In this document: in pieces, positions 1-64,000 of the stretch
Position numbering within the stretch: position 1 is the first letter of the stretch
Layout of the letters: each line of letters opens with the position of its first letter
Assembly: GCA_005883625.1 (NCBI GenBank)
Contig: VBDU01000071.1
Location: forward strand, 89,439 to 153,438
DNA from: Chloroflexota bacterium
Lineage (GTDB): Bacteria > Chloroflexota > Limnocylindria > P2-11E
DNA length: 64,000 bases
Direction: 5' to 3'
The notes under the pieces: generated by a model
Database searches by the model: none
Told to the model about the DNA's origin: nothing
What the model saw: the letters and a program-made list of their open reading frames with translations, nothing else
Program-made: the position numbers and the translations under genes

Positions 1-1
1 C

Positions 2-298
2 GGCGGCGTCCTGAATCCGGGCGAGCGTCTCGAGGACGCGCTCGCTCGCGAGGTGCGGGAGGAGACGGCGCTCGAGATCGAGGTCGGCCCGCTCCTCGAG
101 GCGGCCGCGGGCTACCGCTGGCGCCATGTCGATCTCGTCTACGCGTACCGGGTGACGGTGGCCGGCACCCGACTTTCGGGCGAGCTTGCCGAGCTGCGCT
201 CGTTCGATCCGGCCGGCCTGCCCGAGATGCGCGCGGACCAGCGCGGCGTCGTGGAACGCCAGGTCTCGCGCGCCGTGGACTGGGCGCGAGGCCGCTAG
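2..298 (+). CDS. NUDIX hydrolase, 5' truncated at the window edge
   Basis: The translation starts with a Nudix box, GGVLNPGERLEDALAREVREETALEIE (GX5EX7REVXEEXGI pattern). Frame shared with track ORF 53..298. Confidence 0.7.
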   Translation, partial: GGVLNPGERLEDALAREVREETALEIEVGPLLEAAAGYRWRHVDLVYAYRVTVAGTRLSGELAELRSFDPAGLPEMRADQRGVVERQVSRAVDWARGR

Positions 299-678
299 TG
301 CGGATCCGCTCGCTGGATCACATCGTCCTGACGGTCGCCGACGTCGACCGGACCGCCGAGTGGTACGGCCGCGTGCTGGGCATGGACGCGGTGACCTTCG
401 GGACCGGCCGCCGCGCGCTGGCGTTCGGTTCGCAGAAGCTCAACCTTCATCAGGCCGGCCGCGAGTTCGAGCCCAAGGCCGCGCGCCCGACGCCGGGGTC
501 GGCGGACCTCTGTTTCATCACCGACGTGCCGCTGGACGACGCGATCGCGGCGCTCCAGCGGGCCGGGGTCGCGGTCGAGCTTGGCCCGGTGCCCAAGACC
601 GGCGCCCGGCGGCCGCTGCGCTCGGTGTACGTGCGCGATCCGGACGGGAACCTCATCGAGATCGCGAACGAGCTCTGA
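298..678 (+). CDS. VOC / glyoxalase-bleomycin resistance family protein
   Basis: 126 aa, MRIRSLDHIVLTVADVDRTAEWYGRVLGM...DPDGNLIEIA. Typical glyoxalase-fold N- and C-terminal motifs. Confidence 0.8.
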   Translation: MRIRSLDHIVLTVADVDRTAEWYGRVLGMDAVTFGTGRRALAFGSQKLNLHQAGREFEPKAARPTPGSADLCFITDVPLDDAIAALQRAGVAVELGPVPKTGARRPLRSVYVRDPDGNLIEIANEL

Positions 679-1556
679 GCATCGGTCGCGCCGCGCGGAA
701 CGCGCTCGTTCTCCTCGCGGTCGCCGCGATCGGCGCGTGGCTCGCGGCGCCGGTCGTGCGCGCGTGGCTTCTCGTCGCCGCGCACCCGAGCGTCCCGGTG
801 CCGCCGGCCGACCTCGCGGTCGAGGACCTCACGTTCCCGGGACCCGACGGCGCTCTCAGCGGCTGGCTCGTAAGAGGCCGGCCGGGCGCCCCGGCGGTGG
901 TCCTCGTGCACGGGTTCAAGAGCTCGCGCGAAGAGATGGTGGGCTACGCGCGCTTCTTGAACGCCGGCGGCTACGGCGTCCTCCTCTTCGACACGCATGG
1001 CTGCGGCCGCAGCGACGGCGCGACGATCGGGCTCGGAGCGACGGAGCCGCGGGACATCTCGGCCGCGGTCGCGGCGGTCGCGACGCGCACGGGGGCCGCC
1101 AAGGTCGCGGTCCTCGGGATCTCCCTCGGCGCCGGCGCGGCGATCCTCGCGGCCGCCGGCGATCGCGCCATCGGCGCGGTGATCGCCGACAGCGCGTGGA
1201 CCGACCAGGACCTGCAGCTCGATCGCCTGTCGACGGTGCAGCTCGGTGCGGCCGCCGTCCCGTTGCCGCCGTACGGGCCGGCCATGGTGAGCGCGTTCGT
1301 CGGGACCGACGTCCGCCAGGCGCGGCCGCTCGAGGCCGTCGCGCGCGTCGCACCGCGGCCGCTCCTGCTGATCCACTCGGCCGACGACGCGAACGCGACG
1401 ACACCGGTCGCGGGAGCCCGCGCGCTCTTCGCCGCCGCCGGGGAGCCGAAGGAGCTCTGGGTCGCGCCGCGCGGCGGACACGTCGGCGCCGCCAGCGCGT
1501 TCCCCGAGGAGTACCGCGCACGGGTGCTCGCGTTCCTCGATCGCGCGCTGCGGTGA
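678..1556 (+). CDS. alpha/beta-fold hydrolase, probably membrane-anchored or secreted; start uncertain
   Basis: HGFKSS...GISLGAGAA contains the nucleophile elbow GxSxG, followed by an N-terminal hydrophobic segment ALVLLAVAAIGAWLAAP. No canonical start lies just upstream of the TM segment; in-frame candidates are CTG 675, GTG 756 and GTG 798. The long 186..1556 ORF N-terminus is Arg-rich and likely an overlap artefact. Confidence 0.55.
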   Translation, partial: SIGRAARNALVLLAVAAIGAWLAAPVVRAWLLVAAHPSVPVPPADLAVEDLTFPGPDGALSGWLVRGRPGAPAVVLVHGFKSSREEMVGYARFLNAGGYGVLLFDTHGCGRSDGATIGLGATEPRDISAAVAAVATRTGAAKVAVLGISLGAGAAILAAAGDRAIGAVIADSAWTDQDLQLDRLSTVQLGAAAVPLPPYGPAMVSAFVGTDVRQARPLEAVARVAPRPLLLIHSADDANATTPVAGARALFAAAGEPKELWVAPRGGHVGAASAFPEEYRARVLAFLDRALR

Positions 1557-1600
1557 GCCGCGCCACTCGTGCGCGCGGTCAGCTCCGAGCGCGGACCGCG

Positions 1601-2266
1601 CTACTCCGGCGGTCGGTCCGCTCCGAGCGCGGCGACGATCTCCTTGATCTGTCCGTGGTGCTCGAACTCGTGCTCGAGGATGCGGCGCATGACCTTCCGC
1701 GTCGTCCACCGGCGCCCCATGACCGTGTGATCGAGCGCGGTCTCGGCGGGGTCCATCACGGTGAAGCGCTGGAACGCCATCCGGTGGACCGCCTGCAGGG
1801 TATTGAAAGGATCGTCCGGCCAGCGCTCGAGCTTCGCGAGGAATTCGGCCTCGCTCTCCATGATGTGCTCGAGCGCCTCTCGGACGCTCCACGTCGTCTC
1901 GGTCGGCTTGCGCTCGAGCTCGGCGGGTGAGAGGCCGCGGACGAGCGCGACCAGCGCGGATCGGCTCGCCTCCATCCGGTGGAGAAAGTCGCGCAGCTCG
2001 TGTTCCTCGATCGCGCCGACGTCCTCCGGCGCGACGCGATCGGCCGGGAGTGGCTTCACGGCGAACGTGTCCGGGTCGAGATCCTTCCAGTGCTCGACCG
2101 AGACGCCACGGGTCTCGAGCAGCTCGAGGTAGGCGCGGAACGCCCGGCGCGCGTTCGCGACCGCCTCGTCCTTCGTCGTTCCCGAGGCGACGCACCCGGG
2201 CAGGACCGGCACGTGCGCGAGCCAGTAGCTCTCGCCCCCCTGCCAGTAGATCGTCGGCGCGCTCAC
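1601..2266 (-). CDS. HicB-like (UPF0150) N-terminal domain fused to a DinB_2/YfiT-like metal-dependent hydrolase domain
   Basis: The GTG start overlaps the upstream regulator stop (GTGA, 2263-2266). N-terminus YWQGGESYWLAHVPVLPGCVASGTTKDEAVANARRAFRAYLE is HicB-like. C-terminus ...ILEHEFEHHGQIKEI is the DinB_2 His motif. The 343-aa track ORF includes an Arg-rich upstream extension that I exclude. Confidence 0.6.
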   Translation of the reverse strand: MSAPTIYWQGGESYWLAHVPVLPGCVASGTTKDEAVANARRAFRAYLELLETRGVSVEHWKDLDPDTFAVKPLPADRVAPEDVGAIEEHELRDFLHRMEASRSALVALVRGLSPAELERKPTETTWSVREALEHIMESEAEFLAKLERWPDDPFNTLQAVHRMAFQRFTVMDPAETALDHTVMGRRWTTRKVMRRILEHEFEHHGQIKEIVAALGADRPPE

Positions 2267-2907
2267 GCTCTGACCCAGACCTTCTGCGCGCAGTCCGGGC
2301 GTATCGCGCGCACGGTCCCGTCGACCTCGACCCGCAGGGTCGACCCCGCGGGCTCGACGACACGGACGCGGACGCCCGGCCGCAGGCCTTGCGAGTCCAG
2401 GTACTGGAGGAAGCCCGGCTCGTGCTCGAACTGGTCCGGAATGCGCTCGATCGTCGCGCTGCCCCCGCGCTCGACCTGCTCGAGTGGCTTCGTCGGCCGC
2501 CGCGCCGCTCCGGGCATGGGGTTGCCGTGCGGGCAGGTCTGGGGATCGCCGAGGACGCGCACGAGGCGCTCCTCCATCTCCGGCGACATCGCGTGCTCGA
2601 TGCGCTCCGCCTCCTCGTGGGTCTTCCACCACTCGTAGCCGAGAAGGTCGACGAGCATCCGCTCGGCGAGGCGGTGCCGGCGGATGATGGAGTCGGCCAG
2701 CCGCTGTCCGCTCTCGGTCAGATGCACTTCTTTACGTCCATCCAACGAAACGAGGCCATCTCGCTCTAGCCGGTGGACCATCTCGGAGACCGCGGCCGCC
2801 GAAACCCCCATGAAAGCGGCCAGACGAGCGCCGATCACGCTCGTTCCCTCATCGGCGAGCGTGTAGACAGCTTGGAGGTATTCCTCGATCGCGGGCGAGC
2901 TGGCCAT
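2263..2907 (-). CDS. DtxR/IdeR-family metal-dependent transcriptional repressor with C-terminal FeoA/SH3-like domain
   Basis: HRLAERMLVDLLGY...EHAMSPE matches the IdeR/DtxR metal-site region, with a helix-turn-helix (HTH) N-terminus and an SH3-like C-terminal domain. Residues equivalent to DtxR Met10 and Cys102 are Glu here, which may point to Mn rather than Fe selectivity (inference). Confidence 0.85.
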   Translation of the reverse strand: MASSPAIEEYLQAVYTLADEGTSVIGARLAAFMGVSAAAVSEMVHRLERDGLVSLDGRKEVHLTESGQRLADSIIRRHRLAERMLVDLLGYEWWKTHEEAERIEHAMSPEMEERLVRVLGDPQTCPHGNPMPGAARRPTKPLEQVERGGSATIERIPDQFEHEPGFLQYLDSQGLRPGVRVRVVEPAGSTLRVEVDGTVRAIRPDCAQKVWVRA

Positions 2908-2941
2908 GGCCTCGATTCTTGACCCAGCGGGTCGGAATTTA

Positions 2942-2960
2942 TTAGGCTCGCTTGATGTAA
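2942..2960. promoter_or_regulatory. candidate DtxR/IdeR-type operator in the divergent regulator / FTR1 intergenic region
   Basis: TTAGGCTCGCTTGATGTAA matches the DtxR consensus TTAGGTTAGCCTAACCTAA at 13 of 19 positions. It sits in a locally AT-rich 105-nt divergent intergenic region, and a TTGACC -35-like hexamer lies at 2919-2924. Confidence 0.35.
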
Positions 2961-3012
2961 GGGGCGCCTAAGGAGCCTCTCCCCGGGTGCCGAGTATCGC
3001 ACCGGAGGTCGC

Positions 3013-3849
3013 ATGTCGGCGGCGGACGTCTCAGCGCTGGTCATCGCACTTCGCGAGGGCGTCGAGATGACGCTCATCGTCGGGATCGTGCTCGCCTACC
3101 TAACGCGGATCGGCGCGCGGCGGGCGCATCGGTTCGTGTGGGCGGGCGTCGGCGCCGCCGCGATCGTGAGCCTCGCGTTCCTCGGCGTGCTGAACGCGCT
3201 CAACGCCGAGTTCAAGGGCACGACCGAGAAGATCTACGAGGGCGCGACGTTGCTGCTGGCCGCGGCATTCCTCACCTGGATGATCCTCTGGATGCTCGAG
3301 CGGTCGCGCTACCTCAAGACGGAGCTCCAGCGTGGCGTGCAGGAGGCGCTCGCGGCCGGCGGCGCGGTCTGGGGGCTCTTCCTGCTGGCCTTCTTCACCG
3401 TGGCGCGGGAGGGCGTGGAGACGGCGCTCCTGCTGTTCGCGGCTCCCGGGGAGGGGAAGCTCTTCGGCGCCGTCGTCGGCTTCGCGATCGCCATCGGGAT
3501 CGGCGTGCTCATCTACGTCTACGGCCGGCGGCTCGACCTGGCGACGTTCTTCCGGGTCACCGGGATCATGCTCATCGTCTTCGCCGCCGGGCTCGTGACG
3601 CACGGCGTGCACGAATTCGTCGAGGCTGGGCTCGCGGGCGGGCCGACGCTGTTCGATCTCGGCCAGGTGCTTCCCGACAGCGACGGCGTCGGCGCCGTGC
3701 TGCGGACACTGATCGGATACTCCGCCGACCCGACGCTCCTCGAAGGCGCGTCCTGGGGCGGTTACTTCGTGCTGGCCTGGGCGCTGGCGAAGGCGCGCGT
3801 GTTCGCGCGGCGCTTGGTACCGACGACGGAGGTCCGTCCCGCCCAATAG
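3013..3849 (+). CDS. FTR1-family high-affinity iron permease (EfeU-like)
   Basis: 278 aa polytopic protein with two REGxE motifs (REGVEM, REGVET) diagnostic for FTR1/EfeU. Confidence 0.85.
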
Positions 3850-3857
3850 ACTGACGA

Positions 3858-3900
3858 CTCGAGGGGTTCCGCCCCGAGTCGGGGGGCTCCGCCCCCCGGC
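3858..3900 (+). terminator. tandem GC-rich stem-loops immediately after the FTR1 stop
   Basis: GGGGTTCCGCCCC and GGGGGGCTCCGCCCCCC are two direct-repeat hairpins with G4-6 / C4-6 stems and 5-nt loops. No clear U-tract follows. Confidence 0.3.
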
Positions 3901-3919
3901 CCCCAAAGGAAGGACTGAT

Positions 3920-4939
3920 TTGTTCTCTCGTCAGATCGGCATCGACCTCGGCACGGCCAACGTCATCGTCTACGTCCGAGGAAAGGGCATCGTCCTCACG
4001 GAGCCGTCGGTCGTCGCCCTCGCGCACGAGAATGGCCAGAGCCGGCCGCGCATCGTCGCCGTCGGCGAGGAGGCGCGCCTGATGCTGGGGCGCACTCCTG
4101 GCAGCATCACGGCGCTACGTCCGATGCGCGACGGCGTCATCGCCGACTACGTGATCACCGAGTACATGCTGAAGTACTTCATCGACAAGACCTGCGGACG
4201 GATCCGCATCTTCCACCCCGAGCTCATGATCTGCGTGCCGTCCGGCGTGACGAGCGTCGAGCGCCGCGCGGTGAAGGACGCGGCGGTGCGGGCGGGGGCG
4301 CGGGACGCGCACCTCATCGAGGAGCCGCTCGCCGCGGCGATCGGAGCGAACATCCCGATCTCGGGTCCGTCGGGGAACCTGATCATCGACATCGGCGGCG
4401 GCACCGCGGAGATCGCGGTCATCTCGCTCGGCGGCATCGTCGTGTCGCGCAGCGTGCGCGCGGCGGGCAACAAGCTCGACGAGGCGATCGCGAGCTTCGT
4501 GCGCAAGCGCTACAACCTCATGATCGGCGAGCGCACGGCCGAGGACGTGAAGATCCAGATCGGCTCCGCGCTGCCGATGGACCCCGAGCTCACGATGGAG
4601 GTGCGCGGCCGGGATCTCATCGCCGGCCTCCCGCGCACGATCACGATCGGCAGCAACGAGATCACCGAGGCCATGGACCCCGTCCTCCAGCAGATCATCG
4701 CCTCGGTGAAGTCCGTGCTCGAGGAGACGCCGCCCGAGCTCGCATCGGACGTCATCGACAAAGGCATGGTCCTCTCCGGCGGAGGCGCGCTCCTGCGGAA
4801 CATGGACAAGCTCCTGACCCAGGTCACCGGGGTCGCCTGCTACGTGGCCGAGAACCCGCTCTACTGCGTCGCGAAAGGCACGGGTCTCGCGCTCGAGCAC
4901 CTCGACTTCTTCCGCAGAAGCCTCGTGGCGGTCCATTAG
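3920..4939 (+). CDS. mreB: rod-shape-determining protein MreB
   Basis: 339 aa with [13 protein letters not shown]...[15 protein letters not shown], the actin-like MreB signatures. RBS AAAGGAAGG lies upstream. Confidence 0.9.
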
Positions 4940-4942
4940 ACC

Positions 4943-4988
4943 GGGCGGGGAGCGAGGGCTCAGGGGAAGGGGCCGAGGGGCAGGGGAC
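4943..4988 (+). other. G-tract cluster (potential G-quadruplex) in the mreB / wecB intergenic region
   Basis: GGGCGGGGAGCGAGGGCTCAGGGGAAGGGGCCGAGGGGCAGGGGA contains seven G3-4 runs. Confidence 0.3.
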
Positions 4989-5022
4989 CCTCTCAGCGAA
5001 GCGTGCAGCGAGTGGAGCGAGC

Positions 5023-5835
5023 GTGCCGACCGAGCAGGGACGTGCCTCGAAACGAGCGGACGGCCCCACGAGCGAAGCGGCCGAAGGCAGCGGAGTGAGT
5101 AGGGATCGGAGAGTCGACGTGCTCGGCGTCGGCTTCGATCGGGTCGGCCTCCGCGGCGCCCTCGAGAGGGTCCTCGAGCGGCACGCGGCAGGGGAGCGGA
5201 CGTTCATCATCACCGCGAACCCGGAGTTCGTCATGCTCGCGCGCCACGATCGCGAGCTCGCGGGCGTCGCGCGCGAGGCCCATCTCGTCGTGGCGGACGG
5301 GGCCGGCATCCTCGTCGCCTCGCGTCTTCTCGGCGATCCGCTGCCCGCGCGGGTCCCTGGCCGTTTCCTCGTGCAGGCGATCCTCCCGCGTCTCGCCGCG
5401 CTCGGTGCACCGGTGTTCCTCCTCGGCGCCGGGCCCGGCGTCGCCGATCGCGCGGCCGAGACGCTCCGCCGTCGCGTCCCCGGCATCCGCATCGCGGGGA
5501 CGGACACGGGGTCGCCGGACGACGATGCGACTGTCGCGCGCGTGGCGGCAGCGCGTCCGCGCGTGCTCCTCGTCGCCTACGGCATGCCGCGCCAGGAGCG
5601 CTGGCTCGCGCGGAACCTTCCGCGGCTCGAGTCGGTCAAGGTCGCGATCGGCGTGGGCGGCGTGTTCGACCAGCTCGCCGGCCGCGTGCGCCTGCCTCCG
5701 CGCCTCGTGCACGCGCTCGGGTTCGAGTGGCTGTGGCGCCTCGCGTTCGAGCCGCGCCGCTGGCGCCGCCAGCGCGTTCTCCCACTCTTCGTCGCCCACG
5801 TCCTCCTCGAACGCGCGCGTCACGGCGCGCGATGA
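5023..5835 (+). CDS. WecB/TagA/CpsF-family glycosyltransferase (GT26; UDP-ManNAc / polyprenyl-PP-GlcNAc transferase type)
   Basis: VLGVGFDRV...FIITANPEFVM...VAYGMPRQERW...IGVGGVFD is the WecB/TagA family pattern. Start could be ATG 5023 or GTG near 5098. ATGA overlap with the next gene. Confidence 0.75.
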   Translation: MPTEQGRASKRADGPTSEAAEGSGVSRDRRVDVLGVGFDRVGLRGALERVLERHAAGERTFIITANPEFVMLARHDRELAGVAREAHLVVADGAGILVASRLLGDPLPARVPGRFLVQAILPRLAALGAPVFLLGAGPGVADRAAETLRRRVPGIRIAGTDTGSPDDDATVARVAAARPRVLLVAYGMPRQERWLARNLPRLESVKVAIGVGGVFDQLAGRVRLPPRLVHALGFEWLWRLAFEPRRWRRQRVLPLFVAHVLLERARHGAR

Positions 5836-6926
5836 AGCTCGCGCTCGCGCACGAGTACTTCAGCGCCCGCGGCGGCGCCGAGCGGGTCGTCGACGTGCTC
5901 CATGGGATGTGGCCCGAGGCGCCCGTCTACACGTTCTTCCACGACCGCCGCCGCTACGGCCGCCTCGACGGCTGGGATCTGCGGACGAGCTACCTGCAGC
6001 CCGTCGCGCTCGGTGGCGGCCTGCACCGGCTGCTGCTCCCGTTGTACCCGAACGCCGCTCGCTCGCTGCGCGTCGGAGCGGAGTTCGACGTGGCGCTCGT
6101 CTCGACGAGCGCGTTCATCAAGGGCCTCGCGCTCTCCGACCGCACCGTCGAGGTCGCGTACTGTCACTCGCCGACGCGGTACCTCTGGGACTGGGCGGAG
6201 CGCTATCTCGAGGAGGAGGTGCCGGCCCCGCTGCAGCCGGTCGTGCGCGAATTACAGGCCCGGCTGCGAGAGACCGATCTCGCGTTCGCGTCGCGCGTTG
6301 ACCGCTGGATCGCGAACTCGCGCGCGGTCGCGGAGCGCATCGCGCGGTACTACGGTCGCGAGAGCGAGATCGTGCATCCCGCCGTCGACGTCGACGCGTT
6401 CGCCGCGAGCGGCCAGCGCGGCGATTTCTGGCTCTTCGTCGGCCGGCTGTCGGCGTACAAACGGGCCGACCTCGCGGTGAGCGCGTTCAACGAGCTGGGC
6501 CTGCGCCTGCTCGTGGTCGGTGGGGGCCGCGAGCGCGACCGCCTCGAGCGCCTGGCCCACGAGAACGTGGTGTTCGCCGGCCGCGCCGACGACGCGACAC
6601 TCCGCGACCTCCTCGCGTCGGCGCGCGGCCTCGTCTTCCCGGCCGAGGACGACTTCGGGCTGGTGTGCGTCGAGGCGCTCGCCTCCGGTGCGCCCGTCGT
6701 CGCGCTCGCCGCGGGCGGCGCGCCGGACATCGTCCGCGACGGCGAGGACGGCGCGCTGTTCGCGCATCCCGAGGCCGGCGAGGTGGCGGACGCCGTCCTC
6801 CGTGTCGAACGCGGATCGTTCGATCCGCGCGCGTTGCGCGAGTCCGCGCGCAGGTTCGATGTGTCACGATTCCGCGACCGCGTGCGCGCGATCGTCGATG
6901 ACGCTTATCGCAAAGGAAGACCTTGA
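5832..6926 (+). CDS. GT4 (GT-B fold) glycosyltransferase
   Basis: EDDFGLVCVEALASGAPVVA is the GT1/GT4 EX7E-region motif. ATG overlaps the upstream stop (ATGA). Confidence 0.8.
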   Translation: MKLALAHEYFSARGGAERVVDVLHGMWPEAPVYTFFHDRRRYGRLDGWDLRTSYLQPVALGGGLHRLLLPLYPNAARSLRVGAEFDVALVSTSAFIKGLALSDRTVEVAYCHSPTRYLWDWAERYLEEEVPAPLQPVVRELQARLRETDLAFASRVDRWIANSRAVAERIARYYGRESEIVHPAVDVDAFAASGQRGDFWLFVGRLSAYKRADLAVSAFNELGLRLLVVGGGRERDRLERLAHENVVFAGRADDATLRDLLASARGLVFPAEDDFGLVCVEALASGAPVVALAAGGAPDIVRDGEDGALFAHPEAGEVADAVLRVERGSFDPRALRESARRFDVSRFRDRVRAIVDDAYRKGRP

Positions 6927-7618
6927 ACGAACACGACCGACGCATCCGCATCGACATGCACACGCATTCGGAGTACTCGCCCGACAGCCGCACGCCGCTC
7001 GCGGAACAGGCCCGGGCGGTCCGTGCGGCGGGCCTCGACGTCGTCTGCGCGACCGACCACAACGTCATCGCCGGCGCGCTCCGGCTGCGCGAGATGGCTG
7101 AGGGCTTCCGCGTCATCGTCGGCGAGGAGATCAGCACGCGCGACGGCGAGCTGATCGGGCTCTTCCTCGAGCGCGAGATCCCGCGCGACCTCACCGGCGA
7201 GGAGACGATCGCCCGGATACGCGAGCAGGGCGGCGTGGTCGTCGTGCCGCATCCGTTCAGCCGGAACCGCATGTATCACCTGCGGCGAGAGGCGCTGGAT
7301 CGGCTCTGGCCGAAGGTCGACGCGATCGAGGTGTTCAACGCGCGCGAGGCGTTCGCCGGCGACAACCGCCGCGCCGCCGTCTACGCGGCGGAGCGCGACC
7401 TCGCCGGCGCCGCCGGAAGCGACGCGCACCGGCCTGCCGAAGTGGGCCGGGCGTACGTCGAGATGGCCGACTTCGCCGGCCGCGACGATTTCGTCGCGGC
7501 CCTCCGCGCCGGCACCGCCCAGGGCACGCTCTCGGGAACGCGCGTACACGTCCTCACGCGCTACGACCGCATCCGCAAGTGGCTCGGACGACGGAAGACC
7601 GCGAGCGACGTCCGCTGA
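6923..7618 (+). CDS. PHP-domain metal-dependent phosphoesterase
   Basis: IDMHTHSEYSPD...VVCATDHN are PHP His motifs; 231 aa. TTG start overlaps the upstream stop (TTGA). Confidence 0.7.
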   Translation: MNEHDRRIRIDMHTHSEYSPDSRTPLAEQARAVRAAGLDVVCATDHNVIAGALRLREMAEGFRVIVGEEISTRDGELIGLFLEREIPRDLTGEETIARIREQGGVVVVPHPFSRNRMYHLRREALDRLWPKVDAIEVFNAREAFAGDNRRAAVYAAERDLAGAAGSDAHRPAEVGRAYVEMADFAGRDDFVAALRAGTAQGTLSGTRVHVLTRYDRIRKWLGRRKTASDVR

Positions 7619-8655
7619 CCGCACCCGGGCGGGCGCACGTCGAGGACCCGAGCATCGAGGCGCTCGCATCCGCCGCCGGACGCACCGACGAGCTCGCCGT
7701 CCGTCGCCAGCTCTTCGGCTGGCGTGAGGTCATATCGACCGTCATCCCCGTCCTCCTCATCGTGTACTTCGCGCGGAACGTCGACTTCGGCCAGGCGCTC
7801 GCGACGATCCGCGGCTCGAATCCCCTCTGGGTGCTCACGGCGCTCGTCGTCTACTACATGTCGTTCCCGGTGCGGGCGATCCGCTGGGCGCGACTGCTCC
7901 GCGAAGGCGGCACGCGGATCGGCGGTGGCGATCTCCTCGAGATCCTCCTCCTCGGCTGGTTCGTCAACTGTCTCGTGCCCGCCAAGCTCGGCGACCTCTA
8001 CCGCAGCTACCTCGTGAAGCGGCGTTTCGGCGTGTCGCTCTCGCGGACCGTGGGCGTCGTGGTCGCGGAGCGACTCCTCGACCTGTTCGCGGTCTTCGGC
8101 CTTCTCATCGTGGTCGGCTACATCGCGTTCGGTCGCACGGTCCTTCCCGATCTCACCCTCATGTACGTCTCGGCCGTCGCGCTCGGCGTCCTCATCGTCG
8201 TCGGGTTCATCGCGCTCTACGCGGTCGCGCCGCGCATCGCCCATCTCTTCCCCGGCGAGGTGCGCCGCATCGGCCGTCTCTTCCGCGAGGGCGTCGTGCA
8301 CAGCTTCCGCGCGCTACCGGTCGCCGGTCCGCTGACGCTCCTCGTGTGGTTCTTCGAAGCGGGACGCCTCATGTGCGTGCTCGCCGCCCTCGGGCTCACC
8401 CTTCCACCGTCGCAGGTCGTGTTCGTCGCCGTCGCGTCATCGCTCCTCACGACCGTCCCGCTCACGCCCGCGGGCTTCGGCTTCGTAGAGATCGCGATGG
8501 TGTACGTCCTCAGCGAGGCGTTCGGGCTTCCGCAGCACGATGCCGTCGCGGTCGCGGTCCTCGACCGCACGGTGAGCGTGTTCTCGCTCGTCGCCGTCGG
8601 CGGCGTGCTCTATCTGCGCACGCAGCGCACGGAGCGGATCGGCGCGGGCCGGTGA
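7579..8655 (+). CDS. flippase-like / lysylphosphatidylglycerol-synthase-TM (UPF0104) family membrane protein
   Basis: Polytopic membrane protein with the family pattern, often linked to glycosyltransferase loci. Start ambiguous: GTG 7579 gives a 40-nt overlap, while CTG 7615 would make a CTGA overlap. Confidence 0.6.
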   Translation: MARTTEDRERRPLTAPGRAHVEDPSIEALASAAGRTDELAVRRQLFGWREVISTVIPVLLIVYFARNVDFGQALATIRGSNPLWVLTALVVYYMSFPVRAIRWARLLREGGTRIGGGDLLEILLLGWFVNCLVPAKLGDLYRSYLVKRRFGVSLSRTVGVVVAERLLDLFAVFGLLIVVGYIAFGRTVLPDLTLMYVSAVALGVLIVVGFIALYAVAPRIAHLFPGEVRRIGRLFREGVVHSFRALPVAGPLTLLVWFFEAGRLMCVLAALGLTLPPSQVVFVAVASSLLTTVPLTPAGFGFVEIAMVYVLSEAFGLPQHDAVAVAVLDRTVSVFSLVAVGGVLYLRTQRTERIGAGR

Positions 8656-10154
8656 GCGGCGCGCGGGCGCTCGTCCTGCTCTCGCTCGCGCTCGTGGCCT
8701 TCCGCCTCGCGTCCGCCGCGCTCGTCGTGGTCCAGCCTGGGTTCACCGACGCGTTCTATTACGCGAGCGTCGCGCGGCGTCTCGCGCACGGCGACGGCCT
8801 GACCGCCGATTTTGTCTGGAACTTCATCGAGGCCCCGAATTTCGCGCCGCTTCCCGTGCCCAGCCATCGCTTCTGGATGCCGCTCACCTCGGTCGTGCAG
8901 GCCGTGGGGATCGTCGCGCTCGAGCCGGCGCTCGGGACGTTCCGCGCGGCGCAGGCCGCGATCGTCGCGGTCGGCGCGTTCGTGCCGGCCGCGGCGTACC
9001 TCGCCGCACGCGCGATCGGCGGATCGTCGCGCGCGGCGCTGGTCGCGGCGGCGCTCACCGGCATCGGCGGCGGCGCGTTCGCGCCGGCCTGGGTGACGCT
9101 CGATTCGTTCGCGATCGCGGCGCTCGTGGGCACCCTCTTCTTCGTCGCCTTCGCGCGCGCCGCGGTCGGCGACGTCCGCGCGGGTGCGCTCGGCGGTCTG
9201 TGCGTGGGCCTCCTGTTCCTCGCGCGCGCGGAGGGCGCGCTCTTCGGCGTCGCCCTGCTCTGGCTCGCCGCGCGGGCCGGCTCGCGGCGCGCCGGCCTGG
9301 CGGGGAGCCTCGTCGCGCTCGCGATCGGCGGCGCCTGGCTCGCGCGGGGCGTTTCGCTCGGCGCGTCGCCGGACCTCATGGGGCGGACGGCGCTGCTCGC
9401 GCGCTACGAAGACTTCTTCGCGATCCGGCCGACCGGCACCGCGGATCTCGCGACCGCCGTCGGCGTGCGGGTCGCGGCACTGGCGTCCGACCTCGGCCTC
9501 GTCGTCATCAGCCTCGTGCTGTTCCTCGTCGTCCCGCTCGCGCTCGCGCTTCGCGCGCGGTGGCGGCTCCCGGCCGTCCGCGCCTTCGCCGGCCTCGCGC
9601 TCCTTCTCTACCTCGTCGAGAGCCTCGTCTGGACCCTGCACGCGACACGCGGGTCGTACTTCCACTCGCTCGCCGCGCTGTTCCCGTTTGCCATGGCGCT
9701 CGCCGCCGTGGGCGGGGAGATCTTCTTCGCGGCACGGGCGCCGGGGCTGGCGCGCGTGGCTGTCGCCGGGACGCTCGGCGCGTCGTCGATCCTCGCGCTG
9801 TTCGCGCTCGCGCTGTGGGGAAGCACGTACAACGCGTCGTACAAGGCCCGCTCGGCGGCGCTCGACGCGATCCCGCCGGGGCCGTTCCTCGCGATCGACG
9901 CCGCCGCCTGGCGCTGGATCGCGGATCGGCCCGTGGTGGTGACGCCCGCGGACGGGCCCGACGTGGCGTCCTGTGCCGCGGCGCGCTACGGGGTGCGCAG
10001 CGTGGTCCTCGAGCCCGCGCATTTCTCGAGCTACGACGACCTCTACCGCGGGGGGTCCCTCCCCTGGCTCGGACCGCCGACCGACCGCGACGGCATCCGC
10101 GTCTATCCGATCCGCGGCCAGCTGGGCTGCTCGATCCTGGAGGGCCGCGGTTGA
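8652..10154 (+). CDS. ArnT/PMT-family GT-C glycosyltransferase (GT39/GT83-like)
   Basis: GTGA overlap start. First-loop acidic motif QPGFTDAFYYASVARRL resembles the DE..Y motif of the family. About 12 TM helices with a C-terminal periplasmic domain. Confidence 0.65.
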   Translation: MSGARALVLLSLALVAFRLASAALVVVQPGFTDAFYYASVARRLAHGDGLTADFVWNFIEAPNFAPLPVPSHRFWMPLTSVVQAVGIVALEPALGTFRAAQAAIVAVGAFVPAAAYLAARAIGGSSRAALVAAALTGIGGGAFAPAWVTLDSFAIAALVGTLFFVAFARAAVGDVRAGALGGLCVGLLFLARAEGALFGVALLWLAARAGSRRAGLAGSLVALAIGGAWLARGVSLGASPDLMGRTALLARYEDFFAIRPTGTADLATAVGVRVAALASDLGLVVISLVLFLVVPLALALRARWRLPAVRAFAGLALLLYLVESLVWTLHATRGSYFHSLAALFPFAMALAAVGGEIFFAARAPGLARVAVAGTLGASSILALFALALWGSTYNASYKARSAALDAIPPGPFLAIDAAAWRWIADRPVVVTPADGPDVASCAAARYGVRSVVLEPAHFSSYDDLYRGGSLPWLGPPTDRDGIRVYPIRGQLGCSILEGRG

Positions 10155-11461
10155 CCGCGACGCGGCCCGCGCGCTCGTACCTGCCCATCGCCGCGCTCGC
10201 GCTCCTCGCGATCGCCCTCACCGCGGCGTACGCCGCCGCGCTCGGCCCCGACCCGGAGCCACGGCGCGACGACCAGGTCCAGTACCTCGCGCTCGCGCGG
10301 GGCCTGATCGAACGCGGCGAATTCACGCGGGCGGGAGCGGGCGAGCCGTTCGTGCCCGAGCCGCTGCGCTTTCCGGGCTATCCGCTGCTCCTTGCCGCCG
10401 TCTGCCGCACCGTCGGGTGCGAGCGCATCGTGGCCGTGCAGGCGGTGCTGCTCGCGCTCGCGGTGGTGCTGACCGTCCGCTTCGGCGCGCCGGCCCTGGG
10501 GGGGCGTCGCGCGCTCGTGGCCGGCGCTCTCGTCGCCGCCTATCCGACCTTCGCGTACTTCGCGGCGCTCACGCTCTCGGAGATCGCCGCGACCGTGCTC
10601 CTCGCCGGTGCCTGCGTCGCCTTCGTCGCGATGGCCGAACGCCCGTCGGCGCCCCGTGCGCTCGTCGCCGGCGCGCTGCTCGGCGCGCTCGCGCTCACGA
10701 GGCCGTTCTTCCTTCCGCTGCCGCTGCTGCTCGCGGCGCTCGCGCTCGGTTCGCGGCGTCGTTCCGCTCGTTCGCTCGCGCCGGCGCTCCTGCTGGCGAT
10801 CGCGGCCTTCGGCGCGGTCCTCGCGCCACAGGTCGCGTATTCCCTGACGAGCTTCGGCCGTCCGCTCGTCGGCAGTCTCGGAACGCAGCTCTGGCTGGGG
10901 TATTTCCAGGGCCTCGCGCCGGCGGACCTCGACGACTTCCAGCGCGCGGAGGCCGACGCCGGGCGCGCGGCCATCGCGCGCCTCGAGAACGCCGCCGACC
11001 GGCGGACGCAGGCCTACGCGTTCGTCGCGCTCGACGACGAACTGCGCGCCCGGGCGCTCGTGCTCATGGCGCACGATCCCCTCGGGTATCTCGCGCGCGG
11101 CGCGGTGCGTTCGGTCGTGCTGTGGGCCGGCGAGGTGCCGGCGCGTGACGCCGGTGCGACGCTCCCCGACGCGGTGCGGTCCGCGTGGCTCGCCCTCGAG
11201 CTCTCGTTCCTCGGCGTCGGCCTCGTGGGCTCGGTGCGGCTCGCGCGGCGCGGCGATCTTCGGGCGCTCGTGCCGCTCGCGCTCGTCCTCTTCGTGTGGG
11301 CGCTCTCGTTCCCGCTCTGGGCGGAGGGCCGCTTCTCGCTGCCGGCGAAACCGCTCCTCGCGATCGGCGTGGTCGCCGCGCTCAGCGCGCCGCGGCCCGG
11401 CGGACCTTCCGAAGCTCGTCCGGGCGGACGAGCGGCGCGAGGCGGAGCATCTCGCCCATAG
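10151..11461 (+). CDS. second ArnT/PMT-family GT-C glycosyltransferase
   Basis: TTGA overlap start. RRDDQVQYLALARGL is the first-loop motif. Polytopic. Confidence 0.6.
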   Translation: MTATRPARSYLPIAALALLAIALTAAYAAALGPDPEPRRDDQVQYLALARGLIERGEFTRAGAGEPFVPEPLRFPGYPLLLAAVCRTVGCERIVAVQAVLLALAVVLTVRFGAPALGGRRALVAGALVAAYPTFAYFAALTLSEIAATVLLAGACVAFVAMAERPSAPRALVAGALLGALALTRPFFLPLPLLLAALALGSRRRSARSLAPALLLAIAAFGAVLAPQVAYSLTSFGRPLVGSLGTQLWLGYFQGLAPADLDDFQRAEADAGRAAIARLENAADRRTQAYAFVALDDELRARALVLMAHDPLGYLARGAVRSVVLWAGEVPARDAGATLPDAVRSAWLALELSFLGVGLVGSVRLARRGDLRALVPLALVLFVWALSFPLWAEGRFSLPAKPLLAIGVVAALSAPRPGGPSEARPGGRAARGGASRP

Positions 11462-11476
11462 ACTCCTGCGCGGGAC

Positions 11477-12877
11477 GTGAGGACGATCACCGCGGCGTTC
11501 TTCGCGTCGCTGGCCGCCGCGGCCGCGGCGAGCGCGCCGGCATCGGATCCGGACCTCTTCTGGCATCTCGCGAGCGGCGCGTGGATGCTCGACCACGGAC
11601 GCCTCCTCGACCAGGACGTCTTCTCGTTCACGAGGACGGGCGCGACCTACCAGACCGGTCAGTGGCTCGGCGAGGTGGTGCTCGCGTTCGTCTACCGGCA
11701 GGCGAGCTGGCTGGGCGTCGACGTGCTGCGTGCGGTCCTCGTCGGTGCGGCGGCGTTCTTCGTGGCGCGCGCCACCGCCCGCGTGCAACCGCACATCGGC
11801 TGGGCGGCGGTCCCGATCCTCGCGACGATCCTCGTCTCGCGCACGATCTGGGGCGACCGGCCGCAGCTCTTCACGCTCGCGCTCGTCCCGGCGGTCTTCG
11901 ATCTTCTTCTCGCCGTCCGACTCGAGCGTCGTCCGCGGCTCCTCTGGATCCTGCCGCCGCTCTTCGTGCTCTGGGGAAACTTGCACGGCGCGTTCGCGAT
12001 CGGGCTCGTGCTGGTGACGGTGTTCGCGATCGAGGCGGTGCTCGTGCGCGAGAGCGCGCTGCGCCGGCCGCTCGTCCTCGCGCTCGCCGCCTCCGTCGTG
12101 GCGAGCGCGCTCAACCCGGCGGGAGTCCGCGCGCTCGCGGCCGCCTCCGCCTACGCGTCGACGTCAGGCGCCTACATCGTCGAGGAAGGACCGCTCGACG
12201 TGCTTACCGGTCCCGGCGTCGTGTTTGCCGCGATGCTCCTCGTAGCCCTGGGCATCGCGCTCACGCTTGGCCGCGAGGCCATCGCCCGGCGGATCGGCGC
12301 GCCGGTCCTCTGGCCCGGCCTGGTGATCGCGTTCGCGCTCCTCGGGCTCGCGATCCAACGCCAGGTCACGTTCGCGTGCGTCGTGATGACGCCGTTCCTC
12401 GCCGCGGGGATCCCGGCCGTCCTCGGCCGGCGCCCGCTCGCCCCCGTGGCGCTGCCTCGGGCGATGGTGGTCGCCGCGTGCGCGCTCTTCGCGCTCGCCG
12501 TCGCGACGGTCGCGGCGGTCGCGGCCCCGCGCGCTCCGGATCTCGCGGCATACCCCGCGGACGCGCTCGACGCCCTCGCGACCGCTCACGGAAACCTGCT
12601 GAACGAATATGACTGGGGCGGCTACCTCATCTTCGCGAGCCCGTCGCACCCCGTGTTCATCGACGGCCGCGGCGCGACGCTCTTCGTGCCCGGCGTCCTC
12701 GACGATTTCGAGGAGGCCGTGCGCCTGCGCCCCGCCTACCACGACGTCCTCGCGAAACACGGCATCGCGCTCGTGCTGCTGCGGCCGGATCGTCCCCTCA
12801 CGGTGGCGCTCCGTGAGGACGGCTGGCGCGCGCTCGCCGAGCGATCGGGGCGTTGGGTCCTCCTCGCGCGACCGTGA
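11477..12877 (+). CDS. polytopic membrane protein, GT-C-like; tandem paralog A
   Basis: 466 aa with DLFWHLASG, WGNLHGAF, EYDWGGYLIF and VFIDGRGATLFVP motifs shared with the next gene. Confidence 0.6.
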   Translation: MRTITAAFFASLAAAAAASAPASDPDLFWHLASGAWMLDHGRLLDQDVFSFTRTGATYQTGQWLGEVVLAFVYRQASWLGVDVLRAVLVGAAAFFVARATARVQPHIGWAAVPILATILVSRTIWGDRPQLFTLALVPAVFDLLLAVRLERRPRLLWILPPLFVLWGNLHGAFAIGLVLVTVFAIEAVLVRESALRRPLVLALAASVVASALNPAGVRALAAASAYASTSGAYIVEEGPLDVLTGPGVVFAAMLLVALGIALTLGREAIARRIGAPVLWPGLVIAFALLGLAIQRQVTFACVVMTPFLAAGIPAVLGRRPLAPVALPRAMVVAACALFALAVATVAAVAAPRAPDLAAYPADALDALATAHGNLLNEYDWGGYLIFASPSHPVFIDGRGATLFVPGVLDDFEEAVRLRPAYHDVLAKHGIALVLLRPDRPLTVALREDGWRALAERSGRWVLLARP

Positions 12878-14271
12878 GGCCTTCGCTCGTCGTCCCGCTG
12901 GCCGCCGGTGCCGTCTTCGGCGCGCTCGCGACGATCCAGGCCGTGAGCGACACCGACCTCTGGTGGCATCTCGCGACGGGACAGCAGACGCTCGCCCACG
13001 GCCTCGCCCGCACCGACGCGTTCGCCTGGACCATCGTGGGCCGTCCGGTCCTGCTCGACCAATGGCTCGGCGACGTCCTCATCGCGCTCGCGTACGCCGC
13101 GGGGTCGTGGCACGGGGTGATCGCGCTCCGCGCGCTCGCGGTCGCCCTGCTCGTGACGCTCGTCGTCGGCGCGGCGCTCGCGGAGCGTCCGGGCCGTCCC
13201 CTCGTGGCGCTCCTCGCGGCGCTGCCGGCGATCATGCTCTCGCGCTCCGCGTACGGCGACCGTCCGCAGCTCGAGGGGTACGTCCTCTTCGCCGCGCTGA
13301 TCTGGCTGCTCCGGGCCGGACAGAAGGGATCGTTGCCGGCGCTCGTCGCGACCGCCCCGCTCCTCGCCCTGTGGTCGAACCTCCACGGATCGAGCGCGCT
13401 CGGACTCGGCCTGATCCTCGTCGTGCTCGCGGAGCGCGCGCTGCGCGACGGCGCCTTCCGCCGCACCGCCGCGGTGCTCGCGGTGGCCGCGCTCCTCGCG
13501 ACGCTCCTCACGCCTGCGGGCTTCGGATCGTGGGCCTCGTCGGGCGGTCACTTCCTCGCGCCGCCGCGCTACATCGAGGAGGAGGGCGTGCCGAACCTGC
13601 GCAGCGTGCCGGGCCTGATCTTCGCCCTTGTCCTCGCGCTCGTCCTGGGGACCGCGTTCCTCGGTCGCGGCGCGCGCCGCGCGGAGGCGGCGCTCCTGCT
13701 GCCGGTCGTGTTCGTCTCGCTCACCGCGGCGCGCCACATGCCGTTCTTCGCGATCGCGGCGGCCCCGTATCTCGCGGCGGAGGGGCCGGCGGCCCTCGCG
13801 TGGCTCGCGCGGCTCGCCGGCATCTCGGCCCGCGTCCCCGACGCGTCGCCGGCGCGGTCGTCGTGGCAGGTCGACGTCGCGGCCGCCGCGCTCGCGGCGC
13901 TCGTGCTCTCGGTCGCCGCCGCCGCGGCGCCGGGCGATCCGGATGAGTCCTTCTATCCGCGTGGCGCTCTCGCGGCCCTGCCGCGCGGTCCGGGGTTGCT
14001 GAACGCCTACGACTGGGGCGGCTGGCTCATTTGGAACGCACCCGATACTCCCGTCTTCATCGACGGCCGGCTCTTCCCGTTCGTGCCGGACGGGCTCGCG
14101 GACTACCGGAGCATCGTCGGCCTGCATTCGGACTGGCGCGCGGTCCTCGACCGGCGCGGCGTGCGGGCGCTCCTGCTCCGTCCGACCGATGCCGCTGCGG
14201 TGCGCGCGCGCGAGACGGGGTGGACCGTGGTCGCGAGCGGACCGGATTTCGTGCTGCTCGCGCGACCTTAA
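12853..14271 (+). CDS. polytopic membrane protein, GT-C-like; tandem paralog B
   Basis: DLWWHLATG, WSNLHGSS, AYDWGGWLIW and VFIDGRLFPFVP motifs. Alternative start GTG 12874 gives a GTGA overlap. Confidence 0.6.
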   Translation: MGPPRATVRPSLVVPLAAGAVFGALATIQAVSDTDLWWHLATGQQTLAHGLARTDAFAWTIVGRPVLLDQWLGDVLIALAYAAGSWHGVIALRALAVALLVTLVVGAALAERPGRPLVALLAALPAIMLSRSAYGDRPQLEGYVLFAALIWLLRAGQKGSLPALVATAPLLALWSNLHGSSALGLGLILVVLAERALRDGAFRRTAAVLAVAALLATLLTPAGFGSWASSGGHFLAPPRYIEEEGVPNLRSVPGLIFALVLALVLGTAFLGRGARRAEAALLLPVVFVSLTAARHMPFFAIAAAPYLAAEGPAALAWLARLAGISARVPDASPARSSWQVDVAAAALAALVLSVAAAAAPGDPDESFYPRGALAALPRGPGLLNAYDWGGWLIWNAPDTPVFIDGRLFPFVPDGLADYRSIVGLHSDWRAVLDRRGVRALLLRPTDAAAVRARETGWTVVASGPDFVLLARP

Positions 14272-14380
14272 TTCATATACTCCGCGCACGAAGGAGCCGA
14301 CCCGCCTACCACGAGACAGCGACGATCTCGACACGCAGTTCGACGCCATCGTCGACACGCTGCGTCGTGACGTCCGCCGT

Positions 14381-15283
14381 TTGCGCCAGCAGGTCGAACG
14401 CTTCGGGAAGGCCTACCACAAGCAGGCGGAGGCGCTGACCCGCCGTGCCGACACCGAGCTCGACGAGACGACCGCGCGTGCGAACCGCCGCCTCAAGCAG
14501 CTCCGGCTGGTCGTCCAGCACATCGAATCGACCGCGGCCTACCTCCTCGGCACCGGGATCGGTCCGGCGGAGCAGGTCGACGACGAGCAGATCGAGATGG
14601 CGCAGCGCGTCCTCGAGAGCCTCGAGGCCGAGCGCGAGCGGCTGTATCGCGACGTCCACGACGGGCCCGCGCAGGTCCTCGCGAACGCGATCTTCGAGGT
14701 CGAGTACCTCGAGCGCGTCGCCGAGCGGGCGTCGTCGGAGGTGCGGCAGACGCTCCGCTCCGAGCTGTCCGGCCTCAAGGGGCAGTTCCGCTCGTCGCTC
14801 GACTCGGTGCGCGCGATGATCTACGACCTTCGTCCCCCCGAGCTCAGCGAGCTCCCGCTCGCGGAGGCGATGCGCAACTACGGGAGCGAGTGGGAATCCC
14901 GCTGCGGTATCAAGGTCGCGAGCACGCTCGACACGGCCGAGACCGGCCTCACGCCTACGGCGGAGCTCGCGATATATCGCGTCATGCAGGAGGCCCTGCA
15001 GAACGTCCACAAGCACGCACGCGCGACGAGCGTCGGCGTCAACTGGTCGCGCTCGAACCGGACCTGGGTGCTCCACGTCACCGACGACGGCGCCGGCTTC
15101 GACATCGTGAAGGCGGCGCGACGTCAGAAGTCGGTGGGGCTCCTCTCCATGCGCGAGCGCGCCGAGCTCATCGGCGGCACGCTGCAGATCCAGTCGACGC
15201 CCGGGAAGGGGACCGCGGTGACGCTGCTCCTTCCGACCGAACAGACGATGGAACGACTCCGGAAGGTGGAGGCCGATACGTGA
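14381..15283 (+). CDS. cytoplasmic HisKA_3 sensor histidine kinase (DegS-like, no TM); start uncertain
   Basis: H-box RDVHDGPAQ, N-box QEALQNVHKHA, G1 DDGAGFD and G2 GLLSMRERAELIGG are all present. Coiled-coil N-terminus. An AAGGAG site at 14291 has no canonical start within 80 nt; the first in-frame canonical start is TTG 14381. Confidence 0.6.
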   Translation: MRQQVERFGKAYHKQAEALTRRADTELDETTARANRRLKQLRLVVQHIESTAAYLLGTGIGPAEQVDDEQIEMAQRVLESLEAERERLYRDVHDGPAQVLANAIFEVEYLERVAERASSEVRQTLRSELSGLKGQFRSSLDSVRAMIYDLRPPELSELPLAEAMRNYGSEWESRCGIKVASTLDTAETGLTPTAELAIYRVMQEALQNVHKHARATSVGVNWSRSNRTWVLHVTDDGAGFDIVKAARRQKSVGLLSMRERAELIGGTLQIQSTPGKGTAVTLLLPTEQTMERLRKVEADT

Positions 15284-15984
15284 GCGAAAAGAGCGAGCGG
15301 GCGATCCGGATCCTGATCGCCGACGCCAGTCGGATCACGACCATGGGGATCCGTCAGGTGCTGGAGAAGGAACAGGACTTCGAGATCGTCGGTATCGCCG
15401 GCGACGGCGAGGAGGCCGTGGCGAAGACGAACGAGCTCGAGCCGGACGTCCTCGTCATCGAGGTCGACCTGCCCCGGCTGTCGGGCATCAAAGCGACCCA
15501 GCGCGTGCGGCGCGAGCTGCCCGCCGTCGGCGTCATCATCCTCACCGCCCAGGACCAGGAGCAGATCCTGTTCGAGGCCATCCGCGCGGGCGCGGCAGCG
15601 TATCTTCACAAGGACTGCGAGCCGACCGAGCTCGTCGACGCCATCCGCAAAGTGCGCAGCGGGCAGTTCATCATCAACGAGAAGATCTTCAGCCGGCCCG
15701 CCGTCGCGTCGAAGGTGCTCGCCGAGTTCCGCGAGCTCTCGGTGTACGGGCCGGGCTCGACGCACGTCTTCGCGCCGCTCTCCCCGCGCGAGGTGCAGAT
15801 CCTGGACAACATCGCCCAGGGCATGACGAACAAGGAGGTGGCGTACGCACTGGCCATCTCCGAGCAGACGGTGAAGAATCACATGTCGAGCATCCTGCGG
15901 AAGCTGTCGGTGAACGACCGCACGCAGGCCGTCGTCTACGCCATCCGGCAAGGGTGGATCAAGGGTCCGGAGATAGGCAATTGA
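15280..15984 (+). CDS. NarL/FixJ-family response regulator (REC + LuxR HTH)
   Basis: GTGA overlap start. Receiver motifs LIADAS..., VIEVDLP and T/K residues, with C-terminal LuxR HTH EVQILDNIAQGMTNKEVAYALAISEQTVKNHM. Confidence 0.85.
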   Translation: MSEKSERAIRILIADASRITTMGIRQVLEKEQDFEIVGIAGDGEEAVAKTNELEPDVLVIEVDLPRLSGIKATQRVRRELPAVGVIILTAQDQEQILFEAIRAGAAAYLHKDCEPTELVDAIRKVRSGQFIINEKIFSRPAVASKVLAEFRELSVYGPGSTHVFAPLSPREVQILDNIAQGMTNKEVAYALAISEQTVKNHMSSILRKLSVNDRTQAVVYAIRQGWIKGPEIGN

Positions 15985-17015
15985 GCACGGACGCGCCGAG
16001 CGTCATCGCCGAAGTCACGTCCGAACGGCAGAAGATGACCGCGGAGATACGCGAGCTCGACCTGCTCGTCGAATCGACACAGACCGAGGTGAGCCGCCTC
16101 AAGGCCCGCGAGGACCAGACGAAGGCGAAGGTCGACGAGGTGCGCACCAGCGCCGCGGACGCGAAGCGCGAGGAGATCTTCGGCGCGTCCGACGAGTACA
16201 CGGTCGCTCTCGGCCGGCGCATGACGATGGAGGGACAGCTCGCGACGCTCCAGGGGAAGCGCAAGCTCCTCGATCGGAGCGCGCAGCTCCTCGCCATGGC
16301 CGCACGGCAGCTGGAGGAATATTCGGTGCCGCCCCTCCCGGCGGATGCGAGCCCCGTGATCGACGAGGGCAAGCTCCTGCAGGCGGTCGTCGACACGCAG
16401 GAGGCCGAGCGCAAGCGCATCGCCAGACAGGTCCACGACGGACCGGCGCAGGCCATGGCGAACGTCGTCCTGCAGTCGGAGATCAGCGAGCGTCTCTTCG
16501 AGGTCGACCAGCAGCGCTCTCGTACCGAGCTCGCCTCGCTCCGTCAGATGGTGAACAAGACCTTGCAGGAGCTGCGCGGCTTCATCTTCGAGCTGCGGCC
16601 GATGATCCTCGACGATCTCGGGCTCGTGCCGACGCTCCGCCGGTACGTCCAGACGCTCATCGACAAGCATGGCGTGCGCATCGACTTCTCGAGCACCGGG
16701 CGCGACCGCCGTCTCCCGTCCGACGACGAGGTCGCGATCTTCCGGCTCATCCAGGACTCGCTCGTCGAGCGCATCGAGAAGGCGCAGGCGAAGGACCTCG
16801 TTCTCGGGATGGCCTGGAAGGAGGACACCCTCGACATCCTCCTGCAGAGCGACGGCAAGGAGCTCCCACCCGATGGCGAGCTGCAGTCGGGGCTGCGCCG
16901 GAGCGAGCGGCTCGAGCTCCTGCGCGGCGAGTCCACGCACGAGACGCGCGCTGACGGTACCGTCCTGCTGACCGTGAAGGTCCCCGTCCGCTCCGCCCCG
17001 CAAGTCGTCACGTGA
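15981..17015 (+). CDS. second cytoplasmic HisKA_3 kinase-like protein with degenerate ATP-binding domain
   Basis: TTGA overlap start. The H-box ARQVHDGPAQ is retained, but the N-box Asn/His are lost (SLVERIEKAQA), the G1 box is lost (SDGKELPPDG) and the G2 box is lost. Confidence 0.7.
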   Translation: MSTDAPSVIAEVTSERQKMTAEIRELDLLVESTQTEVSRLKAREDQTKAKVDEVRTSAADAKREEIFGASDEYTVALGRRMTMEGQLATLQGKRKLLDRSAQLLAMAARQLEEYSVPPLPADASPVIDEGKLLQAVVDTQEAERKRIARQVHDGPAQAMANVVLQSEISERLFEVDQQRSRTELASLRQMVNKTLQELRGFIFELRPMILDDLGLVPTLRRYVQTLIDKHGVRIDFSSTGRDRRLPSDDEVAIFRLIQDSLVERIEKAQAKDLVLGMAWKEDTLDILLQSDGKELPPDGELQSGLRRSERLELLRGESTHETRADGTVLLTVKVPVRSAPQVVT

Positions 17016-17584
17016 GGTCTCAGGGCGCTCCGCCCCCCGAGACCCCCCTCGCGTCGCCCCCCGAGACCCCCCGAACTCGCGAGCTCACGACGGACCAGGT
17101 CGCGGAATACCTCGAGGCCACCTGCGCGCTGGTCGAGGCCGAGCTGCGCGCGCTCGGCGACGACGCCTCCTGGCACTTCGATCCGCGGGAGTGGTGCGCG
17201 AATCAGGTGGTCGGTCACGTGGTGGAGGCCGAGAAGCGCGGCTTCGCCGGCCGGATCCGCGAGATCCTCGAGGGCAAGCGACGGACGGCCGCGTGGGACC
17301 AGGCCGCGGTCGCGAAGGAGCGCGACGATTGCGCGCGGATCGCGCAGAGCCTCTGGATGGAGTTCATGGGCGTACGCAACGGCTCACTCCAGCTCGTGCG
17401 CTCGCTGGGGCCCGGCGACCTCGGGAAGGGCATCGAGCACCCGAAGGCCGGGCGCCTGACCGTGCGCGATCTGCTCCACGAGTGGGTGCACCACGACCGC
17501 AACCACACCAAGCAGCTCCTCGCGCTCGCGCAGGAGCGCGTGTGGCCGCACATGGGGAACGCGCAGAGCTTCAAGGGCGAATAG
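17012..17584 (+). CDS. DinB/YfiT-family (DinB_2) putative metal-dependent enzyme
   Basis: GTGA overlap start. HEWVHHDRNHTKQL is the DinB_2 His triad. Confidence 0.65.
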   Translation: MRSQGAPPPETPLASPPETPRTRELTTDQVAEYLEATCALVEAELRALGDDASWHFDPREWCANQVVGHVVEAEKRGFAGRIREILEGKRRTAAWDQAAVAKERDDCARIAQSLWMEFMGVRNGSLQLVRSLGPGDLGKGIEHPKAGRLTVRDLLHEWVHHDRNHTKQLLALAQERVWPHMGNAQSFKGE

Positions 17585-18620
17585 CCCGCCGCGGTCCCAG
17601 GGCGAGCGCCAGCAGCCAGAGCGGCGCGAGCGGCACCCCCGCCTGCTGGACGAGGGCGACGACGACGCCGGATCCGACCCAGAGCGCCGTCGCGCGCGTG
17701 CCAGTCGCCGCCGCCGCGATCGCGGGATAGGCGACGACGCCGTCGTGCAGCAGCGCGTGCGGCGCGGTGAGGAGCGACCAGGGCGAAGCGTCGACCGTCC
17801 GGCTCCTCACGTCGCGAGAGCGGCGGACGATCACGACGGCCGCGATCGCGGCCGCCGCGAGCGTGAGGGCGGCGTTCAATACGGCGTCCGGGCCGAGCCC
17901 GCGCCGCGCGAGCGCGGGAAGCCCGAGCTCGCCGGGGCGGAGCTGCTCGGCGGCGAGCGAGACGAGGAGCGGATAGCGGGCCAGCCCGTCGACGCCCGCC
18001 ACCGCGAGCGAGAGCGTCGCGACGGCGACGAGCGCCGCGGCGAAGCCGGCCGCCGTCCCCCGACGGGTCAGCGCGACGATCGCGAAGAGGGGGAGGAGCT
18101 GCGGCCGGAGGGCCGTCGCGCCGAGGAGCGCGCCGGACCAGAACGGCGGCGCGCGCAGGGCTGCGGCGAGCGCGAGGAGGACGAACGGGGTCGTCTGACC
18201 CTCGACGAGGGCGATGAGCGAGGGCGGGGCGAGGAGCGCGAAGGGGAGCAGGCGGGCACGCTGCTCGGCGGCGGCCAGCGGCGCGAGGAGCGCGGCGGCG
18301 CCCAGGAGCGCGGCGACGCCGAGGGTGAGCATCGCCGCGTACGCAGGCGTGTACGGGAGCGCGCCGAGCGGCGCCATGAGCAGGGCGAGCGCGGGAACGT
18401 TCGGATCGAAGAGGAAGACCGTCCGCTCGGAAAGAATCGCGTGCTCCATGGCGAACTGCGCCGCGGGATCCGTCACCTCACCGCCGTGTCCGGTCGCGAC
18501 GAGGCGCGCGGTGGCGTAGAGCGCGATGAAGTCGTAGCCCGCTGGCTCGGCCGTGTGGACGGCGAACGCGACGAGCCACGCGGCGAGCGCGAGGACGAGC
18601 CCCCTCGCGACGCGCGTCAC
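17571..18620 (-). CDS. polytopic membrane protein, possible GT87/DUF2029-like glycosyltransferase
   Basis: About 349 aa with 9-10 TM helices. The GTG start overlaps the upstream SpoIID stop (GTGA on the minus strand). The family call is tentative. Confidence 0.45.
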   Translation of the reverse strand: MTRVARGLVLALAAWLVAFAVHTAEPAGYDFIALYATARLVATGHGGEVTDPAAQFAMEHAILSERTVFLFDPNVPALALLMAPLGALPYTPAYAAMLTLGVAALLGAAALLAPLAAAEQRARLLPFALLAPPSLIALVEGQTTPFVLLALAAALRAPPFWSGALLGATALRPQLLPLFAIVALTRRGTAAGFAAALVAVATLSLAVAGVDGLARYPLLVSLAAEQLRPGELGLPALARRGLGPDAVLNAALTLAAAAIAAVVIVRRSRDVRSRTVDASPWSLLTAPHALLHDGVVAYPAIAAAATGTRATALWVGSGVVVALVQQAGVPLAPLWLLALALGPRRAIRP

Positions 18621-20122
18621 GCGCCGCCGATGTTCGTGAGCGCGATGCCCAGGTAGTAGTGGGTGAGGATCTCGCTCGCCGAGCGGCCCTGGAGCGCCAT
18701 CCCCTGCGCACCCCATTGCGACATCCCGACGCCGTGGCCGTAGCCCTTGCCCGTGAACACGAACCGCGCCGGGAGGCGGTAGATCCAGCCGACGACGCGG
18801 ATCTCCGACGTCTCCCGATCGGGGTCGATGAGGCGCGTGTAGGCCGGCGCGTCGATCGTGGCGCCGAGCAGCTCCAGCGTGCGGAGCCGCTCGGCGTTCG
18901 TGTACGAGACGAACTCGGTCTCGTCGGCGGGACGGACCGCGACGGTGAAAAGCGTGCTGCGAAGCCCGAAGTAACGCCGCGAGGCATCCTTCCCGATGTC
19001 CCGCGATCCCCCGCTACCGACGATGCGCGCGCCTATGACGCGGCCGGTCTTGGACACGGACGTGATCTCGATCCGCTGCACGTCGCCGACGTTGAGTCCG
19101 CGGACCGCGAGGTAGTCGCGCAGCTGCGGCGCCGTGAGCTCGGTCGTCCACTCCCAGCTCGTGCGACCCCAGGACGATGTCTTCGCGACGTCGTCGGCGG
19201 GCGACGGGACGCTCCGGAGATACGGCAGCGCGCTCGCGTAGACGTTCTCCGAATCCTCCGTGATCCCGCCGGCGTTCGCCGAGTAAAGCGCCTCGATCGC
19301 GCGGCCCTGATACGTGGCGATCACGCCGGCCGTGCGCGCCACGGCCTTCACGGTCGAGGCCGCCTCGCCGCCGACGCCGTCGTACTCCTGGTCGCGCGTG
19401 TCGCCCTCGAGGTCGTACGCGCGGTGCCGCGCGAGGTGGGTGACGAGGTACGTTCGCGCGGCGATCGCCTGCGCCGCGAGCGCCTCCGGCTCCCAGGACG
19501 ACGGCTCCTCGGAGCCGACGACGGACGCGAGGTACTCGGACGTCGGGACCTCGTTCACGACGATCATGTCGCCTTCGTCGTCGAGCGCCAGGTCGAACGT
19601 GCCCCGGAACGCGCGGCCGTCGAAGGTGAGGAAGCCGTCGTCCGTGGCGAAGTGAAGGCCGACGACGCGGTCCGAGGCGATGAGCGGCGTGCCGACGTCG
19701 TCGCGGTCGTTCCGCAGTACCGCGAATTGGAAGGGCACGTTCACGAGCGCGCTCGGCTCTTCGCGCACCGCCTGCCGCGCCTCGCGGAAGAGCCGCGCGC
19801 GGCTCTGCCGCTCCTCAGGCGACAGATCGGTCACGTTCGTGTTCGTCGGCGGCAGATCGATGCCGCCGCCCTCGGCGAGGCGGCGGACGTTCGTTCTCGC
19901 GAGCGTCCGCAGGCCGCCCTGGTACACGACCTCGCCGCTCGCGCGGGTGACGGCGACCGTGCCGGTGGACGAGAGGATCGCGTAGCTCGTCCCGAGCCCC
20001 GCGATGTTCACGCGGACGGCTGCCGGCACCGCGTACCGCGGAGCGGCCGCCGCCTCTCGGGCGAGCGGGAGTCCGGCGATGAGGAGCAGGCCGGAGAGGA
20101 GGACGGGCAGCCGCCGCGTCAT
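18617..20122 (-). CDS. SpoIID/LytB-domain protein (peptidoglycan lytic transglycosylase / amidase enhancer)
   Basis: Signal peptide followed by the SpoIID domain (...YSANAGGITEDSENVY...GHGVGMSQWGAQGMA). Confidence 0.85.
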   Translation of the reverse strand: MTRRLPVLLSGLLLIAGLPLAREAAAAPRYAVPAAVRVNIAGLGTSYAILSSTGTVAVTRASGEVVYQGGLRTLARTNVRRLAEGGGIDLPPTNTNVTDLSPEERQSRARLFREARQAVREEPSALVNVPFQFAVLRNDRDDVGTPLIASDRVVGLHFATDDGFLTFDGRAFRGTFDLALDDEGDMIVVNEVPTSEYLASVVGSEEPSSWEPEALAAQAIAARTYLVTHLARHRAYDLEGDTRDQEYDGVGGEAASTVKAVARTAGVIATYQGRAIEALYSANAGGITEDSENVYASALPYLRSVPSPADDVAKTSSWGRTSWEWTTELTAPQLRDYLAVRGLNVGDVQRIEITSVSKTGRVIGARIVGSGGSRDIGKDASRRYFGLRSTLFTVAVRPADETEFVSYTNAERLRTLELLGATIDAPAYTRLIDPDRETSEIRVVGWIYRLPARFVFTGKGYGHGVGMSQWGAQGMALQGRSASEILTHYYLGIALTNIGGA

Positions 20123-20688
20123 GGCGCCCTCCCGTAGACCTCCGGCTTGAGGACGCCGACGAACGGCAGGTTCCGGTACCGCTCCGCGTAGTCGAGCCCG
20201 TAGCCCACGACGAACTTGTCCGGGATCGCGAATCCGCGATAGTCGATCCGCGCGGGGATCACCCGGCGGGCCGGCTTGTCAAGGAGCACGCAGAGCCGCA
20301 CCGACGCGGGCCGCTGCGCGTGCAGATGCTCGATGACGTACGCGAGCGTGTGCCCGGTGTCGAGGATGTCCTCGACGACGAGCACGTCGCGTCCCTCGAT
20401 CGGGTTCGCGAGGTCCTTCAGGATCCGCACGGCGCCGCTCGTTTCGGTCGAGCTTCCGTACGAGCTGACCTCGAGGAAATCGAGCGCGAGCGGGATCGGC
20501 GTGGCGCGCATGAGGTCCGCGAGGAAGGGAAGCGCGCCTTTGAGGATGCTGACGAAGACCACATCTTTGCCCCGGTAGTCCCGTGCGATCTCCGTGCCGA
20601 GCTCCTTGACCTTCGCCGCGATCTCCTCGGCCGTGAGGAGGATCTCGGCCACGTCGTCGGCGGGGGTGGTGGCGCTCAGCGCGTGCAT
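20119..20688 (-). CDS. hpt: hypoxanthine-guanine phosphoribosyltransferase
   Basis: 189 aa; VLVVEDILDTGHTL is the PRPP-binding motif. ATGA overlap with the downstream gene. Confidence 0.9.
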   Translation of the reverse strand: MHALSATTPADDVAEILLTAEEIAAKVKELGTEIARDYRGKDVVFVSILKGALPFLADLMRATPIPLALDFLEVSSYGSSTETSGAVRILKDLANPIEGRDVLVVEDILDTGHTLAYVIEHLHAQRPASVRLCVLLDKPARRVIPARIDYRGFAIPDKFVVGYGLDYAERYRNLPFVGVLKPEVYGRAP

Positions 20689-20718
20689 CGCGACCCAATT
20701 GTCGCAGCGGCGTGGGGG

Positions 20719-21441
20719 TTACGAAGGGGGCGAAGCCCCCTTCGACCGGATCCACCAGGCGAGCCCACCCGCGGCGAGGACCACGATCGCGACCGCGCCG
20801 CCGACGAGCGGGGCGCCGTCCGTGGGCGCGGGAGGGGACGACGCGCTCGCGCTCGGAGCTGCCGCCGCGACGGCGCTCGCCGAGGGCGTTGCCGTCGCCT
20901 CGGCGCTCGGCGAGGGCGTTGGGCTCGCCGCTGGCGTCCCGGCGACCGAGGGCGCGGCGGTCGTCGGTGCGGCGGTCGCCGTGGGCGCGGGCGTCGCCGG
21001 CGGTGCGGTGCGCGGCGCGGGCGTCGGGGGCGCGGTCGTGGGCGGCGGCGGAGGGGCAGTTGGCGGAGGCGGCGGGGTCGGCGCGGGCGTCGCGGGTCCG
21101 ACGACCGTCACGCTGCCGCGCATCGAGGGGTGTACCGCGCAGTGGTACGCGAACGTCCCCGCGACGGTGAACGTGAACGAGAAGCTCTGGCCGTTCGCGA
21201 GCACCTTGCTGTCCCATGTGCCGTTGTCGGCTGTCGAGGTGTGGAAGATCGCGCTGCCTTCGTTGTTCGTCCAGCGGACCGTGTCGCCGACGTTGATCGT
21301 GATCCCCGCCGGGGCGAACGCGAAGCCGGCGATGGAGACGGCCGAGGTCGCGGCGTCGACGGCGAGCGGCGCCGCGAGGAGGAGGAGCGAGAGCGCGCCG
21401 GCCGCGATCCACGCGACGACGACGGCGGGCCTCACGCGCAT
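20719..21441 (-). CDS. cupredoxin-like (plastocyanin/azurin-type) copper protein with Pro/Thr/Ala-rich linker and C-terminal TM anchor
   Basis: Signal peptide, then FAYHCAVHPSMRG (Cu ligands C, H, M), about 100 aa of PT/PA-rich low complexity, and a C-terminal hydrophobic helix. The longer 406-aa track ORF extension is excluded. Confidence 0.7.
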   Translation of the reverse strand: MRVRPAVVVAWIAAGALSLLLLAAPLAVDAATSAVSIAGFAFAPAGITINVGDTVRWTNNEGSAIFHTSTADNGTWDSKVLANGQSFSFTFTVAGTFAYHCAVHPSMRGSVTVVGPATPAPTPPPPPTAPPPPPTTAPPTPAPRTAPPATPAPTATAAPTTAAPSVAGTPAASPTPSPSAEATATPSASAVAAAAPSASASSPPAPTDGAPLVGGAVAIVVLAAGGLAWWIRSKGASPPS

Positions 21442-21453
21442 ACGATACGGACC

Positions 21454-22167
21454 GTGCCGTTCGCAGCGCTCGGTCGCGAGGCCGAGCGCATCGGGGTGCG
21501 GCTCACGCAGTCGCAGCTCGCGGACTGCGAGCGTTTCGCCGGTCTGCTCATCGAACGCAATACGACGGTGAACCTCACGGCGATCACCGAGCCGCTCGAC
21601 ATCGCTCGGAAACATTTCCTCGACTCCCTCACCGCGCTCGCCGTCCGCCGCTGGACCGGGCGCGAGTGGGTCGTCGACGTGGGCAGCGGCGCGGGCTTCC
21701 CCGGGCTCGCGCTGCGCATCGCGCGACCCGAGCTGCGCTTCACGCTCGTCGAATCGGTCGGCAAGAAGGCACGCTTCCTCGAAGAGGTCGTCGCGACGCT
21801 GGGGCTCACGAATGTCGAGCTGCGCAACGAGCGCGCGGAATCGCTCGCGCGGGAGCGGCGCGAGAGCTACGACGTGGGCACCGCGCGCGCGGTCGGTGCG
21901 CTCGCGGCCGTCGCCGAATATCTCCTGCCGTTCCTCCACGTCGGCGGCGACGCGATCGTCTGGAAGGGCCGCGTCGATGCGGAGCTTCCGGCCGCCCGCC
22001 GCGCGCTCGCCGCCCTCGGCGGCGAGCTCGTCTCCATCACGGCGACCGCGGCGCTCGGCCTCGAGACGGTGCTACCGGGGCGCGCGCTCGTCGTCATGCG
22101 AAAGGTGCGACCGACGCCGCGACGGTACCCGCGCGGTCCCGCCGAGGCGAAGCGCAAGCCGTGGTGA
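21454..22167 (+). CDS. rsmG: 16S rRNA (guanine527-N7)-methyltransferase RsmG
   Basis: LIERNTTVNLTAI...VVDVGSGAGFPGL are GidB-family motifs. GTG 21454 start. Confidence 0.85.
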   Translation: MPFAALGREAERIGVRLTQSQLADCERFAGLLIERNTTVNLTAITEPLDIARKHFLDSLTALAVRRWTGREWVVDVGSGAGFPGLALRIARPELRFTLVESVGKKARFLEEVVATLGLTNVELRNERAESLARERRESYDVGTARAVGALAAVAEYLLPFLHVGGDAIVWKGRVDAELPAARRALAALGGELVSITATAALGLETVLPGRALVVMRKVRPTPRRYPRGPAEAKRKPW

Positions 22168-22865
22168 TCGTCCCCTCGGTCGACGTGCGCGCGCGTCGCG
22201 TGGTCGGACCCCGCGAGACCGCCGACCCGCTCGTGCTCGCGCGGGCGCTCGTCGAGGACGGCGCCGAGGAGCTGCACCTGGTCGATCTCGACGGCGCCGA
22301 GGCCGGCGTCTTCGCGAACGCGACGCTCCTCGCCTCGGTCGCGCGCGCCTGCGGCGTGCCCTGCCGGCTCGCCGGCGGACTGTCCTCGGTGGACGAGGCG
22401 CGCGAGGCGATCGCGAACGGCTTCGCGGGCGTCCTCTTCTCGAGCGCCGTCCTCGGGGACGACGATCTCCTCCGCGATATCGCGCGTCTCGGCGCGGGCG
22501 CGGTCGTCGAGATCGAGTCGCGCGACGGCTTCCTCGCGCCGCGCGGCGGCGACCGCACGCTCGTCGAGGTCGCGACGGGGCGCGGAGTGCTCGCCGCGGC
22601 CCGCGCCGCGGTCCTGGCCGGCGTGCGCGCGCTCTACCTCATCGACCTCTCCGCGGAGGGCGGCCTCGCCGGTCCGCCGCTCGCGCTCGTGGACGCCGTG
22701 CGCGCGGTGGTCGGTCCGGGCATCGCGCTCCACGCGGGCGGCGGGATCCGCGATCTCGACGACGTACGCGCGCTCGCGCGGCGCGGCGTGGCGTCGGCGG
22801 TGATCGGCCGCGCGCTGGCGGAGGGGAAGTTCACGATCCGTCAGGCCAAGACCGTGGCGGCGTGA
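22161..22865 (+). CDS. HisA/HisF-family TIM-barrel protein
   Basis: GTG overlaps the rsmG stop (GTGA). HLVDLDGA...GGGIRDLDDV are HisA/HisF phosphate-binding motifs. Confidence 0.65.
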   Translation: MVIVPSVDVRARRVVGPRETADPLVLARALVEDGAEELHLVDLDGAEAGVFANATLLASVARACGVPCRLAGGLSSVDEAREAIANGFAGVLFSSAVLGDDDLLRDIARLGAGAVVEIESRDGFLAPRGGDRTLVEVATGRGVLAAARAAVLAGVRALYLIDLSAEGGLAGPPLALVDAVRAVVGPGIALHAGGGIRDLDDVRALARRGVASAVIGRALAEGKFTIRQAKTVAA

Positions 22866-23581
22866 AAGTAGCCCTGCTGTCGGACATCCACGCGAACCTC
22901 GTCGCGCTCGAGGCTGTCCTCGCCGCGATGGGTCCGGTCGACGCGCTGTGGGTGACGGGCGACTCCGTCGGCTACGGGCCCGATCCATCCGACGTCCTCG
23001 CGCTCCTTGGCGAGCGGCGGGCGACGCTGGTCGCCGGGAACCACGACCGGGCGGTCGCGACCGGACAGGGCCTCGAGCTGTTCAACCCCATCGCGGCGGC
23101 CGCGGTCCTGGTCCATCGCGAGTGGCTCAAGCCGGAGGAGTGCGACCTGCTCGCGGCGCTACCTGAGACGCTCGAGACCTCCGAGTTCACGCTCTGCCAT
23201 GGCAGCCTGCGCGATCCGCTGTGGGAGTACGTCTTCACGCCGCAGGCCGCGGCGGCGTCCTTCGCGCTCGCGAAGACGGCGCATTGCTGCGCCGGCCACA
23301 CCCACGTGCCCGGGCTGTACCGGCGCACCGCGACCGGCGTCGAGCCCCTGCGCGTCCGCGCCGAGACGCCCTATTCCCTCCTGGATCGGGCGTTCCTGAA
23401 CCCGGGGAGCGTCGGCCAGCCCCGGGACACCGACCCGCGGGCGTCGTACGCCGTGTTGGACCTGGACGACGGCACCGTGACCTTTCATCGTGCGTCCTAT
23501 CAAGTGGGTGAGACGCAGCGCCGGATCCGCGAACGGGGCCTTCCCGCGATCCTCGCGGACCGCCTTGCGTTCGGCATGTGA
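22862..23581 (+). CDS. metallophosphoesterase (YfcE-like calcineurin-fold)
   Basis: GTGA overlap start. LSDIHAN...GDSVGYG...GNHD...GHTH are MPP motifs. Confidence 0.8.
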   Translation: MKVALLSDIHANLVALEAVLAAMGPVDALWVTGDSVGYGPDPSDVLALLGERRATLVAGNHDRAVATGQGLELFNPIAAAAVLVHREWLKPEECDLLAALPETLETSEFTLCHGSLRDPLWEYVFTPQAAAASFALAKTAHCCAGHTHVPGLYRRTATGVEPLRVRAETPYSLLDRAFLNPGSVGQPRDTDPRASYAVLDLDDGTVTFHRASYQVGETQRRIRERGLPAILADRLAFGM

Positions 23582-24053
23582 CTTCATCGCCGTCGCCGTC
23601 CTGCTCGCGGCGTGCGCGGGGAACTCGGCGGTGAGCCCGGCGACGGAGCGCGTCCCGTTCACCGACCACGGCACGACGCAGATGTCGGGCAACGACGCTG
23701 GGCCGCGCGTCGTGGTCGCGACGGATGCACAAAGCGGTGCCGCGCTCGCGTCGCTCCTACCGTCGGTGCCGTCCGCGCCGGACCGCGTCTACATCGGCGT
23801 CTTCGCCGGCTCGCAGCGCACGGGCGGCTACGCGCTAAAAGTCGACGCGATCGAGCGCACCGGCGATCGCCTGACGGTGCGGGCGACGTTCACCGCGCCG
23901 GCGCCGGGCGCGCTCACGATCCAGGTCCTCACCTCGCCGGCGCAGCTCGTGTCGATCCCGAGCGCGAGCGCCGCGAGCGTGCGCGAGGTCGTGCTCGTCG
24001 ATCAATCGGGCGCCGAGCGGGCGCGCGGGAGCGTGACACAATCGCGTCCCTGA
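23490..24053 (+). CDS. putative lipoprotein; start uncertain
   Basis: Hydrophobic segment plus the lipobox LLAAC-AG. The only canonical in-frame start is ATG 23490, which overlaps the upstream gene by 92 nt. Confidence 0.45.
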   Translation: MRPIKWVRRSAGSANGAFPRSSRTALRSACDFIAVAVLLAACAGNSAVSPATERVPFTDHGTTQMSGNDAGPRVVVATDAQSGAALASLLPSVPSAPDRVYIGVFAGSQRTGGYALKVDAIERTGDRLTVRATFTAPAPGALTIQVLTSPAQLVSIPSASAASVREVVLVDQSGAERARGSVTQSRP

Positions 24054-24054
24054 C

Positions 24055-26112
24055 GTGACCGACGAGAAGGGGGACGACGAAGCCCCGCGAATACCGTCCC
24101 TCGAAGAGCGCACCACAAAGTCGGGCCGGCTTCCCGGCAACCGGTACGTCAGGATCCACCACAGCAGCGGGTTCCGCCGGCGCGGCGGTCTCTACGTCGC
24201 CGAGGAGGAGGCGCTCCGCCCCGCGAACGCGGCGGGCCGCGTCTACGACGTGATCCGCCGCATCCTCTTCGGTCGACCCCTTTCGACCGAAGCGGAGGAG
24301 GGTGAGCGTCTCTCCGTCTTGACGGGCCTCGCGATCCTCGGCTCCGACAACATCTCCTCGAGCGCGTACGCGACGGAAGAGGCAATGCGCGTCCTCGCGC
24401 TCGCGGGGATCGGCGCGTTCGTTTTCACGACGCCCATCGCCGTGGCCGTCGTGGGGGTCCTCGCGATCGTCGTGCTCTCCCAGTCCCAGGTGATCCGCGC
24501 GTACCCGAACGGCGGCGGCAGCTACATCGTGACGAGCGACAACCTCGGGACGCTGCCCGGGCTCGTGGCGGCCGCCGCGCTCCTCATCGACTACGTCCTC
24601 ACGGTCGCGGTCTCGACGGCCGCCGGCGTCCAGGCGATCTCGAGCTTCTATCCCGAGCTGCACGCGTACGTCGTGCAGGTCGGGCTCGTGTTCATCGCGC
24701 TTCTCATGATCGGCAACCTCCGCGGCGTGCGCGAGGCCGGGATCATGTTCGCCGGCCCGACGTACGTCTACATCGCGTCGCTCGCGGCGCTCTTGCTCTA
24801 CGGGTTCTTCCGCGTCGCGACGGGCGACGTCCCGCCCGCCGCGCTGCCTCCGCTGCCGTTCGGCACCGAGGGCGAGGTGACGCTCGCGGGTCCGGTCGGC
24901 GCGCTTCTCATCCTGCGCGCGTTCGCCTCGGGATCCGTCGGCCTGACCGGGAGCGAGGCGATCGCGAACGGCGTGCCGAGCATGGAGAAGCCGGAGCCGC
25001 GGAACGCGACGATCACGCTCGTCATCATGGGCATCACGTTCGCCACGATCTTCCTCGGGCTCACGTTCCTCGCGCAGACCATCGGCACGATCCCAGATCG
25101 CTCCGAGGTCGAGACGCTCAACAGCCTGGTCACGCGGTCGCTCGTCGGGATCTCACCCTTCTACTACCTCGTCCAGGGATCGACCGCGATCCTGCTCGCC
25201 CTCGCCGCGAACACCGGGTTCACCGGGTTCCCGCGCCTCGCGTCGGTCCTCGCGAACGATCGCTTCATGCCGCGGCAGTTCGCCTACCGCGGCGAGCGCC
25301 TTGCCTTCTCGTTCGGGATCGTCGCCCTCGCGGTGGTGTCGGGCCTCGTCCTCGCCGCCCGCAACGGCAGCGTGACCGAGCTCATCCCCTTCTACACGAT
25401 CGGCGTGTTCCTCGCCTTCACGCTGTCGCAGAGCGGGCTTGTCCGCCGATGGCGGCGTCTGCGGGTCCACGGCTGGCAATGGCGCACGGGGGTCAACGCG
25501 CTTGGCGCGGTCGTCACCGGCGTCGTGCTCGTCGTCGTGCTGGTCGCGAAGTTCAAGGAGGGTGCCTGGCTCATCCTCGTCGCCGTCCCGCTCATCGTCG
25601 CGCTGCTCCTCGCGATCCACCGCCACTACCGGCAGATGCAGGACGCCCTCGTCATCGAGCGGCTCGACGACGAGGTGGCCGAGCCGAAGCCGCCCATCGT
25701 CATCGTGCCGGTGGGCCGCCTCGACCGCGCCGCCGCGCGGGCGATCGCGTTCGCCCGGTCGATCTCGCCGGCGGTGAAAGCGGTGCACGTCGCGACGAGC
25801 GAGGAGAGCGCCAACGAGTTCCGCGAGCGCTGGGAGCGCTGGAAGGGCAAGGTGCCCCTCGACATCATCGAGTCGCCGTACCGCTCGCTCGTGCCGCCGC
25901 TCCTGCGATACATCGACGACATCGACAAGCGCGACGCGCGTCCGATCACCGTCGTCCTCGCCTCGTTCGTCCCGCACAGCTGGTGGGAGTGGCTGCTACA
26001 CAGCCAGACCGCCCTCCGGCTGAAGGCGTCGCTCCTTTTCCGGCCGAACACGATCGTCGTCGACGTCCCCTACCACTTCGACCACGGGCACGTCCCGGAG
26101 CAGCCCCGATGA
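24055..26112 (+). CDS. APC-superfamily transporter, KimA-like (often annotated amino-acid permease), with USP-like C-terminal cytoplasmic domain
   Basis: 685 aa. GSDNISSSAYATEE...AYPNGGGSY...LIDYVLTVAVS...LAANTGFTGFPRLASVLANDRFMPR...C-terminal IVIVPVGRLDRAA...VHVATSEE...NTIVVDVPYHF. Confidence 0.7.
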   Translation: MTDEKGDDEAPRIPSLEERTTKSGRLPGNRYVRIHHSSGFRRRGGLYVAEEEALRPANAAGRVYDVIRRILFGRPLSTEAEEGERLSVLTGLAILGSDNISSSAYATEEAMRVLALAGIGAFVFTTPIAVAVVGVLAIVVLSQSQVIRAYPNGGGSYIVTSDNLGTLPGLVAAAALLIDYVLTVAVSTAAGVQAISSFYPELHAYVVQVGLVFIALLMIGNLRGVREAGIMFAGPTYVYIASLAALLLYGFFRVATGDVPPAALPPLPFGTEGEVTLAGPVGALLILRAFASGSVGLTGSEAIANGVPSMEKPEPRNATITLVIMGITFATIFLGLTFLAQTIGTIPDRSEVETLNSLVTRSLVGISPFYYLVQGSTAILLALAANTGFTGFPRLASVLANDRFMPRQFAYRGERLAFSFGIVALAVVSGLVLAARNGSVTELIPFYTIGVFLAFTLSQSGLVRRWRRLRVHGWQWRTGVNALGAVVTGVVLVVVLVAKFKEGAWLILVAVPLIVALLLAIHRHYRQMQDALVIERLDDEVAEPKPPIVIVPVGRLDRAAARAIAFARSISPAVKAVHVATSEESANEFRERWERWKGKVPLDIIESPYRSLVPPLLRYIDDIDKRDARPITVVLASFVPHSWWEWLLHSQTALRLKASLLFRPNTIVVDVPYHFDHGHVPEQPR

Positions 26113-28148
26113 CCGACGAAGAAAAGCCTGAGACCCCCTCGCTCGAAAAGCGCGTCACCAGCCACGGACGCCACGTCGGCGACCGCTACGTGCGGATCGT
26201 CCGCCCGGTCGGCAGCGGGCTCCGCGGGCACGGCGGTCGCTATCTCGCCACCGAGGAGACGATGGCGGCGCGGGGTCCGGTGGCACGCGCCCTCGAGCGC
26301 GTCGCGCAGCTCTTCATCGGCAAGCGGCTCGAATCCGAGGCCGAGGCCGAGGAGCGCGTCGGCGTCGCGACTGGGCTCCCCATCCTCGCCTCGGACAACG
26401 TCTCGTCATCCGCCTACGCGACCGAGGAGGCGATGCGGATCCTCGCCATCGCGGGCACGGCGGCGCTCGCGCTCACGATGCCCATCGCGCTCGCGGTCGT
26501 GTTCGTCCTGGCGATCGTGGTCCTGAGCGAGTCGCGGGTGATCCGGGCGTACCCGAACGGCGGTGGCAGCTACCTCGTCGCACGCGAGAACCACGGCGTC
26601 ATCGCCGGTCTCGTGGCAGCGTCAGCGCTGCTCATCGACTACGTGCTCACGGTGGCCGTTTCCACCGCCGCCGGCGTCGCCGCGATCTCGAGCTTCATGC
26701 CCGAGCTCCATTCACAGCGCGTCGAGATCGGGGTCGGCCTCATCGCGCTGCTGGCCATCGCGAACCTGCGCGGCGTGCGCGAGGCCGGAGTCCTCTTTGC
26801 GGCCCCGACCTACGCGTACATGGCCGCGATGTTCGCGCTCATCGCGTACGGCCTGTACCGGATCTCAACGGGCGATCTGCCCGCCGCGGTCACGCCGCCC
26901 GACCCGTTCGATCCCGCGGGCACCGCGCCCCTCGGGATCCTTCTCGTGCTCCGCGCGTTCGCATCCGGCTCCGTAGGCCTGACCGGCAGCGAAGCGATCG
27001 CGAACGGCGTGCCGAGCTTCCGCAGACCGGAGACACGGAACGCCGTGATCACCCTCGTGCTCATGGGGACGATCTTCGCCACGATCTTCATCGGCCTGAC
27101 CTTCCTGGTCACTCGCATCGGCATCCAGCCGGACCAGAGCGAGACCGAGACCCTGAACAGCATGCTCACGCGCTCGGTCGTGGGCGGCGGGACGCCGTTC
27201 TATCTCTTCGTTCAGCTTTCGACCGCCGTGATCCTCCTCCTCGCTGCGAACACCGGCTTCACCGGCTTCCCACGCCTCGCCTCTGTGCTCGCGAACGACC
27301 GGTTCATGCCGCGGCATTTCGCCGACGTCGGCTCGCGCCTCGCCTTCAGCACGGGGATCGCCTCTCTCGCGGCGCTTGCTGGCGTGATCCTCATTGCCTT
27401 CGACGGCAGCGTGAACAAGCTGGTGCCGCTCTACACGATCGGCGTGTTCCTCGCATTCACGCTCTCGCAATCCGGGCTGGTCCGGCGGTGGTGGCACCTC
27501 CGCAATCCCGGCTGGCGCGCGTCGATCGTGATCAACGGTTTTGGCACGGTCGTCACCGGCACGGTCTTGCTCGTGGTCGCGATCACGAAGTTCACGCTCG
27601 GGGCATGGATGGTCCTCATCCTCCTTCCCGTCCTCGTGGCGCTGCTTTACGCGGTCAACCGTCATTACCGAACGGTGCAGGACGCGCTCGTCCTCTCGGG
27701 CGGCGAGCAGCGCATCCCTGTGTTTGGCGCGCCGGTCGTCATCGTGCCCGTGGCGCGGCTCGACCGCGCAGCGATCCAAGCGCTGGCGTTCGCGCGCTCC
27801 GTCTCGCCGAACGTGAAAGCGGTCCACATCTCGACCTCGCGCGAGAGCGCTGACGAGTTCCGCGCGCGCTGGCGCCGGCTTGGGATCGAGATCCCCCTCG
27901 ACGTCGTCGAGTCGCCGTTCCGTTCGCTCGTCCCTCCGCTCCTCCGCTACATCGACGCGATCGACAAGTCGGACGACCGTCCCATTACCGTCGTCGTGAG
28001 CGAGTTCGTCCCGCGCCACTGGTGGGAGTGGCTCCTTCACAGCCAGACGGCGTTCCGCCTCAAGGCCGCGCTTCTCTTCCGGCCGAACACGATCGTGGTC
28101 GACGTGCCGTATCACTTTAGTGACACCGCCGACCTCACCCGGGGCTAG
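26109..28148 (+). CDS. second KimA-like APC-superfamily transporter (tandem paralog)
   Basis: ATGA overlap start; 679 aa; collinear with the upstream gene. Confidence 0.7.
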   Translation: MTDEEKPETPSLEKRVTSHGRHVGDRYVRIVRPVGSGLRGHGGRYLATEETMAARGPVARALERVAQLFIGKRLESEAEAEERVGVATGLPILASDNVSSSAYATEEAMRILAIAGTAALALTMPIALAVVFVLAIVVLSESRVIRAYPNGGGSYLVARENHGVIAGLVAASALLIDYVLTVAVSTAAGVAAISSFMPELHSQRVEIGVGLIALLAIANLRGVREAGVLFAAPTYAYMAAMFALIAYGLYRISTGDLPAAVTPPDPFDPAGTAPLGILLVLRAFASGSVGLTGSEAIANGVPSFRRPETRNAVITLVLMGTIFATIFIGLTFLVTRIGIQPDQSETETLNSMLTRSVVGGGTPFYLFVQLSTAVILLLAANTGFTGFPRLASVLANDRFMPRHFADVGSRLAFSTGIASLAALAGVILIAFDGSVNKLVPLYTIGVFLAFTLSQSGLVRRWWHLRNPGWRASIVINGFGTVVTGTVLLVVAITKFTLGAWMVLILLPVLVALLYAVNRHYRTVQDALVLSGGEQRIPVFGAPVVIVPVARLDRAAIQALAFARSVSPNVKAVHISTSRESADEFRARWRRLGIEIPLDVVESPFRSLVPPLLRYIDAIDKSDDRPITVVVSEFVPRHWWEWLLHSQTAFRLKAALLFRPNTIVVDVPYHFSDTADLTRG

Positions 28149-28160
28149 ACTCCCGCACTC

Positions 28161-28589
28161 ATGCACCCGAAGCGCATCCTCGTGGCGCTCGCCGGCTCGA
28201 GCGCCGACCCCGATGTGATCCGTCTCGTGGCCTCCATCGCCAAGCCGGGCCGGTCGCAGGCCATCGGCATCCACGTCATCGAGGTCCGCTGGAACCTGCC
28301 GCTCGACGCGGTCCTCGAGAACGAGCTCGACCGCGGCGAGGAGCTGCTCGACGGCGCGAAGAAGGTCGCCGAGCAAGCGGGGCTCGCGCTCGAGACCGAG
28401 ATGCTCCAGGCGCGCGAAGCGGCCGCGGCGATCATCGACACCGCGGTCGAGCGGCAATGCGACCTCATCGTCGTGGCGATGCCCTTCCGCAAGCGTTTAG
28501 GCAAGGTGTACATCGGCCGCACCGTGCAGAACGTGTACGTGAACGCGCCGTGCGCGGTCCTCGCGTATCGTCAGGAAGAGATCAAATGA
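28161..28589 (+). CDS. universal stress protein (UspA family)
   Basis: 142 aa; ILVALAGSSADPDVIRLVASIA...CDLIVVAMP. Confidence 0.85.
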   Translation: MHPKRILVALAGSSADPDVIRLVASIAKPGRSQAIGIHVIEVRWNLPLDAVLENELDRGEELLDGAKKVAEQAGLALETEMLQAREAAAAIIDTAVERQCDLIVVAMPFRKRLGKVYIGRTVQNVYVNAPCAVLAYRQEEIK

Positions 28590-29089
28590 ACGTCGTCATT
28601 GTCGGCTGCGGACGCGTCGGCGGCTTCCTCGCCGGGCTCCTCGACACCGAGGGTCACCACGTGAGCGTGGTGGACATCGCGTCCACGAGCCCGGCGCGCG
28701 CCGAGCGCGCCTGGTTCCAGCACCTGCCGTCGACGTTCAAAGGGGAGACGATCCTCGGCGACGGGACGGACCTCGAGATCCTCCGTCAGGCCGGCGTCGA
28801 GAAGGCCGACGCGCTCCTCGCCCTCACCGAGGGCGACAACCGCAACCTCATGGCGGCGCAGATCGCGCAGAAGATCTTCGGCGTGCGGCGAGTCGTTGCG
28901 AAGGTGAACGACCCCGTGCGCGCACAGATCTACCGCCGCCAGGGCATCGACACGTTCTCGCGCACGACGATCCTCGGTACCCTGCTCTTCGCGATGCTCA
29001 TGGAGGACCGCGAGGTCGGCGAGGTCCTCATCAAGAAGTCACTCGAGCACGAGAAGGAGCTCGCGCACGAGCCGGCGCCGGCGGGCTAG
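28586..29089 (+). CDS. TrkA-N (RCK N-terminal, NAD-binding) domain protein
   Basis: ATGA overlap start. MNVVIVGCGRVGGFLAGLL has the GxGxxG Rossmann motif. Confidence 0.8.
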   Translation: MNVVIVGCGRVGGFLAGLLDTEGHHVSVVDIASTSPARAERAWFQHLPSTFKGETILGDGTDLEILRQAGVEKADALLALTEGDNRNLMAAQIAQKIFGVRRVVAKVNDPVRAQIYRRQGIDTFSRTTILGTLLFAMLMEDREVGEVLIKKSLEHEKELAHEPAPAG

Positions 29090-29746
29090 ATGTACTTCAT
29101 CGTCGCCGGCGCCGGCGAGGTCGGATTCCACCTCGCGCAGGCTTTGCTCGAGGCGGGCCACGAGGTGACGGTCATCGAGGCGGATCGCCGGCGTGCGAGC
29201 TTCGTGCAGGAGAAGCTCGGCTCGATCGTGCTCAACGAAGCGGCGGACGAGGGCCGCGCGCAGATGGAGGCGGGCTGCTCCCGCGCCGACGCGCTCGTCG
29301 CGGTCACCGGCGACGACGCGAAGAACCTCGTCATCTGCCAGCTCGCGAAGCATCACTGCCACACGCCGCGCGTGATTGCTCGGGTGAACAACCCGAAGAA
29401 CGAGATCGTTTTCAAGACGCTCGGCATCGACGAGACGATCTCGTCCACGCGCGTGCTCATGAGCGTGATCGAGCAGGAGCTGCCCACCGGGGGCTTCCTG
29501 CCGCTCATGCCGCTCACCGGCTCGCAGCTCGAGCTCATCGAGGCCGAGATCGCGCCCGGCACGCCCGCCGCGGGGAGGACCGTGGGCGGTCTCAAATTGC
29601 CGAGCGGCGCGGTCGTGGGGGGCCTCGTCCGTCGCGGCAAGGTCGTGCATCCGCACGACGAGACGAAGCTCGAGGTCGGCGATCGCGTCATCGTCTTCGC
29701 GCCGACCGCCACCGAGGGCGAGGTCCGCAAAGCGCTCTTCGGCTAG
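29090..29746 (+). CDS. TrkA/KtrA-like K+ transport regulatory protein (RCK_N + RCK_C)
   Basis: MYFIVAGAGEVGFHLAQAL..., with C-terminal TrkA_C segment LIEAEIAPGTPAAGRTVGGLKLP...DRVIVFAP. Confidence 0.85.
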   Translation: MYFIVAGAGEVGFHLAQALLEAGHEVTVIEADRRRASFVQEKLGSIVLNEAADEGRAQMEAGCSRADALVAVTGDDAKNLVICQLAKHHCHTPRVIARVNNPKNEIVFKTLGIDETISSTRVLMSVIEQELPTGGFLPLMPLTGSQLELIEAEIAPGTPAAGRTVGGLKLPSGAVVGGLVRRGKVVHPHDETKLEVGDRVIVFAPTATEGEVRKALFG

Positions 29747-29784
29747 CGATTTGACTCGGCGCGAAAGCGCCCGAGCATCGCAGG

Positions 29785-30783
29785 GTGTTGCGCGCCGCCC
29801 GCCTTGCGCTCGTCGCGTCGGCGGCCGCCTCGCTCGGCGTCGTCGCGGTCATCCTCACGCGCGCGAGCGCTGCCTCCCCGTACCTCCTGCTCTTCGGCCT
29901 CGCGGCCGCCGACTTCGTGGCGTCGGCGCGGACCCTTGAGCGGGACCGGCGCCGCGGAGTCCTGTTCGCCTGGGGTGGCGCGCTGTCGCTCGCGGGGATG
30001 GGAACGCTTGCCGGCCTCGGCGCCGGCGACGTGACGTTCCCCGCCGCCGCGCTCGGGATCGTGGCCGCGGTCCTCGCGTCGCTGGTGCCACCGTCGCGTC
30101 GCGTGCTCGTCGCGGTCGCGGTCTACGTCCTCGTCGGCATCGCGGTCAGCGCGCCCCGCCTTCCCGGGCTCCTGGCGTTCCCCTTCCTCGTGCCGAGTCT
30201 CCTCCTCTGGCCCCTCATGCTGGCGCTGGGCCCCGGCGCGCTCGCGATCTTCGCCGTCATCGGCTTGGGGATCGGCCTGACGGTGGCCGCGCTCGCGCCG
30301 GCGCTACCGGCACCGCGGCCGCGCCGGCCGCTCGCGCTCGTGGCCGGGCTCGTCGCCGCGGTCGCAGCCGATGCGATCGAGATCGCGCTGGCCGTCGCGC
30401 AGCCGCACACGAGCGCGCGGGCCGAGCTCGGCGTCCTCCCGCTCGCGGTCCTCTTCGTCGCGGGTGCGCTCTTCGGTGCGGGGGCCGTCCTCGCGATGAG
30501 CCGCGCGGGCGGCGGGCTGGTCGCGACCACCCTCGGTGGCGCGGTGCTCGTCTACGCGCTCTTCTCGCGGCCGACCGTGGAATGCTTCGGCAACGGCGTC
30601 GCGACCTCCGGCGGACCGTGGTGGTTGCCCGCGCTCGGTGCGCTCAGCTCGTCCGGTGGCGGGTCCGGGTCGTCGTCCGGCGGTCCCGGCGGTGTGGCGG
30701 GCACGATCAATCGGAGCGACGGCGTGACGATCACATACCGCTGCGAGGGCGATCGGCTCGTGGAGTTCGAGATCCGCCGCTAG
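29785..30783 (+). CDS. hypothetical polytopic membrane protein with Gly/Ser-rich linker and small C-terminal domain
   Basis: 332 aa with 8 or more hydrophobic helices, then SSGGGSGSSSGGPGG and a 30-aa tail. GTG start. Confidence 0.5.
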   Translation: MLRAARLALVASAAASLGVVAVILTRASAASPYLLLFGLAAADFVASARTLERDRRRGVLFAWGGALSLAGMGTLAGLGAGDVTFPAAALGIVAAVLASLVPPSRRVLVAVAVYVLVGIAVSAPRLPGLLAFPFLVPSLLLWPLMLALGPGALAIFAVIGLGIGLTVAALAPALPAPRPRRPLALVAGLVAAVAADAIEIALAVAQPHTSARAELGVLPLAVLFVAGALFGAGAVLAMSRAGGGLVATTLGGAVLVYALFSRPTVECFGNGVATSGGPWWLPALGALSSSGGGSGSSSGGPGGVAGTINRSDGVTITYRCEGDRLVEFEIRR

Positions 30784-31229
30784 ACGTGATACGGCACGTC
30801 GATGACGATCGTGTTCGGACGCGACACAAGGCGAAGTTTGAGCCGCAGCGCCGCCCGGTTGTGCAGGAGGTAGCTCCACCGGGCGCGAGGCACGACGCCC
30901 GACAGGACGATCGCGAGCGGCCGCGCCGGATCGCCATCGGTGAGGGTGTCGAGATGGGTCTCGAGCGCCTTCGCGGCATCGCAGCGCGATCTCACCACCA
31001 CGAGGTCCATCGCCGGTCCTGGATCGAGCCTCGTCCAGGAGCGCCGGATGCGCTCGGCTCCCGCGTCGTCATTCGTGACGTGCACGACCGAGACGTGCGC
31101 CGCGATGGAGCGCGCGTAGCCGAGCGCACGGATGGTGGGTCGATCGAGCCTCGCGATTGGAACCACGACGCGCATTCCGACGCGCCCCCGACGCAGCGCG
31201 CATTGTGAGGCGGGCGCGAGTGCTCCCAT
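30780..31229 (-). CDS. stand-alone USP-like domain homologous to the C-terminal cytoplasmic domain of the KimA-like transporters
   Basis: VVVPIARLDRPTIRALGYARSIAAHVSVVHV...PNTIVIDVPYHV aligns with IVIVPVGRLDRAAARAIAFARSISPAVKAVHV...PNTIVVDVPYHF of the genes at 24055 and 26109. Alternative internal start near 31175. Confidence 0.6.
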   Translation of the reverse strand: MGALAPASQCALRRGRVGMRVVVPIARLDRPTIRALGYARSIAAHVSVVHVTNDDAGAERIRRSWTRLDPGPAMDLVVVRSRCDAAKALETHLDTLTDGDPARPLAIVLSGVVPRARWSYLLHNRAALRLKLRLVSRPNTIVIDVPYHV

Positions 31230-31310
31230 CGTCGATCGAGAGTCCCCGACGCGCGCTCAACGGTGTGTCAACGACATGCCTTCGCCCCTTAACGTTCGCT
31301 CAAAACGTCG

Positions 31311-32033
31311 CTAGAGGTCGTCGGAGCGGAAGCGGTAGCCCACGCCGGGCTCGGTCTCGAGATGCTTCGGCGCCTGCGGGTCGTCTTCGATCTTGCGCCG
31401 CAGGCGCGCGACGTACACGTGGAGGTAGTGCGACTCGTCGCCGTAATCGGGCCCCCACACCTGCTGCAGCAGCATCCGGTCGGTGAGGACTTTGTTCGGG
31501 TTCGTGATGAACACCTTGAGGAGGTCGTACTCGGTGGGCGTCAGGTGCACCACGCGGCCGGCGACCGAGACGTCGCGGCGCTCGAGGTCGATGACGAGAT
31601 CGCCGCTGCGGATCCGCGGCTCCGCGCCCGCGTTCGGGCGTGCGACGTGCCGCAGCGCGACGCGGATGCGGGCGAGGAGCTCGTCGATCCCGAACGGCTT
31701 CGTCATGTAGTCGTCCGCGCCGCTGTCGAGCGCCGTCACCTTGTCCTCTTCGCCGCCACGCGCCGAGAGCACGATGATCGGCGTTCCCGATCGCTCTCGG
31801 ATGTGCCGCACGACCTCGAAGCCGTCGCCGTCGGGAAGGTTGAGGTCGAGGACGACGAGGTCGGGCGGGCGCCGGTCGTACGTCGCCTTCGCGTCGGCGC
31901 CGGTCTCCGCGGTCTCGACCTGAAAGCCGTGGCCGCGGAGATTTGTCCGCAGCGTGCGCACCATCGCCGGCTCGTCGTCGACCACGAGGAGGCGCGCGCC
32001 GGCGGGCTCGGCGCGGGCAAGGTCGGGTCTCAC
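31311..32033 (-). CDS. OmpR-family response regulator (KdpE-like)
   Basis: GTG overlaps the kinase stop (GTGA on the minus strand). LLVVDDEPAMV...LVVLDLNLPDGDG...winged helix YVARLRRKIE. The long Arg-rich upstream extension of track ORF 31311..33347 is excluded. Confidence 0.85.
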   Translation of the reverse strand: MRPDLARAEPAGARLLVVDDEPAMVRTLRTNLRGHGFQVETAETGADAKATYDRRPPDLVVLDLNLPDGDGFEVVRHIRERSGTPIIVLSARGGEEDKVTALDSGADDYMTKPFGIDELLARIRVALRHVARPNAGAEPRIRSGDLVIDLERRDVSVAGRVVHLTPTEYDLLKVFITNPNKVLTDRMLLQQVWGPDYGDESHYLHVYVARLRRKIEDDPQAPKHLETEPGVGYRFRSDDL

Positions 32034-33556
32034 CTCGCGCTTACCGGCAGCGTGAACACGACCCGGGTCCCCTCCGGCACCTCCCGGTCGACCCAGATCG
32101 ATCCGCGGTGCGCCTCCACAAGGCGCTTCGCGATCGCCAGCCCGAGTCCGACGCCGCGCGTGCGCAGGCCCTGCCGGTCGAGGCGCACGAACGGCGCGAA
32201 GATGCGCTCCGCGTCCGCCTCCGGGATCCCGGGGCCGTGGTCGGTCACCGCGAAACGGACGTCGCCGTTCGCGGGAGAGACGCTGATCCCGATCGCGGAT
32301 CCGGGCGGCGAGAACTTCGCGGCATTCTCGACGAGATTGGCGAGGACCTGCTGGATCTCGACATAGTCGAGCTCGACAGGCGGCAGGTCGTCCGGCACTT
32401 CGAGGTCCACAGGATGTCCCGCGGTCACCGGCCGCAGCCGTCCCGCGACGTCCTCGACGAGGGCTCCCACGTCGTGCCAGGCCTTGTGCGGCACCAGGCT
32501 CCCGTTCTCGATGCGCGAAAGGTCGAGGAGATTGCCGACGACGCGGTCGAGACGCAGCGCCTCGTCCCGGATCGCCCCGACGAATTCGTCGCGCTCGCGT
32601 TCGGTCCAGGCGACGTCGCGCTGCAGCAGGCTGCCCGCCGAGGCGAGGATCGACGCGAGCGGCGTCCGGAGCTCGTGCGAGACCGCGTGGAGGAGCTCGG
32701 TCTTGAGGTCGTCGGCGCGGCGCAGCACCTCGGTCTCCAAGGCGTCCTTGCGGAACCGCGCGCGCTCCATCGTGACGCCGAGCTGCGCCGCACCGATCGC
32801 GAGGAGACGCTCGTCGGCCGGTCCGAGCTCGCGCGCGTCGGTGCGCGCGAGGAGGAGAAGCCGGCCGACGTGCTTTCCGGAGACCGTGATCGGCACGAGG
32901 TGCACCCGCCGCTCGCGGCCACGTCCCGGCAGCCGGGCGCCGACCAGGCGGATCCGGCGCGACGGTCCGCGGCGGGGATCCATGAGCCGCAGCTCCGTGC
33001 CGGTCGCGTGCAGGGCCTCGCGCGAGGGCTCGTCGCGCGCGGCGACGGCGGACCGCTCGAGCATCCCGGGATCGGACTCGATCGCGACCGCGTCGAGGTC
33101 CAGCGCCGCGCGGAAGTGCTCCGCGACCGCCGCGAGCGCCCGCTCGAGGTCGGGATCGGCCATGAGCAGCGCCGCCTCGTACAGGAGCGTCGCTTCGCGC
33201 TCGCGCGCCTTCGCCTCCTCGGCGCGCGCGCGCTCGCGCGCGGCCAGTGTCCCCGTCACGACCGCGGTCATGAGGAAGAGCGCGAGCGAGAACAGCTCTT
33301 CGGCGTCCGCCACGACGAGCTGGTGGGTCGGTGGCACGAAGAACCAATCAAAGGTGAGGAAGGCGAGCAGGCTCGCCGCGATCGCGGCGGCCCGCCCGAA
33401 CGCGACGGCCACGAGGAGCACCGCGACGAGATACAGCATGGAGATGTTCGCGAGCTGCGTCCTGCCGACGACGAGCCCGATGAACACGCTCGTGAGGGCG
33501 ACGCCCACGATCGCGGCGACGTACGGGATGAGACGTCGCATGGCTCGATCTCGCAT
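32030..33556 (-). CDS. KdpD-like sensor histidine kinase lacking the N-terminal KdpD/Usp sensor region (DUF4118 TM - GAF - HisKA - HATPase)
   Basis: LTFDWFFVPP is the KdpD TM-domain signature. H-box AVSHELRTPL with N, G1 and G2 boxes intact. Starts at ATG MRDRAM; the track ORF upstream extension is low complexity. Confidence 0.8.
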   Translation of the reverse strand: MRDRAMRRLIPYVAAIVGVALTSVFIGLVVGRTQLANISMLYLVAVLLVAVAFGRAAAIAASLLAFLTFDWFFVPPTHQLVVADAEELFSLALFLMTAVVTGTLAARERARAEEAKAREREATLLYEAALLMADPDLERALAAVAEHFRAALDLDAVAIESDPGMLERSAVAARDEPSREALHATGTELRLMDPRRGPSRRIRLVGARLPGRGRERRVHLVPITVSGKHVGRLLLLARTDARELGPADERLLAIGAAQLGVTMERARFRKDALETEVLRRADDLKTELLHAVSHELRTPLASILASAGSLLQRDVAWTERERDEFVGAIRDEALRLDRVVGNLLDLSRIENGSLVPHKAWHDVGALVEDVAGRLRPVTAGHPVDLEVPDDLPPVELDYVEIQQVLANLVENAAKFSPPGSAIGISVSPANGDVRFAVTDHGPGIPEADAERIFAPFVRLDRQGLRTRGVGLGLAIAKRLVEAHRGSIWVDREVPEGTRVVFTLPVSAR

Positions 33557-33557
33557 C

Positions 33558-34886
33558 TTAGACCGCGCTCGCTTGCTCGACGCCCGGCAGCGCGAGTCCC
33601 GCCGCCACGCTGGTGAACGCGGCGGCGTCGCGGGTGGACGCGTCGGGCAGGAGCGACCGCATGAGCGCGCGGAAGGCCGGGATCGCGCTCGAGCCGCCGG
33701 TATACACGATCTCCCCGATCCCGCCGGCCTCGAGCCCGGCGACATCGAGCACCTCATGGACGAGCGCGGCGGTCTCGTCGAGCAGCGGTGCGACGAGCCG
33801 CTCGAAGCGGCCGCGCACGATCCGGGCGTCCACGTCGACCGCGGCGTGGTGGTACGAGAGGATCGCGCTTGCCTGCGTCGAGAGCTCGCACTTGGTCGCG
33901 TCGGCGGCGCGGAAGATCTCATAGCCGAGCTGCAATTCGATCGCGCTGCGCAGTGCGGCAAGCTCGCGCTTCGGCGCGCCCGCGCGCACGAGGTCGTCGA
34001 GCGCGTCGAGGAGCGGCTTTTCGTTCAGCGCCGAGAGCGCGTGCCAGTCGCGGAGCGCGTTCACGATGTAGCGCGGCAGCGCGAGCCGCTTGGGACCCCA
34101 CCGCGCGCGCGAGCCGAGGAACGGCGCGATCGCATCGTCGATGACGAGCTCCGTCGCGCGGTCGCCGCCGATCGGGCCGCCCGCGGTCGCCAGGACGCGT
34201 AGCCCGCGCGCGTCGCGCCGCACGACGCAGAGGTCGAGCGTTCCGCCGCCGAAGTCGAACACCAGGCTCGTGCCCTCGGCCGTGGCCGCGGCGTGCGCGG
34301 CGGCGATGGGCTCCGGCACGAAGTGGACCTCAGAAAAGCCGGCGAGCTCCGCGGCCACCCGCAGACGCGCCGTCGCGCGGTCGTCGGCTCCAGGCGGTCC
34401 GCTGAAGCGCACAGGTCGACCGAGCGTGACCGCCTCAGGGGCGATGCCGACAAGCTCTCTTGCGCGGGCGCGCACGTGCGCAAGGACCAGGGCGATCAGA
34501 TCTTCAAGGCCTTTCGCATCCCCAAAGACGTTCGTCCGTGTGTCGAGCGGATCCCCGAGAAAGGTCTTGAGCGCCTGGAAGAGCCGGCCGGGGGCGCTCG
34601 TGTCCGTGAGGATGTAGGCCTCGAGGCTCTTGTGGGTCCAGTCCGTGGAGGGGAGGCGGATGCCGAGCATCTGCACTTGACGCCGAAGCGGTCCGCGGTC
34701 GCGGTTGTCCGACAGATACTCGTCGATGGCCCGTCGGCCGACGATCGGCGTGCCGTCTCGCCGGATGTACAGGACCGTCGGCAGCGTTTCACCCGCGATC
34801 GGGTCAAGCGGCAGCACGCGGACAGCGGCGCCGTCGAACGCGGCGAGCGACGTGTTGGACGTGCCGAAATCCAGACCGAAGCGCAC
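33558..34886 (-). CDS. Hsp70-family ATPase-domain-only protein (short DnaK-like)
   Basis: 442 aa with GLDFGTSNTSLA...VFDFGGGTLD...VYTGGSSAIPA, the actin-fold phosphate / adenosine motifs. No substrate-binding domain. Confidence 0.7.
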   Translation of the reverse strand: MRFGLDFGTSNTSLAAFDGAAVRVLPLDPIAGETLPTVLYIRRDGTPIVGRRAIDEYLSDNRDRGPLRRQVQMLGIRLPSTDWTHKSLEAYILTDTSAPGRLFQALKTFLGDPLDTRTNVFGDAKGLEDLIALVLAHVRARARELVGIAPEAVTLGRPVRFSGPPGADDRATARLRVAAELAGFSEVHFVPEPIAAAHAAATAEGTSLVFDFGGGTLDLCVVRRDARGLRVLATAGGPIGGDRATELVIDDAIAPFLGSRARWGPKRLALPRYIVNALRDWHALSALNEKPLLDALDDLVRAGAPKRELAALRSAIELQLGYEIFRAADATKCELSTQASAILSYHHAAVDVDARIVRGRFERLVAPLLDETAALVHEVLDVAGLEAGGIGEIVYTGGSSAIPAFRALMRSLLPDASTRDAAAFTSVAAGLALPGVEQASAV

Positions 34887-35057
34887 GGGCCGACCAGAGT
34901 ACGGCCCAGCTGCCGGCCAAGCAGGCCGCCGCCCGAAACCCTCTCTACGCGGCGGTATCCCCGTCCTCGGTCGGCCGGGGACCCCTCCGCCGCGCGGGGG
35001 CCCTCGGTCGGCGGCCTGCTCCGCCGCTCCCGGGCCTTCTGTCGAGGAGGAAGAGTC

Positions 35058-35086
35058 TTGACAACGGCATTGTTAGGTTTTATAGA
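35058..35086 (+). promoter_or_regulatory. sigma-A-type promoter for the hspR operon; the predicted TSS coincides with the GTG start (leaderless)
   Basis: TTGACA (35058-63), 17-nt spacer, TATAGA (35081-86). GTG start at 35093. Confidence 0.45.
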
Positions 35087-35092
35087 AAGAAG

Positions 35093-35491
35093 GTGGCCTT
35101 AGGACGTCGACCCGTCTACGTCATCTCGATCGCCGCGGGCCTGGCCGGCTGTCACCCGCGCACGCTCCGGATCTACGAGGAGGAAGGCCTGCTCGAGCCG
35201 GTGCGCACGCAGACCAACATACGGCTCTACTCCGACGACGACCTGGAGCGCGTTCGCGCCATCCGGTACCTCACGCAGATCCGGGGCGTGAACCTTGCGG
35301 GCGTCAAGCTCCTGCTCCAGCTCCGCGACGCGACCGAGCTCCTTCGCGAGATCGGCGAGGAGCTCGCGACGCAGGACGAGGCCCCGGCCGCGCAGGCGGC
35401 GGTCTATCAGGAACGGGGCGACGAGACGGCGAACGACGCGGGGCGCCCGCGGCCACGAAATCGCTCGCGCCGAAATGGCGTTGAGCTCTAA
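35093..35491 (+). CDS. hspR: MerR-family heat-shock repressor HspR
   Basis: VYVISIAAGLAGCHPRTLRIYEEEGLLEPVRTQTNIRLYSDDDLERVRAIRYLTQ resembles the HspR HTH. Confidence 0.75.
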   Translation: MALGRRPVYVISIAAGLAGCHPRTLRIYEEEGLLEPVRTQTNIRLYSDDDLERVRAIRYLTQIRGVNLAGVKLLLQLRDATELLREIGEELATQDEAPAAQAAVYQERGDETANDAGRPRPRNRSRRNGVEL

Positions 35492-35506
35492 AAGAGGAGG
35501 CAACCT

Positions 35507-36009
35507 ATGACGCTCGCTCTCTTCAGCCCCAGCACCGACGTCGTGTCTCTCCGCGAGGCCATGGATCGTCTCTTCGAGGACAGCTTCACCCGGCCGAACG
35601 GGTGGTCCGGTCTGGTTTCCGGCCAGGTCGGCGTGCCGGTGGACCTCTGGGAGACGAAGGACGCATACCACCTTCGCGCGGACCTGCCCGGTCTGACCGC
35701 GGAGGACATCGAGATCAACGCCACGAGCGACACGATCACGTTCGGCGGCGAGATCAAGGCGCAGGCGGACGCCACGGAGGACAGCTGGCTCCGTCAGGAG
35801 CGGCGCGCCGGGAAGTTCCAGCGCGCCTTCACCCTGCCGGTGCAGATCGACCCGAACAAGGTCGAGGCGAAGTTCACGAACGGCGTTCTGGAGCTCGTGG
35901 TCCCGAAGGCCGAGAGCACCAAGCCGCGGACGATCAAGATCAACGCGAATAGCACAACAAGTAGCCAAGTCACGCAAGCAGTCAAGTCGCTTAAGGAAAG
36001 AGAGCTCGA

Positions 36010-36013
<4 letters not shown>
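35507..36013 (+). CDS. Hsp20/alpha-crystallin-family small heat-shock protein
   Basis: 168 aa with an ACD domain (...AYHLRADLPGL...FTLP...NGVLELVVPK). RBS AAGAGGAGG. Confidence 0.9.
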
Positions 36014-38442
<2,429 letters not shown>

Positions 38443-38455
38443 CCGGAGGACCGCC

Positions 38456-39444
38456 ATGCCGGTCGAGTACAAGGACTACTACAAGATCCTCGGGGTGGGA
38501 AAGAACGCCACCACCGAGGACATCAAGAAGGCGTACCGCAAGCTCGCGCGCCAGCACCACCCGGACGTCAACAAGAAGCCGGAGGCGGAGCGCCGCTTCA
38601 AGGAGATCAACGAGGCCAACGAGGTCCTCAGCGATCCCTCCAAGCGCAAGCGCTACGACACCGTGGGTCCGGACTGGGAGCGCTACGCCTCGGGCATGGG
38701 CGGTCAGCCTGGTGGGGGGTCGGGATTCCATTGGGTGTACAACGGGCCGCCCGGCGCGAATCCCTTCGGCACCGACGCGGCCGGGTTCTCCGACTTCTTC
38801 CGGACGCTGTTCGGCGACGCCGGCAACGGCGGATTCGCCGACGCCGACGATCTGCTCGGCCGGACGCGGACGCGGACGCGCTCGCGAGCGCGCGCGCGAC
38901 CGGGCGAGGACGTGGAGGCCGAGGTCGAGGTCACGCTCGCCGAGGCGTACAAGGGGACCGAGCGCGTCGTCGAGATCGCGCGCGAGAACGGCGGCGGCCC
39001 GCGACGGCTCAGCGTCAAGATCCCGGTGGGCGTCCGCGACGGGCAGCGCATCCGGCTCGCGGGTCAGGGCCTTCCCGGTTCGGGCGGCGGCGCGTCGGGC
39101 GATCTCTACCTGCGCGTCCGCGTGAAGCCGCACCCCTTCTTCACGCGCGACGGGGACGACCTCCGCGCCGAGCTGCCGGTCGCGCTGCACGAGGCCCTGC
39201 TCGGTGGCGAGGTCACCGTCCCCACGCTGAAGGGGCGGGTCACGCTTCGCATCCCGCCCGAGACACAGAACGGGCGCGTCATCCGGCTCGCCGGCCAGGG
39301 GATGCCCCGCACGACCGGCGGCTTTGGCGACTTGTATCTGACGATCAAAGTAATCCTGCCGACGAAGCTGTCGGAAAAGGAGCGGGAGATGGCGAAGGAG
39401 CTCGCCGCCGCGCGCGGGAACGAGAACGTCAGGAGTCATCTTCT

Positions 39445-39448
<4 letters not shown>
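38456..39448 (+). CDS. J-domain chaperone CbpA/DnaJ-like (no zinc finger)
   Basis: YYKILGV...HPD (J-domain), a G/F-rich region and C-terminal DnaJ_C domains. RBS GGAGGA. Confidence 0.85.
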
Positions 39449-41991
<2,543 letters not shown>

Positions 41992-41994
41992 CCG

Positions 41995-43065
41995 GTGCGG
42001 GCCGCGCTGGCGGCGCTCGCCGCGCTGGCGATCGCCGCCGCCTCGTGCGCGGGCGGACGTAGCGCCGCGCCGAGCGCGACGGGGCTTGCCGTCGCGGCGT
42101 CGAGCGCGAGGCCGAGCGCGACGGCGTCAACGGCCCCGACCGCGACCTCGACCGTCGCGCCAGGTCACGCGATCGAGGACCTCATCGCGCAGATCGACGA
42201 GGCCAGGCTCGTCGCCCACATGACGGCGCTCGCCGCCGTCGGCTCGCGCGATCCGCGCCATCCCGGGCACGAGAAGGCGGCGCAGTACCTGCGCGACGAG
42301 CTCGCGAAGCTGCCGGGGCTGGCGATCGGGCAGCACCAGACCGTCCAACAGGGCGTCAAGCTCACGAACATCATCGTCACCGTGCCGCCGACCGGGCCGT
42401 CGGCGCAGACTTCGCTCAACGGGGCGATCCTGCTCTGCGCGCACTACGACTCGACCGCGGTGCGGACCCCCGGCTGGCGTCCCGCGGTCGATCCCGCGCC
42501 GGGAGCGGACGACAACGCGACCGGGACCGCCGCGCTGCTCGAGATGGCGCGGATCCTCGCCGGCGAACGAGGCTCGCTGCGCCGTCCGATGGTCCTGGCG
42601 TTCTTCGATGGCGAGGAGCTCTTCTTCAAGGGCAGCGCCGCGTACCAGCAATCGCTGGCGGGACTCTCGCAGCCGATCACGTTCGCGGACGTCATCGACA
42701 TCGACATGGTCGGGTTCAACCCGATCGCCGACCGGCTCGACCTCATCTGGTACACGAGCGCGTCCGCGCCGCTGCGCGATCGCGTCGTCGCGGCGAACGA
42801 CCGCTACAAGATCGGCGTCTCACCGCTGAAGGGGCAGCTCGCGACGGACGCAAGCACGATCCTCGACGCCGCGCCGTTCGGGCTCGCCGGCACCCCGTCG
42901 GTCGGTCTGGTGGAGCGCTACGGCGACCCCGACGACACGTATCCGGGCAACCCCGCCTTCCACACCACGAACGACACGCCTGAGAGGGTCGTGAACCACC
43001 GCCTGTGGCTCAAGGCGGCCAGATTGGCCTTCGCGACGGGCCTGGAGCTCGCCCGCGCCGGTTAG
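41995..43065 (+). CDS. M28-family metallopeptidase lipoprotein
   Basis: Lipobox AAASC, and HYDSTAV...DDNATGTAALLE...FFDGEE, the M28 Zn-ligand motifs. Confidence 0.8.
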   Translation: MRAALAALAALAIAAASCAGGRSAAPSATGLAVAASSARPSATASTAPTATSTVAPGHAIEDLIAQIDEARLVAHMTALAAVGSRDPRHPGHEKAAQYLRDELAKLPGLAIGQHQTVQQGVKLTNIIVTVPPTGPSAQTSLNGAILLCAHYDSTAVRTPGWRPAVDPAPGADDNATGTAALLEMARILAGERGSLRRPMVLAFFDGEELFFKGSAAYQQSLAGLSQPITFADVIDIDMVGFNPIADRLDLIWYTSASAPLRDRVVAANDRYKIGVSPLKGQLATDASTILDAAPFGLAGTPSVGLVERYGDPDDTYPGNPAFHTTNDTPERVVNHRLWLKAARLAFATGLELARAG

Positions 43066-43092
43066 GCGCCGGCGCGATCGACGAGCGAGCCG

Positions 43093-44319
43093 CTAACCGG
43101 CGAGGGCCTCCGCCGCCAGGACCGTGCCCTCGCGTTCGAGCGTCTCGACCTCGCCGTCGCTGACGCCGATCTCGCCGAGGATCTCGCGCGTGTGTTCGCC
43201 AAGGAGCGGGCCCGCGCGCTCGTGCCGCAGCGGCGTACGCGACATGCGGACGGGCGAACGCGTCGCGCGGACGCGGCCGAGCTTGCTGTGCGCGAGCTCA
43301 CCCACGAAGCCGCGCGCGCGGACATGCTCGTCCTCGAGCACCTGGTCGAGCGTGTAGAGGACCCCGCAAGGGACACCCGCGCGTTCGAGGAGCCGGTACC
43401 AGTGCTCGCTCGGCCTGCGGCTGGTGACCTCCTCGATGAGCGCGGCCAGCTCCCGGTAGTTCTTCCGCCGGAGCGGCCCGGTCGCAAAGCGCTCGTCCGT
43501 CGACAGGTGCTCGAGGCCGAGCGCCGCGGCGAACGACTGCCAGTTGGCGGGCGTCGTCGCGCCGATCGTGACGTAGCCGTCCGACGTCCGGACCGCCTGG
43601 TACGGCGCGTTGATGCGGTGGGCGGACCCGAGCGGCTTCGGTATCTCGCCCGTCGCGAAGTAGCCACTCGTCTCCCAGGCCTCGAGCGCGATCGCCGACT
43701 CGAGGAGGCTCACGTCGATGTGCTGGCCCGTGCCGTCGCGGTCCCGCACGCGCAGCGCGGCGAGGATCGCGTAGGCGGCGAAGAGCGCCGCCGAGAGGTC
43801 CGCGAGCGGGACCCCCACCTTCACCGGGGGGCGGCCTTCCTCGCCGGTGATCGACATGATCCCGCTCATGCCCTGGACGATGAGGTCGAGCGCGGCGCGA
43901 TCCTTGTACGGGCCCGTCTGACCGAACCCGGACGTCGAGCTCAGGATGACGCGCGGGTTCGCCTCGGCGAGGACGGAATAGCCGACGCCGAGGTCGTCCA
44001 ACGTCCCCGGCCGGAGGTTCTCGACGACGACGTCGGCGGTCTTCACGAGCCGCAGGAAGACCTCGCGGCCGGGCGCGGACTTCAGGTCGAGCGCGAGGCT
44101 GCGCTTGTTGCGGTTCACCGCCATGAAGCCCGCGGCGTGCCCGTCGACGAACGGTCCGGCCAGGCGCGTGAAGTCGCCGCCCTTCGGGTTCTCCACTTTG
44201 ATCACGTCGGCGCCCATGTCCGCGAGCAACATGCCGCAGTACGGACCGGCCATGAAGTTCGTGAGCTCGAGGACGCGAACGCCCGCGAGCGCGTAGTCGC
44301 CCGTCAGCGGCCCTTCCAC
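43093..44319 (-). CDS. CoA-transferase family III (CaiB/BaiF-type)
   Basis: GVRVLELTNFMAGPYCGMLLADMGADVIKVE is the family N-terminal motif. Confidence 0.8.
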   Translation of the reverse strand: MEGPLTGDYALAGVRVLELTNFMAGPYCGMLLADMGADVIKVENPKGGDFTRLAGPFVDGHAAGFMAVNRNKRSLALDLKSAPGREVFLRLVKTADVVVENLRPGTLDDLGVGYSVLAEANPRVILSSTSGFGQTGPYKDRAALDLIVQGMSGIMSITGEEGRPPVKVGVPLADLSAALFAAYAILAALRVRDRDGTGQHIDVSLLESAIALEAWETSGYFATGEIPKPLGSAHRINAPYQAVRTSDGYVTIGATTPANWQSFAAALGLEHLSTDERFATGPLRRKNYRELAALIEEVTSRRPSEHWYRLLERAGVPCGVLYTLDQVLEDEHVRARGFVGELAHSKLGRVRATRSPVRMSRTPLRHERAGPLLGEHTREILGEIGVSDGEVETLEREGTVLAAEALAG

Positions 44320-45107
44320 CGGGGGGCGCGCTTGGCGAGGAACGCGTCGACCCCTTCTCTGAAGTCCTCGCTCTGGTACGCCATCTGGATGAGGTCGTCG
44401 ACCTCTTCGGTGCGGGCGTGCACGAGGAGGCGACGCACCATCTCCTTGATCGACCGGATCGTGAGCGGCGCGTTCGCCGCGATCTGCTCGGCGACTTCGA
44501 GGGTCCGCGACTCGACGCGATCGGGTTCTACGACCTCGCTGAATACACCGGCGGCCTTGCCCTCTTCGGCGTCGATGAGCCGGCCCGTGAAGAGCAGATC
44601 CTTGGTCCGCGCCGGACCGATGTAGGCCATCATCCGCGCGACCGCGGCGATCGAGAGGGTGTTGCCGAGCGTGCGGGCGATCGGCACGCCCAGGCGTGCG
44701 TCCGTCGCCGCGATCCGCAGGTCACAGGCGAGGGCGATGTTCGCGCCGCCGCCCACGGCGAAGCCGCGGATCATCGCGATCGTGGGCTTGCGCACCGCCT
44801 CGACGCGGCCGACGTTGCGGTTCTGGCGCTCCTCGTATTCGAGCGCGTGTTGCGGCGTGGTGAATTCGCGGAACTGCGAGATGTCGGTCCCGGCGACGAA
44901 CGCCTTGTCGCCCGCGCCGCGGAGGACGAGCACGCGGACGCGGTCGTCCTGGTCCACGTGCTCGCAGGCGTCGTAGAGAGCCTGGTACATCGCCCAGGTC
45001 ATCGCGTTCCGCGCCTCGGGTCGGTTGAACGTGAGGATCGCGATCGCGCCGCGACGCTCGTACAGGAGCTCGTCCGTGAGCGGCGCGAAATCCGTCTCGA
45101 CAGTCAC
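44304..45107 (-). CDS. enoyl-CoA hydratase/isomerase (crotonase fold)
   Basis: AILTFNRPEARNAM...GAGDKAFVAGTDI...GFAVGGGANIALACD. I prefer the GTG 45107 start over ATG 45179, since it leaves a divergent intergenic region before tctC. Confidence 0.75.
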   Translation of the reverse strand: MTVETDFAPLTDELLYERRGAIAILTFNRPEARNAMTWAMYQALYDACEHVDQDDRVRVLVLRGAGDKAFVAGTDISQFREFTTPQHALEYEERQNRNVGRVEAVRKPTIAMIRGFAVGGGANIALACDLRIAATDARLGVPIARTLGNTLSIAAVARMMAYIGPARTKDLLFTGRLIDAEEGKAAGVFSEVVEPDRVESRTLEVAEQIAANAPLTIRSIKEMVRRLLVHARTEEVDDLIQMAYQSEDFREGVDAFLAKRAPRWKGR

Positions 45108-45166
45108 GTGGTCATGGTAGAGACTGGCGCAGCCTCGGCGCGGACCAGAGAGTGGGAGGAACTGAG

Positions 45167-46207
45167 ATGCGGCTTTCACCGTTCGCTCTGCTGTTAGCGA
45201 CGCTCGTGACGATCACCGCGTGCGGAGGTACGGCCGCGCCGAGCGGGAGCGCGCCGAGCGCCGCGGCGAGCGCGACGCCCACGTCGACCGAGCTCAAGAA
45301 GACCGCGTCGGGGTACCCGGCGCGCGCGATCAGCTTCGTGGTCCCGTACGCGGCCGGCGGTGGGAGCGACATCCTGATCCGGTCCCTCGACAAGATCTCG
45401 CAGGACCTCAAGGTCTTCCCGCAGCCGTTCACCATCTCGAACGTCGCCGGCGGCAGCGGGTTCACCGGGAAGCAGCAGGCCCTCAGCAAGCCGGCCGACG
45501 GCTACACGCTCACGATCGGGGACGATTCCAGCATCTTCGGCCAGCTGCTCGGACAGGCGCCGATGAAGTACACCGAGTTCACCTACGTCGCGCGGCTGGT
45601 CACCGACCCCAACATGGTCGTCGTGCGTACGGAGTCGTCCCTCAAGACGCTGAAGGACTGGCTCGACGCCGCCAGGGCCAAGCCAAAGGGCGTCAGCGTG
45701 GGAGGCACGGGCATCGGCAACGCCGACCACGTCCAGCTGGCGAACATCGAGAAGCAAGCGGGGGCGTCGTTCAACTACGTCCCGTTCGACTCCGGCGGTC
45801 AGGTCATGACGAACCTGCTCGGTGGCAAGGTGGACTCCGCGATGGCGAACCCCAGCGAGGCCTACGAGCAGATGCGCGCGGGCAAGGTCCGCGCGCTCGG
45901 CATCACCACCGACAAGCGCATCAGCGACCTGCCCGACGTGCCCACGCTGAAGGAGCAGGGCGTCGACTACGTCGTCGCGCAGTTCCGCGGCGTCGCGGGA
46001 CCGAAGGGCATTCCGGCGGACGTCGTCGCGTACCTCGAGGAGGCCTTCCGCCGCGTGGCGAAGAGCGAGACCTGGAAGACCGATTACCTCGCGAAGTACC
46101 AGCAGGTGGACGGGTACATGGGCTCGGCCGAGTTCACCGCGTTCATGGACGTCTTCTTCAAGGAGCAGGAGCAAGCCTTCAAGGATCTGCCTTCGCTGAA
46201 GCAATAA
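45167..46207 (+). CDS. tctC: tripartite tricarboxylate transporter substrate-binding protein TctC (Bug family) lipoprotein
   Basis: RBS GGAGGA 6 nt upstream, lipobox ITACGG and the Bug-family fold pattern. Confidence 0.85.
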   Translation: MRLSPFALLLATLVTITACGGTAAPSGSAPSAAASATPTSTELKKTASGYPARAISFVVPYAAGGGSDILIRSLDKISQDLKVFPQPFTISNVAGGSGFTGKQQALSKPADGYTLTIGDDSSIFGQLLGQAPMKYTEFTYVARLVTDPNMVVVRTESSLKTLKDWLDAARAKPKGVSVGGTGIGNADHVQLANIEKQAGASFNYVPFDSGGQVMTNLLGGKVDSAMANPSEAYEQMRAGKVRALGITTDKRISDLPDVPTLKEQGVDYVVAQFRGVAGPKGIPADVVAYLEEAFRRVAKSETWKTDYLAKYQQVDGYMGSAEFTAFMDVFFKEQEQAFKDLPSLKQ

Positions 46208-46627
46208 GTGGCGGTCGCGCTCGCGCTGCTGGGCGCGTTCGTGCTCGTCGAGGCGTCCCAGCTGAAGATGACGAGCCTCGGCGGAGGGCCTGGACCGGGC
46301 GTCTTCCCGGTCGCGCTCGGTGTGATGCTGCTTGGGATCGGCGCGCGTCTGGCGCCGGCCGCACTGCGGGAGCGCACCGAGTTCGGGCACCTCCGCCGGG
46401 TGGCCGTGCTCATCGGCGCGCTCGCGGCCTACGCCGCGCTGCTCGACCGGTTGGGCTTCGTCATCACGACGAGCGCGACGATCGTGTTCTTGCTCGTCGC
46501 CTTCAACCCGCGCCGGCGCCCCTGGCTCGCCGCGCTCGGGCTCGCCGGGTCGGTCGGCTCGTACGCGCTCTTCTCGTCGTTCCTCAAGGTGCAGCTGCCG
46601 CCCGACCCGTGGTTCCTCTGGCCGTAG
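46208..46627 (+). CDS. tctB: tripartite tricarboxylate transporter TctB small membrane subunit
   Basis: 139 aa, 4 TM helices, immediately after the tctC stop. Confidence 0.75.
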   Translation: MAVALALLGAFVLVEASQLKMTSLGGGPGPGVFPVALGVMLLGIGARLAPAALRERTEFGHLRRVAVLIGALAAYAALLDRLGFVITTSATIVFLLVAFNPRRRPWLAALGLAGSVGSYALFSSFLKVQLPPDPWFLWP

Positions 46628-48148
46628 ATGGACCCGGTCGCCGGGCTCGGCCTTGGCTTCCAGCTCGCGCTCACGCCGACGAACCTGCTGTTCGCGCTCG
46701 TCGGCTGCCTCGTCGGCACGGCGATCGGCGTCCTGCCCGGCATCGGGCCGGTCTCGGGTGTCGCGATCCTCCTGCCCGTCATCTTCGCCAGCCGCGTGGA
46801 TCCGACGAGCGGGATGATCATGCTCGCGGCCGTCTACTACGGGTCGCAGTACGGCGGCTCGACGACGTCGATCCTCATCAACACGCCCGGCGAGTCGTCG
46901 AGCGTGATGACCTGCCTTGACGGCTACGCGATGGCGAAGAAGGGCCGCGCCGGGCCCGCGCTCGCGATGGCGGCGATCGCGTCGTTCGTCGCGGGCACGC
47001 TCGCCGTGCTCGGGCTGATGCTGCTGGCCCCGCCGCTCACCGAGTTCGCGCTCGGCTTCGGCCCGCACGAGAACGCCGCGCTCATGGTGCTGGGGCTTAC
47101 GACGCTCACGCGGCTCGCCGGGAAGTCGGTGCTGAAGGCGTTGCTCATGGCCGCGTTCGGATTGCTCCTGGGCACCGTCGGCATCGACTCGATGAGCGGA
47201 ACGCCGCGGTTCACGTTCGGCTCCGGGGCGCTCCTGAACGGTTTCGACTTCGCCGTCGTCGCGATCGGCCTCTTCGCCTTCGCCGAGCTCCTTTCGAACG
47301 CGGAGGAGTCGCTCGACCGTCCCGTCATCAGGACGAAGCTGCGCGACCTGTGGCCGACGGCGGCCGATTGGCTCGCGGTGCGCTGGACCTTGCTACGCGC
47401 GACGGTCATCGGATTCCTCATCGGCACGCTGCCGGGCGCCGGCGCCACGGTCGCGTCGTTCATGGCCTACGCCATCGAGAAGCGCGTCTCGAAGCACCCC
47501 GAGCTGTTCGGCACGGGCGTCATCGAGGGGGTCGCCGCGCCGGAGGCCGCGAACAATTCCGCGACCGGCGGCGCGATGGTGCCGCTCCTCACGCTTGGCC
47601 TACCGTCCTCGGCGACCGCCGCGATCCTGCTCGGCGCGATCAACATCTTCGGCTACCGACCGGGCCCGCTCCTCGCGATCGAGCATCCCGACTTCTTCTG
47701 GGGCGTCGTCGCCTCGATGTACATCGGCAACGTGATGCTGCTCATCCTCAACCTGCCGCTCGTCGGGGTGTGGGCGAGCATCCTGAGGATCCCCTACGGC
47801 ATCCTGCTGCCGTTCATCGTCCTGTTCACTTTGATCGGGACGTACGCGATCAATAACGACATCTTCGACATCTGGGTGATGGTCGCGTTCGGCGTGCTCG
47901 GCTGGATCATGCGCAAGTTCGACTACCCCGCGGCGCCCGTCGTGCTCGCGCTCGTGCTCGGGCCACAGCTCGAGACCAACTTTCGCCGCGCGCTCACGAT
48001 CTCGCAGGGCGACTACACGTCGTTCCTGGTGCACCCGATCGCCGCGACGCTGCTCGTCCTCGCCGTCCTCTCGCTCGTCTGGCCGATTCTCGTTCGGCTC
48101 GTGCGCGGACGGCCCACGGAGGTCCCGATCGCGGTCGAAGAGGCCTAG
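46628..48148 (+). CDS. tctA: tripartite tricarboxylate transporter permease TctA
   Basis: 506 aa with TctA family motifs ([17 protein letters not shown]...). Confidence 0.9.
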
Positions 48149-48235
48149 CCTTGGGGCGATGAACGGACTCAAATTTGGCCCGCCCAGCGCCCGCGAGCCG
48201 GACCGATCCGGTTCGCCCGCTCGCGCGTTAGTCAG

Positions 48236-49378
48236 GTGATGCGCCTGGTGGGTGCGGTATTGGTACTCCTCTTCGTCGCGTCGGCCTGCGGTCGCCCGGC
48301 CGTCGTGCTCGAGGCGCCCTCGCCGGCGCCTGCCGGCAACGCACCGCCCGCCGGGTCGCCGAGCTCGACTCCGAGCTTCCCACCGGCCGCGTCGTCCGGT
48401 CCGGGCCCGTCGGTCGCGCCCGTGCCGAGCCTCACCCCTTGCCAGCGCGAGCTCGCGTGCAACACCGTCGCGAACGCCATCGCGGCGATCGACCCGGCGA
48501 AGATGAATGACCACCTCATCGCGCTCACCAGCGTAGGCTCGCGCGACCCGCGCCATCCCGGACACGCCAAGGCCGTCGCGTACATCAAGGAGCAGCTGGG
48601 CGCGCTCGCGTACTACGGCTGGACGATCGAGTCGCAGCGCACCGTCTACCAGGGGATCCCCCTCGAGAACATCTTCGCGAGCATCGAGGGCGCCAGCGCC
48701 GCGTCGAGCGGCTCGGCCATCCCGCCGCCACCGCCCGCGACGACCTGGGTGCTGGTCTCGGCGCACTACGACTCGACCGCGAACCGCACCCCCGGCTGGC
48801 GGCCCGCCGCAGATCCGGCGCCCGGCGCCGACGACAACGCGACCGGCACCGCCGCGCTCCTGGAATTCGCGCGGGTCGTCTCGATCACGAGCCGGGAGCA
48901 GCTGCGGAGCCGCCTGGTGCTCGCGTTCTTTGACGGCGAGGAGCTCTTCTTCAAAGGGAGCGCGGCCTACGTCGCCTCCCTGGCGAAGCCGTACAAGTAC
49001 AAGGCCGCGATCAATCTCGACATGGTCGGGTTCAATCCGCTCGCGGACCGGCTCGATCTGCTCTGGTACACGAGCGCGTCCGCCGAGCTGCGCGACCGCG
49101 TGCTGCGGGCGAACCAGACCTACGGGATCGGCGTGTCGCCGCTGAACGCGCAGTTCGCGGCCGACGGAAACACGATCATGGATGCGGCGCCCTTCGGGAT
49201 CGCCGGCATCCCCTCGATCGCGCTCTGCCAGCGCTACGGAGAGAACGACGCGACGTTCCCCGGCAATTACACCTTCCACACCATCGCGGACACGCCCGAC
49301 AAGATCACGAACAAGCGCCTGTGGCTCAAGGCCGCGAAGCTCACCCTCGCGACCGCCCTCGAGCTCGCGCGAAGCTAG
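48236..49378 (+). CDS. second M28-family metallopeptidase lipoprotein (paralog of 41995..43065)
   Basis: Lipobox VASAC and the same HYDST / DDNATGTAALLEFA / FFDGEELFFKGSAAY motifs. Confidence 0.8.
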   Translation: MMRLVGAVLVLLFVASACGRPAVVLEAPSPAPAGNAPPAGSPSSTPSFPPAASSGPGPSVAPVPSLTPCQRELACNTVANAIAAIDPAKMNDHLIALTSVGSRDPRHPGHAKAVAYIKEQLGALAYYGWTIESQRTVYQGIPLENIFASIEGASAASSGSAIPPPPPATTWVLVSAHYDSTANRTPGWRPAADPAPGADDNATGTAALLEFARVVSITSREQLRSRLVLAFFDGEELFFKGSAAYVASLAKPYKYKAAINLDMVGFNPLADRLDLLWYTSASAELRDRVLRANQTYGIGVSPLNAQFAADGNTIMDAAPFGIAGIPSIALCQRYGENDATFPGNYTFHTIADTPDKITNKRLWLKAAKLTLATALELARS

Positions 49379-49616
49379 CCCCGCCCGGCCGCGCCGGCCG
49401 TAGCCGCTGCGCGATCCAGATCACCGCGACGACCGTGAGGATCGTCCAGCCCACCGACGCGACGAGGATGCCGGCCGCGACGTCGGCACGGATGGAGAAC
49501 GACGTCTCGTCCTGCGTCACGCAGCAACCTATGGCCGCGGCGCAGTACGGCATCCCCGCGGCGAGCAGCAGCACGCCGATCGACGCCCACACGCGCAGCG
49601 TGAAAAGCGCGTGCAC
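49341..49616 (-). CDS. possible small two-TM membrane protein
   Basis: 91-aa ORF with two hydrophobic segments. Overlaps the 3' end of the M28 gene by 38 nt. Weak. Confidence 0.25.
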   Translation of the reverse strand: MHALFTLRVWASIGVLLLAAGMPYCAAAIGCCVTQDETSFSIRADVAAGILVASVGWTILTVVAVIWIAQRLRPARPGGASFARARGRSRG

Positions 49617-49640
49617 CCACGCAAGACTAGCCGCGTGGCC

Positions 49641-50174
49641 TCAGGCGGTGAGGCTCAAAGCGGAATAGATCCGGCCCAGGAATCGGCTGGGGACGGTGGC
49701 GAGCCGGCGGGTGTCGACGAAGCCCGCCTCGCTCGCCACCTGTGTCCAGGTCTCGAACGAGAGCGGGTAAGGAACCCAGTCGTTGCCGCGGTCGGAGTCG
49801 TACTCGACGAGCACGAAGCGTCCGCCCGGCCGGAGTATCGCGCGCACGCGCTTCAGGACGGGCGCCTTATCGGCGACGAAGTGAAGCGAGTTCGCCATGA
49901 CGACGCCGTCGAGGTCGTTCAGCTCGAGCGGCTTGGTGAAGTCGGCGACGTGGACGCGCAGCTGGGCCACGGGCACGGAGGACACGAACGACGCGCGAAG
50001 CTCAGCGAGCGCGCCACGGTCCCGGTCCACGGCGTGGATCGTCGCCGCCGGACCGAGGATGTCCGCGAGGGCGAGCGTGAAGGCGCCCGTGCCCGCACCC
50101 AGGTCGGCCCATGTGTCGCCGCTTCGTGGCGGCACGCCTCCTGCGAGAAGACGGACGTGATCGGCGTGGTCCAT
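49641..50174 (-). CDS. class I SAM-dependent methyltransferase
   Basis: DLGAGTGAFTLALA is SAM motif I, with a Rossmann-fold methyltransferase pattern. Confidence 0.8.
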   Translation of the reverse strand: MDHADHVRLLAGGVPPRSGDTWADLGAGTGAFTLALADILGPAATIHAVDRDRGALAELRASFVSSVPVAQLRVHVADFTKPLELNDLDGVVMANSLHFVADKAPVLKRVRAILRPGGRFVLVEYDSDRGNDWVPYPLSFETWTQVASEAGFVDTRRLATVPSRFLGRIYSALSLTA

Positions 50175-50632
50175 CAGGCCCTCCCGAGATCCGCTTGTGC
50201 CCAGCCGTCGGTCGACAGCACGAGCGTTACGGGTCCATCCGCCTCGAGCACGACACGCATGAGGGCACCGAATCGCCCTTGCTCGACCGCGAGGTCTTTG
50301 CCGCGCAGCACTCCGCAGAAGGCATCGTACAGACGTCGACCGACGTCTGGCGGTGCCGCCGCCGTGAAGTCGGGACGGCGACCGTGACGCGCATCGCCGT
50401 AGAGCGTGAACTGCGGGATGACGAGTATCGCGCCGCCGATGTCGGCGACCGCCCGCGCCATCTTCCCTCTTTCGTCATCGAAGACGCGGAGCCCGGCGAC
50501 CTTCGTCGCGAGACGCTCGCCGTCCTGCGCGCGATCGTCGGCGGCAACGCCCAGGAGCACGACGAGGCCGCGGTCGATCCGCGCGACACGCTCGTCGCCG
50601 ACGTGGACCGCGGCCGAGCGCACGCGCTGCAC
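50174..50632 (-). CDS. dtd: D-aminoacyl-tRNA deacylase
   Basis: 152 aa with Dtd motifs (...SNMPGP-like FTLYGD context ...GKMARAV). 1-nt TGATG overlap with the methyltransferase. Confidence 0.8.
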   Translation of the reverse strand: MQRVRSAAVHVGDERVARIDRGLVVLLGVAADDRAQDGERLATKVAGLRVFDDERGKMARAVADIGGAILVIPQFTLYGDARHGRRPDFTAAAPPDVGRRLYDAFCGVLRGKDLAVEQGRFGALMRVVLEADGPVTLVLSTDGWAQADLGRA

Positions 50633-50652
50633 GACGGCGCGCAGCTAGCCGA

Positions 50653-50859
50653 TCACTCCAGCATCCAGGGATTGTCGCCGCGGACGACCGCGGCGACCTC
50701 TTCCGCGCTCAGATGGCCCGGCGTAAAGACGGTCATGCTCTTTTCGATCGGCAGGCGCGTGATGTACGTGACTTTGCCAAAGCGGTAGCCGTGCTGGAAC
50801 AGGAACTTCTTCCCGTCGATCTCGACGAGCTGCTTGCGATCGGTCGACGTCGCGGGCAC
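50653..50859 (-). CDS. small hypothetical protein (68 aa)
   Basis: Coding-like codon usage and no overlap with other genes. No recognisable family. Confidence 0.35.
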   Translation of the reverse strand: MPATSTDRKQLVEIDGKKFLFQHGYRFGKVTYITRLPIEKSMTVFTPGHLSAEEVAAVVRGDNPWMLE

Positions 50860-50881
50860 GTTGCCCAGTATCGCCTGAGCG

Positions 50882-51085
50882 CTACGGCAGCCCTACGTGC
50901 TCCGGCTGCTCCGGGTCGTCCGGGAAGTCACTCGGCAACGCGCCCGTGAGGGGATCGACGAGCGGATCGACGATCGGTGTCGGCGGTGTGATGCCATCGT
51001 CAGCGAACGCGACGCGGCCCGAGAGCGAGAGGAGGAGCGCGACGGCGAGGACGGTGAGTGCGAGCCGGCTTCCAAAACGTCTCAT
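50882..51085 (-). CDS. small secreted hypothetical protein (67 aa)
   Basis: Signal peptide LALTVLAVALLLSLSGRVAFA, then a Pro/Asp-rich tail. Confidence 0.35.
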   Translation of the reverse strand: MRRFGSRLALTVLAVALLLSLSGRVAFADDGITPPTPIVDPLVDPLTGALPSDFPDDPEQPEHVGLP

Positions 51086-51208
51086 GTCTCCACCACCCCT
51101 ATTGTCTGCCCCGCGTGCGCTCAGTTACAGTCACGCCAGTCTACGGACGCTGATCTGACGCGGTCAACGTGGACGCCTGTCAGTTCGGTCTCCGATCGGG
51201 GAGCGTGC

Positions 51209-52516
51209 GTGGTAAGTAGTCCTGAGACCGTCCAGACGCCGACGACGTTGGGCGAGCGCGTGCGGGCCGCACGTCGCGAGCTCGGGATGAGCCAGGCGCA
51301 GCTCGCGGGCGAGGAGCTCACCAAGGGCTTCATCAGCCAGATCGAATCCGGGCTCGTTCGACCATCTGTTCGGTCCCTGCAGATCATCGCCACCCGTCTC
51401 GGACGTCCCCTCGATTACTTCGTCGGTGACGAGCCGCTCGCGGCGACCAAACGGGTCCGTTTCCACCGGCTCGCCGCGGAAGCCGCGGTCGAGCGTCGCG
51501 ACTGGCCGGTCGTCCGTAGCGAGGCCTCGGCCGCCCTCGCGTCCGCGGTGCCCGCTCGTGAGCGCGGGGCGCTGCTGCGGCTCGTCGCGCTCGCCGACCT
51601 CGCCGCCGGAGACGCGGAGGCCGTCTTCGAACGCGTCAGCGAAGCGCTCCGGATCATCGACGTCACCGTCGATGCGTCCGAGGTCGCGCGTCTCCTGCAC
51701 CTGCGGGGCCAGGCGTACCTGCGTCACGGACAGCTCGGCGCGGCGGTCGAATCCCTCGAGGCGTCCCGCGACACGCTCGATCGTCACGAGGTCGCCGACC
51801 CGCGTCTTCGCGCGCGCGTCCTCGTGACGCTCGCGACGGCGTATCGCCGTCTCAATCGCGCGGCGAAGGCCCTGTCGACGTACGAGTCCGCCCTTGCGCT
51901 CGCCGCGCGCACGTCGGAGATCCGCACGGCGGCGCAGGGCTACATGGGCATCGCGGTCTCGCTGTACGACTCCGGCGAGCTCGACGGCGCGATCAACAAC
52001 TACGCGCGCGCGCTCGAGCTGTTCGCGCGTCTGGGTGACACGTCCTTCGAGCTGTCCGTCCTGCAGTCGCTCGCGACGGTCCATGTCGAGCAGGGCGAGA
52101 TCGAGGCTGCGCGCCGCGCGGCGGAGCGCTGCCTCGAGCGCGCTGACGCCGTCGACGACCCGAACATGCGGGCGATCGCCGAGACGATCCTCGCCCGCGT
52201 CGCGCTCGCGGAGGGCGACCACGAGCAGGCGCTCCGCGTGGTGACGAAGGCCGAGTCGGCGCTCGCCGCGCTCGGCGACGAGCGGCAGCGGGCGGACGCC
52301 CTGCGCGTCATGGGCCTCGCGCATCACGCGGCTGGGGATCACGCGGCGTCGGACCGCGTCTTCCGGCAGGCCGTCGCGATCCTCACCGAGATCAAGGACC
52401 AGCCCGATCTCGCGGCCGTCGCCGGCGAGTACGCGCGGCTTCTGCGCGCGCGCGGCGACGCCGAGGCCGCCTTCGACATGCTCGAGCTGTCACGAGGTCC
52501 GAGCGCGAGGCACTAG
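51209..52516 (+). CDS. XRE-family HTH transcriptional regulator with TPR repeats
   Basis: LGERVRAARRELGMSQAQLAGEELTKGFISQIESG (HTH_XRE), then about 350 aa of TPR-like helical repeats. GTG start; the 539-aa track ORF upstream portion is excluded. Confidence 0.7.
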   Translation: MVSSPETVQTPTTLGERVRAARRELGMSQAQLAGEELTKGFISQIESGLVRPSVRSLQIIATRLGRPLDYFVGDEPLAATKRVRFHRLAAEAAVERRDWPVVRSEASAALASAVPARERGALLRLVALADLAAGDAEAVFERVSEALRIIDVTVDASEVARLLHLRGQAYLRHGQLGAAVESLEASRDTLDRHEVADPRLRARVLVTLATAYRRLNRAAKALSTYESALALAARTSEIRTAAQGYMGIAVSLYDSGELDGAINNYARALELFARLGDTSFELSVLQSLATVHVEQGEIEAARRAAERCLERADAVDDPNMRAIAETILARVALAEGDHEQALRVVTKAESALAALGDERQRADALRVMGLAHHAAGDHAASDRVFRQAVAILTEIKDQPDLAAVAGEYARLLRARGDAEAAFDMLELSRGPSARH

Positions 52517-52558
52517 GTCGGGTCCGAGGTGCGGAGCCCCTCGACGTAGCATCGAGCC

Positions 52559-54307
52559 GTGCCTCGCGAAGCCCTCCATCTCGACAACGACGCGGTCGCG
52601 CACGTCCTCGACGAGATCGCGGACCTCCTCGAGCTCAAGGGCGAGAACGTCTTCCGCGCCGTGACGTACCGGGCGGCGGCGCGCTCGATCCGCGATCTGC
52701 GAGAGCCGCTCGCCGAGCTCATCGAGCAGAAACGGCTCAAGGAGATCCCCAAAGTCGGCCCCTCGGTCGGCGAGGCGATCGAGCAGCTCGTCGCGACGGG
52801 GAGATCGATCCGCCACGAGGAGCTGCAGGCGGCCGTGCCGACCGGGCTCCTCACGCTCCTGGGCGTCCCGGGGGTGGGGCCGGCGACCGCGCGAGCGATC
52901 TACGACCACCTGCGCATCACGACGATCGACGAGCTCGAGCAGGCCGCGAAGGACGGCCGTCTCCGCCAGCTCCCGAAGATCCAGACGAAGACGGAGGAGA
53001 ACATCCTCAAGTCGATCGCCGCGCTCCGTCAGCGGACGGGACGCGCGCTGCTCAACGAGGCGCGCGCCGCGGCGAACACGATGCTCGCCTGGCTCCGCCA
53101 GGAGACCGGACTCGAGCTGCTCGCGATCGCGGGCAGCCTGCGGCGCTTCCGCGAGACGATCGGCGACGTCGACATCGTCGCCGGCAGCGACGACGCGCCG
53201 CCGATCATGGCCGCCTTCGTCCGCGCCCCGACGGTCGAACGCATCCTCGCGAACGGCGACACGAAGTCTTCGGTGCTGGTCGCGCGCGGGATGCAGATCG
53301 ACCTGCGCGTCGTGCCGCCCCGCTCGTGGGGCGCAGCGCTCCTCTACTTCACCGGCTCGAAGGAGCACAACGTCCGCCTGCGCGGGATCGCGCTCAAGCG
53401 CAAGCTCCTGCTGAACGAGTACGGGCTCTACCGCGTCGGCGCCGAGGCGCGCGGCCAGGAGCTCGCCTGCGCCAGCGAAGAGGAGATCTACGCCGCGCTC
53501 GAGATGGACTGGATCCCGCCGGAGCTGCGCGAGGACCGCGGCGAGGTCGACGCGGCGTCGCGGCATGCCCTTCCCGCGCTCGTCGCGGTCGGCGACATCA
53601 GGGGCGACCTTCACACGCACACGAACTGGACCGACGGCCGCGACCCGCTCGAGACGATGGCGCTGCGGGCGAAGGCGAAAGGCTACGGCTATCTCGCCGT
53701 CACCGACCACTCGCCCGGGCTTGGGATGACGAACGGGCTTTCGCTCGAACGGGTCCAGGCCCGCCTCGCCGAGGCCGCGGCGCTCAACGCGAAGCTCGCG
53801 CCGTTCCGCATCCTCGTGGGCACGGAGGTCGACATCCGCGCCAACGGCAAGCTCGACTATCCCGACGATGTCCTCGCGCGATTCGACATCGTGACCGCCT
53901 CGGTGCACTCCTCGTTCAGTCAGCCCCGCGATCAGATGACGGCTCGCATCGTCGGGGCCATCCGCCATCCGCTGGTGACGGCGCTCTCGCATCCCACGGG
54001 CCGGCTCCTCGAGCGGCGCGAGCCGTACGACGTAGACCTCGCCGCGGTCATCGCCGCCGCCGCCGAGACGGGGACGCGGATCGAGATCAACGGCGGCCCG
54101 GAGCGGCTCGACCTGCCCGATACCTGGATCCCCCGGGCCATCGCGAACGGGGCCACGCTGGTCGCGAGCTCGGACGCGCACGCGATCGAGGAGCTCGAAT
54201 GGATGGAGCTCGCCGTCGCGACGGCGCGCCGCGGCTGGGCGACCCCGGGCGCGATCGCGAACACGCGCGATCTGGACGCGATGCTCGCCTCTCGCAAGAA
54301 GGCCTGA
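52559..54307 (+). CDS. DNA polymerase X family protein with C-terminal PHP domain
   Basis: Pol-beta-like HhH and palm (GSLRRFRETIGDVDIV), then PHP (HTHTNWTDG...). 582 aa. Confidence 0.9.
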   Translation: MPREALHLDNDAVAHVLDEIADLLELKGENVFRAVTYRAAARSIRDLREPLAELIEQKRLKEIPKVGPSVGEAIEQLVATGRSIRHEELQAAVPTGLLTLLGVPGVGPATARAIYDHLRITTIDELEQAAKDGRLRQLPKIQTKTEENILKSIAALRQRTGRALLNEARAAANTMLAWLRQETGLELLAIAGSLRRFRETIGDVDIVAGSDDAPPIMAAFVRAPTVERILANGDTKSSVLVARGMQIDLRVVPPRSWGAALLYFTGSKEHNVRLRGIALKRKLLLNEYGLYRVGAEARGQELACASEEEIYAALEMDWIPPELREDRGEVDAASRHALPALVAVGDIRGDLHTHTNWTDGRDPLETMALRAKAKGYGYLAVTDHSPGLGMTNGLSLERVQARLAEAAALNAKLAPFRILVGTEVDIRANGKLDYPDDVLARFDIVTASVHSSFSQPRDQMTARIVGAIRHPLVTALSHPTGRLLERREPYDVDLAAVIAAAAETGTRIEINGGPERLDLPDTWIPRAIANGATLVASSDAHAIEELEWMELAVATARRGWATPGAIANTRDLDAMLASRKKA

Positions 54308-54594
54308 TGCGCGCGCGATTCGTCGTTCGCGGCGTCGTGCAGGGCGTGAATTTCCGTTCCGCGACGATGCGCGAGGCGCGGCGTTTCGGGCTGAGCGGGC
54401 GAGTGTGGAACCGCGACGACGGCGCGGTCGAGCTGATCGCGGAGGGCGACGCCGGCGCGCTCGCATCGCTCGAGCGCTGGCTCCACGAGGGACCGCGCGG
54501 CGCCGAGGTGAGCGACGTCGCGCGCGGCGACCTTGCGGGCGAGCCGCGCTACCGCGACTTCAACGTGACCTGGAGCGCGCCGCGGGACGGCTAG
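54307..54594 (+). CDS. acyP: acylphosphatase
   Basis: VRGVVQGVNFRSAT...GRVWNRDDGAVE are the acylphosphatase signatures. TGATG junction. Confidence 0.8.
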   Translation: MRARFVVRGVVQGVNFRSATMREARRFGLSGRVWNRDDGAVELIAEGDAGALASLERWLHEGPRGAEVSDVARGDLAGEPRYRDFNVTWSAPRDG

Positions 54595-54751
54595 CGCGGC
54601 CGCCGCGAATAGCCCTCCATCTGGACGGTCGAGGGGGCGATAGCGAGGTCGACCTTCGGTCCGGCGTGCGGCTGAGCGAAAGCTAAGCACACAGCCAGGC
54701 TGGCACGCCGCGTGCGGAATCGGCCGCGCACGACGAGGTGGGATTCACCGG

Positions 54752-55375
54752 ATGACAAGTCGATTTCCCTTCCGCGCCGCGCGCGGCCTCGCCCACGGCA
54801 TGGTCGGCGTCGTCGCGATCGTCCTCATCGTCGCGGGAGCCCGGATCGCGACCGCTTCCGTGTCGGCGATCAGCCCGACCGCGCAGGGCGCGGTCAGCGG
54901 TGGCGGCACGGTGACCAATCCATGCGGCGATGCGAGCTTCGGGCTGAACAGCGTGCGCCCGAACACCTTCCCCGGCGGGCAAGCGCTCGGACGGATCAAC
55001 TACGACCGGCTCGGGAGCTGCGCGAACGCGCACGTCAACGTCCCGGTGGTCTTGAAGTCGGTGACGGTCAGCTCCACGCCCACGCCGAACGGCACCGGCG
55101 GCGACGCGGCCATCATCGGCGACTGCACGACGGGGGACACGAATACCGCCTGTCCGACGGGGTCGCCGCCCGTCACGCACGTGCTCGTGTTCACGCGGGA
55201 CGTCGCCGATAGCGGAGCGGGCCAGGACCAATTCCAGATCCATTTCCTGAACTGCGTCGGCACGCCCACGCCGCCGACGTCGTTCGGCGCGACGCCCGAC
55301 AACTGCACCGAGCCGCTGCCGTTCGAGGGTGGGCTTCTGACCACCGGCAACATCCAGGTGCGCCTGCCACCGTGA
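54752..55375 (+). CDS. secreted Cys-containing Gly/Thr-rich hypothetical protein
   Basis: Signal peptide, 8 Cys, no family recognised. Confidence 0.5.
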   Translation: MTSRFPFRAARGLAHGMVGVVAIVLIVAGARIATASVSAISPTAQGAVSGGGTVTNPCGDASFGLNSVRPNTFPGGQALGRINYDRLGSCANAHVNVPVVLKSVTVSSTPTPNGTGGDAAIIGDCTTGDTNTACPTGSPPVTHVLVFTRDVADSGAGQDQFQIHFLNCVGTPTPPTSFGATPDNCTEPLPFEGGLLTTGNIQVRLPP

Positions 55376-55387
55376 CAAGGGAGTGAC

Positions 55388-55918
55388 GTGAGCCTGCTGA
55401 ACCAAAAGGCCCGGTCGCTCGGCGCGGCGCTCCTCGCCGTCGCCCTTCTCGTCGGCGCCCTGCCGACGACCGGTATCACGGCGGCCGCGCCGTCGCCGGC
55501 GGTCGGCACGACGCTGCTGGCGGGCACCACGCTGGTGACTGGCGCCGGCTCGGGCGTCTTCCCTGGCGGCGCCGTCTGGGGCGGCGTTGCGCTCAGCGGC
55601 GGGTCGTTCGGACAGGGTGTGGCGGTCTTCGGTGACGGCACCGCGAGGGGAGACTTCCAGATGATCCTCGCGGGGACGAACGTGCTCGGCGTCGCGACGA
55701 AGATCCTCGTGGTCGGCTGGGTGACGGCCGGGGCGGCGAACCCCGATGGGAGCGCGAGCATCAGTGGGACGTGCCGGGTGGACATGCAGGACGGCACGGT
55801 GCCGTCGACCGGTGTCCCCTTCACCGCGGCGATCACGACCGGCGGCCTCCAGCTGACCGTCGGGGCGACGGCCCTCCCGACCCTGGTGAAAAGCGCGGGC
55901 TGGATCTACCTCGAGTAG
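55388..55918 (+). CDS. secreted Gly/Thr/Ala-rich hypothetical protein
   Basis: Signal peptide LLAVALLVGALP, low-complexity G/T/A-rich mature region. Confidence 0.5.
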   Translation: MSLLNQKARSLGAALLAVALLVGALPTTGITAAAPSPAVGTTLLAGTTLVTGAGSGVFPGGAVWGGVALSGGSFGQGVAVFGDGTARGDFQMILAGTNVLGVATKILVVGWVTAGAANPDGSASISGTCRVDMQDGTVPSTGVPFTAAITTGGLQLTVGATALPTLVKSAGWIYLE

Positions 55919-55934
55919 CCGGCCGGGTCCGGCG

Positions 55935-58900
55935 TCACGGTGCGGTGGCGACGGACGAGCGTCGGCGTGACTTCCACACGCGGATCCCGAGCGGCAGCGT
56001 CGGCGCGAGGAGTAGCAGGCCCGCGACGCCTTCGGGGACGATCGTCGCGGTCATAAAGCGCGAGGGGAACGTCGAGGTGCCGGCGGAGAAGAACGAGTTG
56101 TTGCAGTTGTTTCCGGGGCTCGTGAAGGTGACGCTGAACTGAAGGCGGTCGTTCGTGACGAACGTCGCCGCCAGGCTCGCGAACGTGACCGCGATCGGCG
56201 TGACAGGGGTGTTCGGGGCGAGGCTGGTGGAGCCGGTCCCCAGCGACGTGGTCGTCGCGGTCGCGGCGTGATACCAGAGGAGCGCGAAGCTGACGTTGCA
56301 CGTCTTCGAGGTGCTGTTGTTCCACATGTAGACGCTGGTGCTCGTCGTGCCCGCTCCGAGGGCCATCCCGGTGGTGAACGTGTCGGAGCAGAAGGTGTCC
56401 TTGACGCCGGCCCCGCCGGGGAAGCTGAAGCTGCCCGCCGCCGTCGGCGCCGTCTGGTACATGTCGTACGCCCCGGCGCATGCGAACGTCGTCTTCGCAT
56501 CGGAGAGGTAGAAGGTGCTCGACGTGCCCGCGGACGCGTCGGCCGGAACCGCGTTCGCGAGGAACACGACGTTCACCGAGAGTCCGAGCGCGAACGCAAG
56601 GAGCGCCGCGGTGAGGCGCCGGCGGAGGCGTAGCCAGCCGAAGACGAGCAGCGCCAGCGGTACGGCGGTCCCGAGCACGGCGGGGACCGCGTAGTCGGTC
56701 GGCTCGCGTGCGCCCGACGCGCTCGCTGCCTGCACCGAGAGCGCGCCGACGGTGATGATGCCGGCCGCGAGGAGCACGAGGACCGACATGACGGCGATCC
56801 GGACGCCGAGCGAGCGCCTCGCGTGCGGCCGCCGGCGCGTCGGCAGCTCCCACGGCAGGAGGCGCGCCAACCGGAAGGGATCGAGCGCTTCCGTGACGCG
56901 CCCGGACTTCGGCGTCCTGACCCAGCCGCCCTCGTCTCGTTCGAAGAGCGCCTTGAGCGAGGCGTAGGCCTGGAAGGGCACGAGCAGCCAGGACAGGCCG
57001 ACGAACGACAGGATCCCCGCGGCGTCGCGGCGCAGCGAGCCCTCGAGCAGTCATGAGCGGCAGGGCCAGGGCGTTGGACACGATGAGCGACCAGCCGAAG
57101 ACTTCTCCCCACATGGGCAGCTTCTGGTGGAACACGAAGGTGCCGAGCAGCCAGGTGACCGTCCCGAAGCTAAAGAGCACCGACTGCAGGTAGTAGGGGG
57201 CGTAAAAGCAGAACTCGAGCTTCTCCTTGAAGCTCAGATTGGGCGAGCTGATCACCTGGAAGAAGTACTTCTTCACGTTGTAGGTGTGGCCCTCGGCCCA
57301 GCGCATGCGCTGCTTGATGAGCCGCCGGACCGTGCTCACGCACTCCGCGGGGGCCTGGATGTAGGGGGTGTAGAGCACCTTGTACCCCGCCAGGTAGAGG
57401 CGAATGGTCAGCTCCCAGTCCTCGGTGATGGACGTGCTCCAGCCGAGCTTGCGCAAGACGTCGGCGCGGATCATGTAGACCGAGCCCGAGATCATCTTCA
57501 TGGCGCCGAAGAGCTCCTGCCCGGTGCGCTCGAGCACGTAGCTGCCGGCGAACTCGGCACGCACGCCCTTGGTGATCCAGTTCTCGCTGGCGTTGAGCAT
57601 GTGCCACTGGTAGCCCTGCACTGCCGCCAGGCGGTCGCCGTTCTGCGGCACCCCGCTCGCGCTCGACGCGTGGCGCTCGGCGCCCTTTGGCCTTGCCGCC
57701 AGGCGGCCGAAGTAGTCGAGGAAATGCCAGATCGCGTCCGCCGGCGGCACGAAGTCCGCGTCGAAGATGAGCACGTACTCGGTCCGTGGGTTCATCCGCC
57801 CGAGCGCTTCCTGCAGCGCGCCGCCCTTGAAGCCCTTGCGGCTCTCGCGGTGGAGGACGCGGACGCGCGGGTGGTCATCCCAGCGCTTCAGGATCTCGAC
57901 CGTCTCGTCGGTCGAGTCGTCGGCGACGATGACCTCGTAGTTCTCGTAGTCGAACGAGGTGCAGGCCTCCAACAGCCTGTCGACGACGCGGGCCTCGTTG
58001 TAGAGCGCCACCTGCACGGAGATGAATGGCTGGCGTTCGGCCGGCAGGCGCAGCTCGCCGAGGCGCTGCCAGGGATCGGTCGCCATGACCGAGCCCCCCT
58101 CGTCGAGCTTGTCGCCACGCAGGGTGCGGTATCCCGAGCGGTGCTGGCTGCCTGAGTGCGCGCCCTTCGCTTCGCCGCTCGCCCTCAGTCCATACCCCGC
58201 CTCATCGCCGTCGGCATTCCCAGCGCGGTCCGCGCGCTGGCCCCGGTTCTTGCGCGGGAGGAGCCGCACCGAGTCGCCGAAGAGCGCGAGCAACAGCACG
58301 CTCGCGCTCGTGACGTAGTACTTCAGCGCGTACACGAAAAACAGGAAGCCGCAGACGAGCGCGAGCAGCGAGAGGCCAAAGCGCGGTTGGAGCGCGTCGC
58401 GGAACAGGAACGCGAAGCCGCCGAGCCAGACGATCCCGATGACCGCTATGAGCACGTTGGTCTCGAGGCGGCTCGGGATGTCTCCCAGCGCGACAACGGG
58501 CGCCGGCGCGCCCGAGCCCCAGGCGCGCGCAAGGGTCTCGTCCACCTCATCGGCAGTCGCGGTCACCACACTGAGCTTGAGTCGCGTCAGGCGCTGCGCC
58601 TCGGCGAGCGCCGCGAGGTCGAGCGGATCGGCCATCGCGAGGACGCCGTCACCGCCGGTCGCCGCTGTCACGACCACGCGCATGCCGCGTGCGATGTCCA
58701 CGGGCAGCAAGCGCGCGGCGTCGCGCTCGACCGGATCGACCAGGCGCGGGGAAGAGATGCGCGACTCGGTCGGGTCGATCGGCGCGGCGATCTCGGGGTA
58801 CGGGGCCAGCGACACGAGCGGCGTGCCGCTCGCGCGAGCGAGGACGTCGGCGAGCTCGGCCTGTGCGACGAGACCGAGGCGGGTCAGTGTGGCGCCGAGC

Positions 58901-59388
58901 GATTCGCCGGCGCCCGCTCTCGCCAGAGCGTCGTCGACCTGCGCCTCGGTCAGCGCGCGGCTGCCGAGCAGGAGCTCGATGACGCGGCGCCAGTCGGGCC
59001 GAAGTCCGCTCAGCCGCCGGCGAGTGACCAGGGCCGCACCGGTCGCATGGACCGCGCGCCGCAGCTCGTCAGCGGGCGCGTCCTTTTGCACGTAGGTGGT
59101 GGCGCCAGCCGCGAGCGCGAGATCGCGCGAACCGGGGTCGACGGTGAGGAACACGATCCCGATCTCGGGGAGCTCGCTCGCAAGGATGCGCGCGACGTCG
59201 AGGCCCGACAGCCCGGGCATGATGTTGTCGAGGAGGATGAGATCTGGTCGGAGCTTCCGGGCCAGTGCGAGCGCGCTCGGGCCATCGGTCGCTTCGCCGA
59301 CAACGCTGATCGCCGGGTCCGCATCGAGGATCTTGCGGACGCCTTCGCGGACCAGACGCTGATCGTCTGCGATGAGGACGCGCGTCAC
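55935..59388 (-). CDS. REC + MshEN-like (GspE-N-type) + GT2 processive synthase (BcsA/cellulose-synthase-like; D,D,D,QxxRW); apparent frameshift near 57020-57055 joining two reading frames (possible pseudogene or sequencing error)
   Basis: GTG 59388 with AAGGAG 11 nt upstream. Receiver LIADDQ...LILLDNIMPG...T...K. Tandem MshEN-like helices (LLGSRALTEAQVDDALARAG / LTRLGLVAQAELADVLARAS). GT2 motifs DDSTDET, FDADF and QRMRWAEG. A gating-loop-like WVRTPK and further TMs continue only in the other frame (track ORF 55935..56981). The original frame carries on as Arg-rich junk to 55906. Confidence 0.6.
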
Positions 59389-59553
59389 TGCCCGGCTCGC
59401 TCCTTGTATGTCGCCCGCTTGGCGGGCGTGCGAGCAGTGTTCGTTCTGTGCGCTTCCGGCAGGTCCCGCCATCGGGGGATTCCCGGGCCGAATTCCCACC
59501 GTCCTGACAGGGCGGTGCGCTATTGAGACGCGCCCGCTACCGGGCCCCGGCCG

Positions 59554-60534
59554 CTACGGCCGCATGCGCTCCCGCGGGACGACGACGCGCACCGTCGTAC
59601 CGGCGCCTGGCCGGCTCTGGACCTTGATGACGCCGCCCAGGAACGCGATCCGCTCGCGCATCACGAGGAGTCCGAATGCGCCCGCTCCTGGGCGCACCTC
59701 GCCCCACTGCTCGATCGCGAAGCCGCGGCCGTCATCCGCGACGACGATCTCGAGCATGTCCGGCGTCGTGAGGAGCGCGAGCCGGACCTCGTGCGCGGCG
59801 GCGTGGCGCCGCACGTTGCGGAGCGCCTCGAGCGCGACCGCGTAGAGCGAGGACTCCGCGTCGGGCACGAGCGGGCCCGGGTCGTCCATCGCCTCTTCCA
59901 GCGCCCACCCCGCCGTCGCCGCGATCTCGCGCGCCGCGACGGACAGCGCCGCGACGAGCCCGAGGTCATCGAGCGTCGCCGGGCGCACGGCGCCAAGGAT
60001 GTCGCGCGTCGCGCGGATCGCGCGACGCAGGAGCGCCACCGCCTGTGCGATCTGCTCGTTCTCGACCCCCGCGCTTTGCAGCTGGCCGTGCGCCGAGACG
60101 AGGATCGGCGCGAGCTCGTCGTGGAGGTCGCGCGCGAGCGTGCGTCGCAGCTCCTCCTCCTGTGTGAGGAGCTGACCGGCGAACCGCTTGAGGTCGCCGA
60201 AGAGCGTGAGGCGATCGATAGAGAATGCCGCCTGCTCCGCGAGGATGCGCAGGAAGGAGACGGCCTCGTCGCCCGGATGACCGGACTGGCGGTTCACGTT
60301 GAGCACGCCGATCGTCTTCGCCCCGACGAGGAGGGGAAGACAGATCGCGAACTCCACGTCCTTGGTGTACGGCGTGCGCAGCTCCGTGGCGGCGGGGCCC
60401 TCCAGGATGATCGGGGCCTTCCGCTCGAGCGCCTGCCACGAGATCGACGACCCCACCGGGACGCGCGTTCCCTCGAGGCGGTCGCCGCGGCCGGTGCGGA
60501 CCACGAGCGCGTCGCCGGGTGGATCGACGGTCAT
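59554..60534 (-). CDS. GAF-domain HisKA_3 sensor histidine kinase
   Basis: Short GAF (...ICLPLLVGAKTIGVLNV...), H-box ARDLHDELAP, N-box EALRNVRRHA and G1 DDGRGF. Confidence 0.8.
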   Translation of the reverse strand: MTVDPPGDALVVRTGRGDRLEGTRVPVGSSISWQALERKAPIILEGPAATELRTPYTKDVEFAICLPLLVGAKTIGVLNVNRQSGHPGDEAVSFLRILAEQAAFSIDRLTLFGDLKRFAGQLLTQEEELRRTLARDLHDELAPILVSAHGQLQSAGVENEQIAQAVALLRRAIRATRDILGAVRPATLDDLGLVAALSVAAREIAATAGWALEEAMDDPGPLVPDAESSLYAVALEALRNVRRHAAAHEVRLALLTTPDMLEIVVADDGRGFAIEQWGEVRPGAGAFGLLVMRERIAFLGGVIKVQSRPGAGTTVRVVVPRERMRP

Positions 60535-60676
60535 GAGCGAGGCGGAATCGAAGCCGACCGCGTCGTGCGCCGCGTCCAGGACGAGCTGGTGGAGCTCCGT
60601 CGCGTCCTTTGCGTAGCCGATCCGCAGGGTCGCCCGCTCGAGCGCGCGAAGGAGCGCGCCGCCCGAGGTCGCTAGC

Positions 60677-61324
60677 TCAGGCGGTGGCGGATTCGACGAG
60701 GCCGTTGCGGACCGCGTAGATCGCGGCCTGCGTGCGATCGGAGACGTTGAGCTTCTCGAGGATCGCGGCGACGTGGCTCTTCACCGTCTCCGGCGAGAGG
60801 ACGAGCCGCTCTGCGATCTCACGGTTCGAGAGACCCTCCGCGACGAGGGCGAGGATCTCGCGCTCGCGCTTGGTGAGGTTCTTCGCCGCCGGCGGCACGG
60901 GCCCCGTCGGCTTCATCTCGCTGAGCATGCCCTTGAGCATCTGCGATTCGATGAACGCGCCCCCGGAGGCGACCTGACGGATCGCATCCACGAGCTCGTC
61001 CTTCGACACGTCCTTCAAGAGATATCCGGCGGCGCCGGCGCGGACCGCTTCCTTGAGATACGCGGGGTTGTCGTGCATCGTGACCATGATCACGGCGGTG
61101 CGCGGCCGCTCCTCTTTTATCCGTTTCGTGGCCTCGAGCCCGTCCATGTCGGGCATCCGAACGTCCATGAGCACGACGTCGGGAAGCTCTTTGCGCGCGA
61201 TCTCGAGGGCCTCGCGCCCGGTGCGCGCTTCGCCCACGAGCGTGAGGTCGTCGTTCTTGGCGAGCATCGCGGCGATGCCCTGCCGCACGAGCTCGTGGTC
61301 GTCGACGAGCATGACCCGTGTCAT
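60677..61324 (-). CDS. NarL/FixJ-family response regulator
   Basis: MLVDDHELV...VVLMDVRMPDMDG, then a LuxR HTH. Confidence 0.9.
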   Translation of the reverse strand: MTRVMLVDDHELVRQGIAAMLAKNDDLTLVGEARTGREALEIARKELPDVVLMDVRMPDMDGLEATKRIKEERPRTAVIMVTMHDNPAYLKEAVRAGAAGYLLKDVSKDELVDAIRQVASGGAFIESQMLKGMLSEMKPTGPVPPAAKNLTKREREILALVAEGLSNREIAERLVLSPETVKSHVAAILEKLNVSDRTQAAIYAVRNGLVESATA

Positions 61325-61394
61325 CGCCTGCGGATTCTACGGTCGGATGTCGGGGGACTCCGTTCCCGGCTGCTGTCCCTCGCGAGATCGCGCA

Positions 61395-61919
61395 TCAATA
61401 CCGCGCGATATAGAGGATGTAGAGCAGCGCGATGACCACGATCGCGGCGGCTACGCGCACGGCGAGTCCGCCCGGCGCGCGCACGCCGCCGGTGACTTCG
61501 GGGACGTGCACCACGCCATCGATCGCCTTGGCGAGGTCGCCGCCGCTCGCGTCCTTGCGGACCCACCCCCGCATGTCGTCGAGCCGAGCGCTGAGCGCCC
61601 GCGCGGAAGCCTCGTCACCGGAGAGGACGAGGCTCGGCACGCCGAGGACGAAGCTCGAGCCGTCGGTGAGCAGCGTTCCATCGACGAGCGCCACGTCCGC
61701 GGACCAGGCGGGGCGGAGGGCGACGATCTCGCCGGGGCGCGAGAGCCGGCGCACGTCGTAGCGGCCCTCGAGGGCGAGCAGTGTCTCGAGACCGCTCGCG
61801 ATCGCGGGATGGGCGCTCACGAGGGCGACCTTTACCCTGCCGACCGCTCGATTATCCGCCTTGTCGCCGCTCGAGACCCATGTAGGGCTCGCCGACAGGC
61901 CCCTCCTACCAACCTCCAT
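61395..61919 (-). CDS. pseudo-receiver (NarL-type REC lacking the acidic pocket) with C-terminal TM anchor
   Basis: VKVALVSAHPAIASGLETLL (DD replaced by SA)...DVALVDGTL...WVRKD, and a C-terminal VAAAIVVIALLYILYIA. This is the C-terminal part of the 740-aa track ORF, whose upstream part is Arg/Asp-rich junk. Confidence 0.45.
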   Translation of the reverse strand: MEVGRRGLSASPTWVSSGDKADNRAVGRVKVALVSAHPAIASGLETLLALEGRYDVRRLSRPGEIVALRPAWSADVALVDGTLLTDGSSFVLGVPSLVLSGDEASARALSARLDDMRGWVRKDASGGDLAKAIDGVVHVPEVTGGVRAPGGLAVRVAAAIVVIALLYILYIARY

Positions 61920-61964
61920 CTGGAGACCGATGCCCCGTAACCCCCCAGAAACGACTGTTACCGC

Positions 61965-64000
61965 GTGCCGACGCGCATCTTGATCGCCGACGACCACCTC
62001 GCGGTCCGCGAGGGCCTGCGTTCGCTCCTCGAGCCGGAATCGGACTTCGAGATCATCGGCGAGGCCGCGGACGGGAACGAGGCCGCCCAGAAGGCTCTCG
62101 ACCTCAAGCCGGACCTCATCGTCCTCGACAACTCGATGCCCGGTATGACCGGCCTCGAGGTCGCACGGATCCTTCGCGCGAACCTTCCTCAGACCAAGAT
62201 CGTCTTCCTCACGCTCGATCCAGGCATCCGCGATCTCGCGCTCGCGACCGGCGCGGTCGCGCACGTCGCGAAGGACGTCCCGCCGCAGGAGATCATGCGC
62301 GTGGTCCGCGCGGCTGCGGGCCTGCGACCGCAGCGTGCGACGAGCGGCAACGGTCACGCCGTCCCGTCCCAGACGAAGCTCGCCGAGCTCGTCGTCGCGG
62401 AGCACCTCCTCACGACCCAGCAGGTGCAGGACGTCGAGGGCGCCCGCGAGAAGCGACAGACGCTCGCGAACGCGCTGCTTCGCTCCGGCCTCGTTCCCGA
62501 GGAGAAGCTCGCCGACGTCTTCGCCCGCGCGAGCGGCCAGCGGCTCATGTCCCTCCGTCCCGAAGCAGCGTCGAGCGAGGCACGCGGGCGCACTCACGCG
62601 AAGGACCCGATCGACCCGACGGTCGCGCGGCAGCTCCCGCGTCGCTTCTGCGAGCAACGCGCGATCGTGCTCGTCGAGCTGAAGCGCGCCCAGGCGACCC
62701 TCGCGATGGCGGATCCATTCGATGAGACCACGGCGAACGAGGTCCGCGACATGCTCGGCGGCGTCGAGCTCAGCGTCGTCACCGCGACGGTGAGCGACGT
62801 CCGCGACGCGATCCAGCGCTCGCAGGCCCCCGCCGTCGTGCCGCTGGTGGCGGTCGCACCGACGATGCACATCCGTCGCCACCGCGCCTTCCCGCTCGTC
62901 GCGGCGATCGCCGCCGCGTTCCTTCTCTTCGCGACGGGGATCGGCGTCGTCCTCACGCAGGGGACCGCGACCGACGCCCGCGCGAATCTCACGATCTTCC
63001 AGGGCGCGGTCGAGATCCGTCACGGCGCGGGGCCGTTCGTCGCGGCGTCCACGAACGATCTCCTCCGCCAGGGTGACACGGTCCGGACGTCGGCGAACGC
63101 GAACGCCGCGCTCGCGTTCTTCGAGAGCTCGATCGTCGTCCTTGAGCCGGGTACGGAGGTCGAGGTCGTCTCGCTGCGTCAGATCGCGAGCGGTCGCGAC
63201 ATCGACGTGGTCATGCGCCAGACGAGCGGCATGACCTGGCACGTGGTCTCGCATCCGCTCGGCGCGGGCGCGCGCTACGCCGTCCTCACGCCGTCGTCGA
63301 CGAGCACGGTCCAGGGCACTGCCTTCCAGGTCGCTGTCGATGCGCGCGGCATGACCACGGTCACGACGACGGACGGGGTCGTGCACACGCAGGGCGCGGA
63401 CGGCGCGAGCGCAGCGCCGGTCGCCGTGAACGCGCAGCAGACGACGACGGTCACCGGTGCCGGACCCGCCACGCCTCAAATGGCGAAGATGCGGACGGTG
63501 ACGTTCGTCCTCGATGCCGGCCGCGACGCGGTCGTCGTGAACGCGGCCGGTGAGTCCGCCGGCGTGAGGGATAACGAGATCGTCCGCTACATCCCGGGAT
63601 CGACCGTTGCCCGGCAAGGCGGCAAGGTCGTCGTGAACCTCCCAGGCAACGAGGACGGTGCCTTCGCGACGATCGTCGCGCCGGCAGGCAGCGCGACGCA
63701 GGTCCAGATCGCGGCCGACCTCAAGTCGCCGGACGGTGGTCCCGTGAGCGCGGTCACCGATCAGCGTTCGATCGATAACGGAGTCGCGCGCACCGGTGTC
63801 AGCGTGATCGGGAACACCGTGGTCCTCACCAGTGCCACGACGATCACCGCGCAGCCCCTCGCCGTGAATCCTCCGCCGGCGCCGACACCGTTCAACCCGC
63901 TCGGCGTGGTACAGAGCTCGCCCCTCGCGATCGGTCCTGCGGGTCCAGCCGGTGTCGCGGGCGTGCCTGGCGCGCCGGGTCCACAGGGTCCGCCTGGTCC
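61965..64000 (+). CDS. REC + MshEN-like + TM + FecR-like + beta-rich region + collagen-like Gly-X-Y repeat protein; 3' end beyond the window
   Basis: GTG 61965. N-terminal 260 aa paralogous to the GT2 fusion (ILIADDHLAVREGL...LIVLDNSMPGMTGLE...; LSVVTATVSDVRDAIQRS). TM AFPLVAAIAAAFLLFATGIGVVL. FecR-like TIFQGAVEIRHGAGPF...LRQGDTVRTSANANAALAFFESSIVVLEPGTEV. The sequence ends GPAGPAGVAGVPGAPGPQGPPG. Confidence 0.7.
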   Translation, partial: MPTRILIADDHLAVREGLRSLLEPESDFEIIGEAADGNEAAQKALDLKPDLIVLDNSMPGMTGLEVARILRANLPQTKIVFLTLDPGIRDLALATGAVAHVAKDVPPQEIMRVVRAAAGLRPQRATSGNGHAVPSQTKLAELVVAEHLLTTQQVQDVEGAREKRQTLANALLRSGLVPEEKLADVFARASGQRLMSLRPEAASSEARGRTHAKDPIDPTVARQLPRRFCEQRAIVLVELKRAQATLAMADPFDETTANEVRDMLGGVELSVVTATVSDVRDAIQRSQAPAVVPLVAVAPTMHIRRHRAFPLVAAIAAAFLLFATGIGVVLTQGTATDARANLTIFQGAVEIRHGAGPFVAASTNDLLRQGDTVRTSANANAALAFFESSIVVLEPGTEVEVVSLRQIASGRDIDVVMRQTSGMTWHVVSHPLGAGARYAVLTPSSTSTVQGTAFQVAVDARGMTTVTTTDGVVHTQGADGASAAPVAVNAQQTTTVTGAGPATPQMAKMRTVTFVLDAGRDAVVVNAAGESAGVRDNEIVRYIPGSTVARQGGKVVVNLPGNEDGAFATIVAPAGSATQVQIAADLKSPDGGPVSAVTDQRSIDNGVARTGVSVIGNTVVLTSATTITAQPLAVNPPPAPTPFNPLGVVQSSPLAIGPAGPAGVAGVPGAPGPQGPPG

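Follow-up and report, generated by a model that had tools for sequence, protein, structure and literature searches.

VPEG-CTERM, a candidate exosortase-type sorting signal at the C-terminus of membrane glycan synthases in soil Chloroflexota

The synthase locus and its C-terminal tail

We analyzed a 64-kb stretch of DNA (the window), whose minus strand carries a response regulator, a histidine kinase and a large membrane glycan synthase with a tripartite tail. The features recognized, from the regulator to the end of the synthase, were:

60677-61336, minus: NarL/MctR-type response regulator, upstream of the kinase (NCBIfam RespRegMctR, E 1.5e-58)
59554-60534, minus: NarX/UhpB-type histidine kinase, directly upstream of the synthase (NCBIfam matches)
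59050-59379, minus: response-regulator receiver (REC) domain, N-terminus of the synthase (PF00072, E 8e-21; 74.7 bits, above the Pfam gathering score)
58522-58734, minus: MshEN domain (PF05157, E 1.1e-10; 41.7 bits against a cutoff of 23.1)
57085-58029, minus: processive family-2 glycosyltransferase (GT2) domain, PgaC/cellulose-synthase-like (Pfam, E 1e-18 to 1e-19)
57050/57051, minus: site of a 14-nt deletion (ACCTSGCSGGSGTS, codons N-L-A-G-V), from the alignment with L011 and L013
56547-56789, minus: conserved three-transmembrane (3-TM) module linking synthase and ectodomain (TM1 56733-56789, TM2 56631-56690, TM3 56547-56615)
56046-56543, minus: Thr/Ser/Ala-rich extracellular beta-sandwich domain with 4 Cys and 4 sequons, which always precedes the tail
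56028-56045, minus: signature motif T-I-V-P-E-G with the near-invariant core V-P-E, predicted at the outer membrane face
55983-56027, minus: hydrophobic segment VAGLLLLAPTLPLGI (family consensus GLLLLAPxLP, with two conserved prolines)
55959-55982, minus: basic cluster RVWKSRRR (family consensus RWWKRRRP), predicted to be cytoplasmic
55935-55958, minus: lineage-specific C-terminal extension SSVATAP, and the stop

The GT2 domain scored above the gathering score in Pfam (Glyco_tranf_2_3 69.0, Glyco_trans_2_3 67.4 and Glycos_transf_2 66.4 bits), and its best NCBIfam match, PgaC_IcaA, was far under its cutoff. The same architecture of a processive GT2 synthase with REC and MshEN was found in four related loci (L008, L045, L046 and L047). 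The kinase is the probable phosphodonor for the REC domain of the synthase. The kinase, regulator and synthase also occur together in L009, which represents another locus type, without an adjacent sortase gene. The related loci are polysaccharide loci, with GT4 glycosyltransferases, methyltransferases and PTPS_related/YfhO-like membrane proteins.

The tail lies at the end of a minus-strand ORF of 348 aa (55935-56981), with the C-terminus TIVPEGVAGLLLLAPTLPLGIRVWKSRRRSSVATAP. Its last residues before the stop, ...RFMTATIVPEGVAGLLLLAPTLPLGIRVWKSRRRSSVATAP, were identical to those given by the sequence-only reading, and the tail of VPEG, TM helix and RRR which that reading had described was confirmed as a tripartite layout at the C-terminus. 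In the window the hydrophobic helix GVAGLLLLAPTLPLGI is followed by RVWKSRRR, and in the family consensus GLLLLAPALPFGA is followed by RWWKRRR. 

This layout agrees with criteria 1, 3, 4 and 5 for tripartite C-terminal sorting signals of the dedicated type (Haft, bioRxiv 10.1101/2023.06.07.544157). The signal is located at the extreme C-terminus, with internal copies in addition in some distant relatives. It has a conserved V-P-E, each residue being at least 90% conserved among 59 unique sequences, as is the preceding A-T, and it has a hydrophobic helix with a basic cluster where 2–5 basic residues are expected. Most relatives end immediately past RRRP, and the tail in the window runs 7 residues beyond the Arg cluster. 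The added SSVATAP resembles the C-termini (SSVATVPS, then the stop) of sortase-like proteins in related loci. By this resemblance, the RRRSSVATAP end may derive from a sortase C-terminus as a deletion scar; the downstream contexts differ.

The 166 aa before the tail (56046-56543) contained 18.7% Thr, 13.3% Ser, 14.5% Ala and 7.8% Gly. The 4 Cys and 4 N-x-S/T sequons found there bear out the earlier description of a Thr/Ser/Gly-rich region with Cys and N-x-S/T sites. For the 3-TM module, the positive-inside rule applied to the flanking basic residues places RRRPHARR, before TM1, and RLRRR, between TM2 and TM3, on the predicted cytoplasmic side. In an AlphaFold model the helices had low confidence (pLDDT 47–69), so that nothing can be read from it about them.

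The sequence-only reading had allowed, conditionally, that the 348-aa frame is a gene of its own with a plausible signal peptide (MSVLVLLAAGIITVGALSVQA-AS). Its product would then be an independent secreted protein, anchored by its C-terminus. The frame is indeed apart from the synthase frame in the window, and a GTG at 56981 opens it. However, the ORF opens with codons for the last part of the GT2 fold (…PFQAYASLKALFERDEGGWVRTPKSG…), and the presumed signal peptide is TM1 of the conserved 3-TM module, followed by two further helices within one long protein. Relatives with 97–99% identity read uninterrupted from the REC-MshEN-GT2 synthase into the tail frame. The junction is intact in the alignments of L011 (98.6% identical over 11.3 kb) and L013 (97.5%), and L013 has a single open frame of 1267 aa. 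The 14 nt missing at 57050/57051 therefore cause a frameshift between the GT2 part and the part with the 3-TM module, ectodomain and tail, and the split in the window stems from this deletion. For the family, the independent-protein reading is refuted, and we give it next to no credence in general. The intact protein in the relatives is REC – MshEN – GT2 – 3 TM – extracellular beta-sandwich domain(s) – tail. The contig of the NCBI MAG, consulted for the deletion, stops 14 nt short of the ORF.

Conservation of the tail and its carriers

About 75 copies of the tail were found in about 50 related loci from soil metagenomes and MAGs (Limnocylindria, Chloroflexota). The copies have in common T-[IV]-V-P-E-G, then the hydrophobic GLLLLAPxLP and then RWWKRRR, and for this signal we propose the name VPEG-CTERM. 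The tail motif is far beyond chance. The tail profile matches every related locus, with 49–79 bits.

Nothing else in the C-terminal regions under comparison was as conserved as the tail. Among the 59 unique sequences, V, P, E, G-L-L, A-P, the second P and the first R were each conserved to at least 90%, and most columns of the ectodomain only to 20–60%. P-E was also retained in divergent and internal copies. The residue after E was G in most copies and A, T, H, D, N or W in the rest, and a P was never conserved at this position. A few paralogue copies had VSE, VRE or VPD in place of VPE.

Other proteins sharing the tail were found, a point on which the sequence-only reading had staked its proposal: up to three tandem tail paralogues are present per locus, and one MAG has six copies. 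All of the ~75 tails were attached to one family of beta-sandwich ectodomains. We detected no unrelated cargo with the tail, neither with a tail-only profile against 5.8 billion proteins, nor by scanning contigs of genomes and metagenomes for the tail pattern or running a tail HMM over all six-frame ORFs. The cargo proteins are either the polytopic synthase, started in the cytoplasm, or a 3-TM paralogue, and have no N-terminal signal peptide. Homologues without the signal also exist, in agreement with Haft's criterion 8: the complete protein P0023 has the ectodomain but lacks a tail and is encoded in a signal-peptidase operon, beside a Peptidase_S26 (SipW-like) gene, and many ectodomain representatives of ~285 aa match the profile only as far as the tail.

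Six relatives (P0207, P0210, P0214, P0215, P0230 and P0247) have internal copies of the motif, after which come one more helix and one more ectodomain. Given these internal copies, the main rival to a sorting signal is a permanent, uncleaved TM helix, serving as an anchor for the C-terminal end of the ectodomain or as one arm of a helical hairpin, with the exosortase-family neighbor described below acting on another target or serving otherwise in polymer export. The internal arrangement would fit a simple helical hairpin just as well. Pro and Glu often occur at helix N-caps, and the absence of unrelated cargo, the lack of signal peptides on the substrates and the paralogues without the Pro of VPE would all suit such a helix. 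Against it stands the conservation of P-E at the membrane boundary, far above that of the rest of the protein. Further, one lineage has helix-hairpin-helix-like repeats and one TM in place of the 3-TM module, and the tail survives this replacement; therefore, it does not merely belong to a fixed four-helix bundle. A bundle of this kind, with the tail helix packed on the 3-TM module, was among the arrangements considered and is weakened by this lineage.

The exosortase-family neighbor and known sorting systems

In the related loci, none, one or two paralogues (3 TM – ectodomains – tail) come after the synthase, and then a polytopic protein of ~215 aa. The stops of the synthase, paralogue and sortase-like genes overlap the starts of the next genes. 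Downstream sequence of 150 nt or more was available for 36 loci, and in 23 of them the sortase match begins ~21 nt ahead of the stop of the tail gene; of the 13 without a downstream sortase match, nine have sequence ending inside the next tail gene. In the reciprocal test, all four loci reached from the sortase side had an upstream gene ending in the tail. The pairing was also seen in two deeply divergent lineages, and it persists with a sortase down to 42% identity, on contigs of 53–55% GC and in the lineage with the 3-TM module replaced. The codons of the basic cluster in the relatives also contain the RBS and the GTG start of the next gene, and part of the conservation of RWWKRRRP may be attributable to this overlap.

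The ~215-aa protein passes the exosortase/archaeosortase model TIGR04178 (cutoff 23 bits), with 29.5–33 bits for the Limnocylindria type and 34–36 bits for the divergent types. Its homologues include 225 proteins named “exosortase/archaeosortase family protein” in NCBI and JGI, many of them with a precomputed PF09721. In 18 sequences down to 42% identity, the motifs YISWNC108VGWQ, LN149xxR152I and H172DYG were invariant, and the same Cys/Asn-Arg/His motifs are present in the sortase-like proteins of L045 and L046. The protein fits no curated subfamily among those compared (XrtA-Y, ArtA-F, CrtC and others), the scores being 34 bits against a cutoff of 102.75 for XrtG, 38 against 170 for XrtX, 29 against 100 for ArtC and 26 against 225 for CrtC.

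The exosortase-family gene that the sequence-only reading had asked for elsewhere is thus present in relatives, where it comes immediately behind the final gene with a tail. Dedicated systems encode enzyme and target in consecutive genes (Haft, bioRxiv 10.1101/2023.06.07.544157), an arrangement found here in the relatives, not in the window. Since the tail ends the synthase and an exosortase-family gene directly follows in relatives, it is probably a new sorting signal. We consider it fairly likely to be a dedicated exosortase signal with the synthase itself as substrate.

This pairing also bears on the permanent-helix explanation. The only role proposed for exosortase-family proteins is the processing of tripartite C-terminal signals; no other has been suggested. 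The tail-bearing genes are the only candidate substrates in these operons, and the coupling is strict, translational and kept across deep divergence. On the other side, the lineage of the window and L009 both retain the conserved tail without an adjacent sortase gene. Weighing these points, we regard a permanent helix as rather unlikely, and a dedicated sorting signal remains the preferred reading.

In the window itself, no paralogue or sortase gene follows the tail gene. A profile of the cognate sortase against the six-frame translation gave a best E of 0.29, in agreement with the earlier statement that the window has no exosortase gene. By Pfam and NCBIfam, the polytopic ORFs of the window were FTR1, LPG_synthase_TM, PMT_2, an amino-acid permease and GT87, plus three ORFs without a match, and no exosortase was among them. 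Any processing in this organism would therefore depend on a sortase gene in another part of the genome.

The tail in the source genome could also be a relic, that is, the end of a synthase pseudogene with no current function, after loss of the adjacent paralogue and sortase genes. The 14-nt frameshifting deletion, the 64 kb without a sortase gene and the aberrant RRRSSVATAP end, with its possible scar, are in line with this. However, in the close relatives L011, L013 and L019 the gene is intact and carries the same tail, with no change in the tail core. The deletion could thus be peculiar to the strain, or an error of the assembly. Some MAGs have several such loci, so that the sortase may act in trans. 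The resemblance to a scar extends over only ~7 residues of common amino acids. Decay in this one genome is thus possible but rather doubtful.

As to the type of signal, the sequence-only reading had likened the tail to PEP-CTERM. An exosortase-type tripartite tail was upheld by the comparative evidence; assignment to PEP-CTERM proper was not. The tail has much in common with the PEP-CTERM/exosortase system (XrtA, EpsH): the V-P-E start, the hydrophobic helix and the Arg cluster, a preceding region rich in Thr/Ser/Asn, the polysaccharide locus, and an enzyme of the same superfamily with Cys/Arg/His. However, the suggested check with a TIGR02595-type HMM gave no match: neither TIGR02595 nor PF07589 hit anything at E ≤ 10 in the 36-aa tail, in the 202 aa of domain and tail together, in the entire ORF or in six tails taken from further lineages, in searches where the HMMER filters may hide very weak matches. 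The PEP motif is absent, the third signature residue being Gly and not Pro. PEP-CTERM species have a median of eight cargo proteins per genome, many of them unrelated and with signal peptides, whereas the VPEG substrates are one family, the polytopic GT2 synthase and its paralogues, without a signal peptide. The cognate enzyme is under the cutoff of every curated Xrt subfamily and, at ~215 aa, shorter than the EpsH proteins with at least eight helices described by Haft. Finally, PEP-CTERM is known from Gram-negative EPS producers, and the host of VPEG belongs to the Chloroflexota. The reading as a canonical PEP-CTERM domain, carried by secreted cargo of an XrtA-type exosortase, is effectively refuted and, as an account of the tail, highly improbable.

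Nor did any other curated sorting-signal model in NCBIfam and Pfam (PGF/PEF-CTERM, Firmicu-CTERM or other) match the tail. One divergent copy had a sub-threshold similarity, of the TM-plus-Arg kind, to MYXO-CTERM and LPXTG anchors.

The XrtG/Firmicu-CTERM system of the Firmicutes, which comprises exosortase G, an adjacent target and two XrtG-associated glycosyltransferases, is likewise a small dedicated system with target, exosortase-family and GT2 genes side by side. XrtG was the best or second-best subfamily match of the Limnocylindria sortase-like protein. PTPS_related membrane proteins are conserved neighbors of the VPEG loci, and the PTPS_related domain probably also accompanies XrtG systems. 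Membership in this system was not indicated, with 28–34 bits against 102.75 for XrtG, 29 against 364 for the glycosyltransferase model TIGR03111 and no sorting-domain model on the tail. In the VPEG family, unlike the XrtG system, target and glycosyltransferase form one polypeptide.

A mechanistic model is supplied by archaeosortase A and PGF-CTERM, the only superfamily member with direct evidence: on the S-layer glycoprotein of Haloferax volcanii, removal of the C-terminal helix and attachment of a lipid are both sortase-dependent. PGF-CTERM differs in that it comes from archaea and has the motif PGF. Its S-layer substrate bears a signal peptide, each genome has many targets, and the archaeosortase models were under cutoff for the VPEG-linked enzyme (ArtC 18–29 bits against 100).

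Proposed processing and its significance

Together, the sequence comparisons make it reasonably probable that VPEG-CTERM is a tripartite signal for processing at the C-terminus of the large membrane glycan synthases in soil Chloroflexota (Limnocylindria and relatives). The preceding TM helix would thread the ectodomain to the outside. The tail helix would then re-cross the membrane, with the Arg cluster keeping its end in the cytoplasm, and VPEG would therefore lie at the outer face, by the Cys/Arg/His site of the sortase. By analogy with ArtA/PGF-CTERM and XrtA/PEP-CTERM, we infer that the sortase cuts at VPEG and so removes the helix and the basic cluster. The new C-terminus would probably be transferred to an acceptor, be it a lipid, the wall or a polysaccharide, while the ectodomain would remain tethered by its N-terminal helices.

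More tentatively, the exosortase-family enzyme might have the signal-peptide-less polytopic synthase as its dedicated substrate and, in fused relatives, also cut at internal VPE-helix-RRKR sites. Several tethered ectodomains could result, with their C-termini re-attached to lipid, wall or nascent polymer. If true, sortase-type processing would extend from secreted cargo to synthase machinery and to polyprotein-like internal sites.

Processive GT2 synthases such as PgaC/IcaA and the BcsA-like enzymes share with the VPEG family a GT2 domain among TM helices and cytoplasmic regulatory modules. What the VPEG family adds is an extracellular beta-sandwich domain with a sortase-type signal at its end, and to our knowledge no described processive GT2 synthase has one. 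In the literature, we found nothing relevant on such a system in Chloroflexi.

Exosortases are widespread, and their chemistry in bacteria and their physiological acceptors are still largely inferred, partly because typical systems have dozens of heterogeneous targets. In the compact VPEG family, a single operon pairs a small exosortase-family enzyme with one, two or three well-defined substrates, so that the cut site and the attachment partner of an exosortase become testable with two or three genes. For annotation, it represents a sorting-signal class and a sortase subfamily unnamed by current curated models.

The family would extend exosortase-type systems to the Chloroflexota, with the Limnocylindria, an abundant, uncultured soil lineage. 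It ties the sortase physically to a polysaccharide synthase that is itself fused to the target, and suggests how Limnocylindria cells may organize an exopolysaccharide machine with REC and MshEN regulatory domains.

The tail and its gene in the window

The 348-aa ORF at 55935-56981 (minus strand) ended in …SRFMTATIVPEGVAGLLLLAPTLPLGIRVWKSRRRSSVATAP, with the VPEG-helix-RRR tail exactly as given in the sequence-only reading. Its three parts were:

56028-56045, minus strand: signature T-I-V-P-E-G
55983-56027, minus strand: hydrophobic stretch of 15 residues, with two prolines
55959-55982, minus strand: basic cluster RVWKSRRR

The 166 residues upstream were rich in Thr (18.7%), Ser (13.3%) and Ala (14.5%), and carried four Cys and four N-x-S/T sequons, in agreement with the Thr/Ser-rich region previously described. 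The tail core was identical in four close relatives (loci L010, L011, L013 and L019).

The minus-strand frame from 59499 to ~57052 encoded a receiver (REC) domain, a MshEN domain and a processive family-2 glycosyltransferase (GT2), as recognized with NCBIfam and Pfam. The 348-aa frame started with the end of the GT2 fold (…PFQAYASLKALFERDEGGWVRTPKSG…). Homologues were continuous across the junction (…SNALALPLMNLAGVLLEGSLRRDA…), and in L013 the whole synthase was a single 1267-aa frame. Between 57051 and 57050 (minus strand) the window missed 14 nt; these were present in two contigs from metagenomes, with 98.6 and 97.5% identity to the window. Because homologues read through the junction and near-identical contigs carry the 14 nt, the natural unit is, by these comparisons, one polypeptide: REC, MshEN, GT2, three conserved TM helices, extracellular domain (ectodomain) and tail. 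The separate downstream gene with a signal peptide, considered earlier, did not hold: relatives encode one protein, and the “signal peptide” corresponds to the first helix (TM1) of the three-TM module. The deletion may be a real pseudogenising mutation or an assembly error; a related NCBI MAG contig stops just short of the site. Long stop-free frames are common in the window, due to its ~70% G + C content. With the gene broken into two frames by the deletion, the ORF of 1197 aa at 55906-59499 is half artefact, in part reading on in the wrong frame with no stop, as is usual in 70% G + C DNA.

TM2 of the module (56631-56690, …YAVPAVLGTAVPLALLVFGWLRLRRR) looked like a degenerate tail copy (IVPEGVAGLLLLAPTLPLGIRVWKSRRR), a hint that duplicated tail-like hairpins gave rise to the membrane module; it gave no match with the tail HMM. 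Elsewhere, a frame at 61941-63998 (+), running past the window end, had an unusual combination of a receiver domain followed by collagen-like Gly-X-Y repeats (…GPAGPAGVAGVPGAPGPQGPPG). At 7579-14271 (+) and 17571-18716 (-) there was a cluster of polytopic envelope enzymes, including an LPG_synthase_TM, a PMT_2-like GT-C protein, a GT87 protein, and two proteins (8 and 5 TMs) with similar C-termini (…LLARP) and no family match.

Tail-bearing proteins in related loci

We collected ~75 tails from ~50 related loci by scanning contigs of genomes and metagenomes for the tail pattern, by protein lookups and with a tail HMM; all were on one ectodomain family, so that the tail is indeed shared by other proteins. 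The closest named sources were MAGs from soil, under the labels “Chloroflexi bacterium” and “Candidatus Limnocylindria bacterium”. The consensus was …PSKLTVATIVPEGVAGLLLLAPALPFGARWWKRRRP at the C-terminus. Among 59 unique tails, V, P, E, G-L-L, A-P, the second P and the first R were each at least 90% conserved, compared with mostly 20–60% for ectodomain columns. The same terminal beta-domain preceded every tail, and a tail-only profile searched against 5.8 billion proteins gave only fragments of this ectodomain family, with no unrelated cargo. Neither the window tail nor those of six other lineages matched curated sorting-domain models (NCBIfam, Pfam) at E ≤ 10; the tail is in no curated sorting-signal family.

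In the related loci, tail-bearing genes usually stood two or three in a row: a synthase (1500–2060 aa), then one or two proteins with three TMs, ectodomains and a tail. Each start overlapped the preceding stop: read in the +1 frame, the codons of RWWKRRRP and its stop give VEAEAAV; the overlap is GTGA, and a GGAGG is present. The window carried one tail only, on the frameshifted synthase gene (tail HMM, six-frame ORFs), and no second tail gene was found after the synthase in the 64 kb.

A complete tail-less ectodomain homologue was encoded at 2274-3161 of L044, a Logan SRR26457610 contig. Its N-terminal hydrophobic segment, followed by AFSGATANPSNTFSA, resembles the SipW-cleaved signal peptides of proteins of the TasA/camelysin type. 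Three ~191-aa paralogues preceded the gene, and the third of them matched Peptidase_S26 (signal peptidase) faintly; the ectodomain thus also serves in another secretion context.

The neighbouring exosortase-family gene

Directly after the last tail gene, related loci encoded a ~215-aa polytopic protein, starting ~21 nt before the tail-gene stop. It passed the NCBIfam exosortase/archaeosortase signature TIGR04178 (29.5–33 bits, cutoff 23) and was far under all curated subfamily cutoffs (top XrtG, 28–34 bits vs 102.75). Its 225 database homologues were named “exosortase/archaeosortase family protein”, many with PF09721. Cys108 (YISWNCVGWQ), Asn149/Arg152 (LNxxRI) and His172 (HDYG) were invariant down to 42% identity; they correspond to the Cys/Arg/His triad proposed for this family in the literature. 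To judge from these matches, the protein belongs to the exosortase/archaeosortase superfamily, in no curated subfamily.

The exosortase homologue sought after the sequence-only reading adjoined the last detected tail in 23 of the 36 loci whose sequence extended 150 nt or more past it. In 9 of the other 13, the contig ended inside the next tail gene. The reciprocal search, from the sortase, gave four further loci, and in all four the gene upstream had the tail at its end. The pairing was kept in a lineage on 53–55% G + C contigs, where helix-hairpin-helix-like repeats and a single TM replace the three-helix module of the synthase. In two further distant lineages the synthase was followed by a sortase homologue (34–36 bits on TIGR04178). 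Other conserved neighbours were a methyltransferase, a GT4, and two convergent PTPS_related/YfhO-like membrane proteins. One contig labelled “Candidatus Bathyarchaeia archaeon” (L007, DASPWX010000049.1) shared with the Chloroflexi contigs the tail gene, near-identical to that of locus L003, as well as the sortase, the methyltransferase and the PTPS_related genes; it is probably misbinned.

As already noted from sequence alone, the window had no exosortase gene: none was detected in the 64 kb with Pfam/NCBIfam on polytopic ORFs or a family-specific sortase HMM on the six-frame translation. The window lineage and locus L009, which share a histidine kinase/response regulator/synthase context, both kept the tail with no adjacent sortase gene. 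Service in trans by a sortase from another locus is plausible, because related MAGs carry several such loci; SMAG_U4585 had six tails and two sortase genes on three contigs. The window tail end RRRSSVATAP (SSVATAP and the stop at 55935-55958) resembled the sortase-like C-termini …SSVATVPS of L016, L035 and L022. The likeness could be due to chance, the residues being common ones, or to loss of the paralogue and sortase genes in a deletion that left this scar. Convergent on the synthase gene were:

54752-55375, plus strand: small secreted Thr/Gly-rich protein
55388-55918, plus strand: small secreted Thr/Gly-rich protein

The first had a weak, sub-threshold post-COAP-1 match (E 0.01, 16 bits, cutoff 40). 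Both were conserved beside the tail gene in L010 and L019.

Helical hairpin or sorting signal

The main rival explanation is that the motif is an ordinary helical hairpin and not a cut site. In several distant relatives (representative proteins P0207, P0210, P0214, P0215, P0230 and P0247) it was internal, and a second helix and a further ectodomain came after it. These relatives had VPE-helix-RRKR internally up to two times per polypeptide, each copy with another helix and beta-domain behind it. Such copies would be ordinary hairpins or, alternatively, the cut sites of a polyprotein-like chain. By their layout, the internal-copy proteins are the fused equivalent of the tandem overlapping Limnocylindria genes, and an exosortase-family gene followed in both internal-motif contexts checked (P0247 in L045, P0226 in L046). 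Against a sorting signal, VPE was replaced by VSE, VRE or VPD in a few paralogue copies, RWWKRRRP can owe part of its conservation to the following gene, whose start overlaps it, and two locus types lack the adjacent enzyme.

Haft (bioRxiv 10.1101/2023.06.07.544157) published criteria for tripartite sorting signals. From these, the tail had the position, signature residues, helix, basic cluster and tail-less homologues; many unrelated cargo proteins and a signal peptide were not found. For dedicated systems, regular enzyme-target adjacency takes the place of three of the criteria, “multiple occurrences”, “unrelated cargo” and “tail-less homologue” (bioRxiv 10.1101/2023.06.07.544157), and such adjacency was seen in the related loci. 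Because of this correspondence, the tail is most likely the signal that a dedicated exosortase-family enzyme, one not yet classified, recognizes and cleaves. The case is one of comparative genomics of uncultured organisms, with an incomplete copy in the window. The PEP-CTERM/exosortase-type layout proposed earlier stood in being tripartite, C-terminal and sortase-adjacent in relatives; the tail differed from PEP-CTERM in its VPEG signature and matched no curated model.

According to the positive-inside rule, the ectodomain would lie outside, V-P-E-G at the outer membrane face and the Arg cluster inside. Cleavage at the tail and transfer to an acceptor would then proceed by analogy with ArtA/PGF-CTERM and XrtA/PEP-CTERM. 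Literature searches gave no published account of such a system. It would work like PEP-CTERM/exosortase, with a closer likeness to XrtG/Firmicu-CTERM, a small dedicated system with adjacent target, exosortase G and glycosyltransferases. In contrast to both, it has a VPEG signature, a polytopic GT2 synthase as putative substrate, tandem or fused multi-module putative substrates, and a Chloroflexota host.

Follow-up and report, generated by a model that had tools for sequence, protein, structure and literature searches.

In the 64,000-nucleotide stretch of DNA analysed here (the window), the open reading frame (ORF) at 61395-61919 on the minus strand is a real, conserved coding sequence. Its product joins a NarL-type receiver fold, devoid of both Mg2+-binding aspartates, to a hydrophobic helix at the extreme C-terminus. 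The protein is approximately 149 amino acids in length and belongs to an uncharacterised family. As a tentative reading, held at somewhat less than even likelihood, it may serve as a tail-anchored pseudo-receiver that docks a two-component partner at the membrane independently of phosphorylation. That it goes unphosphorylated, that it binds a partner and which partner it binds are suggested by gene association.

The ORF extends from an ATG at 61919-61917 to a TGA at 61397-61395, a total of 174 codons, and was described in the initial annotation as lying between a NarL-type regulator and a second REC-MshEN gene and containing the motif VSAHP, all of which was found as reported. Its GC content by codon position (0.74/0.53/0.87) resembles that of the neighbouring genes, and in codons 28-174 a 97% identical relative differs by 11 synonymous changes and 5 non-synonymous ones. 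Within the lineage of the window, the core is free of frameshifts and stops. Pattern-based locus searches recovered homologues with 36-58% identity from 134 metagenome contigs as well as 24 species-representative genomes, and a profile search returned at least 715 homologous database proteins. Nearly all of these 158 loci originate from Ca. Limnocylindria or from soil, and the family has so far been seen almost only in soil Chloroflexota, nearly all of one class, and in every case next to NarL-type two-component systems. Its members are 144-159 amino acids in length and their HMM matches the ORF of the window with an E-value of 2.6e-52. A single-sequence search of 5.8e9 proteins yielded only 5 matches and so understated the size of the family. 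Taken together, the codon-position GC, the synonymous-biased substitutions, the database homologues and the related loci identify the ORF as coding and rule out an antisense artefact of the high-GC region, the outcome that had been named as fatal to the proposal. The true coding region is probably shorter than the ORF, occupying 61395-61844 and comprising a 149-residue core homologous to the family plus the TGA. Family length, the HMM, the starting point of alignments A2 and A3, and a third-position GC (GC3) of 0.87-0.93 from about 61840 onward all favour this boundary. Residue numbers below refer to the core, and all features are on the minus strand unless stated otherwise.

Core residues 4-112 (61509-61835) form a receiver-like (beta-alpha)5 domain with shortened alpha2 and alpha3, and several profile and structure methods support its assignment as a NarL-type receiver. 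When the family profile was searched against the PDB, the top eleven matches were all response-regulator receiver domains, mostly of the NarL/LuxR type, with E-values of 1.6e-5 for ChrA, 2.1e-5 for DevR, 1e-4 for DesR, 1.4e-3 for NarL and 4.7e-3 for VraR. A profile search of 1.8e9 representatives extended, in end-to-end alignments, to canonical REC+GerE regulators (1e-7 to 1e-3), and hhalign paired the family with the receivers of the same locus (94.6%, E 7.2e-8, 114 columns). In agreement with these matches, the structural model called for in the initial annotation was predicted by AlphaFold from 122 sequences with a pLDDT of 88.3 and the order b1-a1-b2-a2-b3-a3-b4-a4-b5-a5 followed by a C-terminal helix. 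The beta3-alpha3 loop is shortened by approximately 8 residues, with most of the "MPxxDG" loop and alpha3 gone. The HMM search that had been proposed as a further check was negative, since a Pfam scan of the protein at E <= 10 found neither Response_reg (PF00072) nor GerE and gave a sub-threshold VWA_3_C hit as its sole match; taken alone, this result would have wrongly rejected the finding. An NCBIfam scan of the protein likewise gave no receiver match, the two neighbouring receivers gave no significant match in pairwise BLASTP, and the pseudo-receiver families PF06490, PF21155, PF21194, PF21695, PF21714 and PF22368 gave no match at E <= 10. Profile and structure methods are therefore needed to recognise the fold. 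With no GerE match, and with a linker and membrane helix at the end of the protein, the earlier view that an output domain is missing also holds.

The active site was compared residue by residue using counts from 209 family sequences and equivalences from hhalign columns against the neighbouring response regulator (RR). Ser10-Ala11 (ORF Ser35-Ala36; 61812-61817) map to RR D8-D9, the Mg-binding Asp-Asp (DD) positions, as had been claimed from the VSAHP motif; across the family these positions hold V/T/S/I and A/G/P/S and are acidic in none of the 209 sequences. The NarL-type "DDHP" thus persists as "x[AG]HP", with the "HP" and the "KD" invariant and the DD lost. Asp55 (ORF Asp80; 61680-61682) maps to the phospho-acceptor RR D54 and Lys97 (ORF Lys122; 61554-61556) to the conserved RR K104, and both are present in 209/209, as are Asp98 (K+1, the second residue of the NarL-family "KD") and the aromatic Trp94 (K-3). 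The Thr position was also said to be altered. It does hold Ser75 in the window (ORF Ser100; 61620-61622; RR T82), a conservative exchange that keeps the hydroxyl (207 of the 209 sequences have Ser and the other 2 Thr) and is not a loss. By alignment, degeneracy is confined to the metal-binding pair, and of the features of a canonical phosphorylatable receiver the DD is absent while the Asp, Thr/Ser and Lys are in place. Since Asp55 is invariant, the protein falls outside the aspartate-less receiver (ALR) subset. Invariant residues cluster in two places, namely alpha1 (E20, L22, L23) and the beta-to-alpha loop face (H12, P13, R33, D55, G56, S75, G76, K97, D98), surfaces of the kind that serve receivers in docking to DHp domains and in NarL-type alpha1/alpha5 dimerisation (PMC12632262). 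A receiver fold in which one or more of the five catalytic residues are missing is defined as a pseudo-receiver (PMC12632262), and on its aligned residues the present protein, without both DD and with D, T(S) and K retained, belongs to that group.

One alternative is that the protein acts as a phospho-accepting sink or relay at the membrane, in which Asp55 would be phosphorylated by the GAF-HisKA_3 kinase of the locus and so drain or redirect phosphoryl groups that would otherwise reach the REC-MshEN proteins or the NarL regulator. Phosphotransfer to receivers needs DD-bound Mg2+, and both metal ligands are small or hydrophobic in every member of the family; the shortened beta3-alpha3 loop also argues against this possibility. 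In its favour are the invariance of Asp55, Lys97 and Trp94, the restriction of position 75 to Ser or Thr, the retention of the Y-T coupling residues, the constant proximity of the kinase and the statement that substitutions of DD, T or K need not abolish phosphotransfer (PMC12632262). The idea is best regarded as unlikely. In another alternative, the remodelled pocket could be a metal-independent site for a small anionic ligand, such as a phosphorylated metabolite or a cyclic dinucleotide, which would make the protein a membrane-tethered sensor and not a passive scaffold. This alternative seems improbable as well: no ligand-binding motif is found in the protein, the orientation of Arg33 and Arg96 into the pocket is putative, and the one fusion of a paralogue to an HD_5 domain comes from a single, possibly chimeric, metagenome contig.

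Beyond the receiver domain, a variable and probably disordered linker (core residues 113-125; 61470-61508), with pLDDT below 50 at 116-125 and differing in length and sequence across alignment A2, leads to a C-terminal helix at core residues 126-148 followed by Tyr149 (61398-61469). The initial annotation had placed a transmembrane helix at this end, and three lines of evidence converge on it: the ORF ends in the hydrophobic stretch "VAAAIVVIALLYILYIARY" with a Kyte-Doolittle 19-residue mean of up to 2.5, AlphaFold models a helix, and a hydrophobic tail is present in 209/209 relatives. As its only hydrophobic helix lies at the very C-terminus, and the N-terminus has neither a signal nor a transmembrane segment, the protein has the predicted topology of a tail anchor. 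Within the orthologue group the tail helix is well conserved ("VLALVAYLIWLAVY"), and the helix of the window differs from that of the other orthologues.

The surroundings of the gene are rich in two-component functions. Directly downstream in 27 of 30 orthologous loci is a canonical NarL-type response regulator, found in the window at 60677-61324, where its REC and GerE domains match Pfam with E-values of 3e-33 and 7e-22. Next come a histidine kinase with GAF-HisKA_3-HATPase_c domains (59554-60534), which is presumed soluble as inspection of its translation revealed no hydrophobic segment, and a REC-MshEN-glycosyltransferase-2 protein of 1197 amino acids (55906-59499), the last gene of the same-strand cluster; both domain assignments come from Pfam. 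On the plus strand, a REC-MshEN-FecR gene starts divergently with GTG at 61965 and runs off the window (61965-64000), and its relatives continue into collagen-like repeats. The divergent arrangement noted at the outset is kept in all 26 orthologous loci with enough flank. Paralogue loci carry a GAF-HisKA_3 kinase (22/22) and a NarL-type regulator (17/17) in a divergent operon and have a REC-MshEN neighbour in 0 of 54 cases. As a side observation, one paralogue fused to HD_5 (L101) is known from just one short metagenome contig, in which the domain is truncated; it may be chimeric and was not used as evidence.

The constancy of the divergent REC-MshEN gene, which is the most constant neighbour of the orthologues, raises the possibility that the protein is an intramembrane or juxtamembrane partner of the bitopic REC-MshEN-FecR protein, with the receiver fold acting as a structural spacer. 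The good conservation of the tail helix within the orthologue group would fit such a role, and paralogues would then pair with other membrane proteins or with DivIVA-linked proteins. However, paralogues without a REC-MshEN neighbour keep identical invariant residues on the receiver face and the helix sequence of the window is unlike that of other orthologues, so that we are inclined to doubt this explanation.

The start of the gene deserves separate treatment. The ATG at 61919, already flagged as uncertain, is unlikely to be the start, and position 61844 is probably the homologous start of the family as judged by alignment. The intervening 25-codon extension (61845-61919) is probably non-coding promoter or operator DNA. 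It falls within an intergenic block conserved in approximately 30 orthologous loci, an in-frame stop separates the upstream region from the gene in four loci (L001, L002, L037 and L044), its GC3 is only 0.73-0.77, and it differs from locus L032 by 2 non-synonymous and 0 synonymous changes. Its pLDDT is below 50, in an AlphaFold run with 6 sequences whose model (pLDDT 54) was judged unusable. Inspection of the sequence upstream of ATG 61919 revealed no Shine-Dalgarno-like or -10-like element at a usable distance, and an Rfam scan of 61250-62050 gave no match.

At the family start position, the window carries GTC (61842-61844), a candidate non-canonical start of a leaderless mRNA. Most group A relatives have GTG as the corresponding codon, group B relatives invariantly have ATC, and GTC is seen in the lineage of the window only. 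A -10-like hexamer, GATAAT (61851-61856), was identified by comparison of upstream sequences 6 nt before this position. Among 91 unique upstream sequences, the end of such a hexamer lies 6-8 nt ahead of the start position in 58/58 of the ATC type and in 26/26 scored sequences with a canonical start, and the remaining 7 rows include the three GATAAT sequences of the window's own lineage. In L064 and L068, the closest relatives, the homologous arrangement reads CATACT-N6-ATC, and the adjacent response-regulator gene is preceded by a like arrangement with a conserved -10 element, consisting of TAGAAT, 6-9 nt and ATG (9 nt in the window). The first canonical in-frame start downstream is a GTG at 61818-61820 with AAAGG 8 nt upstream. 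It is a less likely start because strand beta1, KV(L/A)LV, is conserved at the protein level in all relatives and would be deleted. Many family members have no ATG, GTG or TTG available that would include this strand. Since the start in the window may be GTC, ATG or GTG, full-length expression in this genome is not certain. That the gene is decaying or untranslated here, its ancestral start mutated to GTC and the ORF from ATG 61919 a stop-poor accident of GC-rich antisense DNA, is very unlikely even though that GTC is confined to one lineage, GC content by itself keeps the minus-strand frame open over 740 codons and ATG 61919 sits in conserved non-coding DNA, given that the 11 synonymous against 5 non-synonymous changes in the core come without a frameshift or stop, all invariant family residues are intact and the GATAAT is in place.

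Returning to the docking reading, the protein would have an N-terminal cytoplasmic domain of NarL/FixJ-type receiver ancestry, joined by a short flexible linker to its one membrane helix at the C-terminus. With both Mg2+ ligands and most of the beta3-alpha3 loop and alpha3 lost, a phosphorylatable switch is not its most likely mode of action; instead, it may hold a two-component partner at the membrane irrespective of phosphorylation. Candidate partners are the NarL-type regulator, a REC-MshEN receiver or, in the soluble GAF-HisKA_3 kinase, the DHp domain. Once bound, the protein could modulate the way in which the locus divides the phosphoryl flux of the kinase between its three genuine receivers, a flux that may in turn control the cluster of glycosyltransferase and surface-protein genes. 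A scaffold role, as first suggested, is plausible; the phosphatase role suggested with it is unsupported by this analysis. Several points count against docking, among them the uncertain start codon described above, with which full-length expression in the window's own genome is not assured. The invariance of Asp55, Ser75, Lys97 and Trp94 is what would be expected if phosphorylation or ligand chemistry still mattered. The pseudo-receiver and the regulator each have an apparent promoter of their own, so co-transcription is not established; a sigma-70 consensus scan found neither a promoter nor a terminator between the two genes. Finally, identity across loci is approximately 85% for the regulator and, at the same loci, only approximately 45-50% for the pseudo-receiver, which makes it less likely that the two share a tightly co-evolving interface.

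A bolder possibility, which we consider rather doubtful, is that the family represents an undescribed class of tail-anchored, metal-site-less receivers that gate NarL-type signalling at the membrane. They would do so through a remodelled basic pocket in which His12, Arg33, Arg96 and Lys97 surround the retained Asp55 and which would respond to a ligand or partner and not to a phosphoryl group. The family members would be expressed from leaderless mRNAs with a conserved AUC start (GUC in the window). If so, such non-canonical starts would explain why few relatives emerge from a single-sequence word search of predicted proteins.

Pseudo-receivers are common, and little is known about their switching and their binding partners (PMC12632262). 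The present family is an unusually clean case in that it has a single domain and a membrane anchor as its sole output, with the metal ligands alone removed and little or no variation in the switch residues (Asp, Ser, Lys and the aromatic). As it has a fixed position beside a kinase, a regulator and further receivers, four or five proteins would suffice to test the behaviour of an Asp-Lys-Ser triad without Mg2+. In Ca. Limnocylindria, an abundant uncultured soil group, the family has undergone a lineage-specific expansion. It also exposes a blind spot in annotation, as it is missed by Pfam and NCBIfam and many relatives are misnamed in IMG as DNA-binding NarL/FixJ regulators.

A literature search found no described tail-anchored or membrane-anchored receiver or pseudo-receiver. 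The closest known systems share parts of the arrangement. The nearest sequence matches are NarL/FixJ receivers (DevR/DosR 3c3w, ChrA 4yn8, DesR 4le0, NarL 1a04 and M. tuberculosis NarL 3eul), from which the pseudo-receiver differs in missing both Mg-binding Asp, in its shortened alpha2 and alpha3, in being PF00072-negative and in having a membrane helix in place of the GerE/LuxR DNA-binding output. GlnR-type atypical regulators keep the Asp, as does the pseudo-receiver. Along with FrzS, ShkA Rec1, the N-domains of TadZ/CpaE and the N-domain of KaiA, they have an incomplete catalytic set and are presumed to act through protein contacts and not through Asp phosphorylation (PMC12632262), as the present protein may. 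It lies outside the Pfam families of those pseudo-receivers, and is single-domain, membrane-anchored and almost wholly limited to one Chloroflexota class. CheY, DivK, which binds DivL, and the response regulator subunit of mycobacterial complex I (8e9g chain O) are likewise single-domain and partner-binding; unlike the pseudo-receiver, in which the metal site is missing and a membrane anchor is part of the chain, they are soluble, have complete active sites and are switched by phosphorylation. LiaF and VraT/YvqF are membrane accessory proteins of HisKA_3/NarL-type systems whose partner kinases are membrane-bound. Proteins of the LiaF type are not receiver-like, share no sequence or fold relationship with the pseudo-receiver and differ in their setting, as the kinase here is soluble; the likeness is that of a small membrane protein encoded beside a HisKA_3 kinase and a NarL-type regulator and expected to modulate the pair.

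The minus-strand ORF at 61395-61919 (174 codons; ATG 61919-61917, TGA 61397-61395) had been annotated from sequence as a NarL-type receiver. The suggested comparison with Pfam Response_reg came back negative even at E <= 10, as did an NCBIfam scan. Despite the silence of both libraries, four lines of evidence agree that the protein is a receiver domain. By phmmer, the single sequence found DevR as its top PDB match (E 0.011), while a profile of 70 family sequences recovered ChrA (1.6e-5), DevR (2.1e-5), DesR (1e-4), NarL (1.4e-3) and VraR (4.7e-3) in alignments spanning the whole receiver. Searched against 1.8e9 representatives, the family profile passed, after about 55 members, into proteins of 200-240 aa that align along their full length. 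Among 10 hits sampled, seven carry Response_reg, five of them with GerE as well; P0059 and P0022 lack any Pfam family, and the tenth, P0049, has only an HYR-like domain. An hhalign comparison with receivers of this and related loci gave 94.6% probability (E 7.2e-8, 114 columns). Lastly, an AlphaFold model from 122 sequences shows a (beta-alpha)5 fold at pLDDT 88; a six-sequence model (pLDDT 54) was unusable.

The C-terminal transmembrane helix and missing output domain of the initial annotation are also borne out. The final ~23 residues form a hydrophobic helix with a Kyte-Doolittle 19-residue mean of up to 2.5, placed by AlphaFold at residues 126-148 (core numbering, from 61844; add 25 for the 174-aa ORF), and a comparable tail is present in 209/209 relatives. 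No further hydrophobic segment and no output domain were found in the sequence. On this basis, the tail helix is predicted to insert into the membrane.

The active site was compared with that of the neighbouring regulator by hhalign columns. Ser10-Ala11 replace the Mg-binding pair D8-D9 as initially read, and these positions, occupied by V/T/S/I and A/G/P/S, are acidic in none of 209 distinct family sequences. The Thr position (Ser75, regulator T82) has indeed changed, only conservatively, with Ser in 207 sequences and Thr in two. The phospho-acceptor Asp55 (D54) and the conserved Lys97 (K104) are retained in all 209, together with Asp98 (K+1, of the NarL-type 'KD'), Trp94 (K-3, the aromatic of Y-T coupling), Gly76 (T+1), His12-Pro13 (the 'HP' of 'DDHP'), Arg33 and Trp47. 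The beta3-alpha3 'MPxxDG' region has lost about eight residues. By its sequence, the protein is a pseudo-receiver under a published definition (PMC12632262), but not an aspartate-less one. The three genuine receivers of the locus all have complete active sites.

Openness of the frame alone is no evidence for a gene because the ORF is the tail of a 740-codon minus-strand frame, the stop-poor antisense of a GC-rich plus-strand gene. GC by codon position is 0.74/0.53/0.87, compared with 0.69/0.40/0.90 for the flanking regulator and 0.77/0.48/0.92 for the kinase, and GC3 does not become gene-like (0.87-1.0) until about 61840 and below. In a comparison with L032, a soil contig of 97% identity, 11 synonymous and five non-synonymous differences fall in codons 28-174; codons 1-27 show none and two, respectively. 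Read from these patterns, the frame is coding despite its antisense openness. The early concern that it might be an unconserved antisense artefact is removed by relatives recovered in genomes, metagenomes and protein databases. Searching 5.8e9 proteins with the single sequence recovered only five, which understated the family, possibly because gene callers assign other starts to many members. Back-translated motif scans located 24 loci in species-representative genomes and 134 in metagenomes (80 retrieved), and the family profile recovered 715 or more proteins at E <= 1e-6; no Pfam domain is precomputed for any of them, and IMG names many 'DNA-binding NarL/FixJ family response regulator'. From the loci, 96 distinct sequences of 144-159 aa were extracted. 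Nearly all 24 genome loci are MAGs labelled Ca. Limnocylindria or Chloroflexota. The two exceptions, DASPWX010000134.1 (Ca. Bathyarchaeia) and DATLPP010000249.1 (Ca. Udaeobacter), resemble the paralogue loci of Limnocylindria, including the kinase and regulator upstream; their labels likely reflect contig mis-binning. The window holds no second copy by family profile, the next match being the adjacent regulator (E 1e-4). A receiver-containing ORF at 14371-15981 (plus strand) matches weakly (E 2.8e-3).

To locate the start codon, 91 unique sequences were aligned over the DNA that precedes the codon for the conserved Lys of strand 1. Orthologues usually have GTG 3-4 codons before the Lys, with a -10-like T[TCG][CTG]AAT 6-8 nt before it. 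In 58 of the 91, namely every paralogue plus L064 and L068, the two closest orthologues, the start position is invariably ATC (for example L020 6001, L070 956 and L089 1043), and a -10-like hexamer (CATCAT, CAGAAT, GATAAT, TACGAT or CATACT) ends 6 nt (48/58), 7 nt (9/58) or 8 nt (1/58) upstream of it. In 20 of the 58, the stretch from the closest in-frame stop upstream to the ATC holds no ATG, GTG or TTG that would include strand 1. Among 55 unique ATC-type sequences, column entropy is zero at all three ATC bases, shows coding periodicity directly downstream (0.47/0.21/1.05 bits) and none upstream (1.31/1.15/1.15 bits). ATC is thus very probably the initiation codon of these genes, on leaderless or near-leaderless mRNA, which suggests AUC-initiated leaderless translation in Ca. 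Limnocylindria. The window has GATAAT (61856-61851), CGAGCG and GTC (61844-61842) on the minus strand, where L064 and L068 have CATACT-N6-ATC; GTC at this place is confined to the window lineage. GTC 61844 stands an even chance of being the start. ATG 61919 is a less likely choice: it lies within an intergenic block conserved in all orthologous loci, has no Shine-Dalgarno-like or -10-like element at a useful distance, and in four loci (L001, L002, L037 and L044) an in-frame stop parts this region from the gene. Initiation at GTG 61820, which would delete strand 1, is improbable, and so to the same extent is a complete lack of translation in this genome.

The intergenic block (~100 nt, 61845-61960) separates the divergent genes and contains CTCGTTT, GGCATCGG, GGA..TTGGT.G.AG, TGTCGCGATTCCCTACA and GCGACAG, the last two including an inverted repeat TGTCG...CGACA. 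It has no Rfam match, and probably acts as a promoter and operator region common to the two divergent genes, possibly as a regulator binding site. The window, L064 and L068 lack ~45 nt between GCGACA and the start relative to other loci. Ahead of the regulator gene, in the window (61325-61345, minus) and ~30 related loci, a conserved TAGAAT (or TACAAT, TATCAT) lies 6-9 nt from the ATG/GTG, the same promoter-at-start layout as in ATC-type genes. The regulator gene therefore seems to have a promoter of its own that yields a leaderless or near-leaderless mRNA, and would not be strictly co-transcribed with the pseudo-receiver.

On the minus strand, the pseudo-receiver is followed by the NarL-type regulator (61324-60677), a soluble GAF-HisKA_3-HATPase kinase (60534-59554) and a 1197-aa REC-MshEN-glycosyltransferase-2 protein (59499-55906). 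A REC-MshEN-FecR gene runs divergently on the plus strand from 61965 to the window edge at 64000, and the divergence noted initially recurs in 26/26 orthologous loci with enough flank. Two paralogous REC-MshEN proteins flank the two-component genes, one with a family-2 glycosyltransferase and the other with FecR. At the window edge, FecR gives way to Gly/Pro-rich sequence; relatives run on into collagen-like repeats, matched by Pfam Collagen in L001. By eye, the 61965 protein seems to carry other residues (K and T) in place of the arginine that opens the c-di-GMP-binding motif published for MshEN. Counted over distinct loci (36 orthologues, 60 paralogues), the regulator is directly downstream in 27/30 orthologous loci. 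Paralogues have a 190-aa protein without known function downstream (41/51), a divergent DivIVA-domain protein upstream (34/47) and, still further upstream in the operon of the latter, a GAF-HisKA_3 kinase (22/22) and NarL-type regulator (17/17); in a third subgroup a kinase gene lies just downstream and a kinase-regulator pair upstream. Judged from these neighbourhoods, the entire family is associated with NarL-type two-component systems. At two paralogous loci (L113 5240-8067 and L110 2-1935), the 571-aa DivIVA-domain protein heads the kinase-regulator operon, and the 190-aa protein, lacking any Pfam or NCBIfam match, follows the paralogue after a 2-nt gap and precedes an aminotransferase and class II ribonucleotide reductase. 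On one metagenome contig (L101 1930-2790), a paralogue frame continues past the hydrophobic segment into a truncated HD_5 (HD-GYP-type) domain. This may be a true fusion, with a hint of cyclic-nucleotide signalling, or else an assembly chimera.

The proposed mechanism builds on the fold, residue pattern, anchor and neighbourhood established in the analysis. With both metal ligands absent, normal phosphotransfer would not be catalysed and the domain would therefore exert its effect by contact. Surface conservation peaks in alpha1 (E20, L22, L23) and on the face formed by the beta-to-alpha loops; in receivers these surfaces dock on kinase DHp helices and, in NarL-type receivers, serve alpha1/alpha5 dimerisation (PMC12632262). 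In a locus with a soluble kinase and three true receivers, a tethered, non-phosphorylatable look-alike may draw the kinase or one receiver to the membrane, or sequester it there, and so raise or lower the share of the signal that reaches the glycosyltransferase and surface-protein outputs. This model is favoured, but only tentatively. Counting against a tight interface with the regulator are its ~85% identity across loci, compared with only ~45-50% for the pseudo-receiver, and the seemingly separate promoters. A residual phospho-acceptor or sink would draw on the invariant Asp55 and Lys97, set beside a never-acidic pair, and is unlikely. Remodelling of the former active site into a pocket for a ligand is no more probable. 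Partnership with the divergent bitopic protein, mainly through the helix, is doubtful to a like degree. Local decay, to which the GTC may point and the mainly synonymous differences from L032 do not, is the least likely.

The family is neat and testable and its identity solid; its function is only inferred, and nearly all source organisms are known from metagenomes alone. The searched literature yielded no account of a single-domain receiver or pseudo-receiver with a tail anchor. The pseudo-receiver descends from a NarL-type receiver domain and would work like one. Without a GerE domain it is no NarL/FixJ response regulator, and without the DD pair no canonical receiver. Neither Pfam nor NCBIfam has a model that matches it; the pseudo-receiver concept, as far as sequence tells, fits the protein.
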